NCBI GenBank assembly: GCA_964187785.1
Contig: OZ076409.1
Location: forward strand, 77,688,001 to 77,752,000
DNA length: 64,000 nt
DNA from: Amphiscolops sp. MND2022
Taxonomy: Eukaryota
Direction of reading: 5' to 3'
Shown here in pieces: positions 1 through 64,000 of the stretch; position 1 is the stretch's first letter; the number at the start of each line of letters is the position of its first letter. Under the pieces are notes generated by a model that saw only the letters and a program-made list of their open reading frames with translations, was not told where the DNA came from and searched no databases. Position numbers and translations under genes: made by a program.

Positions 1-1756
1 TTGTTGAAGGAGGATGTGGTATATGAAATTGAGAAGTTTGTAATGTAGGAGTGATTGTATTGGATGTATGTTGAGAAGAAAGAGTATTTAATGGATTGGA
101 TGTGTTGTAATTTATCTGAGATTGTTGTTTATGACTTGGATTAGTACTGGTGAGACTGTATGATAATGGGTTAGTTAATATAGGTTGTAATGGAGGTCGA
201 GAAAGATGTCTGGCAGTGGTATAATTTGTAGATGGGTTGGAATGGATGGTGTTAATGTTTAAGGTAGGTTGTGTAGTTTGTACTGAGTTGGTTTGAGCTG
301 GAGTATAAGTCGAAGTTTGTATTTCAGAAGCTGATGGTGGAGTTGGTGTTTGAAAATGTACTGTATTAGTGTTCTGTGCAATGTAGGGTGTATTTGATGA
401 GCTTTGTTGAGGAGAGTCATGGATGTTTATCTGAGTTGAGAATTGAGGTGGAACAGAAGGTGGATTATAATTTCGAGGAGATCGTATTTGTGTCTGAGAG
501 GGTTGTGTAATATTAGTATTAGATGTAGACAAAATAGAAGTATTGTCTGGGTTTGAATTTGAAGTGTTGTCTTGATTTTGGTTTGTAAATTCGTTTTGTG
601 TGATATTGTGGGTAGGAATTATTACAAGATTTGAATCATCGGTTATTGTAAAACTTCGTGTATTTTGTACTGTTTCTTCAGAAAATTCTGTTGTATTGTG
701 AATTGTATTTGTTTCAGAAGGATTTGGTTGTTGCATATCTGAGATTTGTGATAATGGTGGGTATAATGGTTGTTCTTGAGGAGGATCAGGATTTTGAAAA
801 AGATTAACAAGGGCTTCTTGTTCTGGGGATTCTTCTTCTGATTGTTCTGATTGTTGTCTTGTATATGAAGGTTCAACACTAGAGGTTTGTTCTTCAGGAG
901 TTGTTTCATGAGAAGTATCAGGTGTAATAAAAGGTCTGTTATCTGATGTTTCAGAATGTTCAAGTACAAAGTTGTGGTCTAAGTTTATTTGTTCAAAATA
1001 AATAACATTTAATGAAGTAAGATCTCTGTAATGTAAATGTTTGTTTTCATTTTTTATGACGTATGGTAAGAGTTCTATATGTGTTAATATTTGAGGGAAG
1101 TTAACATAAGCTTGTTGGTCTTTTTGTTCCCAAAGTAGTTGATAATTAAATCTAAGAAACTTTAATAAGAATTGTGTAAAAATTTTGACTTGAGGTATAG
1201 TGTCATCTGTAAGGATAATGTTGTTTAAAAATCTGTACTGGAAATGTTTTATTTGTAAGATATCTCGTTGTAACCAATAATGAAGATTATCATGTCTTTG
1301 GACTTTCGTGTCAAGATCTGGGACCTCGAAATATTCAAATTTGTGTTTTAGTTCTTGTAAATGAGAAGGACGATAAGGTGGTGTGTCTTGGTTTTCATTG
1401 AATTCGATGAATTTTTGCATGTATGTGTGAAAAACATCTTGTGTAGAAAGTGTAATATTTTTTGGGTGTATAGTTCTATAAAATGTTCCAAGGTTTATTC
1501 CTTTAACAGGATTAAAAATAACTTGAAAAGGGGTTTGTGATGGTATAATATCAAGTGTTTTATATTGGATATAATATAGATAAGAATCACATTGTTCTCG
1601 TACTAATGGAATAGTATGAAGTATATGGGGTTCTGTTTCAAATGGAAGTGGGTTTGTGTACTGAAAGATAATGTTATGTAGAAAAGGTGTTAGATCTTGT
1701 ATAAGAGAAAGATTTTGTCTTTTTTCAGTAGTGAATGTAAATGGAGTGGGAAGCAT
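1..1756 (-). CDS. ORF1 (putative gag/accessory N-terminus, Q/T/P/N-rich) of a minus-strand LTR retrotransposon, copy 1, running off the left window edge
   Basis: Near-identical to ORF 3283..4806 at offset -3050; lies downstream of the LTR (2863-3111) and PBS on the minus strand. No gag motif is visible in the part present, so product is inferred from position. Confidence 0.5.
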   Translation of the reverse strand, partial: MLPTPFTFTTEKRQNLSLIQDLTPFLHNIIFQYTNPLPFETEPHILHTIPLVREQCDSYLYYIQYKTLDIIPSQTPFQVIFNPVKGINLGTFYRTIHPKNITLSTQDVFHTYMQKFIEFNENQDTPPYRPSHLQELKHKFEYFEVPDLDTKVQRHDNLHYWLQRDILQIKHFQYRFLNNIILTDDTIPQVKIFTQFLLKFLRFNYQLLWEQKDQQAYVNFPQILTHIELLPYVIKNENKHLHYRDLTSLNVIYFEQINLDHNFVLEHSETSDNRPFITPDTSHETTPEEQTSSVEPSYTRQQSEQSEEESPEQEALVNLFQNPDPPQEQPLYPPLSQISDMQQPNPSETNTIHNTTEFSEETVQNTRSFTITDDSNLVIIPTHNITQNEFTNQNQDNTSNSNPDNTSILSTSNTNITQPSQTQIRSPRNYNPPSVPPQFSTQINIHDSPQQSSSNTPYIAQNTNTVHFQTPTPPSASEIQTSTYTPAQTNSVQTTQPTLNINTIHSNPSTNYTTARHLSRPPLQPILTNPLSYSLTSTNPSHKQQSQINYNTSNPLNTLSSQHTSNTITPTLQTSQFHIPHPPST

Positions 1757-2862
1757 TATATGATATTAAGTTTGGTTAGTACAATAAGATTGCCATAAAG
1801 GATAGATGTATCGGAAAAGAAGATATTTTGTATTGAATTGTGAATTATATGGTAAAATTTGATCTATGAAAACAACTTGTAAGAAAATAGTAAGTGCAAT
1901 ACTTATAGAGAGAAGGAATGGGTTTTGTATAAATTGGATAAGTGTATGGAAAGTGTGGTAAATACTAAGTAGTCCAAAAAGAGGTAGTACTATACTTGTT
2001 AACATTGAAGAAAAAGGTTGTACTTCAAAATTTTGGTATGAATGAAATTAAGAATTTGTCCAGAAAAAGTGCAAGACCGGCAATGATAGCAACAAAGAAC
2101 CAAAAGCAAACAATGAGTTTAACTATAGTGTCTACTGAAGGCGGCATGTACAATGAAAAATGTGTCCAAGAGGTTGTATTAGAATTTGTTTTATCCAAGT
2201 GTATGAAAAAATGAAGTTATATAAAGAAATATGTGATGTATGTGTTATATATTTTAATTATGTATTTGGATCTGTGTTATATATTTTAATTGTTATGTAT
2301 TTGGATCCGTAAGCTAGTTTTAAAAGAGTTTTGTATGTTGTGTGTACTATAGAAGAGAGAACAAGAAAAGTGTTATAATTACGTTATGTAGAAAATATGT
2401 GTTATATAGGTGTGCCAACTTTAAAGTTGATCCAAGCGGCTAGAACCAAAGAGATTTATACTAGCAGGAATCGCTGGATAGCACTGTAGAAAGGCCAACA
2501 CGTATCGCACGTCTGCGGTTGGAACGGAAGAAAGAGAGAAAGCCAACACGAATTCACTCAGAGGTGATGGGAACGAAAAATTTACTGACAGGAATTACGT
2601 CAAGAAACGTAGTCAGAACCAAGAAATATGACTGACAGGAATTACGTTGAGGAACGCAGTCATAACCTTAGCAACACGGATCAATTTCGAATAGAAAGTG
2701 GTTGCAACGTTGAAATTAGTAACGATAGGCGATATTGAGAGGTGGAGAAACTGTGTGTCGAACAAAGAGATATCGAATGAGAAAGTCGAGAAAGGGTGTA
2801 CAACAATTGTAGATGTGTGAAATGAATGGGATAGAAAGAAGAATTTTTTTGGTCGCACCAAT

Positions 2863-3111
2863 TGAGCTGTTAAAAAGTTGTGTGGTGGTTTCTTTTAGAA
2901 GTTTTATTAATGACATAAGAAGTCTAAGATTTTAACAGCAGCGTCGTCTTATCTTATATCTGGTATCTAGCTAGTTCTGAGTACAATCTATTTCTGAGAT
3001 CTCAGTTCTTGAAGTGCGGGAGCAAGACCGATTGTTAGGATGATTTCTCAATTTCTCCGAGTAGATATATTCTATTAACTAGAGTAGGTTTCATCAATTA
3101 ACAATGTGACA
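2863..3111 (-). mobile_element. ~249-bp 5' LTR (copy 1) followed by primer-binding site TGGTGCGACC (2860-2851)
   Basis: Minus strand starts TGTCACA, ends CAGCTCA, then 2 nt and TGG-starting PBS; contains TATA-like (TATAAG) and AATAAA ~40 nt before the end. Confidence 0.75.
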
Positions 3112-3349
3112 GCAACAGGATGAATCGGGGAAGCTTGGTACAGGATATATTAAATGAAGTTTCTCAGCTTCCAAATTAGATTACATTTACTAATTGCTTT
3201 GGTTAAGAGTTCAGAGTATTTCAGATTTATAGAATCGTTGAGGACATGCATCATGGCATCACATAAACTCACAAGTTTCTCCTCAGGTGATAAACTCTTC
3301 GCTTTCATACGAGGCTTCTATGGTCTTGAAGGAATTCCCAATTTTTTTT

Positions 3350-4806
3350 GGAGTATAAGTCGAAGTTTGTATTTCAGAAGATGATGGTGGAGTTGGTGTT
3401 TGAAAATGTACTGTATTAGTGTTCTGTGCAATGTAGGGTGTATTTGATGAGCTTTGTTGAGGAGAGTCGAGGGTGTTTATCTGAGTTGAGAATTGAGGTG
3501 GAACAGAAGGTGGATTATAATTTCGAGGAGATAGTATTTGTGTCTGAGAGGGTTGTGTAATATTAGTATTAGATGTAGATAAAATAGAGGTATTGTCTGG
3601 GTTTGAATTTGAAGTGTTGTCTTGATTTTGGTTTGTAAATTCGTTTTGTGTGATATTGTGGGTAGGAATTATTACAAGATTTGAATCATCGGTTATTGTA
3701 AAACTTCGTGTATTTTGTACTGTTTCTTCAGAAAATTCTGTTGTATTGTGAATTGTATTTGTTTCAGAAGGATTTGGTTGTTGCATATCTGAGATTTTTG
3801 ATAATGGTGGGTATAATGGTTGTTCTTGAGGAGGATCAGGATTTTGAAAAAGATTAACAAGGGCTTCTTGTTCTGGGGATTCTTGTTCTGATTGTTCTGA
3901 TTGTTGTCTTGTATATGAAGGTTCAACACTAGAGGTTTGTTCTTCAGGAGTTGTTTCATGAGAAGTATCAGGTGTAATAAAAGGTCTGTTATCTGATGTT
4001 TCAGAATGTTCAAGTACAAAGTTGTGGTCTAAGTTTATTTGTTCAAAATGTGTAACATTTAATGAAGTAAGATCTCTGTAATGTAAATGTTTGTTTTCAT
4101 TTTTTATGATGTATGGTAAGAGTTCTATATGTGTTAATATTTGAGGGAAGTTAACATAAGCTTGTTGGTCTTTTTGTTCCCAAAGTAGTTGATAATTAAA
4201 TCTAAGAAACTTTAATAAGAATTGTGTAAAAATGTTGACTTGAGGTATAGTGTCATCTGTAAGGATAATGTTGTTAAAAAATCTGTACTGGAAATGTTTT
4301 ATTTGTAAGATATCTCGTTGTAACCAATAATGAAGATTATCATGTCTTTGGACTTTCGTGTCAAGATCTGGGATCTCGAAATATTCAAATTTGTGTTTTA
4401 GTTCTTGTAAATGAGAAGGACGATAAGGTGGTGTGTCTTGGTTTTCATTGAATTCGATGAGTTTTTGCATGTATGTGTGAAAAACATCTTGTGTAGAAAG
4501 TGTAATATTTTTTGAGTGTATAGTTCTATAAAATGTTCCAAGGTTTATTCCTTTAACAGGATTAAAAATAACTTGAAAAGGGGTTTGTGATGGTATAATA
4601 TCAAGTGTTTTATATTGGATATAATATAGATAAGAATCACATTGTTCTCGTACTAATGGAATAGTATGAAGTATATGGGGTTCTGTTTCAAATGGAAGTG
4701 GGTTTGTGTACTGAAAGATAATGTTATGTAGAAAAGGTGTTAGATCTTGTATAAGAGATAGATTTTGTCTTTTTTCAGTAGTGAATGTAAATGGAGTGGG
4801 AAGCAT
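3350..4806 (-). pseudogene. ORF1 copy 2, truncated at the duplication junction
   Basis: ORF 3283..4806 (507 aa); the last ~22 codons read into antisense RT sequence beyond the junction. Confidence 0.55.
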
Positions 4807-5912
4807 TATATGATATTAAGTTTGGTTAGTACAATAAGATTGCCATAAAGGATAGATGTATCGGAAAAGAAGATATTTTGTATTGAATTGTGAATTATAT
4901 GGTAAAATTTGATCTATGAAAACAACTTGTAAGAAAATAGTAAGTGCAATACTTATAGAGAGAAGGAATTGGTTTTGTATATATTGGATAAGTGTATGGA
5001 AAATGTGGTAAATACTAAGTAGTCCAAAAAGAGGTAGTACTATACTTGTTAACATAGAAGAAAAAGGTTGTACTTCAAAATTGTGGTATGAATGAAATTA
5101 AGAATTTGTCCAGAAAAAGTGCAAGACCGGCAATGATAGCAACAAAGAACCAAAAGCAAACGATGAGTTTAACTCTAGTGTCTACTGAAGGCGGCATGTA
5201 CAATGAAAAATGTGTCCAAGAGGTTGTATTAGAATTTGTTTTATATAGGTGTAAGAAAAAATGAAGTTATATAAAGAAATATGTGATGTATGTGTTATAT
5301 ATTTTATTTATGTATTTGGATCTGTGTTATATATTTTAATTGTTATGTATTTGGATCCGTAAGCTAGTTTTAAAAGAGTTTTGTATGTTGTGTGTACTAT
5401 AAAAGAGAGAACAAGAAAAGTGTTATAATTACGTTATGTAGAAAATATGTGTTATATAGGTGTGCCAACTTTAAAGTTGATCCAAGCGGCTAGAACCAAA
5501 GAGATTTATACTAGCAGGAATCGCTGGATAGCACTGTAGAAAGGCCAACACGTATCGCACGTCTGCGGTTGGAACGGAAGAAAGAGAGAAAGCCAACACG
5601 AATTCACTCAGAGGTGGTTGGAACGAAAAATTTACTGACAGGAATTACATCAAGAAACGTAGTCAGAACCAAGAAATATGACTGACAGGAATTACGTTGA
5701 ATAACGCAGTCAGAACCATAGCAACACGGATCAATTTCGAATAGAAAGTGGTTGCAACGTTGAAATTAGTAACGATAGGCGATATTGAGAGGTGGAGAAA
5801 CTGTGTGTCGAACAAAGAGATATCGAATGAGAAAGTCGAGAAAGTGTGTACAACAATTGTAGATGTGTGAAATGAATGGGAGAGAAAGAAGAATTTTTTT
5901 GGTTGCACCAAT

Positions 5913-6161
5913 TGAGCTGTTAAAAAGTTGTGTGGTGGTTTCATTTAGAAGTTTTATTACTGACATAAGAAGTCTAAGATTTTAACAGCAGCGTCGTCTT
6001 ATCTTATATCTGGTAGCTAGCTAGTTCTGAGTACAATCCATTTCTGAGATCTCAGTTCTTGAAGTGCGGGAGCAAGACCGATTGTTAGGATGATTTCTCA
6101 ATTTCTCCGAAAAGATATATTCTATTAACTAGAGTAGGTTTCATCAATTAACAATGTGACA
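5913..6161 (-). mobile_element. 5' LTR copy 2 with PBS (TGGTGCAACC)
   Basis: Copy of 2863-3111 at offset 3050. Confidence 0.75.
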
Positions 6162-6314
6162 GCAACAGGATGAATCGGGGAAGCTTGGTACAGGATATAT
6201 TAAATGAAGTTTCTTAGCTTCCAAATTAGACTACATTTACTAATTGCTTTGGTTAAGAGTTCAGAGTATTTCAGATTTATAGAATCGTTGAGGACATGCA
6301 TCATGGCATCACAT

Positions 6315-8019
6315 AAACTCACAAGTTTCTCCTCAGGTGATAAACTCTTCGCTTTCATACGAGGCTTCTATGGTCTTGAAGGAATTCCCAATTTTTTTTA
6401 TAAAACAAATGTCAACTTTCTTTAAAACTCTATCAGAACAAGGTTTTGCTCTTGTTTACATCGATGACAATTTACTTTCATCGAATTCTAAAGAACATAA
6501 GTTTCGACTTCTAAAACAATTGCATATCAGTAAAATTATCTCCTGGGAAATTTTTTTTATGATCCTTAAGGTTAATTTCCTTGGACATGAAATTGGCCAC
6601 AATACAATTAAACCTATCCACTCAAAAATTGCCGCTATCCACAAAATTCCTTCTCCTACTGGAAAAGTAGCTCTAATGAGTTTCATTGGCGCACTTAACT
6701 TTCACACCAAATTGATTGAAAAATTGAACATAAACTTCAAACCATTTTACGATCTTTTACCTGAAGATACACCATGGAAATGGACAAACGAACACGAAAC
6801 TCTTTTTCAAAAACTCAAAATGTCCCTTACTTCTGAAACAGAACTCACCATACCAAATACCAAACATCCATTGTTCATTACAGTAGACGCTTCGCTCATT
6901 GGATTAGGCGCTGTTCTTTTCCAATTGAACGAAGAAAATAAAATGAAAGTTATGTCTTACAACTCTGGTATACTAAACCCACAAGAACAAAAACTTTCCA
7001 CACTTGAACGCGAACTTCTTGGTATAGTACACGCTCTTCAAATATATGAATTTCTCATCATTGGTTCTCCACATCCAATACATGTTTTCACTGATCACAA
7101 ACCACTTTTTCATTGGTTTACAAAAAAGGTAACCTTAATCCACGCTTTTACAGAGCTCAAATGCAGTTAACAAAATTTCAAAACTAAAAATTATCTCCCT
7201 GGAAAAAATCTCTCTGTTGCTGATATATCAAGTCGTTCGTTCACAAAAACTGAACTTCAAATAAACCATTTGAAGCACAAACAACTTCCACCACAAATTA
7301 ATTTTGCGGTTTCACAAGAAAGTACTCTCAAACCCGTACATTACTTGATTAAACATGAAGAATTCTTACCACATCAAAAAATGACTCTCTTCCCATTCTT
7401 GTTGATTATGGAACAGATCAATTTTCAATACGCATCAATGACAAAGCAAACGATATTATTGTTAAACTTTTAAACTCCTTTTCATTCAAATCTGTAATTC
7501 CATTTCAAACAAATTTTAAAGCACCTGTCAAAAAAACAATAAATCTCTCCATCAAAAATTTCTTTTACTCAATGATACTCATATTACAAGTGATGATGAA
7601 GAACATATATATACTAGAAATCCAAAACAAGACTCATCCTTTACTTCAGATAGCACTTTACAGAATGAAACTTATTCTACTTTAAAAACAACAACATCCA
7701 CCACTCCTCAAGAATCCGCATCTGCAATAAATCTTCGAACTGTATATTCTTGGTTAACTCGTAGTGAAAAACCAGAATTCCTTACCCCCTCATCACTGGC
7801 ACTCCTTTTTTAAAAGTATATTACAAAAGATTTTCACATTTTTTCTTAGAACACTATACAAATCTCATTAGCCTATTCACAACAAACATAAATTCTCCTG
7901 CAACAAATCAAACCGCTTCTACAAATATCATACTTGGTACAATCCGAATTTGTCATCCATTCCGCATGTTTCGAACAGTCTTTAATAAACTCCATCATGA
8001 AAATTTCATACACGTTTCA
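6315..8019 (+). pseudogene. Ty3/Gypsy pol fragment (RT C-terminal half + RNase H), copy 1
   Basis: KLTSFSSGDKLFAFIRGFYGL, LVYIDD, VNFLGH, RNase H motifs TVDAS..GLGAVL, ERELLGIV, TDHKPL; frameshifted. Confidence 0.9.
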
Positions 8020-8232
8020 AGGAACGCAGTCAGAACCATAGCAACACGGATCAATTTCGAATAGAAAGTGGTTGCAACGTTGAAATTAGTAACGATAGGC
8101 GATATTGAGAGGTGCAGAAACTGTGTGTCGAACAAAGAGATATCGAATGAGAAAGTCGAGAAAGGGTGTACAACAATTGTAGATGTGTGAAATGAATGGG
8201 AGAGAAAGAAGAATTTTTTTGGTTGCACCAAT

Positions 8233-8481
8233 TGAGCTGTTAAAAAGTTGTGTGGTGGTTTCTTTTAGAAGTTTTATTACTGACATAAGAAGTCTAAGAT
8301 TTTAACAGCAGCGTCGTCTTATCTTATATCTGGTAGCTAGCTAGTTCTGAGTACAATCCATTTCTGAGATCTCAGTTCTTGAAGAGCGGGAGCAAGACCG
8401 ATTGTTAGGATGATTTCTCAATTTCTCCGAAAAGATATATTCTATTAACTAGAGTAGGTTTCATCAATTAACAATGTGACA
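8233..8481 (-). mobile_element. 5' LTR copy 3 with PBS
   Basis: Copy of 5913-6161 at offset 2320. Confidence 0.75.
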
Positions 8482-8634
8482 GCAACAGGGTGAATCGGGG
8501 AAGCTTGGTACAGGATATATTAAATGAAGTTTCTTAGCTTCCAAATTAGACTACATTTACTAATTGCTTTGGTTAAGAGTTCAGAGTATTTCAGATTTAT
8601 AGAATCGTTGAGGACATGCATCATGGCATCACAT

Positions 8635-11500
8635 AAACTCACAAGTTTCTCCTCAGGTGATAAACTCTTCGCTTTCATACGAGGCTTCTATGGTGTTGAA
8701 GGAATTCCCAATTTTTTTTATAAAACAAATGTCAACTCTCTTTAAAACTCTATCAGAACAAGGTTTTGCTCTTGTTTACATCGATGACAATTTACTTTCA
8801 TCGAATTCTAAAGAACATATGTTTCGACTTCTAGAACAATTGCATATCAGTAAAGTTATCTCCTGGGAAATTTTTTTCATGATCCTTAAGGTTAATTTCC
8901 TTGGACATGAAATTGGCCACAATACAATTAAACCTATCCACTCAAAAATTGCCGCTATCCACAAAATTCCTTCTCCTACTGGAAAAGTAGCTCTAATGAG
9001 TTTCATTGGCGCACTTAACTTTCACACCAAATTGATTGAAAAATTGAACATAAACTTCAAACCATTTTACGATCTTTTACCTGAAGATACCCCATGGAAA
9101 TGGACAAACGAACACGAAACTCTTTTTCAAAAACTCAAAATGTCCCTTACTTCTGAAACAGAACTCACCATACCAAATACCAAACATCCATTGTTCATTA
9201 CAGTAGACGCTTCGCTCATTGGATTAGGCGCTGTTCTTTTCCAATTGAACGAAGAAAATAAAATGAAAGTTATGTCTTACAACTCTCGTATACTAAACCC
9301 ACAAGAACAAAAACTTTCCACACTTGAACGCGAACTTCTTGGTATAGTACACGCTCTTCAAATATATGAATTTCTTATCATTGGTTCTCCACATCCAATA
9401 CATGTTTTCACTGATCACAAACCACTTTTTCATTGGTTTACAAAAAAGGTAACTTTAATCCACGCTTTTACAGAGCTCAAATGCAGTTAACAAAATTTCA
9501 AAACTAAAAATTATCTCCCTGGAAAAAATCTCTCTGTTGCTGATATATCAAGTCGTTCGTTCACAAAAACTGAACTTCAAATAAACCATTTGAAGCACAA
9601 ACAACTTCCACCACAAATTAATTTTGCGGTTTCACAAGAAAGTACTCTCAAACCCGTACATTACTTGATTAAACATGAAGAATTCTTACCACATCAAAAA
9701 ATGACTCTCATCCCATTCTTGTTGATTATGGAACAGATCAATTTTCAATACGCATCAATGACAAAGCAAACGATATTATTGTTAAACTTTTAAACTCCTT
9801 TTCATTCAAATCTGTAACTCCATTTCAAACAAATTTTAAAGCACCTGTCAAAAAAACAATAAATCTCTCCATCAAAAATTTCTTTTACTCTATGATACTC
9901 ATATTACAAGTGATGATGAAGAACATATATATACTAGAAATCCAAAACAAGACTCATCCTTTACTTCAGATAGCACTTTACAGGATGAAACTTATTCTAC
10001 TTTAAAAACAACAACATCCACCACTCCTCAAGAATCCGCATCTGCAATAAATCTTCGAACTGTATATTCTTGGTTAACTCGTAGTGAAAAACCAGAATTC
10101 CTTACCCCCTCATCACTGGCACTCCTTTTTTAAAAGTATATTACAAAAGATTTTCACAACTTTTCTTAGAACACTATACAAATCTCATTAGCCTATTCAC
10201 AACAAACATAAATTCTCCTGCAACAAATCAAACCGCTTCTACAAATATCATTCTTGGTACAATCCGAATTTGTCATCCATTCCGCATGTTTCGAACAGTC
10301 TTTAATAAACTCCATCATGAACACTTTCATACACGTTTCAAAATCACATACAATACATTTTCTCTAGATAACTATGTCCCATACCTTGAAAAATAGCTCT
10401 CCATTTTCATACATGACTTTATAGAATGTCAACGAAATGAACACTTCAACACGAAAATTCAAACTGCTCCTACAGAATTTTTCTCAGAACTTAATCCATC
10501 TTTCAATTATCGCATTTTAATGGATACAAAAGGACCTATAAATTCCCCTTCACACAACAAATCCTACATTCATGTCCAAAACCGCCAAAACCGTCATAAA
10601 AACTCTATTACATCATTGGATCATTAAATTTAGACCACCCATATATCTTGTTACTGATCGAGGATCAGAATATGTTAGTAAAGAAATGGCCCAACTTTGT
10701 ACACTTATGGGAATTAGACATTCCCCTAGAACAGCTTTTTTCCTTGGACAAATGGTGTGGTAGAAGTACAAAACAGAAATCTTGGCACACACCTACGCAT
10801 GTTTCTCCATGACACTCCTAAAGATTGGGCTCCAAGTCCACATGTATGCTTATGCACATAATTCACAACCACTCTCAGAACTCAATATTTCTCCTCATGC
10901 AATTGTCTTCCACATACAACCCTAAATCCCCCTTACCTTTGATTTTAATTTAACTAAAATACCTCTAAAACATGTATTTCCAAATATTGCTCTCAACTTC
11001 CAGAACACTCCCACTATCACAAGACACATTTAAGCCCTTTCTTTTATAGAACACTTTCAAAGCCCATTCCACAATGGTTTCTTGCTGTAGAAACCGCTAT
11101 GTTACAAATATATTCTACAAAATATGAAAACACCCTCAAAAAAATAAATTCGCATGCATGTATTACGAAAACCTATCATGATGGTAAATCACTCCCTATT
11201 GGCACTTTTGTCTTAAAGCGAAACTTCTCCCATGTTCATTTTTCTGACAAACCTAAACTGTTTGGATTGTACAATATAAAAATCTTGATAGACTATCTGT
11301 TGTTACATACGAACTTCTTTCTCAAGATGGATCTACAGTACATATTCAAAAAAACCACTTAATTCCCTATTTTCAAAAAGAACCACTCCTATTTCCACAT
11401 TTACGTAGTTTCATGCGCTTCTCAGACTGAACCCAAATTAGCATTCCAAAACCAATTAAATATGCAAACAGTGACTCTTCCCCTTTTAATTCCGATGAAT
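8635..11500 (+). pseudogene. Ty3/Gypsy pol (RT, RNase H, integrase), copy 2, frameshifted
   Basis: RT/RNase H motifs as copy 1; integrase core MDTKGP (~10520), LVTDRGSEY (~10650), NGVVEVQNRNLG (~10755). Confidence 0.9.
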
Positions 11501-11875
11501 CCGAAACTGATGATGATGCAACACCAAAAACTATGACACCATCAGCTAAATCTAATTACAATTGTACAGCTCCTTCCTCAAATGGCAAATCACCTCTCAG
11601 ACTATGTGACAACTCACCTTTCAAACAGCTAATTAAAACCCCTCAAACTGACATCTTTATTGACAGATCACGACACCCATCAAGATCAATCCAATTCACA
11701 TCCCCTCCAATAGACAGAACCACCAGAACTCAATAGACTCTGAGACATCAACCACAAATGGATTACAGATTCTTTATACCACCTTCAAAACTCTACAAAT
11801 TATCATTCACTCTACCGGCACAATGAAAACTGGTCGACAGAAAATGATAGCAACTTGAAACTGAATCTAGCGTAG

Positions 11876-13122
11876 TTGAAGACATTACAAGTATACACTA
11901 TAATCCTGGATTTTTCTTCTGATACATCTCCTTCTGCTCCAAGTCTATCTACTAACACTGAATCGCAAATCACTACTTCATCTCGAACTCACAATGTAAC
12001 TCCCGTAACACCTTCCAAAAGAACAAGATCACAAATCACTGACACATCTTCTATATCAACTTCTTCTATTACCAGTAGACCATCAATAACCGAAATCCAT
12101 ATTTAGTCTCGTTCTCAAACATCACAAATTAATACTCCTTCAGTACACATATCAAACCCTGAATCTGATGAACGCTACATAAATTACAAACAACCTACTG
12201 CTATTGAAACTGTTAGACTCCAACCTCAACTCAATCTTGTACATATTCCTGATACTGAATACACACAACTACCTCCATTACAATTACCATCAGAAATCAG
12301 TACAACCTCTTCAAAACTATATCCTCCACTAAAACCTCTTCGAAAACATTCTACATCACTGTCAAACCTTTTAGACAGTACTTCTGACTACATACCATCA
12401 CAAGAATCCACAAGCTCACTTTATGTTCCACATCATAGCCATAGATACAACCTTCGCAACCTCCCTTAACGTCGACTTAGTACCGATACTTCAACACCTG
12501 TTTTTCTGGTCTCTCAAGTAATTCCGCACTACGACTTGCAAGACAACACGCTCAACCTGTATCTTCAGAATTCGACCCTCAATCATATTTTACATCTGGT
12601 CTTGACACCGCTTCATTACTATCATCAGACGCCCTAAATGCATTGCTTTCAGGAAATTTTTTCTCTGAAGTTATTATACCTTCTCATGTACCTGCACATA
12701 TTAGAATACCTGAATGTTATACTGCAGAATACTCTAGACCTCCAACTCCTATTTTTGCAGATTATCCAATTCGAGTTGACGGAATTACCATATACGATAC
12801 ATCACACGATCCTCGTTTTCCAATCCTTACAGAACGCTTTATTGCAAACAACGATTTACTATCAACCGAAAGAAAAGAAACAGAACTTAAAAGACTCCGA
12901 ACTCCTAAACTAGAATTAAAGTTTGAAGTTAAAGTCAAATTTCAAGGTTTCAATCCACATCCAGTATTTCACGTTGCAAAAACAGAACAAAAAACTACTC
13001 CTGCTCTTTTTGAAGTCGTACATATTGATTTTGAAAGAGACCCAAATCTTCCCGCTTTACCATATGGCAAAATTTTATTTTACGACCCCTACTCTGGACT
13101 TAAATACACAACTTTTATATAG
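11876..13122 (+). pseudogene. Accessory ORF remnant between integrase and env (S/T-rich N-terminus, globular C-terminus)
   Basis: ORF pieces 11876..12106 and 12643..13122 with the same sense-strand A/C bias as pol; no recognised domain. Confidence 0.35.
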
Positions 13123-14095
13123 ACTTCTTACATTCATCTATATAACTACTATCTTACTCTATTCCTTCCTAATATCTTTTACATCTAATATACCTATAAC
13201 ACCAACAAATACAGACAAGTATCTCCCATCAGACGATCCAAATTTTACAAATCTTTTGGTTTCCCTTTATGATTGCGAGAAGCAACATAATTTGAGGCAG
13301 TTTAATCTATTAAATGTGAAACAAAGTGCAGAAGCTCCTTCAAACATACAACACGCTAGTGTTAAATCCCGAGTCTACGTCAGAGCAAAAGCTAAACGCA
13401 TTAAAGCTTACAAATGTGTGTTGCTTACGCCAAAAAAGAAAGAAAAAATTGTTTTCAAGGCTCAGTCAAAAATCGACGTGTTGATAGATCTGTATGGAAC
13501 CACAACACTATGCCACTCCCCGTTACACTTGATCCTTTAGAATGTAAAAATATGATTAGACATCTGAATGATACAAATTATAAAATATTAAACAAATTGC
13601 ATTACAACAAAACATTTACACTTTTAGAGGACCATTATTTTCAAGGACGTTCAGAACAATTTCAGACTCCTTTTACAGTATATCAACCAAATGAAATGTA
13701 CACAGGCACTTTTACCTTTATGCCTGCTGATAAAGATTGGATATATGACCCAAATAAAAACCCTTATCACAACTGTCCTGCTCATCATCAATTTGAAGTC
13801 AATCTAGTCAGTTGGCGATACATATGACGATACAGAAAACGTTATGATAATCGATGGACATACTTTACCCTGCTATTTTGCTGATGGTTTTTGCAAACCA
13901 ACTACAAAAACTCCTTTCACTCTGGTTTGGTTTAGTGATGATTTTTGTTTAATTTTTACATTACAAGATTTTATTGGACGAATTACAAAAATTCAAGGTC
14001 GATATTGGATTGAAACAGATTCTTTTGTATATTCTTCACACTCAACCAAACCCGAGGCAACATCTGGCATTGAAGGTACAGTTCATCCCTTTAAT
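13120..14095 (+). pseudogene. Envelope-like glycoprotein, resembling chuvirus-type class III fusion proteins; frameshifted and 3'-truncated
   Basis: Hydrophobic signal-like stretch (LLTFIYITTILLYSFLISF), then SLYDCEKQHNLRQFNLLNV, AYKC...NCFQG, PVTLDPLECKNMIRHL, HTLPCYFADGFCKPT..FTLVW....C spread over ORFs 12923..13540, 13414..13827, 13844..14137. Confidence 0.65.
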
Positions 14096-14588
14096 GCCCG
14101 ATGTGGAGTATGTGGAGCAAACTTTCCTCTGTCTTGAACAATCGAACACTTCGTGACATAACAATTCTGTTAGACCCATATAAACGAAATCCTTCTGACA
14201 CACCTATCACCACACTTACACACATACTACACTGCAATGACAGAACACACAAACTCTTACAGACACTTGATCTAGACTCTCAACGTATCACTTAATCATC
14301 CCACGTGAATTACGCTTTGTCATCGAAACCACAGTCTTTAAAAACGTTCCAAAAGGAAATTATATTAAATTTTTGTCATTCAGGGTGACTTGAGGATTAA
14401 TATCTAAAATTGGGGAATAAGATCTAAAGTTGTCAAAGTAGCCAGAAATTCACAACATTATACAGCATTCTCGTCCACAACAATAATTTGGTAATTTCCG
14501 CTTTCAGCTCGTAAGCTGGGGTACCACAGGCACAGGTTTGTGAATTAGATTTGCTCTTCTTTACGGTTTTCGTTATCTATTGTAGCAT

Positions 14589-15786
14589 TGTCATGCCAGC
14601 ATGATGGAAATATAGAGCTTTGTAAAATTTGTAATATACATATATGTCATAAATACTTACTTTTGGTCAATCTGAAGCCATATTATAAGATACACGGTTG
14701 TGGGCAATCCTATGCTACTTCTTTATTCATCCCTCCCCTGAGTGCTGAGTTTACATTCAATTTTATAACTACTATGAACCTGAGCACCTGATCGCGCGTA
14801 GTTTAATCATATTAAAGGTGCTAGTGATCAAATACATGCGCTCATCAGTGCTTCAACGCATTCATACTCTCCGAGGAGAATTAGATGATTTCATAATCAT
14901 TCTAACATCTTGGATGGAAAAAAAAGGAAAATCGGTGCAACAAGGTCAATGCCTCTAAGGCCGAAAGACCCTATCCACTTTCATCCCAAATTCATCACGC
15001 ATCACTTTTTCATCCAAAACCCGTCATTCACCAATTTTCTCGTGCTGTCCTTCTTAACTTCTTCAAAAGTGTTATTTAGTATCGTGAATCCCGAAGGGAT
15101 CAATCAAGTGCTTTGCTGTTACACCGATGTACCTTCAGTCAAAGATAGAGTTTATATATCACCAATTGTGCTAATCTGCTGCAGTAAGAAGCATTACTAT
15201 TGAAGTTGGTGAGTTGAAGCGAGGTGACATTTATCACCTCGCCGTACCAGTCTGTGATGATGTGAAAAGGTGCGATAAATTAGTCCAGTCACCCGTAGGT
15301 GACAATGTTGGAGACTAGACGCAACTGGGACAACCAAGAAGGCGCTCATTAACATACCTTGTGACCAATTGCTTCTAAACTTTGATTTCAGCTCTCATCT
15401 ATTCTTTCTTAGTATTAAAATCATTCATCCAACAATATCATATTCTTCTCGATTGCATGAGTGTAGTTTCTCCCCGCACACTTGAAAGTGGGTAAATGAT
15501 CGATAATTCTTACACGCTTCAAATTTCATCTAAAAGTCATCTGAATATGAATTTTGATCTAAACCTCAACGTAAACGCAGAATCAGACTCAAAATCAACA
15601 GATACTAATCAGAACGGACTTAATTTAAATTCACAAGTTGAAGTGAATGGCCAAATTGCAAAATTACAACTCGAAATGAAGGAAATTAAAGGTTATTATC
15701 GAAATTAACCCAACAGTTCACCTCTCGCCTTGAGGAAGGAAACGCTCTGAGAGCATCAAGTTCTCGCAATACGGAGCGTATCAACA
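14589..15786 (+). repeat. 5' LTR of the Gypsy element
   Basis: TG...CA ends; colinear but visibly diverged from 24278-25318, which lacks ~150 bp of the U5-side region. Confidence 0.85.
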
Positions 15787-16907
15787 TAGTGACAGGAGCC
15801 AGCAGAATCATAAACACGGCTCCAATGACACGAAACGTGCATGATTACAGCGACGACTAATATGAAGTGCCGATTAGAACACTAACAAAATCGCTGGACA
15901 CCAACCAATTACTCACGGCTATCCATGAAATTCCACGAAAGCTTCAGATGTCCTCTACAAACACAAAGCTCCTTAAAACGATGTATCCAAATTCCCATGA
16001 CATGAAGAAAAAATTAACAACTTCGAACGTTTGCTCCTTAATAGTTTCAGACCGTTCGCCAACAACATAACCGAGGAGAACAAAAACACTTCTCCCAAAG
16101 CCTCCTCCGAGATGAAGCCATAGAACACTGACAAACGAATACCATCAACTCCACGTCACACTGACGGATGTGCTCGCATTTTTCTGTAAAGAATTTGCAC
16201 GCAAGAACATGAAGGAGGTGGCCCGAAATGAATGGAACGTGGCCAGAGATCACCCGAATAACGAAACGTTTGGAGACTTCCTAGGGAATCTCAAGACAAC
16301 GGCTAAACAGGCATTCGGAGATGAAGCTGAAAGGCACATTCGCACTTTTCTATTTGACAAGCTGTCTGTCGAGATCAATAGCAACTTACCGTGGCCAGCA
16401 AGGAAGACTGCACGCCGGAAGAAGTCAAAATAAACCTATTGCGAAAGTACCAATACCCACAGCTTCGCCAACCACAAGTAACGGCACAACCTTCAATCAA
16501 TTCTCAGCTGGCAAAAAAGTTTGAATACCATTGCTGTTTTTGTGAGAAAACAGGCCACCGCAAACAAGAATGCCGATCGACACTCCGCGACGAAAGCAGC
16601 AACGCCATCAGAGGACGTCATCAAGCCAGAGAATCATCCGTGGGGAAACCAAAGTTCAATCCGAAGGTCGTATGTCAAATATGCGGTTACACAGGACACT
16701 CGGCAAAGGACTGCTACCAGCGAATCCCGAAATAAACCAACACACCATTTGGACAAGTCCCAAACACGAAAGAGGACTACACAGAAAACAGGGATTGCAG
16801 AAGAGATCTCAAAAAACAGGGTTTGCAGAAGAGATCTCAAAAAAAGGACTCCTCTCACCCAACTCGAATGTGAAACAAACAGCAACAACGAATATCCTTC
16901 TGACTGA
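15547..16907 (+). pseudogene. gag, starting inside the LTR, with two CCHC zinc knuckles
   Basis: CCFCEKTGHRKQEC and CQICGYTGHSAKDC in ORF 16391..16735; coiled-coil-like N-terminus (ORF 15496..15708) lies within the LTR; several frameshifts. Confidence 0.8.
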
Positions 16908-17249
16908 GAATGGGATTTTCAGTAAGGCCACCGTCTCCCACCGCAAATACATGTGTGCAACCGACTCATCACAAACGCGACTCAACTAATCGACAACGAC
17001 ACTAAACGAAGACATGGCAGCCTTCACGGGACTCAAACACCCAACCATGAACCCAATTGCAAGACGATGCAGAACCGATGACTTCTAATCGCTTCCAACC
17101 ACTCTCAAATGATGATGATGAAAACACGATGAATCTCCACTCAGACGCTTTGAGGTCGGCAGACGATGGAAATCTGATGAAAAACTTCAAACGGCCTACC
17201 CCCTCCCCGATGACTCCACACACAGACTCAGTACATACCAGCCTAAAAT

Positions 17250-20200
17250 AAATCATCGTAAACCTTGTCCTAGACAAAATTTTAAAATATTTAGGGCTCT
17301 TAGACATTGGTGACATCCAGAGCACTCTTTCCGAAGTTGAATTAAGAAAAAGTTTACACGCTTACCCCGAAGCCCTTTTGAGTGAACTCCCCCGTCCAAA
17401 TTTTAAAGAGCAAATCGCTAACGGTAACCTTGTTCCCATCAGAAAACAAGTGCTTATTAGGTTCTCTATCGCAGGAAAAGAATTTGAAGAAACGTTTCGA
17501 GTCCTCCCAACAATGGTACCATCCTGATTGGAATGTCATTTTTTGAAAGGTACTCTGTGAATCTAGACATTAAGAACCACTTAGTCCATTTTCCAAATCA
17601 TTTGATGTCTATGCAAGTGAGGCAACATCAAAACAGAAAATTTATAACCGGTCTTTTTGAACTGAGCTCTTGTCGAACAACCGTCATTCCGCCACACCAC
17701 CAAATCAGGTTACCCGTTCACTGTACTTCTGATATCACGCAAACAACTGGTGCAGTCGAAGGCACACCTGTATTCATGCGTGAAACCTGTCTGCTTGTCT
17801 CATCAGTAATAAATGACTTAACGGATGGAAAAACAATGATTCAAGTCACTAATCCAAATGAGCATACCTTTACACTAGATGCTAATAGAACCATATCATT
17901 CTTCCGAATTCCAATCCCTCACCAAGCAGCGAACATAATACAAATGCCATCTGAACATCTCAAGTTAACTTCTAAGTTTCCTGAAGGAGCGGAAGCAGTA
18001 ATTAACCAACTCTTTGCAAACCTAGAATTTAAACACACAAAATGGTATCCAACACCAGAAACATGTAGCGAACCTGAAGATTTAAATAAAATTAAAAGAC
18101 GAATTTTCGATGACATTCTTGCTCTGCGAGAAATATAGAAACTTGACCTCCAAAAATCAGATGAAGAACGAATGAATTTTTTGAAAAACATCAAATGGGA
18201 AGATTTCCTACTCTTCCCAGCACAAAAACTACAGGTTGAGGAATTACGATTGAAAAACAACAGCCTTTTTGCTAGGCATAGGTGTGACATAGGAATGAAC
18301 ACCGATTTCAAGGTCAAACTCACACCACAACATGGTGAACCAGTTTAATCGCATAGCCTCCCAACTCCGACAAATGTGAAGGACGATTTGCTCGTCGACC
18401 TTGCACTGATGCAAGAAACCGGGATAATCATGACACTTCCTCACAGCAAATATTCTTCACCAATTTTTGCACAGAGAAAACCGAATGGCAAACAGAGGAT
18501 TTTAGTCGACCTAAGGCGAAAAGACCACATCATCAAAAACGATTACGGTGAACATAATCACCCAGTCACAACAATTGCAGACGCAGTTCAACACAAGAAC
18601 GGAGAACAATATTTTTGTAAATTAGACTGCTCTTAGGCCTACCATTGCATTCCGACTGCCGATGAACAATCCATCGAATTGTTGTCTTTCAACTTTGGAT
18701 CACGAACTTTTGCATTCTTAAGAGTAGCTCAGGCACTAAACCGTTCGCTCTCAGCTTTCACTAGCGTAGTACGTGAATATTTAGACCAACTCGTAATAGC
18801 AGATCGTTGCTCGCAGTACGTAGACGACATCGGCATAGCGGCACATACTCCTGAAGAACTCATCAGAAACCAAGAACTCGTCTTCAAACAACTTCACAAA
18901 GCAGGACTTAAACTGAGCATGAGCAAATGTGAGTTTGGACAACAGAAGATTGCGTACCTAGGGCAAACATTCTCACACGCAAGAATAGCACCATTCGAAA
19001 AACCTGTCATTGACTACCTGAAAAAACTGAAACTACCAAAATCTGTCAAGGCACTCCATTGGTATTTGCGCTTCGTTACATTTCACCGGTCTTATATTCC
19101 TTGATTAGCTGAAACAAACTGTAATTTTACACACTCTGAATAAAAAACACACACTTTTTACACTCGATCAAAACCACAAAGACACTTTTTTGAGATAAAC
19201 GAAGCTCTCTTAAAAGCAACAGAAGTCTCTTTAAAAGTGCCATTACCAGAAAAACAACTTGTCATTATGTGCGACGCTAGGGAACACGCAGCAGGCTACG
19301 TTTTGCACATAGAGGATTACACTGAAAAGAAATCAGGTAATCTAAAAACCTATGCCCCAGTCGCAATTGGCTAAAAGAACTTTCATGGGGGCCAAATGTC
19401 TCACACGTTGTATGCAAAAGACTTTTTGTCAATGCACTTCGCGTTTGACGAGTTCGGACACATTCGGTGGGGTGCTAAAAACCAATCATCGTAATGACCG
19501 ACAACAAGGCCTTAACCGTTTTTTTTGCAAGAATATACCCCCGTCATTGTGGATTTTGTGCGATCAGACATTACAGCTCAACTTCATTTTAACTCACATA
19601 CCAGGCGTCGAAAATCCACCAGCTGATTACCTCTTACGATTACAGATAAGACCTGAAGAACAAGTACATTTGAAATTGAATGCTTCAAAACATTTTATCA
19701 CATTGAAATTGACATCGCATCAGAAACTCCGAAACAGGAGGAAGATGAACAAGATTTTTTTCCTACCGGCGATTCAATGAGACAAACACGACCGAACGAT
19801 AAGAAAAAAGCAAGCTCAAACGTAGTTCCAGTGGCTGATAAAACAAAATCAATATCGACCACATCACCGTCGACTATGAAAACACGATGAATTTCCATCC
19901 ATCTGAAAATCTTGACATCTCTCAGGTCGAAATACTGCTATAATACAACAGCACAAAACACTACAAATTCATCCAAAAATCATCGTCGAACACAACTGTT
20001 TTAAACACGATGTCCCCTGTAGGGGAGGCTGATTTAGTAGCTGTCCAGAAAGATGACTCTGACATACAATGAATGATACGCAATTTACAAGGTGGGGAAA
20101 CACTCAAACTTATGAGCCAGTTTTTCCAAAATTTATATCAGCGAATCAAACTCCTGGAAGCCACTAAAGGCGTTCTTTACAGAACAGTCTCCAAAAATAC

Positions 20201-21180
20201 CGGTCTCGAAATCCATAAACAAATCGTGCCACCTGAGAAATGCTTGTTGGACATAATCAGGACACTGCACAACAACCCTGTGCAGGGACACCTTGGATCC
20301 AAAGAAATGCTTTATGAGCCTCGAAAGCGGTATTACTAACGAAACTTAGCTCTAAAATTCAAGAAACAAAATACGGTTGCAAAATTTGCGCCCACTCGAA
20401 GCGAGTCAACAATTCACAACTGAAACCACAACTCCAGATTATTTATGACCCGTCAAACGGATCAGAGGACCTCATGGAAACTGATTTTGTAGAGCCGATT
20501 CCCAACGTCCAATGGTTTTACACATCCTGCCAGGAATAGACATTTTCTCGCGATATCTGTTTGCTGTCCCGCTACGCAAACCAGATACCACCTCAGTAGT
20601 TAAATCACTCATGTCCATTTTCCAAAAACATATACTGACAGACAAAGGCACAGTGTTTACGTCTGAACTCATGAAACAACTGATGGAAACCACAGGCATA
20701 AACATTTCACACGCCACAATCAAGCACGCCCAAACCATCGGCATGACTGAGTGTAGTCACGCAAAACTGAAGAAAATCCAGAAAACTAACGTCAAAGTAG
20801 ACAAACCTCAATAGGACAGATATGTTGACCTCGCAATCGTGGCACAAAACACGACATATCAAGCATGAATCAAGTGATCACCAACAGAAAAATTCCACGG
20901 AAAATATCCTTTTATTGCACTTGAAATTCAGTATTCTCACCCAAACAAGCAAGTCGACACAAAATACAATGAAGTCAACTAAATTCCGGATAAAATTTGA
21001 CCACAACATTCCGTCAAAACTCAACAAACATCATAAATGATTACCACAAATATAAAGCTTACTACGACCAAAAATCCAGAGCCCAATTCCTGAAAATCAA
21101 GGATTTTGTGTTCCTGCTAGTTCCTAAGTACGATTCCCAATCGCACCATGAAAGACAAGGCCCTATACGAGCTAAAACGT
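17250..21180 (+). pseudogene. pol (protease, RT, RNase H, integrase), heavily disrupted
   Basis: LLDIGD protease-like motif (~17297), YSSPIFAQRKPNGKQRILVDLR, KLDCS, SQYVDDIGI, IMCDAR, LHNNPVQGHLG, IDIFSRYLFAVPL, LTDKGTVFTS. Confidence 0.92.
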
Positions 21181-24100
21181 GACAGGCCCTTCTATAGGTC
21201 TCGTCAAAGACTTGACTTAACCCCTGACTTTGAAATTAGTATAAATTGCGAATCTTGTCAATCGCCACACGTTAGAATCAACACACAACCAGAAATCATT
21301 ATTCCACCAACGAATGATTAAAATCGAATTAATTTAAGGTCGACGTACAATTCCACAGAAAGACTTCACTCTGAGCCAGATCCTCCTTTTGAGGGCTGTC
21401 CCAGTTCTCCTTCGCCAATCTCCAGAAACAACACATTTAGATACGGACTCCATCCTAATCCTACACCGAAAATGTATCCGGACTTGCTAATTCATGAAAT
21501 CACAAAAGCTAGAGAATCACTGCACATAACAAATACTGCCCTGCAGTTGAATTGAACCACTCATAACAAGTCAAAATAAATTCATCCACTGAGTGTCATC
21601 ACAATGATGGAAAATCGATAATTTTTTTCATCCTAAGTTCTTCCGCTGGAAATGAACGTCATAAAACCTATAATAGTTTCAACAAACCACATCTACTTTT
21701 TACCCTTAAACTCAACCGCTGCAATGCTAACCAACGATAACCGAAAACCACCGCATTTTCATCATATAATACAGGCAAATCAAAATATTGACCAATGTTT
21801 GCCTAGCGCTGTAGTTCGTATGCTTCGCCTGGTCTTGACGCTAGTGGAAACTCACAAAAGAAACCATACAAAAGTTGTTGTGCAAAATGTAATCTAAGCA
21901 GTCCAATCCAGAAATATAAAATACAACCCTAAAAAGTTACATGAAACATGCAAATAACACCCAAACTTCGCAACAGAACTCAAAGCGCAACACAAAACAT
22001 GTATTCACCCTAAAGACCATGAATTCAGAAATCATTTAGTATCAAATCCAAAATAAATCTGTAATAAGATCAGATAAAACATAAACAACATGTATACAAT
22101 TCACATATGAAAAACTTTATAGACGCAGAGTCAACAGATTTAAAACAACAAAAACTGGTCGAAACAAACTACAAAGCAACTAAACTCTCGGGGCTCGCGC
22201 AACGTACTGCCCCCTCGTATTCGAAGCTAAGACAGGATTCATCCATAACATCATCCTCAACTCGATCCGCAAACGATAAACATCCGTCCACATTAGACAA
22301 TAGGGGAGCATCAACCCTATCGTAGTGCCGCAAACGCAACTATGTAATAATAGTTTAACGCAGACTTTGACCCTGATGTAATGTCAAACCCCAACTAACT
22401 CATCTGATTTCACTTTGTATGGCCGCGATTCACAAGAAGTCGCCATCAACAAAAACAGTTTTCACTCGGGAAAATTGAGATTCACGGGAAATTGAGATGC
22501 ACTTTTCAGAAAGAAAGGAACTGTATTAGACTCTGCAACGCGATCGTGTAAGACATCCTCAGGGAGAGAAGCCACAAAACTTGACAGACTCCTTGAACAC
22601 AAACCTAACTGCCCATCGTCACCCAGGTCGCACTCCCTTAAGATCTCTGAACATGCACGCGAATGAGCCTCCACAATCTGAGCATTAGAATCACGCAACA
22701 TTTCCACAGACAAACAAGAAAAATACTGATTGATGGGATTCCTCACAAAGTCACTTTGCAACAGAATCAGCGAGGTAGTCTTTATTAATAACTCAACTTT
22801 CTTCCTCTCCGAAAAGCATCATCATCACCATACCACATATCTCCTTAGACACTGCAAAATCCAAATCCAACACATCCAGTTGATCAGTTCAGCTCTAACC
22901 AATACGACGCCAAAAATGTGAGCTATCTTCAAAATACACCTACAGTACAACAATAATTACAATGAGGAGTTTACACTAACGTAAACGCGAGACTTCTTCT
23001 CAGATGATTGTCCCCAAATAGCCATCAAACCAGGTGACTGCGGCGTTTCCAACTGGTTCGTACCAAGGTTTCGGATCTAAAGGACCCTCAGCTTAAAGAA
23101 ACCATCCGAAACGCTGCAGCTTCCGCTCCACAACTGGAGCTACGGATGAAAATACCTCGTGAACTGTTTAAAACCACAGTCGCTCCAGTTTTGCAGCGCA
23201 CAAGTTTTTGACAATTCAACGATTGAAACTTACATGCCAATGGCAACGGCAACGGCATAGGAACTACAATAGATGGCACTTTTACATCAGGAACCTCTAC
23301 AACACGGAGCGGAACGTTTTGATGACCAATGAAGGTCCTCGATGGTGAAGGCTCACCTGACGACGTTCCCTGTCCAGATACATCATCTACGGAAAAATCC
23401 TTATCTCCAAATTCGGATCTTTAAGACGAAATGTACTACTGGCACAACACCTACGAGGCCTGATTTACAACGAGAATTAGACCTTACCGGCTGGTTGCGC
23501 TGGATAATCACTCCCGCTAATTTTCTCCAAGTTCTAGAAAATGAGAAACGGATAGTATCGAAGAAGAATAATACAATTGACTCCAAACAAAGACTAGAAA
23601 GTTGCTGGCTTGATCACCCAACGACAAACCATAGATGACACTGGCAATAACAAAGACCGCCTCTGTTACGAAAACTCGAAATGAACTCTTCCAATAGGGA
23701 TAACTTCCCAGAACAAATGTCAATAGCCATTACGATTCGACAATTGTTTCCGAACCAACTTAAAAGAAAACTCTGCTCCGCACACTTGAATAACCTAACG
23801 GATTCCCTGTGAAAGGAGTTGAATGCAGCTGCCAGTATATAACTACAATCATGTACGAAATAACGACCAGCGGAAAAACTCGCACTAGAGACTATGGCCA
23901 GGCTACACGCAATGACTTATTGATGAAAATCGCATTACATACTAATTCCCACACAGTTGGCACCCCAGTCGATTGTCAGAAAACAAAGCGCGCAGACTGA
24001 ATGACGCCGGTTCTGTTTGCACAACGATGACCGCTTACAATTTGTTCACTCCCTTCATAAACACGCTCCCATGATCAGGTTTTCGCACAGTAATGACCGA

Positions 24101-24277
24101 CTAATACCTACCTACAGCCAGTACAAACAAACAACCACCGTCCATCACTTCTCAGACAAGATGAAAATTAGATGAACAAACGAAGGACATCTCTCCCTAA
24201 CCAACGAAGGCCACGCCAACGCTCCATCCTCTGAAAAATTGGCCCCTGTCACTAAAATCCAGAAAAACCCTTGGGAG

Positions 24278-25318
24278 TGTCATGCCAGCACGATGGAAAT
24301 ATAGAACTGTGTAATATTTGTTAAGTACATATTTATCATAAACACTTACTTTTGGTCAATATGAAGCCATATATTAAGATACACGGTTGTGGGCAACCCT
24401 ACGCTTTTTTTTAATCATGCCTCCCCTGATTGCTGAGTTTACATACATATTTATACTTACTATAAACCTGAGCACCTGATCGCGCGTAGTTTAATCATAT
24501 AAAAGGTGCTAGTGATCAAATACGTGCTATCATCAGTGCTTCAACGCATTCATACTCTCCGAAGAGAAATAGAATATTTCATTATCATTCCAACATCTTG
24601 GAAGGAAAAAGGATGGAAAACAAGGGCAACAGGGTCAATGCCACTGAGACCCAATGGACCCATCTACTTTCATCCCAAATTCATCACGCATCATTTATTT
24701 ATTCAAAACTCGTCCTTCACCAGTTTTCTCATATCGTCCATCATCACAAGTGTTATTTACTATCGTAGATACCGAAAGGATTAATCAAGTGCTTTGCTGT
24801 TACACCAAACTTACCTTCAGTGAAGTATAGTGATTATATTTAACCAATTGTGCTAATCTGCTGCAGTAAGGAGCATTACTATTGGTGAGTTGAAGCGAGG
24901 TGACAATTATCACCTCGCCATACCAGTCTGTGATGAAATGAAAAGGTGCGATAATTTAGTCCAGTCACTCGTAGGTGACAAAGTTGGAGACTAGACGCAA
25001 CTGGACCAACCAAGGAGGCGCTCATTAACATACCTACTACGGTGTGACCAGTTGCTTCTAAACCTTGAATTCTGAATATGGATTCTGATCTAAACATCGC
25101 TGTAAACGCAGACTCAGACTCAAATTCATCTGATACTCATCAGAACGGTGTTAATTTAAACTCACAAGTTGAAGTGAATGGCCAAATCGCTAAAATACAA
25201 GCCGAGATGAACGAAATTAAAGGGGTATTATTGACATTAACCCATCAGTTTACCTCTCGCTTTGATGAAGGAAACGCTCTGAGAGCATCAAATTCTCGCA
25301 ATCCGGAACGTATCGACA
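24278..25318 (+). repeat. 3' LTR of the Gypsy element
   Basis: Starts tgtcatgccagcacgatgg, ends tatcgaca; homologous to 14589-15786. Confidence 0.85.
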
Positions 25319-28194
25319 AACATACTGCTGAAATCAAGAAAAACTGGGTGTTAGCACCAGTAAAAGTGTATTTTTCAGAGGTTTTTGAAGTCTCTGGCGT
25401 CTGTTCTGACAACTGTCCTTATGGTTTTGCTGGTTCTTGCTCTTTGTTGTCGAAGTACCAGTCAATTTCGTAGAAACAGCGAAAATATCAATCACTTGCT
25501 CAGTGCCACGTCGAAAAAAATCGAATTAGAATTTTTCATCGAGTCACTTCAATAGCAACATCACTGCATTTGGGTATTAAAGGGGATCGTTACATTTTGG
25601 ACACGAAGGTTTTTTCATATTCCCTTTTTTAAAATCTATTAAATGACACAAAAAAGTGGCTAGAGTTGCAACAGTTAGTTGCTAAACTTCTGTGCCTCAA
25701 TTAAAAACTAACGCATGCCTAATCAGATGTTTTATTCAACTAAAAGTATTAGGACGCATGTAGTTTTGACATATAGCTCTGCTGAAAACGTGTAAAATTG
25801 ATTGTCTGTGACTATGTTCAAAAATAGACGCAAAAAACGGTATTCAATGAAAGTCTTAGTATACATTATGACAAAGTGGGTAAATGAAGAGTGAACAAAA
25901 AAGTTGCTGAGTGTTTCACTGCGATAGACTGCAGAAGTATTGAAAACACAATCATGTGCAGCTCGTTGTATTTTCAAGACAACTCTTCGAAGATTGCAAC
26001 GCCAGACCAGTCTTGATACAACTCCAAAACGTGATTAAATTTGTTAAGCATACTTAGTAAAAAAATAAATTTGATCAGTGTGGTAGATTTCATTCAGAAG
26101 TATGGTTAACTGTATATGTTAACCATAGACGATTACTCAAAAGAAGCAGAAATCATTTGCAGATATGGACAATTTCACCTATGTTCCTTATTCTTTCGGT
26201 ATTTTGCTCATTAGCATTATATTTTCTCCAATTTATTCAGCAACCATCAATCCATCTTTGAGTGAGGGGCGATCCTTGTCAGAGTCGAAAGTTTTGCAGA
26301 TAGGAAATGACAAGTTCGTACCCAACACTCTGGTTGCCAACACTCTGGTGGCAAAAAGTGCTAGTGATCAAACACGTGCTATCATCAGTGTTTCAACGCA
26401 TTCATACTCTCCGAAGAGAAATAGAAAATTTCATTATCATTCCAACATCTTGGAAGGAAAAAGGATGGAAAACAAGGGCAACAGGTTCAATGCCACTGAG
26501 ACCCAATGGCCCTATCTACTTTCATCCCAAATTCATCACGCATCACTTATTAATTCAAAACTCGTCCTTCACCAGTTTTCTCATATCGTCCATCTCAACT
26601 TCATCAAAAGTGTTATTTACTATCGTAGATCCTGAAGGGATTAATCAAGTGCTTTGCTGTTACATCGACTTACCTTCAGTGAAGTATAGTGATTATATTT
26701 AACCAATTGTGCTAATCTGCTGCAGTAAGAAGCATTACTATTGGTGAGTTGAAGCGAGGTGACAATTATCACCTCGCCATACCAGTCTGTGATGAAGTGA
26801 AAAGGTGCGATAATTTAGTCCAGTCACTCGTAGGTGACAAAGTTGGAGACTAGACGCAACTGGACCAACCAAGGAGGCGCTCATTAACATACCAACTACG
26901 GTGTGACCAGTTGCTTCTAAACCTTGAATTCTGAATATTGATTCTGATCTAAACCTCGTTGTAAACGCAGACTCAGACTCAAATTCATCTGATACTCATC
27001 AGAACGGTGTTAATTTAAACTCACAAGTTGAAGTGAATGGCCAAATCGCTAAAATACAAGCCGAGATGAACGAAATTAAAGGGGCATTATTGACATTAAC
27101 CCATCAGTTTACCTCTCGCCTTGATGAAGGAAACGCTCTGAGAGCATCAAGTTCTCGCAATCCGGAACGTATCGACAAGCATACTGCTGAAATCAAGAAA
27201 AACTGGGTGTTAGCACCAGTAAAAGAGTCTATTTTCAGAGGTTTTTGCAGTCTCTGGCGTCTGTTCTGGCGACTGTCGTTATGGTTTTGCTCGTTCTTGC
27301 TCTTTGTTGTCGAAGTACCAGTCAATTTCGTAGAAACAGCGAAAATATCAATCACTTGCTCAGTGCCACGTCGAAAAAAATCGAATTAGAATTTTTCATC
27401 GAGTCACTTCAATAGCAACATGACTGCATTTGGGTATTGAAGGGGATCGTTACATTTTGGACACGAAGGTTATTTCATATTCCCTTTTTAAAAATCTATC
27501 AAATGACACAGAAAAAGTGGCTAGAGTTGCTACAGTTAGTTGCTAAACTTCTGTGCCTCAAATAAAAACTAACACATGCCTAATCAGATGTTTTATTCAA
27601 CTAAAATTTTTAAGAGCATGTAGTTTTGACATATAGCTCTGCTGAAAACGTGTAAAAATGATCGTCTGTGACTATGTTCAAAAATAGACGCAAAAAACGG
27701 TATTCAATGAAGGTCTTAGTATATATTATGACAAAGTGGTTAAATGAAGAGTGAACAAAAGAGTTGCTGAGTGTTTCACTGCGATAGACTGCAGAAATAT
27801 TGAAAACACAATCATGTGCAGCTCGTTATATTTTCAAGACAACTCTTCGAAGATTGCAACGCCAGACCAGTCTTGATACAACTCCAAAACGTGATTAATT
27901 TTGTTAAGCATACTTAGTAAAAAAGTAAATTTGATCAGTGTGGTAGATTTCATTCAGAAGTATGGTTAACTCTATATGTTAACCATAGACGATTACTCAA
28001 AAGAAGCAGAAATCATTTGCAGAAATGGACAATTTCACCTATTTTCCTTATTCTTTCGGTATTTTGCTCATTAGCATTATATTTTCTCCAATTTATTCAG
28101 CAACCATCAATCCATCTTTGAGTGAGGGGCGATCCTTATTAGAGTCGAAAGTTATGCAGATAGGAAGTGACAAGCTCGTACCCAACACTCTGGT
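24501..28194. repeat. Tandem duplication, period ~1.86 kb (distal 3' LTR + flanking DNA)
   Basis: 24501-26334 repeated at 26352-28194 (ORFs 26165 and 28025 both begin MDNFTY; LTR ends at 25318 and 27177). Confidence 0.93.
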
Positions 28195-28449
28195 TTTAAC
28201 AATCAGCCATACCTGGAACGCTCTCGAAATGGGAGACGCACAACCTCGAGGAATGATTTTTCTTGCTTCCTCCGGGCTTGGTTAAGTGTATACAACAAAA
28301 CCATTTCAAAGCTGCTTTTTTTGTTTGAAATTGGGAACATCACTAAAAATTTAGTTTTTTTGTTTGAAATTGGGAACGTCACTAAATCCTCACTTTATCA
28401 ATAAAATCAAATTTAAACGTATTGGCTGCCAAAAGGATAGCTTTATATA

Positions 28450-29312
28450 ATGTACATTCTGTTAAAAGCGGAAACTTTATTTGGGATACTTCGCCCAATC
28501 TTGTGTCGAAGAAATGTTACGCGAATCTTCGTGAGTGGAAAACCTTGAGCGATAAAGGTTTTGCAGAAGGCCGACTGCCTGGAAGAAAAAAATCAGAAAA
28601 GTTGAAAACTCAGCATACTAAGTCTGTCATGGATGATGCTAATAACGTAAAAATAACTACGATAATATGTGTGTACCGTCCATATGTGGTCTTTCAGTTG
28701 ATGTTACACGATTGCGTAACCTAATAACTGTAACGGCAAGCGCTAAGCGATTGTATCGTAACATTGGAGTGAAGGAACTGGTACCATGGATATGGTCGCG
28801 AACAAACCACCATGGTATCAGCTCACTTTGTCCTCCTAAGGATAGCCGGTCCCGAGGAGGAGGAACCGTCTCTAGAGATGCTCTCTGGCCTGATACCAGT
28901 CTGTAACTGCAATAAGGTAGTGTAGAGCTGAATTTTACCAACGTTAAATGAGTAAATGCACAAGGTAGGGGTAGCCTCGAGCTTATAATTATTCAAACAA
29001 ATACATCAAATACGATAATAAAGTCCAGTTCGGCGAAGCTGATGGGCGCTTGGGCGGCATGGCACCAGTGCTGGAGCTGGGCACAACCCTCTTGTCCATG
29101 AAGTTACTGCTACAAGCCCAAACAATTGGGAAGAGCATCTAACCGACATAGCTCGTGAGTTTCTCGAGGTATTCATCGGTCCATGTGTATCGCAGACTCC
29201 CTCTCCGCGATTTGGCTAGTTCTTGCCATATTCACGACGGGATGAAATAAGCTAATTAATTTCCCCGATTACTGGACACAGGCATCCTACGGCAGAAACA
29301 TGGATTTCCAGG
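28450..29312 (+). pseudogene. Highly decayed retrotransposon integrase-like remnant (target of the solo LTR)
   Basis: Only faint motif traces (e.g. SPNNWEEHL near 29120); no long ORF. Confidence 0.25.
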
Positions 29313-30373
29313 TGTCATGCGCAAGTTTATGAATGGAATTATTGACTGAGGCACTCAGTCGTCACAATCCAGAAACACTGTATTTCATTCAAACAATATA
29401 CATGAAGCTATTAAATGAGAAAAGGCGACCAGCCTAACTAGTCGTCGAACGGTTTATACTGTTCATGCAAACTAAAATACTATAAATTTCCTGTCCTAGT
29501 GCATCAATATTTTCTTCACTAGTGCATCAATTCGTCGGAACTTAGCAACAGTTCAAATTCATATTCGGAAATCATTGGGAAAAACAACTAGTGCTAGTAG
29601 TCGTCAGACATATTAGAAACATCGGTTGAACATTCATTTTTCTCATCGAATTTAAAAGCGCAGTAATTACAAATACCACGTAATGAAGATTAGTGCTACT
29701 ATTCTACCGATCAGTGCAAATTACTCATGCTAGTGCTTAACAGGTGCAATAAGTTCTTACGTTTCAAGTAAAGATAAATTTGACGACTATAGTCCACAGT
29801 CGTAATTGCGACATATTTAACACCTATGTCTGAAAATCAATCAGAAAGTCACAAAAGAACGACACATAATTGATGAAGGAAAGCTTGTGAAAGGTACTAA
29901 CTAACTTCAGTGAGATTTGTACAACCACAGTATCCAGTCGTTTTCAGAACGTTGTCTTAGTTAATTTATACTACTGCTATCTTCCAGTTCTTCTCAATAC
30001 TATAACTAATCTCTACAAAATTCAATATTAAAACTCAATAATTTTCTCAAAAGAGTAAACACCGGAGCTCAAGCGTCGCAGAATCGCCTACCTAGAGATG
30101 ACGAAATGGATGATTTCGATGATAATGCAAGCGACCTCAGCCTGCCTGAAATTAGTAGGCGTACCTTCGGAAAAGAAAATATTGGTCGAGACAACGTAGA
30201 TCAGGAGAGAGATCATGAACGTGTTCGTATTCAACGCAGGTTTAATGGATTGAACAGACCAATTGGAGAGTTGACATCGCTAGTCCGAACCTTAAACGAA
30301 AAGATTTCCTCGAGTAATCGAGAAGAGAATGGCAACAATTCACCTAGAGGTAGATCAACAAGCCATTCTGACA
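29313..30373 (+). mobile_element. Solo LTR with perfect 5-bp TSD CCAGG
   Basis: ccagg|TGTCATGCGC ... TTCTGACA|ccagg; inverted TGTCA/TGACA ends; gag-like coiled-coil ORF start (30106) inside its 3' part. Confidence 0.88.
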
Positions 30374-31510
30374 CCAGGGTGCCAATCAACATTCCATTAT
30401 ATATACGTCACAGAATGAAGCTTCCGTTCCGAATCTCGGTATCACCCAGCGAGAGATTATTACCCCGACTAATGTCCTTGGAAGGATTTCACAAGCCTTC
30501 ATATTGGATGAAGAAAATGATCCAAATCAACACCTCTCGATCATAGTCACTGATAAAGCTATGCAGACACAATTCGTCGTCCCTTTTACTTCCAACCAAA
30601 AAGAACCTATGATACAGTCTTCTTCAGAAACAGTACAACCAGGCTCTCAACGGGGAAACCGAACTGCAGAAGAGAAATCGCGCAGATCCAAATACTCGCT
30701 AAAAGAAGTATGTTAAGAAAACACCCTGCGCTTAAATTCAAAGCTGCGGGCCTTTGGACAGACAAAGATTCCCATTTATGTGGTCTAGTGTTTGTATTTA
30801 TCTCTCATGAGTCGAGGCACAGAATTGTTGTCCGACTACCGGTCCAACTCACATTTGATTGAGGAGCACAGAATGCAGATGGAGGTTTCAGGAATGCAAT
30901 TATATGATAGAGAAGTGAAGGAAATAGCTGGAATAGCACTACAAGAGGCATATAATGTGGCCAAGGTCACTTACCCCATTTCACGGCGGATGTACCCGTG
31001 TCGAGCCTTTGTTGGGCAGGAATCTGTACCATTTATTAGTGCATCTACAAGCACTTCTGAATGAATTCTTTTGCACATTTTTGTCATCGAAACTGGATTA
31101 ACTGTATATGATGATGTAGTGCGACTAGCTGACAGTAGCCAAATAATTTCGCAAAATTGGAGCCATCAGCGCCTCTTTGTAAATTTCTTTCAAGGTACTT
31201 CGCTGCGATAATTTATTCCTTATACTTCGTGTGAGTTCTTCACTCAGACTAAGCATCAGTTTTGTGGTGGTAATTACTTAGCCAAAATACAATAGTCGTT
31301 TGTTTTCTTTACCAGGAATTCTTGTGCACATGTTCCAAGAGCTCATGGAATACTGCGTCACGATGGCAGCATCCTCTGGGAGTTACTCTTTACTTCTTCA
31401 ACACACCTATGTGTACGAAGTAGCACTTGGTGGGTCCGTACACGAAACGGGCATAAGGTGGGACGTACACACTTTTCCCTTGGTGGGACATACACAAAAA
31501 CTTAAACTTG

Positions 31511-31955
31511 GCTATTAATAATACTTATTGACATGCATTGGTGGGACCTTAACACAAAATCTTTTCGGCGATTTTCAGCTATCAAGAATACTTACTGACA
31601 TGCATTGGTGGGACCTTAACACAAAATCTTTTCGGCGATTTTCAGCTATCAAGAATACTTATTGACATGCATTGGTGGGACCTTAACACAAAATCTTTTC
31701 GGCGATTTTCAGCTATCAAGAATACTTATTGACATGCATTGGTGGGACCTTAACACAAAATCTTTTCGACAATTTTCAGCTATCAAGAATACTTATTGAC
31801 ATGCATTGGTGGGACCTTAACACAAAATCTTTTCGACAATTTTCAGCTAACAATAATACTTATTGAAATGCATTGGTGGGACCTTAACACAAAATCTTTT
31901 CGACAATTTTCAGCTATCAAGAATACTTATTGACATGCATTGGTGGGACCTTAAC
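31511..31955 (+). repeat. 67-bp tandem array (~6.5 units), each unit carrying a GGTGGGAC box
   Basis: Unit aatacttattgacatgcattggtgggaccttaacacaaaatcttttcggcgattttcagctatcaag starting at 31520, 31587, 31654, 31721, 31788, 31855, 31922. Confidence 0.97.
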
Positions 31956-33510
31956 AAAACATTGTTTTTCCAATGTTATTCTTTACGAATGCAACTCGGT
32001 CATTGGAGAGAGCAAAGTATTGTAGCTACTGAATCAATTATTGATATTGAAAAAGAGGAGACAATCATTTATTGCATTTATTGTAAATGAATTTTTCTAT
32101 AATGACTGAATGGTATTTACATTCCAATAACTTTGGAATTTACATTACTGGATTTACACCCCAGTAACTCCATATTTGTTGTACACCTACTGGATAGTTT
32201 TCATATACCTTACTCTTTACAGTACACAGTTTGCTGGTAACAAGTTGACTGGTAAATTAAAAATCAAAGTCATTGCAAATCTTTTATTCAGCCCAAACAA
32301 CGTTATTACAACTCAAGTGAAGTTTCATACAATCTGGATTTGTTTGAAACGATCTCATAGTTCATACTGTTTCTTTGTTATCCTGTCACTGATAACTGAT
32401 CATTTTCTTGCGTCACTGATGGTCATGTTCCGTATTTTATCTTTGATATCCTGCCACTTCGAAGCATGGGGGTACTTTTTCATTGCCTCCAAACAAACTG
32501 CACGGCCAGGCAGTTGCCCTTGCATCATCTCTTCTCGGAATTGTTTCCTCAGCCTTTTTTCTTGATCCAGTGGCCATGTTCGTCGTGTAGTACCACCAGG
32601 CTTAGGCTTCTTCTTACCACTAGTAGTTTTCTTTTGATTCCTTTTGACGGTTGTATCAAATTGATCCGAAATTGAGAGACTGTTTTTGCTTCCCGAGCTT
32701 GAGGCCTGGGACATTCTGAGTGAACTGTCTGCGACGTCACGGGATTTCGCATGATCGGTATTATCTTGGACTGCGGTTTCGTTATCCTTAACAAAACAAC
32801 TTCTGATTACTCAAATGGAGTCAATCTGTTTTTACCTAAACGATTTTGTTTTGGCTATGTTATACAAAGTTCCATTTTTATGTTTTCGAGAGTTTTGAAA
32901 AGCAACGCGACGTGATAGAGAACAGGCCTTCATTGTCTAGATGCATGTTTATTGTGCACAATTTAGATGTGTAATGTTTCGTTGGGAGTATGATCCGAAA
33001 GAAACACAATGTGAACAAAAATGGGTTTGTATTGCTTCAGTAGAAACTTCATACGAAATAAACGAAGATCCGAATTATCCGGATACGAATTAAATGCAAT
33101 TGACTGTACTGTTATCTGAAACATTCAGAAGAAATTATGATTGGCTGGAACTTTTTCCTTTTCCCCCACACAAAGATGATGTTTTTGCAATTATATGTAT
33201 CTCAATTGCGTTTCCAATGAAACAGTTCAGTTTTAAATTTATTCTTAGGGTGATAGTTCAGGATTCAGATACAAACTTTGTTCACACTTTTTCATAATAA
33301 TAATAATATGCATGGAGCTTTAGATGTTGTGATTATAATTATGATTAGTATAACTAAAATTGAAGTCCAGCATGTAGTTTCAAATGGTTTTTGATTTTTC
33401 AATAGATTCTTCCTGGAACCGTGGGGGACTTTCTTTATTGCAATAGTACAAATCAAAACCAATTTTTTTAATTAATCCGGACTGATAATTTCAAAAACTA
33501 GAAAACTAAC

Positions 33511-34294
33511 AGAGTCGTCCAACTCGCCATCATCCAGTGTCGGTTGAATTGTGTCAAGGTCTTTCGAATATGCATCCTCGAGTTTACCGCTGTCGACCAT
33601 ATACAACAATTTTGTAACTTTTGCTAGATTTACGGCATCAGTGTGCATCCTGTAATACTTGTCGTGAACCCTTAAGTCATGACCCAGAAAATCAGCAACC
33701 CAAGTCCTCTGGTGCTGTGGTAAGTTCAAAAACTGTTCTGCAGTTGCCATATACTTTCGAAGCTTCGTTGACCTGAACAAAGGTTTGTTCTCCAGCTCAA
33801 AGTCTTTAGCGATTTTGTTCAGGGCCTCAGCGCTCCGGTAATGCAGTTTTCCACCTTCTGTTTGGAAGAAGTACGTTTCATTTTTCAAGTTGTCATCACT
33901 TATTATGATATCAATAAGTTTGAGTGTGTCCGGTGGCACCAGCACTGGGACAACTTTTCCGCCCTTCCCAGGAAGTCGGAGGAGTGTGTAGACTTCTGCG
34001 AACTTTTCCTCTAGTTTTGTAAGCTTCACGAGCTCATTATCCGCTGTCTTTGCTCGTTCACAGGCAAGACTCCGTTGTAATATCATATCTCTTCTTTTGA
34101 TTCCAGAAACTTCACGATCACGCTTCTTGTTGAAACTAACAAGATCAGCTATCACAGTTAGTTTGAGTTCGGCATAGTTATACTTAGTCAGTGCAAGGAG
34201 TTCTCGCACTTTTTTTCCAATGCTTTGCCGGAATTTAATGATGTCGGTAGTGGGAATAACCAGATGTATGCTCTCATTTTGCTTCTTGACCAAC
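33511..34294 (-). CDS. Tyrosine recombinase catalytic-domain exon
   Basis: ORF 33472..34308; R-K-(K/H)xxR-H-Y catalytic pattern present; acceptor ttctAG at 34296-34295, donor GTTAGT at 33510. Confidence 0.9.
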
Positions 34295-36689
34295 CTAGAA
34301 AAACACAAGGTGATTAAATTTGGGAAAGAAAAGGCTCAAAAGGTTTATCAGCTAATTTTAGGGGACGTAAATAAAACCTGTGGAGCAACTTTTTACATTG
34401 TGGCTTCTTTTAGGGGAATTGTTGAGGAAACCAGATTCAGTGGGACATACACCCGCTATTTTACTTGGCCTAGGTGGGACGCAGTCTAAGTGAGACATGA
34501 AAGGTGGGACCCGCTATAAAGCCTAGAGAAAAACGACTGAAATTGGCTGAGTAACTATTTCAGACAAAGTTCCACCACGTTTTCTTACACTCCGCAACTA
34601 CATATTTCTTCATTTTTTGCCATTTTTGGTGTTTCTTGTAAATATTTGCCTCAATAGTTTTTGAATGGTTCCAACTTACTCGTATTTAGCAGGTGCGGAT
34701 ATTTGAGCCCGCGGATATTTATTCAGTGTCAATAATTTTCTGAAACTGTTTAGCTTGTTTAGATATCTCCTTCTTCTTCCACACGAAAGCTTGATTTTGC
34801 AGAAAAGCAGCAGCTGTTTTCAGAATCGATCCCATTTTTACTTGGTAGGATTTTGCAAAATTTTTTGAAACCGCCTCTTTCACTCTTGACCACATGTCTG
34901 GTCTGATAAGTTCAATCAAATTTGAGCATTCCAGTTGGAGAACAAGTTTGGCCATGATTCGCATTCTGTCCCTGATCTGATTGTAGCCCTCGTCTGATTT
35001 TCGCTTGTTGAAATAATATTCCCCAACATACTTTATAAGGGGGTCATTACGTATTAGTTCTGCAACTGGATTGTTTCTTAAATTGTTATAAAGGAAATCC
35101 TGGAATGGGGTGTTATGATTTGCTTTGATTTCAAGCATCAACGCAAAGATGGCAGCTTTGATGTTTTTGTTTTTTCCTTCTTTATGGCTAGACTTGGTAA
35201 CTGCCGGGCAGTCTAGTTTGTGCCGGTACATGGTTTTTCTCATGAAGAAGCCAAGACAATCAGGACAAGGAGCATAGTTATCAGCTGTTGGATTCTCCGT
35301 TTCCGTCGGGTCCCTGACTACAATCAGTTTGTCAGTGAATCTGTTCGTCTTTATGCATTTTTTGAAAACCGCGATGTTATATTTGTACTGTCCTTCATAT
35401 GTGATCAAGCGGTATGTTTGATCTTTCTCTTTATGAAGTTTCCTCAAATCGCGTTCAGTTGTGGCGATTTCCTTACTTCCTTCTAGTTCTTCTATTTCTA
35501 GATTTATTCGCCTAAGGTTACTGACGCGGAGCTCTCTTTGATGGAATGATTGCAAATGGCGATGTAATTTGGCAACCATTGTCGCATCTTTGATATCTTC
35601 AAAAGGACAGTAAGGACAACATTTCTTCTTTTTGTATTTACCTTCAGAGACAACAATGTGGATCTTCCTGAGATACTTTGAGTTGAATCTCCATTTTCCG
35701 GAACAATTAGCGTTGACATATTGTTGCATGTCGTCTTCAATGTTGTCATAGCCTTCCATAGTGTTTGCAACATCATCTGGTCCTGCAGACGACGTTGAAG
35801 CTAGTGCGGTCTGATAACTACTTTCACTGATCTGAGAAATGCCTTCTCCCAATACCACCGTCTGGTTTGATGAAACTTTTTTGGGTGTACTTGGCGCTCT
35901 TTCAGCTGTTGATGCAGTTTTTGTTTCTTCTTCTGAAGACAGTTCTTCGCTACCTTCATCCTCATCAACATTGTAACTTTCACATGAGGACTCAGATGTT
36001 TCAGACGACGAATCGTCACTGGAACTCTCGCTTGACTGTTCAGGTATGTCGCTGTGTTCTTCAGCTGAGTCAGAATCCTCAGGCTTCGGCGTTAAGTATT
36101 CGCGTCCTTTGTTGAGAATTCTCAAAGCCCTTGATATTCCCTCAGAGAGCTCCAACTGCTTAAAAAGGAAGAATCTTATTCTTTCTGGAAAACACATTTC
36201 GGGAAAAATATTCGCTCTAAAACCACAGTGGCTTCCTTTCGGACTAAAATTGTATTGAGGTGATTTCCAGATTATGAAGCATTACAATCTACATTCTTTC
36301 ACAATGCGTTTGTTTTTACGTGCAAAATTCAGTCAAGCATTCCTCAACCACATTGCGTTTCTTTTCACATGATTAAATTTAACAATTCTAAAAAATTTTT
36401 TAACAGCTTGATTTTGAAATCTTGTGGCACTTCAATGAATGCGGTGCATGAAAGCCATTAAATTGCTTTCACTTTGAGGTGCAAACGCAATCAAAAAAAG
36501 ATTTTTCAAAAAGTCAGTAATTTCAAGTCTTAAACGGGTAATTAATGAAATTGTGCTTACCTTCTGAGGTATTATACATTCGTTTTTGGCTTCGTAAGGT
36601 GTTTTCGGTTTTCTTTCTTCTAGTTTAGTCAATTTGGCATACGATGCTTCAATGCTTCTAGTTACATTCTTCGGTTTCCGTGGTTGTTT

Positions 36690-37390
36690 AGGAGCTTTCG
36701 CTTCTGTGTCAGTAGTTTTGTTTTTCTCAATTTTGCCAGATTTGTTTTGCGATGATTTTGTTGAGATCCTCGGTTCCGTGTCCCCGCCTTTGCGTAACGG
36801 GTTAGGAGCCTTCTCTTCTGTGTCAGTAGTTTTGTTTTTCTCAACTTTGCTAGATTGGTTTTGCGATGACTTTGTTGAGATTCTCGGTTCCGTGTTCCCG
36901 TCTTTGCGTAACGGGTTAGGAGCCTTCTCTTCTGTGTCAGTAGTTTTGTTTTTCTCAACTTTGCTAGATTGGTTTTGCGATGATTTTGTTGAGATCCTCG
37001 GTTCCGTGTCCCCGTCTTTGCGTAACGGGTTAGGAGCCTTCTCTTCTGTGTCAGTAGTTTTGTTTTTCTCAACTTTGCTAGATTGGTTTTGCGATGATTT
37101 TGTTGAGATCCTCGGTTCCGTGTCCCCGTCTTTGCGTAACGGGTTAGGAGCCTTTTCTTCTGTGTCAGTAGTTTTGTTTTTCTCAACTTTGCTAGATTGG
37201 TTTTGCGATGATTTTGTTGAGATCCTCGGTTCCGTGTCCCCGTCTTTGCGTAACGGGTTAGGAGCCTTCTCTTCTGTGTCAGTAGTTTTGTTTTTCTCAA
37301 CTTTGCTAGATTGGTTTTGCGATGACATTGTTGAGATCCTCTGTTCCGTGTCCCCCGCAATGTTGTGTGATGGGTTAGGAGCTTTTTCTA
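36690..37390 (-). repeat. Coding minisatellite, 114-bp (38-aa) unit, ~6 copies
   Basis: SSQNQSSKVEKNKTTDTEEKAPNPLRKDGDTEPRISTK repeated in ORF 36432..37751. Confidence 0.95.
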
Positions 37391-37749
37391 CTGTGTCCGC
37401 TGCGTTTTGTATCTCAATGTTGATAGATTCGTTGCATGATTGCAATGACACAGGCTGAAGTGGAATTGTGAGGTTCTTCGCACTAAGATTAGGATACAAA
37501 TTGGAAACCTTTTTCACTGGAACTTCAGATTCTTTTCCTTTTCTTTGCGTTGTTGATGCAACTCTTTTTTCTGAATCACCGGGTTTTTCTTTTTCAGGTC
37601 CAGATTGTTTGAAGAGAGTTTCCAGTTTCTTCTTCCTTGTCACTGTTATGAAGGGCTCCTCCACCTTACGAGATAATTTGTTTTTGGAATCAGCGGCTTC
37701 TATATTATCTATATTACTTTTTAATCCCGAAGCTTGGGGATTTCGTCTC

Positions 37750-38430
37750 ATTCTGCATGAGGAAAACCATAATCATAGCGCAACTCCTCACCTGTGAATA
37801 TGAACGGATAAACAAGAATGATCAATTGATATTTGTTTCTTTTAATTGTCTCACAAAAATGACTTTTTGGTGAAAATTTTAGCAATAGGCAGTGTTTTCC
37901 AATTTTCAGATGCCCCTTTAAGGCCGTGTAAAATTAAGTCCGTTTACGATACCAGAGTTGGTGGGACATAGATTCCACTTTTTACTGAGCCTTGGTGGTA
38001 CCTCATACGAAACAGTGCAAAATGCATGGAATTTGCTAAGAAACCGTTATGGCCGTGTAAAATAATAGCCTGGTACTTCCAAGTGTGTATTACTGCAAAA
38101 CCGTTCAATATATCGTTACGCTTTGATCAACACTTGGTGGGACACTGATCCCTTTTTCACTGAAGCTTGGTAGGACTCACACTCAGTACCTCAAACGGCA
38201 TTCTGTTTTGTAAAAAAAATCAAACTAACCAGACTGAATCGGGCGAGTTGCCAAGAAGATACAATGGTTTCTACCTTCGTCATCAGTGACCTTCTTCATC
38301 CGACAGTTAGCAGCCACTGCTCTGTCCTTGTCGTTGATGAATCAGGCCATTCCTGAATTCTTTTCGTCAGAAGTGTCAATGAATACCGCTTGTTTCCCTT
38401 CTTGCAGTTCCATCACATAGTCGAAGTTTG
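37750..38430 (-). pseudogene. SET (lysine methyltransferase) domain C-terminal half, split by intron 38229-37792
   Basis: Manual translation: FDYVMELQEGKQAVFIDTSDEKNSGMA*FINDKDRAVAANCRMKKVTDDEGRNHCIFLATRPIQSG / EELRYDYGFPHAE(W)R. Confidence 0.85.
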
Positions 38431-38576
38431 ACGTTTTTGTTGTACTTCTCGGTCCCAAAGCAAATTCAAAGTTGAAGCTGAATTTTTTGCCTCAACTGTT
38501 CTCTTGAATTCTCAAAATCCCCAACATTTGAACATTTATCATATGAAACTTTCGATTCTTTCCTATACCTTGTATA

Positions 38577-38965
38577 CAGAGGTATGACAATTCAGCATGA
38601 ATTAGCGATAGCGATAGTTAGCGACAAATTAAAGCGTTAGCGAACTTTTTTTTAAACTAGAAATTCAGAATTAACTAATGCAATAAATTATTGCGAATAA
38701 CTTGACACATCATTTTGGCTTTTTCCTTTCCAACAGTTATTCAATGAGACCGGCTTTGTAGACGAAGTACAATTTGCCCAAAACTTCAAAATTTAATAAT
38801 TTTAAAGTACATTTCTGAAATTTTCATATGAACATTCTGAAAATCAGATTTTCAAATAAGCGATAGCTTTAGCGAACCACCCATTTTGTTGTAGCGATAG
38901 CGATGAAATCAAATCATTAGCGACGTTAGCGATTTGCGATAAAATTGTTAGCGATCACACCTCTG
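38577..38965. mobile_element. hAT-type MITE with 8-bp TSD CTTGTATA
   Basis: TIR CAGAGGTATGA / TCACACCTCTG; TSD at 38569-38576 and 38966-38973; subterminal TAGCGA repeats. Confidence 0.9.
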
Positions 38966-39154
38966 CTTGTATAGTATTTACTACGTAAGTAAAAAACTAA
39001 GCAAGAGTGCTCAGTAAGTAAAAAACACATGACACTAAATAAAGAAAGCAAACTGTTTGCATGTTCATCAGTCAATAAAGAGCCGAAGATCAAGTTTTGA
39101 AACTGAAATTGAAGACTTCCTCAAGCTGCACTATCTGGACTCTGTTGTTTCTCC

Positions 39155-42100
39155 TCAACGTTGTAGCCACTCCTCAATTACATTCCAACGCAAGTCGCTG
39201 ATGGTTGCTGCATAGCGATACAAGAACTCTGTCCAGGGATTGTCCAGCGGAAATTCTTTACCAGTTGGTTGCTCATCAGATTTAATGATCTGCAGCATCT
39301 CACGCATGGCGGCTTTCGTGATAGGTCTCGCGCGGTTTTTATTAGCCCATTCCATGTAGAGCTGCATCACTATCAAACCTGGGAAGTTTGGGAACAAGAA
39401 ACGTCTGGCCAAACCTGCGTCTAGCTCCTTCTTGAAGGCTAGGGCACTCTGGTGGAGGTGGGTTTCCATAATGAAGTTACACGCATAAGCAATGCTATCA
39501 ACAGGGGTGTGAACAAAGTGAATCCACTGGCTTGGTAAGAAGATAGCGTCTCCTTCTTGTACCACTATATGATAGCATGTGACATCTCGATGGAAACCGA
39601 AGAAAGTGGAGCTGAAAACGACAATAATCAAAGTTGAGAGAACTAACTTCTACTTTAAACATCGCAAGTTTTCTAAGAATTTTCAGCCCCTTGAAGGTAT
39701 CTTGTAACTCGTGAAAAGCAAACCCTTTTTTTGGAAATAACTTCAGTCATAACCTTCAGCTTTTAACAGTTGATGACAACAATCACATAACCAATTACAA
39801 CTTAACATTAAGGAAAAAGATCGCAATTTTTAATTTAAACTGAAGTAAAAACTGAGTTTTCTTTTTTACAAACCTTTTCCATTCACTCTCTCGCCATTCG
39901 TCAAAACGCTGTTGGACTTTCTGGGTTGGCTCTACGATGAAAAAGTCTTTCCTTCCCTTCAACAAAAAGTAAAAAACGGAAGTTCCGGTGAAATCCTGAT
40001 GCCAATCCGTCTGTGCTTCCTGTTCAGTCATCAAGAGGTAATTGCTGATGCCAGCAGTGAAGTCAAACTCTTCTCGGATTGAGGGATCCATTCTTGAGGT
40101 GTAAGTATGACCCAGAGAATAATCTTTTATCAAGTTTGGAATCGAAAATGTGTGTTTCATTGTCCTCTGATGCGGACCAATGTCAGGGTCGATGATGTTC
40201 ATTGGATGAAGATCTTCCTCGCGGAATGGGTCTTCATGATGTTCCAAAAAACTTGCCAAGGTCATGTTGTTCTCCACTTCCTGGAGTGCTGAAAAACACA
40301 CATTTACTTTCCTGCTGCAAGGGATTCCCTCAGTTATTTTACGGAAGGTACCATGTATGGCACTAGGAACAACAAGACCAGGAAGTTTGCCCCTAGCTTG
40401 TCTCAAAACTACAGGACATGGTGTACTTCTCGTCATTCGGTTCTTGAAATCCTGGCGGTTGTTGACAGTGAAACTTTGGGTGACTGGTACTTTCCCTCGA
40501 ATTAAATCCAAAAACTTTTTTGAACCAACTTTGGAACGATTGTGTGAACCCCATTTGAAGGAATCTAAATACGGCAGTTTAATTTCCGGTATCTTTTGTT
40601 TTTCTTCAACAGCAGTCTCTTCTTCAAGAGCAATCTCTTCTCCGGGAGCAGTCTCTTCTTCAGGAGCAGTCTCTTCTTCAGGAGCAGTCTCTTCAGGAAC
40701 AGTCTCTTCTTCGCGAGCAGTCTCTTCACGAGCAGTCTCTTCTTCACGAACAGTCTCTTCTTCACGAGCAGTCTCTCTTTCTCTAGGAGGGGTTACTAAT
40801 TCGGGAGGAAACACTTCACCAGAAGCAATTACTTCTTCAAAAGTAACTGTTTCACCGAAAAGTTCTCCTAGGGGAGGAATAGACTGTTGCCTTTCGGGGC
40901 TAACTCTGGTTGTCCTGTCGAGAGAAGTTGTTGCAGCTTCGGATTCGGGAGAAGGTACATCATCTCTGGTTACATCAACAGGAGCATCTACTGGAGTTGT
41001 AATACGCGATGTGGTTCTAGCTTGCAGACGTCTACATTGTTGATTTTCTTGTTTATGACGGAGTAAATCCCAATGTCTCGTTAATACTTTTCCACAAACA
41101 TTGCATTCGAATGAACCCTTCTGGCGTTCTGAAGCAACAGTTTAAGTTGATACGTTAAGGATTTGAACCACAGTGAAAGGCGGTTATATGGGTAATAATG
41201 AATACCAATAACACTTTTTGTTCTGATGATCAATTTAAATACATATCATTTCCAGGAAACTTCTTCACTTGTTTAAGCAAAGCAGACTAAGTGGGACATA
41301 GACCCCTGTTTTTATTAGGCCTTGGTGGGACATAAAAGTTGAGAGCCGCTATTAAACCTTTCACGCCATTATAAATGCACAGCGGAAAATACAGTAGCTC
41401 GACGCTTCCTCATTGTTGATGATATTTTTGCAAATGGGCCCACTTCGATACTGCTGGACGTGATATTTGAGTTATAAATATCCCTTGGCGCGGGTGGAGT
41501 TCTTTGTGCCTCGTTTTTCATTTTGGACTCGATTTTGCTCTTTTGGATTTCATCTGGATTTTTGGGATGAGTGTGGGAATGATTTTCGAAAAAAAATCCA
41601 TTTTCAACAGCGGCTGTGCCACAACAACCTTTTTTGTAAGAATGGCATCGCAAGTTGATTTTGCCTTTATACTCGTTGTTTTTGGTGTAAATGTAGCCAT
41701 TCGCACAATAGATGAAAAAACCCTTGCGGCTACCTTCAATTTTTTTGATTTCCATTTTGACCTGAAGTACTCGAAAAAACTATTGAAATTTGAATACGTC
41801 CTTTTTCGAACCGGGAATAGTATCTAAATTTTTAGATATTATTCCCGAAAAATGATTTCAGCCATGTCAGTTTTAGATATTATTCCCGAAATCATTTTAG
41901 ATATTATTCCTTGGATATTATTCCGCTCCCCTATAGAAAGCGTTGCATGCAGATATTAAATAATTTTTGAACACTTTAAAATTTTTTGATTTCAAAATAA
42001 TTTTGACAGAAAAATTCTTCAGATCTTATCCTAATACGTGTATTTTCGAAAAGCCTAGTTTTACAGCTCATTTTATTTGAAGTTTTAAAATTATTTGTGA

Positions 42101-45100
42101 ATCAAAAGCATATCAGGGGCTTCAGTGAAATCAGGGGTCGATTGAACATAAAATAATTCAAAAAGTGCAAGTCAGTCTTCAATGAAGAGGCGCTCTACAA
42201 TATTAAAATGCAAAACATTTCGTCTAAAGATTTATTCAACAATTAAAATGTATTTTATTTGTTTGAGTCGAAAATTATATCTGTTCAAAAATATATTTTT
42301 GAAAATATTTATTTTTTACAACCCTGCATAGACCCCACTTTTTACTAGGCCTTTGTGGGACATAAAATGTATTTTCATGTACTTCTTTATTGGATTTATT
42401 ATATGGTTATCATTTGTTTGGGTGCAGTTAGAGTTATAAATACTATTTTTATTACAAATATCATTATTATTATTATTACTACTATTTCAATGATAATTTC
42501 ACTTGACCTCTTAACTGGTGGTGTTAAATTGGTGGGGAACCAGGGGTTGGTAATATTGTATTGCAATGCAATACAAGCCTACCAATAACTAATTTTTGTG
42601 CTTGAGAAAAAATAAATTATTTTTATTTCTTCGATCTCGAAATAAGAATTTTTTATTTATTTATTGACAATAATTTTTCCAATATTTATTCATTGCCAAC
42701 CCCTAGGAGGAACTAACAGAAAAGATCCCTTCATCATTTCCAAATATCAATTATCACGTTTGAACGCCACTTCATTCGTTACAGTGTGGTATGAGGCGCG
42801 GCGCGGAATGTATACATGTACTGTATATATATTCCAATTAGTTTACTGTAAATAGGGGACTATGGCTCAGAGCAACAGCTTCCGCTTGTCAGATCACCAA
42901 AGTTAAACACTTGGCAGGCGGAGGCGTTTGATATGTGTACCATATCTGTAGATATCTATGGATAGGTCTCAGATATCAACTATTTCAACTGCTGGCTCTG
43001 AGCAAATGTCCCCATTTTGAAAAATGTTGAAAATCATTTTTGAAATGAATCACTGTACTATTTCAATAAGCGCCAAGAATGACCAAAAATTCTTCATTCT
43101 CCAAAAAGTGCTCAACGGCGAGTAAAAAATGAACACTTTTTTCCTGTAATTAATGCATTTTATTGTACAATAAATGTATTAATTATTGTTGTTTGAAAGT
43201 TAGTGTTTTTAATGAAAATGCCGGTCAAAGTTATGCATTTATTGAATGTAGGCAGGGGTGTTCAATAAATAATTATGGGTGGGGATAATTATAAAAAATA
43301 AAAAAATGATTTATTTTTCCACTCAAGGAAATAAAAAGAATTATTTTTGGACCTGTTAAAATGAAAATAATTATTCTTGAGATAACTAAAACTAAAAGCG
43401 CTTAATTCAACAGTAATTCAATTTTTGTTGATATCCATTTTTTGCCGAGAAAAATAATATTTAATTTAGCAAAAAATATAATTTATTTTCAAGCAATAAT
43501 AATATTCGAATAAAATATTGAACACCCCTGAATGTAGGGTATCCATTAATAATGCATTCTTTTAATGCAAATCCCTGATCGCAACTCCATTGCTTAAAAT
43601 AGCGAATTTAAAAGTCAAATATCTTTAAAATTGTCAGCTACAAAAGTTTCTTAGACTTTTATGTAGTTTACAAAAATGTTTGTTTGAAAAATCTGCGGGA
43701 AAAATTTTAAAAGTTAGAAAACCGAAAATTTGACAAAATTTCAGGATCTTTTCTGGTAATCCCTCACAAAGTTAAAAAAATATTTTTGGAAAATTTTTTA
43801 TCCATCATTTGCCCCCATTCTCTTGCGGATGCTGATATGGTTTCATTGATTTTTTTTTCATTTAAAATGAAAATCATCAATTCTCTAAATACAATTCGAA
43901 CTTTCATTGATATAGCAACGCGGTGTGATTTTGAGTAATTTCTTGTGAAATAGCAACGCAGTGTGATTTTGAGCAGTTTCTTATGAAATAGCAACGCGGT
44001 GTGATTTTGAGTAATTTCATCTGAAATAGCAACGCGATGTGATTTCGAGTACTTCGATGAAATAGCAACGCGATGTGATTTTCGAGTATGTTGACAAGCA
44101 ATACGATTGAAAGCAAATAAGATTAAAAGCAAATATTAGTTGTTCGTTTCAAGGCAAGCTTAGCGCAATGGTCTCGTCGTATATAGTGTAAAGGTCAGCA
44201 CTCACGCCTAACCAGCAAATTGAGGTTCGATCCCGGACATGAAAAATGTTTCATATTTTGGAAATATTTTTCGATTTTGGTAAAATACCCTTGAAAAAGG
44301 CCTTGCTATTTCTGTTGTTCTTTAATTATCTGTTGTTTACAAATATATACCGTGATGTAATGTTCTTTTGGCAGTTCGTACATGTTATTTCTGTTTGAGT
44401 TGTATCATTCTTCGGCAAGAATATTAGTTGAAACATTTGATTGAACAATCCTTTGATAATTTCAGTATTGACCTCTTCGTTTTTGGAAGCGTTTCGTAGA
44501 TACCGAGATTTACGAGATATCAGAGTAACTTCGGTGAAATAGCAACGCAATGTGATTTTCGAGTAACTTCATTGAAATAGCAACGCGGTATGATTTCGGG
44601 TAACTTCGGTGAAATAGCAACGCGATGTGATTTCGAGTAACTTCATTGAAATAGCAACGCGATGTGGTTTTCCCCAGTGAATTTCATTGAAATAGTAATG
44701 CGGCTTAATTTTCAATCACATAGTGAAATAGCAACGCGATGTGATTTCGAGTTTTGTCTAATGGGGGCCTATTCATACAGCAGAAACTAAAGCAGCATAA
44801 AGAAGCATCCTGATGGGAATGAATATAAAAACTATTGACTAATGACTGGAATAATCTAGAAGGGGAGACATTTTTGTGTTGTTTTTTGTTGTTTAAAGGT
44901 TCAAAGACGCCACTGTACTGTATAATATTGATTTTTAACATCGATATTTTAACAAGATAAGATATATTGAAGAAAAGGGATCTATTTTTAGCACAACGTA
45001 AATCATCTAGACACTATCATGAGTCTTATATGTACTGCATTTTATATAAACCTCAGGAAAGTGCTAGTCGAAATATGTCAAATCAAGGTTAATTTGGATA

Positions 45101-46231
45101 TTGTTTGCTAATGGTCCCCGCGAACTTATTGCCCCCTTTCCCCACCTAAAAGTTTTGGATTTTCAGCGTAGTCGTTTTCACAGTGTTTTGTCAGAGGATA
45201 TATCCCAGCTTACTGATAAAGGGCCACAGTATCCCATTTAGTTTTGATAATGATCACGAGTTTGCTCAATTTCATTTTGGATAGAGCCATTTTACGTGTT
45301 GACCGGGATTTTAGAAGTGAAAGTCAAGTTGTTCATGCAGCGTGACAAACTTCATTTTCCAATCAATGATCACCTTTTCTTGTTCACACAAGCATGGAAC
45401 GAACCTGACTTCATAGTTTTTGTTTGAAGTACGTGGAAACATTCGAAAGCTTGGATTCAATAATTGATTAATTTCCGTGAAGGTGGCAATTTTCTGCAAA
45501 TACTTTGGTGACAGATAAATTTTCCTGTGAGTGGGGTGGGGGATATTAGCAAACAAGATCCGTTAATATATATCAATAATCAGAAATTGTTCAATTGTAA
45601 CACGACGAATTTGGTCTCGGTGCAAAACTGAGGCTATACTGTACAGTAGTGTTCATATCGTTTTCATATAGTACCAGTCTGGCACCGAGCAACATCACCG
45701 TCCAAGTTAATAAACCACTTGACTTGAAATATTTCACTTGAAAGGAATGTATTCGATGCCTATTCTGATTGAGTGAGACAGTACCAAATTTCACTCCTTC
45801 GAAAGAAAATGGAGGAAGCCAGAAGTAAGTGTTTTATGCTGTTATGTTTTATTTTTTTTCAAATTTTACATTTTTTTCTTACTCAAAATGTTCCTGATTT
45901 TGATTTACACAACGTTTACGAAACCAGAGTTGGTGGGACATGGACCCCACTTTTTACTAGGCCTTGGTGGGACGGAAATAAAGTAAACTCATAGTAAAAA
46001 AAACTAAACTAGTAAAAAATTACATTGTCAAGAATTCACATGTAAAGAACTCACTGGGTTCTGGTGAATACAAGTCGGATGCCTCAATTCCTCGCTCTCT
46101 GATTTCTTGCTGACGTCTCAAACAAGTGTTTTTTGACAGGTGTTGCTTGAGTTTTCCAGTGCTGGCGCAAATCAAACCGCATTCAGGACAAGTACAGCGA
46201 TGAATACTCAAAGTTTTCCGTTGTTGATGAG
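39155..46231 (-). CDS. Spliced gene: two C2HC/C2H2-like zinc fingers, acidic repeat and KDM2/KDM7(PHF8)-type JmjC demethylase domain; 5' end not found
   Basis: Exons 46231-46055, 41128-39874, 39611-39155 join in phase (SPEP-K-RQKGSFECNVCGK; WK-S-STFF). CPECG..KLKQHLSKNTC; CNVCGK..LLRHKQENQQC; YLLMTEQEAQTDWHQDFTGTSVFYFLLKGRKDF and FLPSQWIHFVHTPVDSIAYACNF with HxD...H iron ligands intact. Confidence 0.82.
40613..40780 (-). repeat. 15-18-bp coding repeat (EEETAP/EEETAR)
   Basis: agcagtctcttcttc repeated on the plus strand. Confidence 0.9.
41369..41931 (-). mobile_element. Mutator (MULE) 5' fragment: TIR end plus FLYWCH-like transposase N-terminus
   Basis: ORF 41369..41755 ANGYIYTKN..INLRCHSYKKGCCGTA...HSHTH; end GGGAGCGGAATAATATCC with iterated GGAATAATATCTAAAA repeats at 41815-41930. 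Confidence 0.75.
43253..43530. mobile_element. hAT-type MITE with 8-bp TSD AATGTAGG
   Basis: Perfect TIR CAGGGGTGTTCAATA / TATTGAACACCCCTG; TSD 43245-43252 and 43531-43538. Confidence 0.92.
43905..44750 (+). repeat. 37-38-bp minisatellite GAAATAGCAACGCGATGTGATTTCGAGTAACTTC.., two blocks (43905-44087, 44525-44750)
   Basis: About five units in each block; same unit at 62490-62640. Confidence 0.9.
44154..44236 (+). mobile_element. tRNA-derived SINE-head-like fragment
   Basis: A-box-like TAGCGCAATGG and B-box GGTTCGATCCC; no closed cloverleaf. Confidence 0.4.
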
Positions 46232-47837
46232 CTAAAACAGAATGAAGTTCATATCTCTAGATCTTCAAATAACATAAGATCAAAAAGCATAAAAATGGAA
46301 TTAGTTCAAATTTTAAATGGCAAAGCATGAGTTACATAGAAAACACTACTTTGGGCCTCACCTATGATAGCATGAAAAATGAAAACAACAGTCAACAAAT
46401 AATCATTTTCTTTTTGTTTGTTTTCTTCGGGATTTAAACTAAAACTTTTCCCCAAAACTTGGTTTCAAACAAATTTCAAAAATTTGTCATTTTGAAAATA
46501 TTTTTCAAATCCAACATAATATCTGAACTCACCAAGGCATGTAGATTGATGACGCGTGTAGAACCATTGCTTGTTGGAATCAAACTCTTTGAAGCAGTGG
46601 ATACAAGTGAAGGTCATTCTTGAATCTGCGATCTAGGTCTTTTATTGAAGGTGGTAGAAAGTTTACCAAATGTCTACTACTGCACGGGATAGATGTTCAA
46701 CACAAACTGAACCTGAAACTGTAACTTGAATTCGTCTCAGCAGCTCAAGATCGACCAATCACGTATGCCGCATTTTGGTTGATCAACCAATCACAATAGC
46801 CGAAATTTGGCAGATTGGAAAAAGATGATGTATGCTGGTGTTTGATGAGCAGGGCGACCAAATATTGACGTAAAAATTACAAAAGTTGATTTGACGATTT
46901 GTAAAAAAAAAGACTTTATATTGACTTTGTGAAAAACACTTGTCGGATCATGCGGTCGCAAGGGGAATAAGACACAGGGTTCAAATACCATTGTCGACAT
47001 CGTTTGCGTTGAAACTTTGATTTAAGAAAACAATTGATGTCGACATAATTGTATACATTACATTGATTGTCAAAATAATAATTTAAAAATAATTTTTGCC
47101 TAAATAATTCCAAAAAATACCATCAAAGTATTTTATTGGAACGCGAAAAAAATACAAATAACTTACTTTCTCTCTGATAAAATACAAATAATTTATTTTC
47201 AGTGTCAAATAATTTTACCAATAGAACAGTGTGCATAGGATATATTTTTTGGCATGCCTCGGAGTTAAACAGATGGTCCCATTTGTCCATGAGCCAAAAA
47301 TCTTTTACTGAGTACAATGATTAAACATAGAATTGAAATAGTTATTGAGATTTTCAGGCAAAAAGTTTCAATCATTTGCCAAGAGAGGGTGGGTTTATAT
47401 TTTAATTCCTTAGAATGTTGATTTGTCACACTCATCATTTCTGTTTTTTACTTGATGATACTTCAAATTGATTTCAAAGATAATTTATTAGGGGTATGTT
47501 TTTCAATGATATATTCAAACTTCTAATGAATAAAAGGCGATTTCAATTGTTGAGCTGTTTTGATAAATGAACTGGGTTTCAACTTTGAAACACATTTTAT
47601 AAAGAAATTGACAGTCGCGAGGATCGGTTAAAGGAGATAGGGCAAGAATGTATTGTAACTTGTAATTTTTATTCCCAATAAATGAATATAGCATATTCAA
47701 AATAAGAACAACATCGACTGAAAAAAAGATCACCTTAAAAATAACAAATAATTATATTCAAAGTTTCGAAAACGAAGTGTTCTTTTGAATAATGTTTGCA
47801 AAAGTGCATGTATAGCCAATTGGTGTTTTTGCAAAGA

Positions 47838-47912
47838 TCGACTAATACCGAGTTTCGAACCCATGACCTTGCGTTTATAATTCAAGCACTCTACCGGTTA
47901 GGCTATAGTGTC
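47838..47912 (-). mobile_element. tRNA-derived SINE head / tRNA pseudogene
   Basis: Minus strand ACTATAGCCTAACCGGTAGAGTGCT...AAGGTCATGGGTTCGAAACTC; homologous to 51078-51152. Confidence 0.55.
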
Positions 47913-48263
47913 TGAAATAATGTACATTTTAAGTTTCATTTATTTGCTACGCAACAAATAGGGACATCAATAAAATTCAATCAATTTCATTTGAATACAG
48001 TACAAGATTACTTTTTGTAGAGGATAATTGTTAATCGTGTTAATCAAGGCCAATTTTACGAATCAAATACCAGTACTCCTGTAAACTCCAGCTGTTTGCG
48101 CCATGAGAAAATTTGAGCCATCAATAGCCATGATGGCCATATTTGATGTAAACATTTGTAAACATTATGGATTTTCTGTCGAACAATTAAAAAATAATAA
48201 TTTCCATTAATTTTTGAACACCTCTGTTACAACCACTTTGTCATTGACGAACCCCCACTTCGT

Positions 48264-48430
48264 CATTGCGTTGCTTTTTTTTATCTTACTTTCATTATGG
48301 AAATAAGATAAAAAAGCAACGCAATGTGATTTGCGCGCTGACAAATTGTCAACGCACAATCACATTGCGTTGCTTATTTTATTTCATTTCCACCATGGAA
48401 GCAAAATAAAAAAAGCAACGCAATGTGATT
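48264..48430. repeat. Compound inverted repeat of the AGCAACGCAATGTGATT motif
   Basis: Four motif copies in alternating orientation with self-complementary spacers. Confidence 0.85.
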
Positions 48431-49119
48431 CTGAGAAAATCCATTCTTTGCCCCCATGGCCAAGCTAGAGTATTTTTTCAATTCTCACCAAGTATGCGTC
48501 CCACCAACGTATAGTACAAAAGGGGTCTAAGTCCCACCGAGTGCGGATTCGTCAACGGACAAACACTCAGTCACATCGTTTCTTTACAATATCTTTTATT
48601 CTCTTGCCATATACTATAGTTTCATTTGGTGGATTACCAAATAACAAGAGCAAATGAGGTTGATTGATAATGCAGGGTTGTCAAATTAGTTCGCCGGTTT
48701 TTTCATTGATATTTTTTGTCTAAGGCCGCGTGTTGAATTGTACAATATGTCTCACGAGAAAGTTCAGAAACGTGAGCTTATGCCAAAAAATGCTAAAAAA
48801 TTGAAATTTTTTATGCGTTTTGTTGAAATATTTAACACCCCTCGTTTTGAAAGAAATTGTCGAGAAACGGTATTGGAAAAAAAATCGGTTTAAATCGCTA
48901 TTTTCATGAAAAAAAACAATAAAAACGACGTTTTTCTAGAACGAACGTTTTTTTCAACCATGTGATTACGTAATAAAACTAGTATTCTCGAAAATATGCT
49001 CCAAAAAATTCAATAAAAAATTCATTGAAAAAATTTTTGACGCAGTGGGACAATCCTTTAAACTTACTAATTACAGCAGGAGATACATCCACTCGGGTCA
49101 TCCACCCATGTCAGTCATC

Positions 49120-49752
49120 CAGGTTTTCGGTGGTGAAAGAACCAAGTTGAGAGCTTGGCAAACAAGCTGTTGGTTTGGATTCAATCAAGAGGGGGCAATC
49201 ACTAATTTACTTGGTGAATAGAAACAAACAAGATTGCGGTAAAAGTCCCATCAATGCTTAGTAAATTACAGTTTCAGGTCCCACCAAGTGTTTTTTCGAA
49301 AACGTCCTATTTGTTTTTCAAACATTAACAACAGAAGCGTCACGAAACCCTGCCAGCCCCATGAGGTGTTTGGTGGTGAATGAACCAAGTTGAGAGCTTG
49401 GCATCCAAGCTGGCAATCAAGAGAGAGAGCAATCACTAATTTACTTGGTGAATGAAAACAAACAACTGCGTTAAAAAGTCCCATCAATGCTTAGTAAATT
49501 AGTGTCAAGTCCCACCAAGTGCCTTTTCGAAAACGTCCCATTTGTTTTTCAAACATTAACAACAGAAGCGTCAAGAAACCCTGCCAGACCCATGAGGTGT
49601 TTGGTGATGAATGAACCAAGTTGAGAGCGTGGCATCCAAGCTGGCAATCAAGAGAGAGAGCAATCACTAATTTACTTGGTGAATGAAAACAAACAACTGC
49701 GTTAAAAAGTCCCATCAATGCTTAGTGAATTAGTGTCAGGTCCCACCAAGTG
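49120..49752 (-). repeat. 231-bp tandem repeat (~2.7 copies), each containing GTCCCACCAAG (reverse GGTGGGAC box)
   Basis: gtcccaccaag at 49278, 49509, 49740; duplicated ORFs 49266..49487 and 49491..49718. Confidence 0.9.
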
Positions 49753-51077
49753 CAACAACCAATCAAATTCAAACTTTTATCCAATTTTTTTCAACGTCAT
49801 TTCTCATTCCATGAGTTAGTATTGCGTTGTTTTGTCGCCTAAGAAGGACGAAGATTTCCAAGGCTCACAAAATACAATCATATTCATAAGTTCATAGCAA
49901 CACAAAAGTATTGATATAGCTAGTTCAAACGATACTAGCGTTGTAGATTATACTGTATAGAGCTGAAAGGATTCCAAGGAAATCTACATTCATCAGCTGG
50001 TCAAAGAGCACATAGCAAGCCCAGTTTCGAGCTGACATCAACCCTATCATGTTCAATCCCACAGCAATGCCAATCAGGTCGTGTATTCGTCCAATAGATG
50101 AACTGCTCTCAAATTGTGGACCACCGCACAGAAAAAACGTGCATTTTGCCGACTCAACCACCAATCAAACCTCTCCGACACATCCGAGAGCATGGAGGAT
50201 CAAAAGAAGCAAACCCATTCCTGAGACAACCCCAACAACCCCACTCAATCTAATCTCTTCTCTACGGAGTGAAAATACAAAAAGGAACAAAAAAGCAGTA
50301 ACAGTCAAGTTCTCTTTCATAGAAAGAGCTATACTACCGAATGGACAATTAATGGAGTCCGTGATATGTTTCAATGCACCCAATGAATACTGGAAACCTG
50401 GGGCTCTGGACGACGAGCCGTGTTATATATTGAACTGCCGAACAACAAGATAGAATTTCATGTTACTATTTATCGTTTATTGTTTACATTTTTCAAAATC
50501 GATTGAACTTTTCATCTGATTCTCCGTTTCATATTTTAAAAGCAAGCTATCTTTGAAAGGTAGAAAGAAGAGTGGCCACAAACAAAAACTGGAAAACGGA
50601 TGTTCTGCGCTCACATTTTAAAAGAAATTTTGTTCCCGTTTTCTTGATTTCGGAAAAATGATGTCAGTAATCCGTAATAAGAAACCATTTGAACCAAAAT
50701 TCGACTCAGTGCTTAACATTTCACAATTACACCGAGACCACGCAACTATTCCACACTAGAGGCGAAAAGTTGGCTCCGATGAAATAGGCATATCTGAGAA
50801 AAAAGTGCAAGATATGAGTTCGTAAAACTGTAATGTAAGCTCACAGTTCGTATAAAAGAAAGGTTATCCAATAACGTTTTGTTCGCATAACAAAGGTCCT
50901 TTTCGCTTCTCAAAACGTTTTCATATGAAATCAGGCAACAGTGATACAAAAGGAAGAAACTGCGAAAATAGCAAAGGTTGTTTACTAACATAGACAAACA
51001 AAATAAAGTTTTGAGATGCAAAATATCAAAGGTATTATTTTTGTAGAAAACGGTGTTTTAGTATTTTTATCAAAGGA

Positions 51078-51152
51078 TCCGCCGATTCCGGGAATCGAAC
51101 TCGAGACCTTATGGTTCGAGAGCTAGCACTCTTATGATTAAACTATAGCGCC
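51078..51152 (-). mobile_element. tRNA-derived SINE head / tRNA pseudogene
   Basis: Minus strand GGCGCTATAGTTTAATCATAAGAGTGCT...AAGGTCTCGAGTTCGATTCCC; same family as 47838-47912. Confidence 0.55.
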
Positions 51153-51292
51153 TTAATATCAGTTTATTTTAATTCAATCATATTGTGTACACAACAGAGT
51201 TCCTTTAATTGAAATCTGTGAAGTCCAGTGTTTTCTGTAGTCAAGTTCGACAAGTCGTATCTCTTTCACTATTAAAGCAAGAGCAATCGAGT

Positions 51293-51750
51293 GGGGACTG
51301 TTCAATTCGTCGAACATTCAATTCGTCGAACACGTATTAATTTAGCGAGCATGGTATGACGTAATGGAATGGGCTCTTTTTCCTCCCCCCCACACTTTTT
51401 AAAGGAAACAAACTCAACATAAAGAATTATATATGACTATATCATTCAATATTTCTTCGAACAGGTCTTTTCCTTTGTTTTGTTGTCTCCACACTATTAG
51501 AGTAGTTTTCCGCTTGAACAAAACATTGTTCACACAATTTGACTAATTATGTTCGTATTGAGTGTTTATCGATGACTCAAAACAGGAAGCTGTTGATTTC
51601 TTAATCAAAAATGCGTAACTACATAGGGAAAAAGTGTGAACAAAGTTTGTATCTGAATCCTAAACTATCACCCTGAGAATAAATTTAAAACTGAACTGCT
51701 TCATTGGAAACGCAATTGAGATATAATTGAAAGCAAAAACATCATCTTGA
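51293..51750 (+). mobile_element. Possible Merlin (IS1595-like) DNA transposon 5' fragment; ~120 bp of it recurs inverted at 33173-33293
   Basis: GG-starting end with tandem TTCAATTCGTCGAACA repeats; decayed QEAVDFLIKNA*LHREKV*TK peptide; 51628-51749 is the reverse complement of 33173-33293. Confidence 0.4.
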
Positions 51751-54700
51751 AAAGGGGTCACTGTCCCACTAAGTCTGCATTCCTCAAAACACACAATCCT
51801 TTAGGAATTTTCACTCAGATTCAATTCTCCATTGTTTTCGTTGAAAAACATTTCTCAGGAACCCTGATAACATTGTAATTCTTTTAGAACATATTTCTGA
51901 GAAAACGATACAAAGATAACCAGCACTTGGAACCATACCGTATATATTGCCAGAAAATTCAATTGGCAGACGACGCACTGCGTTATGGCAGAATGTTTTT
52001 GGCTGGTGAAAAACTTGTATTTCGAGATTCGAAAATAAAATATCATTCCATCATCCCAAAAATAAATAGTTTTAGTTTACATTTACATAATAGCCTCTTA
52101 CAATGGGACAAAATGAGGACAGTTGCTCAGAGCCAGCAGTTGATACATCAAGACCCACCAGGGCCTAATAAAAAATGTCCTGAAATATCCTTTATAATAA
52201 TATTTTATATATCATATTTATTTTTCATAATATTGTTACATACCTGGTACCCTTAGTATCTCACTGCGCTTGAGCGTCGTATTTTAAATACTCAATGGGT
52301 TGGAGAAGCATTGGCAAGTCTTTATCAACCGCATTGTAGACAGACGATTCAACCGTTTTTTTTTCTAAAAAGGAACTGTCACTTTCGAACATTTTAGCCT
52401 CGGTAGTGTCCTTAAAATGTTCCGATTATTTTTGAATTTCTGAGGCTGGTGTTCTTATAAACGTATTTTAAAAACTGGGTGAAGACGATTCACTGTAGTG
52501 TATGTTATAATCAATCGATAACAGTATTTTAAAATAGTTCTTTCAACAAAACACATGTAGAATCAAATGAATAATTATGATAAAACGCAAATAGTTGATA
52601 AATAATTTCTACTTGTATTTTAAAACGCAATTCTACTACATTTCCATGATACATGCTACTTTATTTCCACTATATACATAGACTTTTTACCTAATTGACC
52701 CACTATATGAATTAATCATAACAAAAACAACATGTTAGAATGACGCAATATGGACAAAACGAGGTCAATCACCAAAGAAATATATCTTTCTTAGTAGGAC
52801 ATACAAACAATAACAGCGACTTCTCCGTCTCATTCCGAGGATGCGGTTCATACCTGATCAAAAACCTGTTCAAATCATGGTACTTGGTGGAGCATATGGT
52901 GGGGATATGCAGTAGTGATTCTAGAAGCAACATAGCACGCGAAAGAAAGCAAATAAACAAACCTCATTGGACGATCAAGGTCTCACGCGCTCATTTCATT
53001 GGTCGAGAGCAACTTGCAAAACATCAGGATTTAGTTTTTTTGAATTTTTGACCCACTTACAATTTTTTGATTTCAAATCGTTTCCGACTTTGCTGTTCCT
53101 AATTACTTGATTATCTATAGCCGGTTAGGTTACCAAAGTAATTCACTTTGAACTATATCACAACCGAACCTCGAATATTTACTCGCGAGTAATTTTGAGA
53201 CAATTGTGGCTAGGACGCTTTTGGTACTGTGGAATTCCAGTTCTTTCTCAGTCTCTTTGAACTCAGTCTGTTTAGTCTAGTCTGTAACACATAATCTACT
53301 GATGCCTTGCCACAAACTATTTTTGAACTTACAGTGGGTAGTTCCACAAGAGCCTAAAAACCTCGATATTGAGGTAGTTACAATCACAAAAATGTATTGG
53401 ACCTTCAGAGAGAAAGTCATCAGAGTTTGTTTCTTTGGAATTCAATTCAACCGCTTTCATCCGCTACCCGTGAAAAAGACCCCAACCAAATTCAACATAC
53501 ACCTTCACCCACAGTCAAAAAGTTTCAAGGACTTGTACGAAGTGCTGGGCTACCATGCTCTGGACAACAAGGATCCACTACTGGAAGAACTGCTGTGCTT
53601 TATGTCCAGCATCAAGGAGATTTCTTTCGAAAAACTCTTTGACTAGTCTTTGGACAAATCATTCTTTAACATAAAACTCTAATTGCACGCACACATTTTT
53701 TTTTGTTTCCCATTTGTTTCAGCCTATTCATTTACAAAAAATAGTTGTTTGTGTAATTGTTTCAAATATTTCTTCAGTTGATTTTCTGTTTTAGTAGAAA
53801 CTTTTTGAAATAATTGTTATTGATCATTTGAATATTGACATTTAAACATGATTACAAGGTAATGGACCATGTCATCAATTCCCCCCCCCCAACTGTGGCA
53901 GGGGGAAAACAAGACACAAGGTTCAAATATCATTATGTCGACAACGTTTGCGTTGAAATTTTTAGAATTAGTGAATATTCTGCTTCGTGACCAGGGAATA
54001 CGCACTAAATAATTAACGACAAAATAACTGCAATGTTTTTTCAAAATAAATTATTCCTTGACGTATATATTATTTTAAATTAATTTTCAAGAGTTAGCTA
54101 TAAAAATAATTGTCAAACTTCTAAATTATTTAATATTATTATTTCTGTGGAGTAATGCGTAAACAGGCGTTGAAAACCGCATATACAAACCTCATTAATC
54201 TGCATTAAAAAATACTTGTTTTCTTATGTTAATAGGTCCCTTCGGAATAGTCAAACTGTTCAAAGTTTGCTGATTCCTGATGATAATTAACATTCTGAAT
54301 ATTGCGTTTTGACAAAAATTATTGCAATTAATAATTTTTCAAAACAAAAAATTGTAATAATTTATTCAGCAGGCTAAAAAATAATAGGTTATTGCTGCGT
54401 AAAAGCAATAGTATTGCAATATTTCATTGCCTATCCCTGTTCGTGACACCCTACCACATGGTCCAAGGTAATTTAAGTTTTGAAATCAAAATATGTTCTT
54501 TTCTGTTACTTCCCCCATAGTAAGCGCAAAAATTTTAATTCAAGTTTTAAAGAGATGCGGTTACTAGATGTATACCTACCTCATGAACCTCGATTACCTA
54601 TGAAACTGGTCCCTATTCGAACGCAGCAGCAAAACAGCATTTTGTGGTAGTTATAATCAGATCCAGGAAAGAAATTATAAAGAAACGCAATGTGGTTGAG

Positions 54701-57149
54701 CATAAAAAGGTGTTATATTGACCCCGAAAAGCACGCATACTTTGATTCTCAAGCTAGCTTGTTGCATAGCTGGAGAATTGAAGTTCATTGAACGACGGAA
54801 AGAAACGCAATACGATTGAGCATACGTGCAACGGGTCTCCCAAGTTGCCTTTGTTTATTTAATTTACATGTACATGTTGCTCCTGAAACTATAGCGTACT
54901 TGTACAAGGTAATACATTCCTGTGCTAAAAGAATGGAACCACAAATTGGTAATAATATTTGGAACACCTAATTTTTCTGCCCATATCTTTGAAACTATTG
55001 ATATTCAAGAAAAATGTCTCAAATAAAAGTTTCTCAAAATCTAACCTAGTTTCTATTTGTTTTTTTTTTAAACTTCTATGACAAATATTGGGGGAAATTA
55101 GCTCTCAATACCTCTCTATGTAAAAGTTGGTTTGTCAACCAAGTTTTGAAACTTTTCTGTTTATTCCCTCCCAGTTAAGCGGTCAAAAGAAATTTTGATT
55201 GAATTAATAGTAACAAACAATCCAATTGCAGTATTTTAAAACTCTAACTGCAACTGAAACTCATCGCTGATAGTGGTGGGGATTTAAAATTTCCGTGCTT
55301 ACTAAGCGGGGGGGATTAACAAAAAAGATCCGAAGTTTGGTGTTCCCCCCCCACAACACGAAAGCACTTTTTGTTCTCTAATAAAACAATTTCACTAATA
55401 AGACAATAATATCGATGATCAATAAAAACGGCACGAACGAAGCTAAATAGTCGCTCAGGCAGGTTGGATGTTGACTTAATCCTCGACCTAAAATGAATAA
55501 TTTTTTTGTATTTATTGAAAATTATTTATCAATAAACTATTTATTTTGCACCCCTGGGTACAGTTAATTCTAAAATATCGCAACTCCTTTGCTTAAAATT
55601 TCTTAGAATTTTATCTAGTTTACAAAAATGTTTTGGAATTTAAAAAGAGTATTTCATTTCAAAAAAGAACTAATTCCGTTTCTATCTTATACAAAAATCT
55701 CCCAAAAGCTATTCAAGTGAAAGTTTCTCAATTTTTCCATAAAAGTTGAGGCGTTGAGGCAACTAGCGTTGGTGGGACATAGACACCTTTTTACTAGGCT
55801 TTGGTGGGACATGCATTAGGTGGGACATAAAAGGTTCGCCATATGAATGAGTTAAAGTAAACAAATGATAAAAAATAAAAGCCGAATGGTTAGAGCAATA
55901 GATTCGATGTCTGATGAAGAAGCTGGAAGTATCTATCGATGTCTCGAATTCTATTTCTGTAGCTTGTTAACCCTAACTGGACCAAGAAAATTCCGGATCC
56001 ACCCAAATCTCTGGTGCTAAAATATTGAGGCCTTTTTAAAATGATCTAGAACAAAATACTTTTCAGTTTTGCGGAAGGTATAATACTCGGTCACTTGGAT
56101 TTTTACGTAAACTCTAATATGCTACGGCAACTTAATTTCAATTCGTTTAATCATATTTTGTCTATCACTGTAGTTCAAATGTGATAGTATCACAAATATT
56201 CCTCAAGTTGAACAAAGCAGACTTAGTGGGACATAGACCGCCTTTTTACAAAGCCTTGGTGGGATGGCCACTTTTTTTGAAAAAAATAAAGGGCCATTGC
56301 TTAAAGAGGTGACCCTTCTAGATTCCAGTATGAATTTTATATGTAAGAATAAGACGCTTTTCGTAAAATACAAGCCGGGTCCGGCCTAAGTCGGCGCCAA
56401 AAAAGGCGCACAGTGCCGAAAAAAACCCTAAGGGCGGACACTTTGGTCACCCCTCTACTTCTGGAAGCATAAGAAAACTTTGTGGTTTAGTGCCAGAGAT
56501 CGACAAACCTTTGCAAAACCATGGGACCCGAATAATCGAGTACGCAATGACAGCCCTGATAATTCGAGCATTGTTTCGATCAATTTGTTTTGGATATTTC
56601 CGTCATTTTCTCCCAAAGCTATTGTCTATCAAGTTGCAACTGTTAAACGAACGTAAAAACTTATAGGGTTGTCTTTACAGCTCTTTTGACAATACCAGCA
56701 AACAAGGCTACTAAATTTATCGCTATGTACCAAGTTTTATCAGTTAAAGACAGGGATTGGAAAATATCAATCGCAATTTAATTGATATTCAAAAATGGCA
56801 CAAAAAATTAATTGCAATTTTTGAAGAACTCCAATTATTTGGCAATTAATTTCAACGAAAAACTCATTTAAAATTTCATTCATAACATCACAATCAAAAA
56901 TGATGTTCTGAACAAGCTTTTTACGAAATTTGCAACAAACTAGCGCCTGGAATTACGTTAATTTTTGCAAGTATGCACTCAATTCATTTAGCTATTCAAG
57001 CTATGCATGTTTGGCTATACAAATATGCCCGAGAAATAGGCTTAGAGAATTGCAATGAATTGGTTTTCATTGCCTACTTTCCAATCAATTCTTTGACGTC
57101 TTAAAGTTACCCAATAAAATTATTTTCATTGAAAAATTGCAATTTATTG

Positions 57150-57675
57150 TTCATCAATCAAAATTTTCCAACTCCTGGTTAAAGATTCTGTTCAAACTCT
57201 TTTTATACATATGGTTGGAACACTGTAGCAAAACTGATAGACGGAACCAGGTCCTTCCTCTGACAAAAGTTTTAGAGTTGTTTTTGCATTCTTTGGCAAA
57301 CGTAAAACTGATTCTACATTTTGTGTTTGACGTTTTTTGGTTGTACAACTCGTACCTTTGAAATATCGGGGTACTCGCTTCAGGTTGACAACGGCATTAT
57401 CTGCCAAACATCGATGTCGATCAAACTTTCTCAGAGACAAAGTTTTTAAATTTGGCTCACAAAGGGGACAAAATGCTCTTCGTGAACGAAGTGAATAACC
57501 AGCATTGTATTCATTCCACAAATTGATGCATCGGTCCGCTAAAGAATGCCACTTTTTTATATCTGCAAGCTGTTTAGATTGTTGCTCTTTTTTTTTCGGG
57601 TGTAACTTGCGCTTGCTCTTTCAAGAGAATTCCACAAGATCCCAAGAACTCGAGTTTTTTGTTTTCGGGGTTCAT
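57150..57675 (-). pseudogene. Frameshifted coding remnant with a CxxC..H.C zinc-binding-like motif
   Basis: Overlapping ORFs 57192..57521 (FCPLCEPN..FDRHRC) and 57154..57348; product unknown. Confidence 0.3.
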
Positions 57676-57853
57676 TCCCAACTTATGAAATAAGTAATTG
57701 GACTTTTTGGAGGGAAAATGAATTTTTTCTCAAACAACCTGAGACTTACTAACCGGTTTTAATCTCGAATACCCAAATAATGATAAACACCAGCTCCCCC
57801 AGAGAGATGACAAAAAAATTCGGACATAGCGCCTTACTACGGATTTTACGAGG

Positions 57854-58309
57854 CAGTGATGTCCATTTATATTAATATAAATGATTTTCTTATAGTTTTA
57901 ATTACGAAAAAATTATTACGATCATTTTTATTATCATGGCATTAAACATAAGTGCCAAAAAGAGATAGCATATCCTTTAAGGTACTCATTTTGAGCTGTT
58001 TTTTTTCGTCGAACGAACATTGAAGACGCTTCGAAAAATTGCTGGTGATGATAGGATACACAGTAATTTTCTTGCCACTTCACTAAGCCTGGGAAGCTTA
58101 ATAATTTTCAGCTTGAAAAACTCAAACGCCCTCATGGTATTGTACAAACACGCCTCAAATTTGAAGAGAGTACCATATAATTTTATTGACATTCGAATTG
58201 ACGCATATTTTTAATTCCCAATAATTTAACTTATTGCAGTTATGGCGATTTTAAATTGAATTACTAATTGAAACTCCATTTGTATTATGAAAAACAATGG
58301 ACATCACTG
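57854..58309 (-). mobile_element. Internally deleted hAT element retaining the C-terminal dimerisation-domain remnant
   Basis: TIR CAGTGATGTCCATT / AATGGACATCACTG; 8-bp TSD TTACGAGG / TTATGAGG; ORF 57986..58192 AFEFFK...LPRLSEVARKLLCILSSPA..RSVF. Confidence 0.88.
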
Positions 58310-58829
58310 TTATGAGGGGACTTCAATGAAGTCGGAGGTGTCCTTTAGTCTCGTCTGGTTTTGTATGTTACGTTCAGAAACTCAAAAATGAAAACTGGTT
58401 TATTAACGCTTATTAAAACCAAGGATTACTTGCACGAAAGATAGCAAAAACTGCAAATGAATACAGACAACAAATGACGTTTGTCAAATGCATATGGAAA
58501 CATACAGAACCTAAAGGAGACCGGCAGCATTCATTTATACATTTGTAACTCCAAGGCCCACCTAGTAAAAAGTGGGTGTCTATGTCCCACCAACTATTGT
58601 TTTGTACACGCTCGCTTTTGTATAATTTCTGCATTTAAACAAACTAATTTACTTTTTTTAAAAAAATTAAAACGTCAGCTGCACCTACCGACTCGGCGTC
58701 ACGTGCGCAGGAGTGACATGTATCTTTAGCTGTGGATTCCCAAAGAACTTAAGAACAAATAAAAACTAAATTAGTTTCAAATAGTTTTCATCCTCAACTT
58801 GTTGCTTATCTGAAAAATTGAACGACGGT

Positions 58830-58964
58830 GGGAAGCAGGAATAACGTCCAATGAATAACGCCTAAAGCCAAGTCATGCTCGTTCCCAATCTTAATACATT
58901 GAATTTAGACGTTATTCCCGGAACAATTTTTAGACGTCATTCCTTTAGACGTTATTCGCGCCCC
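58830..58964. mobile_element. Mutator-like MITE
   Basis: Imperfect TIRs with GAATAACGTCTAAA repeats (related to 41815-41930); degenerate 11-bp TSD TGAACGACGGT / TAAACCACGGT; empty-site paralogues near 54788 and 63621. Confidence 0.65.
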
Positions 58965-59100
58965 TAAACCACGGTAAAGAAACGCAATGTGATGGGCATG
59001 CTATTGTGATTAGCGTACATGTAGTTCAAACGAGTAGCGTTCTATAATTCTTATCACATTGCTGTAATTCTTGTTCGTATGGATGTTGAAATCTAATCTC

Positions 59101-59306
59101 GGATCTTTTCTGTTAATCCCCCCACCCACCAATTTCATCCCCTCAGTTAAGCTGTCAAGTGAAATTATCATTGAATTAATAGTAACAACCAATCAAATTG
59201 CAGTATTTCATAACTCTAACTGCAACTGAAGCTCATCGCTGATAGTGATGGGGAAATAAAATTTCCGAACTTACTGTGGGGAGAGGGGAATTAACAGAAA
59301 AGATCC
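59101..59306. mobile_element. MITE with GG-ended TIRs and 8-bp TSD CTAATCTC (Merlin-like)
   Basis: GGATCTTTTCTGTTAAT / ATTAACAGAAAAGATCC; TSD 59093-59100 and 59307-59314; related copies at ~55150-55331, ~42470-42729 and 43744. Confidence 0.85.
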
Positions 59307-59549
59307 CTAATCTCAGTCACATAACGATATATTTTTCTACATATTTTTCTACATATTTTTCTACCATATATTTTCTACATAGTAGATCTATAGATGTCCC
59401 ACCTTTTATGTCCCACCAAATGCTTGTCCCACCAAGGCATAGTATATACACGTTTATTGCGGGCTAATCTGGTTTTGTGTAAAGCACCTTTAATTCGGTA
59501 AGTCACAGTTCAGAAAAGTAAAAATGACGTTCTCCACAAAGAATTTCAA

Positions 59550-60330
59550 CGCCCAGTTGGTTGAACGTTGTGTTTGTTCCCAGGATGAGTTTCAGAGCCG
59601 TATGCTGTAGTTTGTTGAGAGCCTGCAGTTGTTTCCATGCCCTTATTGGGGCTGCGTAAAGCATTTGTGGAAGTAGTAATGTTTTGTAGAGCTTTATGAG
59701 CGTCGCGTGCTTCAGTCCTCAGTTCGAGCCGCAGTATCTTTTTAGCACATTCATCTGTTTTGAATCTTTGCCTTCCATTTCTTGGAGAAGATCGAAAAAG
59801 TTTCCTACAACAGACTTCCAGTTGATTCAGGATGAATTGGCAGTTGAGAGCAAGTTGAGGTTCAGTATCTGCTATCACGAGCAGGTTTCCATAATCTGCG
59901 AATTTGAACTTCTGAGCCCATTGAACATGTCACAGACAAAAAAATGAACAGAATAGTGGAAATCACACTTCTTTGCGGTAGTTCAATCTTCGTACCGAAG
60001 CAGTCGGTGTTCTCGTTTCCAATTTTATGCTCAGGTGTCGGTTTTTGAGAATGTCTGCGATCAGTTTCAGGAGTTTATCTTTGACTCCCGACTGGTGGAG
60101 CTTTTTCAGAAGCCCGTTTATCCAGACTGAGTCGAAGGCCTTCTCGAATTCAATGGAGATCACAGCTCCTTTTTGTTTGTTTTTTGACTTCTTGGCAGCA
60201 TAATTTCAGTCGGTACAATAACCTGACAGTGATCCGATGTGATTGGAAGTCTTCTTGCTGGGCGTGTATTGCTTTAGTTATTCTGAAAAGCAGCGTACCA
60301 GGTAATCTGGCATCAAGTAATCTTTCAACA
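59550..60330 (-). pseudogene. Non-LTR retrotransposon (LINE) reverse-transcriptase fragment
   Basis: ISIEFEKAFDSVWINGLLKKLHQSGV..KLLKLIADILKNR, PQ(R)S..S.ILF, KFADY (FADD-like). Confidence 0.85.
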
Positions 60331-62489
60331 TTTTTTCTGCAATAGTTAAAGGTGATTCCAGAAATCTTCAAAACTCCAAAGAAATTGTTTCGTCTCACAG
60401 AAATGAAGAAACTCGTTGGGAACAATGAAAAACAACAACAAGAGCCCAACAATGGGTCAAAAAAAGTGGGCCCACGTCAGTGAACATCAGAAAACAACGA
60501 ACAAAAAACATCTTAATTTGATTAAGAAAACTGTTTTTCCGTCAACTCCGGTTGAAAGTTCAATCTTAAATCAATGCTGTTAACATTCAACAAAAATTGT
60601 TAATAAACCCATTTCATGTTCAATTCGTCCCTTCCTGATTTATTTTCAAAAAACTTTGTTGGAGTAGTCATACTGTGCCAGGAGGTGAAGGAAGAGGACA
60701 TATTGCTCTCAACACTGCTGCATTATTTCCACCGTGGAGGCGACTGAAAACATCAACAATCACAGTGGTATCTATTCCATGAACCATGTCGGTGGCTCCT
60801 ACCGCGGTTCGAACCACCATTTCACTATGCAGCTAGTGTGAGAGCAATCTTTCGCGCAACCGACTACTCCAACAAGACCTTGAATTGTCTGCTCGTGTTG
60901 CAGCTCATATAGCAATTTCATTGCGAAGTAATAAATATATACGAACGCAGCAACCAACAGCATTTTCTGGTAGTTCTAATCAGACTGCGCAATTCCATTT
61001 ATATTTGGTGGGACATAGATCCCTTTTTCCTAGGCCTTGGTGGGACGGGCAATAGGTGGGACATAAAAGGTGGGACCTTCTATGAGACAGTGAAAAATGA
61101 CTGAAATTGGCCAAAGAACTATTGGAGCCAAATTTCCACCGAGTGCTGAACACTCCACAATTACACAAGCCTAAAACACATGGTTTCACAGCTATTTCGG
61201 CACTTCTAGCAAAAAAAGGACCCTGGGCATAATGGTATATGAACCATGTCTTATTTTCCCCTGCGGTCGCTCGGGGGGGCATTTTGCGCAATTATTGACG
61301 AAATACAATTACCTTTGAAAAAGACGGCTTGGTACAAGCCTTTTATGGTTAAGTAATTAGAAACAAACACTTTAATATAGCTTTATTCTGACATCAAAGC
61401 AGTATTTCAACCAATAAAGATTAACTAAAAACTTTGGTTTTTAATTACATTTCTTTCATTGTTGCCAAACAAACTCAAACGATTCAGTCTCTATTCTTTC
61501 TCTTTTGTCATCATTCAGTCTCTCCACTCTCTCCTTCTGTACTCATCCTGCCATCTCTCAGTCTCTTTCATTCAGTCTTCTGTTCTCTTTCTGCCATCAC
61601 TCAGTCTCTCTTACCAAGTCATCTGTACTCGGTCTCTCCACAAACCCTCTTCTGCACTCAGTCTCTCTCAACAAGTCATACATCTGTACTCATTTTGGCT
61701 TCTCGCTTCAATGGATAACTTCATCTCACAAAATGGCGAAAACGCAGTTAATAAATTCTATGGAAAGTCATACTCCACGCAAAGTTGGGTTTTGCTACTA
61801 CTGCCAAGTGTTTCACCCCAACGGGAAAACGAAGTACGAAGTTACACAAAAAAAACACATACGATGAAAAGATCATTTTCGATGACATCTGGAGACCGAA
61901 CAATAATCTTCATGTTAAGCCTTTTAGGGCTCAGCTCTAAACACAACAAGTAACCCTGAAATCAAACCCCAGTACAACAAAAATCCAAGGAAGAAATTAT
62001 AAGCCCTCTCGAGCCACTCTTTCACTACTGCTTCAACAAAAGAAACATTGTTTTGTTGATTTGTTCTTTTCATATATATTTTTGTATTTAGATGATCAAT
62101 TAATTTTATTCACATACAGTCAGTTTTTGTACAAAGCTCTAAAATGTTTGAGTTAACGTAGAGGAAGAAACGCGATGTGACTGAGATCAGATGTATATTG
62201 TTTCACTGCAGTAGCGTTCTAAAACCACGCAACTCCATTTCCTAAAGTTGAAAATTTTAAGTCCAAATTTCTTGGAAAGGGCCACAAAAACAAAAAAAAT
62301 TTCAGCTGGGAAAGTTTCTTAGCAATTTATGTAGCGACCGTGTCATCAATCCACCCCCCCCCCCCAAACTGCGGCGGGGGGGGCGGGGGGGGCTAAGACA
62401 CTAGGTTCAAATACCATTATGTTGACATCGTTTGCGTTAAAATCACATTTTCAGATTCACAGGTATCATTAAATCTCTATAGAATTTCT

Positions 62490-62640
62490 AGTAATTTCAT
62501 TGAAATAGCAACGCAATGTGATTTCGAGTAACTTCGGTGAAATAGCAACTCGATGTGATTTCGAGCAACTTCGGTGAAATAGCAACGCGATGTGATTTCG
62601 AGTAACTTCATTGAAATAGCAACGCGATGTGATTTCGAGT
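62490..62640 (+). repeat. 37-bp minisatellite (4 units), same family as 43905-44750
   Basis: gaaatagcaac at 62502, 62539, 62576, 62613. Confidence 0.92.
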
Positions 62641-64000
62641 TCTTCTTCTCTTCGAGTACAGTTCTAAAATATCGCAACCTCATAGCATAATATGGCAAAA
62701 TTCAAAACCAAATATCTCAAACTGCCACGAATACGAAATTTTGCGTGTCCGTTTAAGTTAACCACTTTTAAGTTCGCCACAAATACAAGTTCGCCACAAA
62801 TGTTCCAATACAAGGTTGCCGAAAAAAATCATTTCAATGAAAATAACTGCAATCAATCAATAACAATAATTTATTTTTGAGATCATGGAATAAAAATCAT
62901 TCGCCCCCTCGATAGAAGCCGCATTAAGCACAGGGGCTCCGAAAAAAATTTTTCATCGAAATTATTTCCATAAAAGTTTTCCATAAAAATAATTTATTTT
63001 TCGAAGTTAGAAATAAAAATAGTTTATTTCTTTCAGATCCATTATTGAAAAATTATTTTTGTGACCACCGCCATTTGAGTGCAGCCATTGTGTCTGTGAC
63101 CGCGAAGAGGACGAATTAACAAGCGAAAGACTTTTCAGCAGATCAAAACTGACGCAGGGGTATCTGAGACAAAACATGACCCCCATGCATCTTGAAGGAT
63201 CTGTTTTTCTATTTGTAAATAGATCATTCTGGGATGTGCAAACTGTCGAAAAAAATAATTGAATTTTTCTGCATTTTGCCATATTGGCCATTATTTATTT
63301 TTAATGCTGAGAAATCAAATTTATTCATTTTTCCGTACGAGAAATAAAAATTATTTATTTTTGGAGTGCAATATTATGGCCATTATTTTTTAGGAGCCCC
63401 TGATTAAGCATGAAAATTTTGTTATAAAAGCCATAGCTTACTGTATTTCTTCGAATATAAGCAGCGAATTCACTGCAGAAAAAGGTAAAAGAAATACGGT
63501 AATAATAATTTGGTTCGTTGTGATGGAAATTGAACTGATAAAGAAACGCCATGTGACTGAGCATGAAAATTTCATTCATTCATTCTCAACCTACAGCTAG
63601 CTTGTTGCAAAGCTGGAGAATTGAACGACTGAAAAGAAACGCAAGATGATTGAGCATGCTTTTGTTATTAGCGTACGTGTAACTGGTCTGCCTTGTTTTA
63701 TTTATTTAATTTATTTACTTCTAATTTTGAACTGACGAGTTGCATCAAAGTCTAGCTGCTTCTAAAACTGTTGTTTACTGAACACGCCTGCTTGGTGGAA
63801 TAAGACACATGGTCCTAAAATTTAACCGCATGTCCCTTTAAATATTTTGTTCTCCAGGGTTGGAAAAGTATCTGAAAGTAATTTGAACATCCAAAAGATC
63901 AGATACTTTTGTTTATCCGCCTGATGTTTTGATACGACTTTCTCCTAATAAAGTATTTCATTTCAAAAATGAACCGTTTTTGTTTCAATGTTATACCAAA

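What the first reader, a model, noticed from the sequence alone, without database searches (positions are those of the whole stretch)
32400..38430. Hidden SET methyltransferase domain spliced in frame to the tyrosine recombinase
The ORF track misses it, but translation across intron 38229-37792 gives GMA*FIND...NCRMKK...LATRPIQSGEELRYDYG..(W)R, the SET C-terminal signature. All downstream introns are phase-compatible, giving a single reconstructed protein of well over 1000 aa: SET, long disordered repeat linker, acidic tract, Cys/His clusters, YR, C-terminal helix-turn-helix-like motif. A transposase with a built-in lysine methyltransferase parallels SETMAR but uses a different recombinase class. 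The usual NH of the RFxNHS motif is ND here, so activity is uncertain.
Basis: partly seen in the sequence, partly recalled or inferred. Interest (0 to 1): 0.8.

Follow-up and report, generated by a model that had tools for sequence, protein, structure and literature searches.

The report
Giant transposon with histone-modifying recombinase
This is a damaged copy of a young, roughly 50-kb jumping element, present in well over a hundred copies in this genome, whose DNA-cutting recombinase gene is predicted to be spliced to a histone-methyltransferase-like domain and sits beside a histone-demethylase-like gene, so the element likely carries its own tools for rewriting chromatin marks.

Summary
The SET–tyrosine recombinase (YR) fusion is real. 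The window copy is dead: a 415-bp deletion removes the start and the first half of SET, and it has one stop and two frameshifts. Sister copies have an open 1,464–1,799-aa reading across the same four GT-AG introns (6 of 15 selected young copies).

A second family, with saturated synonymous sites, keeps the splice positions and a 76%-identical SET. The SET is SETD8/KMT5A-like. The 'ND' is a family trait, shared with fused homologues in fish and frogs, not decay.

The gene lies at one end of a 52.7-kb element (window 31,409 to about 20 kb beyond the window). The genome has about 200 exact copies of each end. The ends have 9-bp inverted repeats, no fixed target duplication and CA-microsatellite targets. 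Next door is an intact KDM7/PHF8-like JmjC gene, also under selection.

It works like a Crypton or Starship and may be Repbase's CryptonV, which I could not test. I found no paper on the fusion or on giant forms. Splicing, circular intermediates and enzyme activity are inferred, not shown.

The parts
31409..31436 (+). Left end of the element: AT + GTGTACGAA, an inverted match to the right end TTCGTACAC, preceded by CA-rich target DNA
   Evidence: Sharp common boundary in 11 of 11 copies; 194 exact genome matches, 0 for the reversed control
31511..31956 (+). Subterminal 67-bp tandem array carrying the recurring GGTGGGAC motif (putative binding sites, inferred)
   Evidence: TRF; motif map
32400..32786 (-). 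Exon 5: disordered stretch plus a conserved C-terminal helical (Myb-like, lead only) domain and the stop codon
   Evidence: 77% identical between families A and B
32787..33510 (-). Intron 4 (724 bp, GT-AG)
33511..34294 (-). Exon 4: tyrosine-recombinase catalytic domain with R58 (34122), K110 (33966), R179 (33759), H205 (33681), Y214 (33654); open in the window copy
   Evidence: Alignment of 84 sequences; model pLDDT 91.5; best folds XerA/XerH
34295..34679 (-). Intron 3 (385 bp, GT-AG)
34680..36155 (-). Exon 3: acidic tract, two Cys/His clusters (CCPYC ~35620, CPDC ~35265) and a helical core-binding-like region; 10-bp frameshifting insertion near 34720
36156..36560 (-). Intron 2 (405 bp, GT-AG), the junction that joins SET-linker to the recombinase part
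   Evidence: Protein conservation between families A and B stops at the donor and resumes at the acceptor, with no in-frame Met upstream in B
36561..37791 (-). Exon 2: SET C-terminal motif (EELRYDYG, ~37790-37767), then a long low-complexity linker of 114-bp (38-aa) repeats; 1-bp deletion near 37748
37792..38229 (-). Intron 1 (438 bp, GT-AG) splitting the SET domain; contains copies of the end-like motif
38230..38456 (-). Remnant of exon 1: second half of SET (ND at 38335-38330; premature TGA at 38344-38342)
38457..38458 (-). Site of a ~415-bp deletion private to the window copy; removes the start codon and the SET N-terminal half
   Evidence: Present in the other 39 scored copies; translations
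39155..39611 (-). JmjC gene, last exon (third iron ligand in the WIH motif, ~39520)
   Evidence: Pfam JmjC E 1.2e-4; best PDB match PHF8, E 1e-10
39874..41128 (-). JmjC gene, main exon: C2H2 finger, acidic repeats, JmjC N-half (HQD ~40000). The spliced reading is open (569 aa); the start exon was not identified
   Evidence: Best PDB match KDM7A, E 7e-11
41369..41779 (-). FLYWCH-like ORF, found in window-type copies and not in the young copy examined; probably a nested transposon fragment (inferred)
   Evidence: Pfam E 6e-5, just under the cut-off
41780..64000 (.). Interior of the element, mostly non-coding and repeat-rich, with internal end-like motifs. It continues to the right end about 20.1 kb beyond the window (C1:77772107) and includes a small RING-finger ORF there

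Best explanation
The stretch is a broken copy of the recombinase gene of a young, ~50-kb Crypton-type DNA transposon, whose tyrosine recombinase is predicted to be made as one spliced protein with an N-terminal SETD8-like domain that likely methylates lysines in chromatin at the element or its target. SHOWN: a multicopy element with fixed ends; insertion at CA microsatellites without a fixed duplication; an open SET-to-YR reading in sister copies; a conserved YR active site; purifying selection on SET, YR and the adjacent KDM7/PHF8-like JmjC gene. INFERRED from YR-family knowledge: the recombinase binds the 9-bp inverted ends and subterminal motifs, excises a circle joined through a short asymmetric core, and recombines that core with a (CA)n target. 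The G or A seen just outside the right end would be alternative outcomes in that core. INFERRED and untested: the long disordered linker tethers the SET to nearby nucleosomes, and SET plus JmjC keep the element in a low-methylation, permissive state (H4K20me1 is the closest analogy), favouring expression or integration.
For: Fusion: open spliced readings in 6 of 15 selected young family-A copies and 4 of 7 family-B copies; the same four intron positions and phases in A and B, with introns that do not align. Homologues: SET in 11 of 43 long homologues and 10 of the 13 that are >=1000 aa; those looked up are uncharacterised fish and frog gene models. Selection: A vs B SET 76% identical, pS 0.82, pN 0.14, against YR 71%, pS 0.77, pN 0.18. 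Within A subfamilies SET has 1 non-synonymous and 4 synonymous differences. JmjC A vs B pS 0.80, pN 0.33, iron ligands kept. SET identity: the top 14 PDB rows for the family profile are SETD8/KMT5A (E ~2e-33; the next family is at 1e-18). GxG, the Asn and both tyrosine positions are kept. SAM contacts are five backbone atoms plus one Asn side chain (PMC3178901, passage), so H-to-D need not abolish binding. Mobility: 194 left and 216 right exact ends; intact copies differ by 4-13 of 2,676 nt (A) and 4-12 of 5,151 nt (B); a 4-kb derivative keeps both ends; the flanks of one copy rejoin into a host repeat. KMT5A and KDM7B are an antagonistic H4K20me1 pair (PMC5542855, start of abstract in the listing).
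Against: No transcript evidence is in hand, so splicing rests on comparison alone. No SET activity is shown: the canonical NH is ND, and this genome's SET lacks about 10 residues of the central insert that fish homologues and SETD8 have, so specificity may differ from H4K20. Intact copies were picked for top YR scores; 0 of 9 reconstructable window-type copies are intact and 1 more could not be read. 32 of 43 long homologues have no SET hit (some may be partial models), so SET may be dispensable for transposition. The linker evolves neutrally (pN/pS 0.98). The His of the YR H-x-x-R motif is Lys here. Foldseek gave no E below 0.001, and Z 12.5 is in the range the tool flags as uncertain for helical proteins. 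The JmjC partner was seen only in this genome; its link to SET is by position and co-conservation only.
Confidence: 0.6

Rival explanations
1. Same element and same fusion, but the SET is a non-catalytic module that binds nucleosomes or a histone tail and helps the recombinase find or engage chromatin targets.
For: ND replaces NH throughout the family; the central insert is shortened in this genome; some fish homologues have lost the C-terminal tyrosines altogether (P0016, P0049). Selection shows function, not catalysis.
Against: SAM-pocket and active-site positions (GxG, Asn, both tyrosines) are the best-conserved columns. Homologues that lost the tyrosines also lost ND, so ND travels with the intact active site.
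Confidence: 0.22
2. The SET is active but on a non-histone substrate, most simply the recombinase or its Lys-rich linker, and regulates transposase stability or activity; JmjC would reverse it.
For: The linkers of both families are 15-17% Lys repeats; the histone-reading insert is shortened; SETD8 has non-histone substrates (abstract starts in the listing).
Against: The linker sequence is neutral and wholly different between A and B while SET is conserved. A third element pairs a related JmjC with a SUV4-20-like SET, pointing again at H4K20 enzymes.
Confidence: 0.12
3. SET-linker and YR are separate genes, or mainly separate isoforms, lying in tandem.
For: No RNA reads are in hand; short 'KMT5A-like' models of about 200 aa exist beside long fused models in one fish cluster; exon 2 reads on for 5-43 codons past the donor.
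Against: Conservation ends exactly at donor 2 and restarts exactly at acceptor 2; family B has no in-frame Met before or near the start of exon 3; length changes in exon 2 keep the frame in all intact copies.
Confidence: 0.04
4. The 50-kb unit is an endogenous DNA virus that integrates by a YR, like the microsatellite-targeting nimaviruses.
For: Large size, YR, microsatellite target and eukaryote-like cargo resemble nimaviruses (PMC10871703, passages).
Against: The interior has no long ORFs; of 59 interior ORFs scanned, only two RING fingers and one chance-level motif hit Pfam; no relative in IMG/VR; no PHROG hit for 7 proteins.
Confidence: 0.02

Closest known systems
CryptonV (Repbase; Kapitonov & Jurka 2012, seen only as a citation in PMC8869645)
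   Same: Animal YR DNA transposon with families inserted specifically in microsatellites (passage).
   Different: No sequences or description of CryptonV were available, so identity is untested. No SET fusion, 34-53-kb size or JmjC cargo is mentioned in the three papers that name it (passages).
Crypton DNA transposons (CryptonA/F/S/I; Kojima & Jurka 2011, PMC3212892)
   Same: YR without reverse transcriptase; no long terminal repeats; short terminal direct repeats thought to be recombination substrates; proposed circular intermediate (passages).
   Different: No DUF3504 hit in 84 family members; the word 'methyltransferase' does not occur in that paper; the element here is far larger and carries extra genes.
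Starships (fungal giant YR transposons)
   Same: Tens of kb, YR gene at one end, cargo genes, short direct repeats; a circular intermediate has been shown for Starships (bioRxiv 10.64898/2026.09.21.753150, abstract).
   Different: No DUF3435 hit. Starships are described as unique to filamentous fungi (PMC13465315, passage), while homologues here are in chordates, arthropods and molluscs. The YR gene points out toward the end, and the cargo is sparse and chromatin-related.
SETD8/KMT5A (PR-Set7), H4K20 monomethyltransferase
   Same: Best structural-sequence relative of the SET (E 2e-33); active-site tyrosines and SAM-pocket glycines and Asn kept.
   Different: ND for NH, shortened central insert, fused to a recombinase, multicopy.
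KDM7A / PHF8 JmjC demethylases
   Same: Best PDB matches for both JmjC exons; H-x-D...H ligands and the co-substrate Lys kept.
   Different: A C2H2 finger stands where these enzymes have a PHD finger (recalled); encoded by a mobile element.
SETMAR/Metnase (recalled)
   Same: SET domain N-terminal to a transposase in one protein.
   Different: Mariner DDE transposase, single domesticated host gene and a different SET subfamily; here a YR on a recently mobile element.

Membership tests
Tyrosine recombinase superfamily | Catalytic-domain fold | tested here: met
   Model pLDDT 91.5. The top 28 VIA rows are YRs, type IB topoisomerases, protelomerases or their derivatives; best XerA Z 12.5, rmsd 4.0, 174 aligned. 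Foldseek best XerH E 1.7e-3, probability 1.0.
Tyrosine recombinase superfamily | R, K, (H)xxR, H/W, Y catalytic set | tested here: met
   R58, K110 and Y214 invariant, R179 and H205 in at least 90% of 84 sequences; the first His is Lys/Arg/Gln in this family.
Crypton DNA transposons (broad) | YR-encoding, no reverse transcriptase or DDE transposase | tested here: met
   ORF and Pfam scans of whole copies.
Crypton DNA transposons (broad) | No long TIRs; 4-6-bp terminal direct repeats | tested here: inconclusive
   Only a 9-bp inverted match; a short CA-core overlap of variable length in 18 paired ends; the one empty-site test used a paralogous repeat with a variable CA unit.
Crypton DNA transposons (broad) | Simple element with a single YR ORF (PMC9406493 passage) | tested here: not met
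   34-53 kb with JmjC and RING genes. Kojima & Jurka do list Cryptons with an extra peptidase.
CryptonA | DUF3504-type YR | tested here: not met
   0 of 84 members hit PF12012 at E 0.01.
CryptonV | Microsatellite-specific insertion | tested here: met
   49 of 54 distinct left flanks end in AT, with ACACAC before it in 29; family B likewise.
CryptonV | YR clusters with Repbase CryptonV proteins | not testable with these tools
   No Repbase sequences available; the review 10.1266/ggs.18-00024 is not held.
Starship | DUF3435 captain recombinase | tested here: not met
   0 of 84 members.
Starship | Giant size with cargo genes moved as a unit | tested here: met
   Colinear 40-53-kb copies at dispersed sites.
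Starship | Circular intermediate | not testable with these tools
   No reads of this genome were available to lay on the ends.
SETD8/KMT5A | Closest SET subfamily by sequence | tested here: met
SETD8/KMT5A | N-H cofactor motif | tested here: not met
   N-D in families A and B and in 16 of 16 intact homologous domains.
SETD8/KMT5A | Active-site tyrosines and GxG | tested here: met
SETD8/KMT5A | Full central (i-SET) substrate-reading insert | tested here: not met
   About 10 residues shorter than in fish homologues and SETD8.
SETD8/KMT5A | H4K20 monomethylation activity | not testable with these tools
   Needs an assay.
KDM7/PHF8 JmjC | Fe(II) ligands H-x-D...H and co-substrate Lys | tested here: met
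   Kept in A, B and the window copy.
KDM7/PHF8 JmjC | N-terminal PHD finger (recalled) | tested here: inconclusive
   A C2H2 finger is found instead, but the first exon was not identified.
SETMAR | Mariner DDE transposase in a single domesticated gene (recalled) | tested here: not met
   YR fold, at least 146 YR-exon matches.
Endogenous large DNA virus | Capsid, polymerase or packaging genes | tested here: not met

The most novel reading that the evidence does not exclude
Animals have their own Starship-like giant YR transposons, and these carry a self-contained H4K20 methylation circuit: an active SETD8-derived writer tethered to the recombinase plus a KDM7/PHF8-derived eraser, used to hold the element in an anti-silenced state. 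The solution appears to have arisen twice in this genome, since an unrelated YR-like element pairs a SUV4-20-like SET with a related JmjC gene.
Probability: 0.3. Interest if true: 0.92.

Novelty: new variant of a known kind. Interest (0 to 1): 0.78.

Why it matters
Giant cargo-carrying YR transposons have been described as fungal. Here a recently active 34-53-kb form occurs in hundreds of copies in a 1-Gb genome that is probably an animal's (inferred from its homologues). Its recombinase belongs to a large, unnamed family (2,299 clusters at 50% identity) whose fish and frog members are annotated only as uncharacterised or KMT5A-like. If the SET and JmjC are active, this would be a transposon that writes and erases histone marks on its own chromatin, a directly testable form of anti-silencing. 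It would also explain spurious 'KMT5A-like' expansions in animal annotations. Near-identical intact copies and defined ends make the still undemonstrated Crypton transposition mechanism (PMC13565253, passage) approachable.

Tried and rejected
RNA evidence: no RNA holder was listed for the region, so no reads were laid; this is no evidence either way.

Circle junction: a pattern joining the right end to the left end found 0 matches in the assembly, which is uninformative for extrachromosomal circles.

Empty sites: the window's own flank is unique; a second paralogous test gave no anchored empty copies; a third flank matched its repeat only from about 33 bp beyond the junction.

SET structure: the model of exon 1 alone was poor (pLDDT 45; truncated domain, 18 sequences) and was not searched.

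Single-sequence PDB searches with the YR exon and the SET exon found nothing; only the profile and the fold did.

Genomic context of homologues: none found in viral contigs or metagenome contigs, so size, ends and JmjC cargo in other animals are unknown. 'Longer' searches with SET and JmjC returned one protein each; the JmjC one is encoded in this genome and the SET one closely resembles family B.

YR status of the third element: profile comparison with this family was not significant (probability 1.9%).

Rejected: ND as decay; SETMAR-like domestication; a viral origin; JmjC spliced into the SET gene (it ends in its own stop at 39155).

Literature: searches found no paper describing a SET-YR fusion or a giant animal YR element with JmjC. 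Repbase Reports, the Kojima 2020 review and all supplements were not seen and may bear on novelty.


Full report
1. Observation. All 39 other scored copies, out of 888 candidates of which 40 were scored, carry about 415 extra bases at 38457/38458. These hold the ATG and the first half of SET. That complete exon passes the Pfam cut-off. The other lesions are TGA at 38344-38342, a 1-bp deletion near 37748 and a 10-bp insertion near 34720.

2. Is it one protein? Of ten window-type copies, nine could be read and none is intact; the best stays open for 1,123 codons across three introns. Among 15 copies chosen for top YR scores, 6 give a single open reading of 1,464-1,799 aa from SET to the final stop. 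A second family, B, makes up 89 of 134 scored hits to a 70%-identical relative and has the same gene order; 4 of 7 copies examined are open for 1,716 aa. In A and B all four introns sit at homologous positions and phases, the introns do not align (intron 1 is 438 vs 3,622 bp), and protein similarity stops at donor 2 and resumes at acceptor 2 with no in-frame Met in B. The linkers are unrelated low-complexity repeats, yet open. This is comparative evidence; no transcript was seen.

3. The recombinase. The exon has no Pfam integrase hit, and only 7 of 84 family members have one. The model is confident and matches Xer/Cre/integrase and topoisomerase IB folds. R58, K110 and Y214 are invariant, and R179 and H205 nearly so. 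The family is large: 2,299 representatives at E<=0.001, of which 150 were listed; atlas clusters are chordate, arthropod and mollusc. No member hits DUF3504 or DUF3435.

4. The SET. Of the listed homologues I scanned 43 long ones (about 700 aa or more); 11 have SET, including 10 of the 13 that are at least 1,000 aa. Those looked up are uncharacterised fish and frog models. The family profile is closest to SETD8/KMT5A by 15 orders of magnitude over the next named eukaryotic family. ND is fixed: 16 of 16 domains with the motif and the C-terminal tyrosines have it, while two fish proteins with NA/NT have lost those tyrosines (these 16 include close relatives, so they are not independent). Between A and B synonymous sites are saturated, yet SET is 76% identical, slightly more than YR. 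Against a simple SETD8 equivalence, this genome's SET lacks about ten residues of the central insert.

5. The element. Similarity to other copies begins sharply at 31,409 and runs to about 20.1 kb past the window, 52.7 kb in all. Exact end motifs occur 194 and 216 times, with zero for the reversed controls. Pairing by eye in the first 100 rows of each list gives 12 pairs 45-53 kb apart, plus longer, shorter and unpaired ends. The ends share a 9-bp inverted repeat. Left flanks are CA-rich (49 of 54 end in AT, 29 with ACACAC before it); right ends are followed by GC (26 of 37), AC (9) or GT (2). There is no fixed duplication. One copy interrupts a host repeat whose 14 unfilled relatives run straight from the left-flank to the right-flank sequence, with only a short CA overlap. 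Family B is 33.7 kb in the one full copy read, with related ends and the same target. Intact copies are 99.5-99.9% identical, so the spread is recent.

6. Cargo. Immediately upstream, in both families, lies a JmjC gene closest to KDM7A/PHF8. Its iron ligands are kept at saturated synonymous distance, and its two identified exons are open in the window. Two small RING ORFs are the only other convincing Pfam hits among 59 interior ORFs of at least 78-95 aa; multi-exon genes with short exons could have been missed. Nothing viral was found.

7. Mechanism. By analogy with YR systems, and with the Crypton model (PMC3212892 and PMC13565253, passages) and the circle shown for Starships (abstract), the recombinase would excise a circle and recombine its asymmetric core with (CA)n. 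I put the fusion at about 0.95, YR-driven mobility at about 0.9, catalytic activity of the SET at about 0.7, and a chromatin substrate given activity at about 0.8. The pairing of a KMT5A-like writer with a KDM7-like eraser is suggestive because these enzymes oppose each other on H4K20me1 (PMC5542855, abstract start). A third multicopy element adds to this: it carries a related intronless JmjC beside a SUV4-20-like SET with NH intact, which a plausible intron joins to a YR-like ORF in one of three copies read (open for 932 aa). Its YR identity rests on motifs only.

8. Relation to what is known. It works like a Crypton and, in size and cargo, like a Starship. It is neither CryptonA nor a Starship by recombinase family. 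Microsatellite targeting matches the one published sentence on CryptonV (PMC8869645, passage), which is the likeliest home but could not be tested. Eight literature searches and passages of two reviews (PMC6431247; PMC9406493) gave no description of the fusion. Repbase reports and supplements were not seen. An earlier scan note reports a decayed YR-SET fusion in a protist; I did not check it.

9. Verdict. A real, conserved and recently mobile SET-YR transposase on a giant element with a demethylase-like partner: a new variant of a known kind. The enzymology is the open question.

Noticed in passing
L205-L208 (G000:C6:37137232-37156842); also L209-L215: A third multicopy element, about 10-18 JmjC matches, with a SUV4-20/KMT5B-like SET (NH intact, E 1e-10 to KMT5B), a YR-like ORF joined by a plausible intron, and an intronless KDM7-like JmjC gene; one end borders TA-rich repeats. 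Possibly an independent SET-recombinase fusion.
   Followed up: partly
L198-L201 (G000:C1:47152001-47186300); L176-L177; flanks of L055, L066, L073, L080: Families A and B repeatedly sit end to end; one 33.7-kb B copy lies between an A right end and an A left end. Their CA-bearing junctions seem to be each other's targets.
   Followed up: partly
L202-L204 (G000:C5:62477001-62500000); similar pairs on C2, C5 and C7: Left ends facing each other about 19 kb apart recur at six loci, with several right-end motifs nearby. This looks like a third A-related composite subfamily with nested derivatives.
   Followed up: partly
L195 (G000:C6:60019294-60023329): A 4-kb internally deleted derivative keeping both ends, a likely non-autonomous element.
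   Followed up: partly
window 37960-38136, 34473-34503, 41324, 45932-45966, 55771-55819, 61007-61069: End-like GGTGGGAC motifs and right-end-like segments recur inside introns 1 and 3 and through the interior; these may be internal binding sites or relics of nested mini-elements.
   Followed up: no
L161, about 9,590-10,000 and on into L162: ORFs that look by eye like a CryptonA/DUF3504-type recombinase just beyond a family-B copy; not scanned.
   Followed up: no
window 3283-25000: Several decayed Gypsy-like retrotransposon ORFs (RT/RNase H-like by eye) to the left of the element.
   Followed up: no
P0016, P0049: Seadragon and pipefish homologues with tandem repeats of SET and YR segments whose SET has NA/NT and lacks the C-terminal tyrosines; possibly domesticated or model artefacts.
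   Followed up: no
window 50016-50453, 57192-57620, 61445-61867: Interior ORFs of 140-145 aa without Pfam or PHROG hits; two have Cys-x2-Cys motifs, and the first is open in most copies compared.
   Followed up: partly
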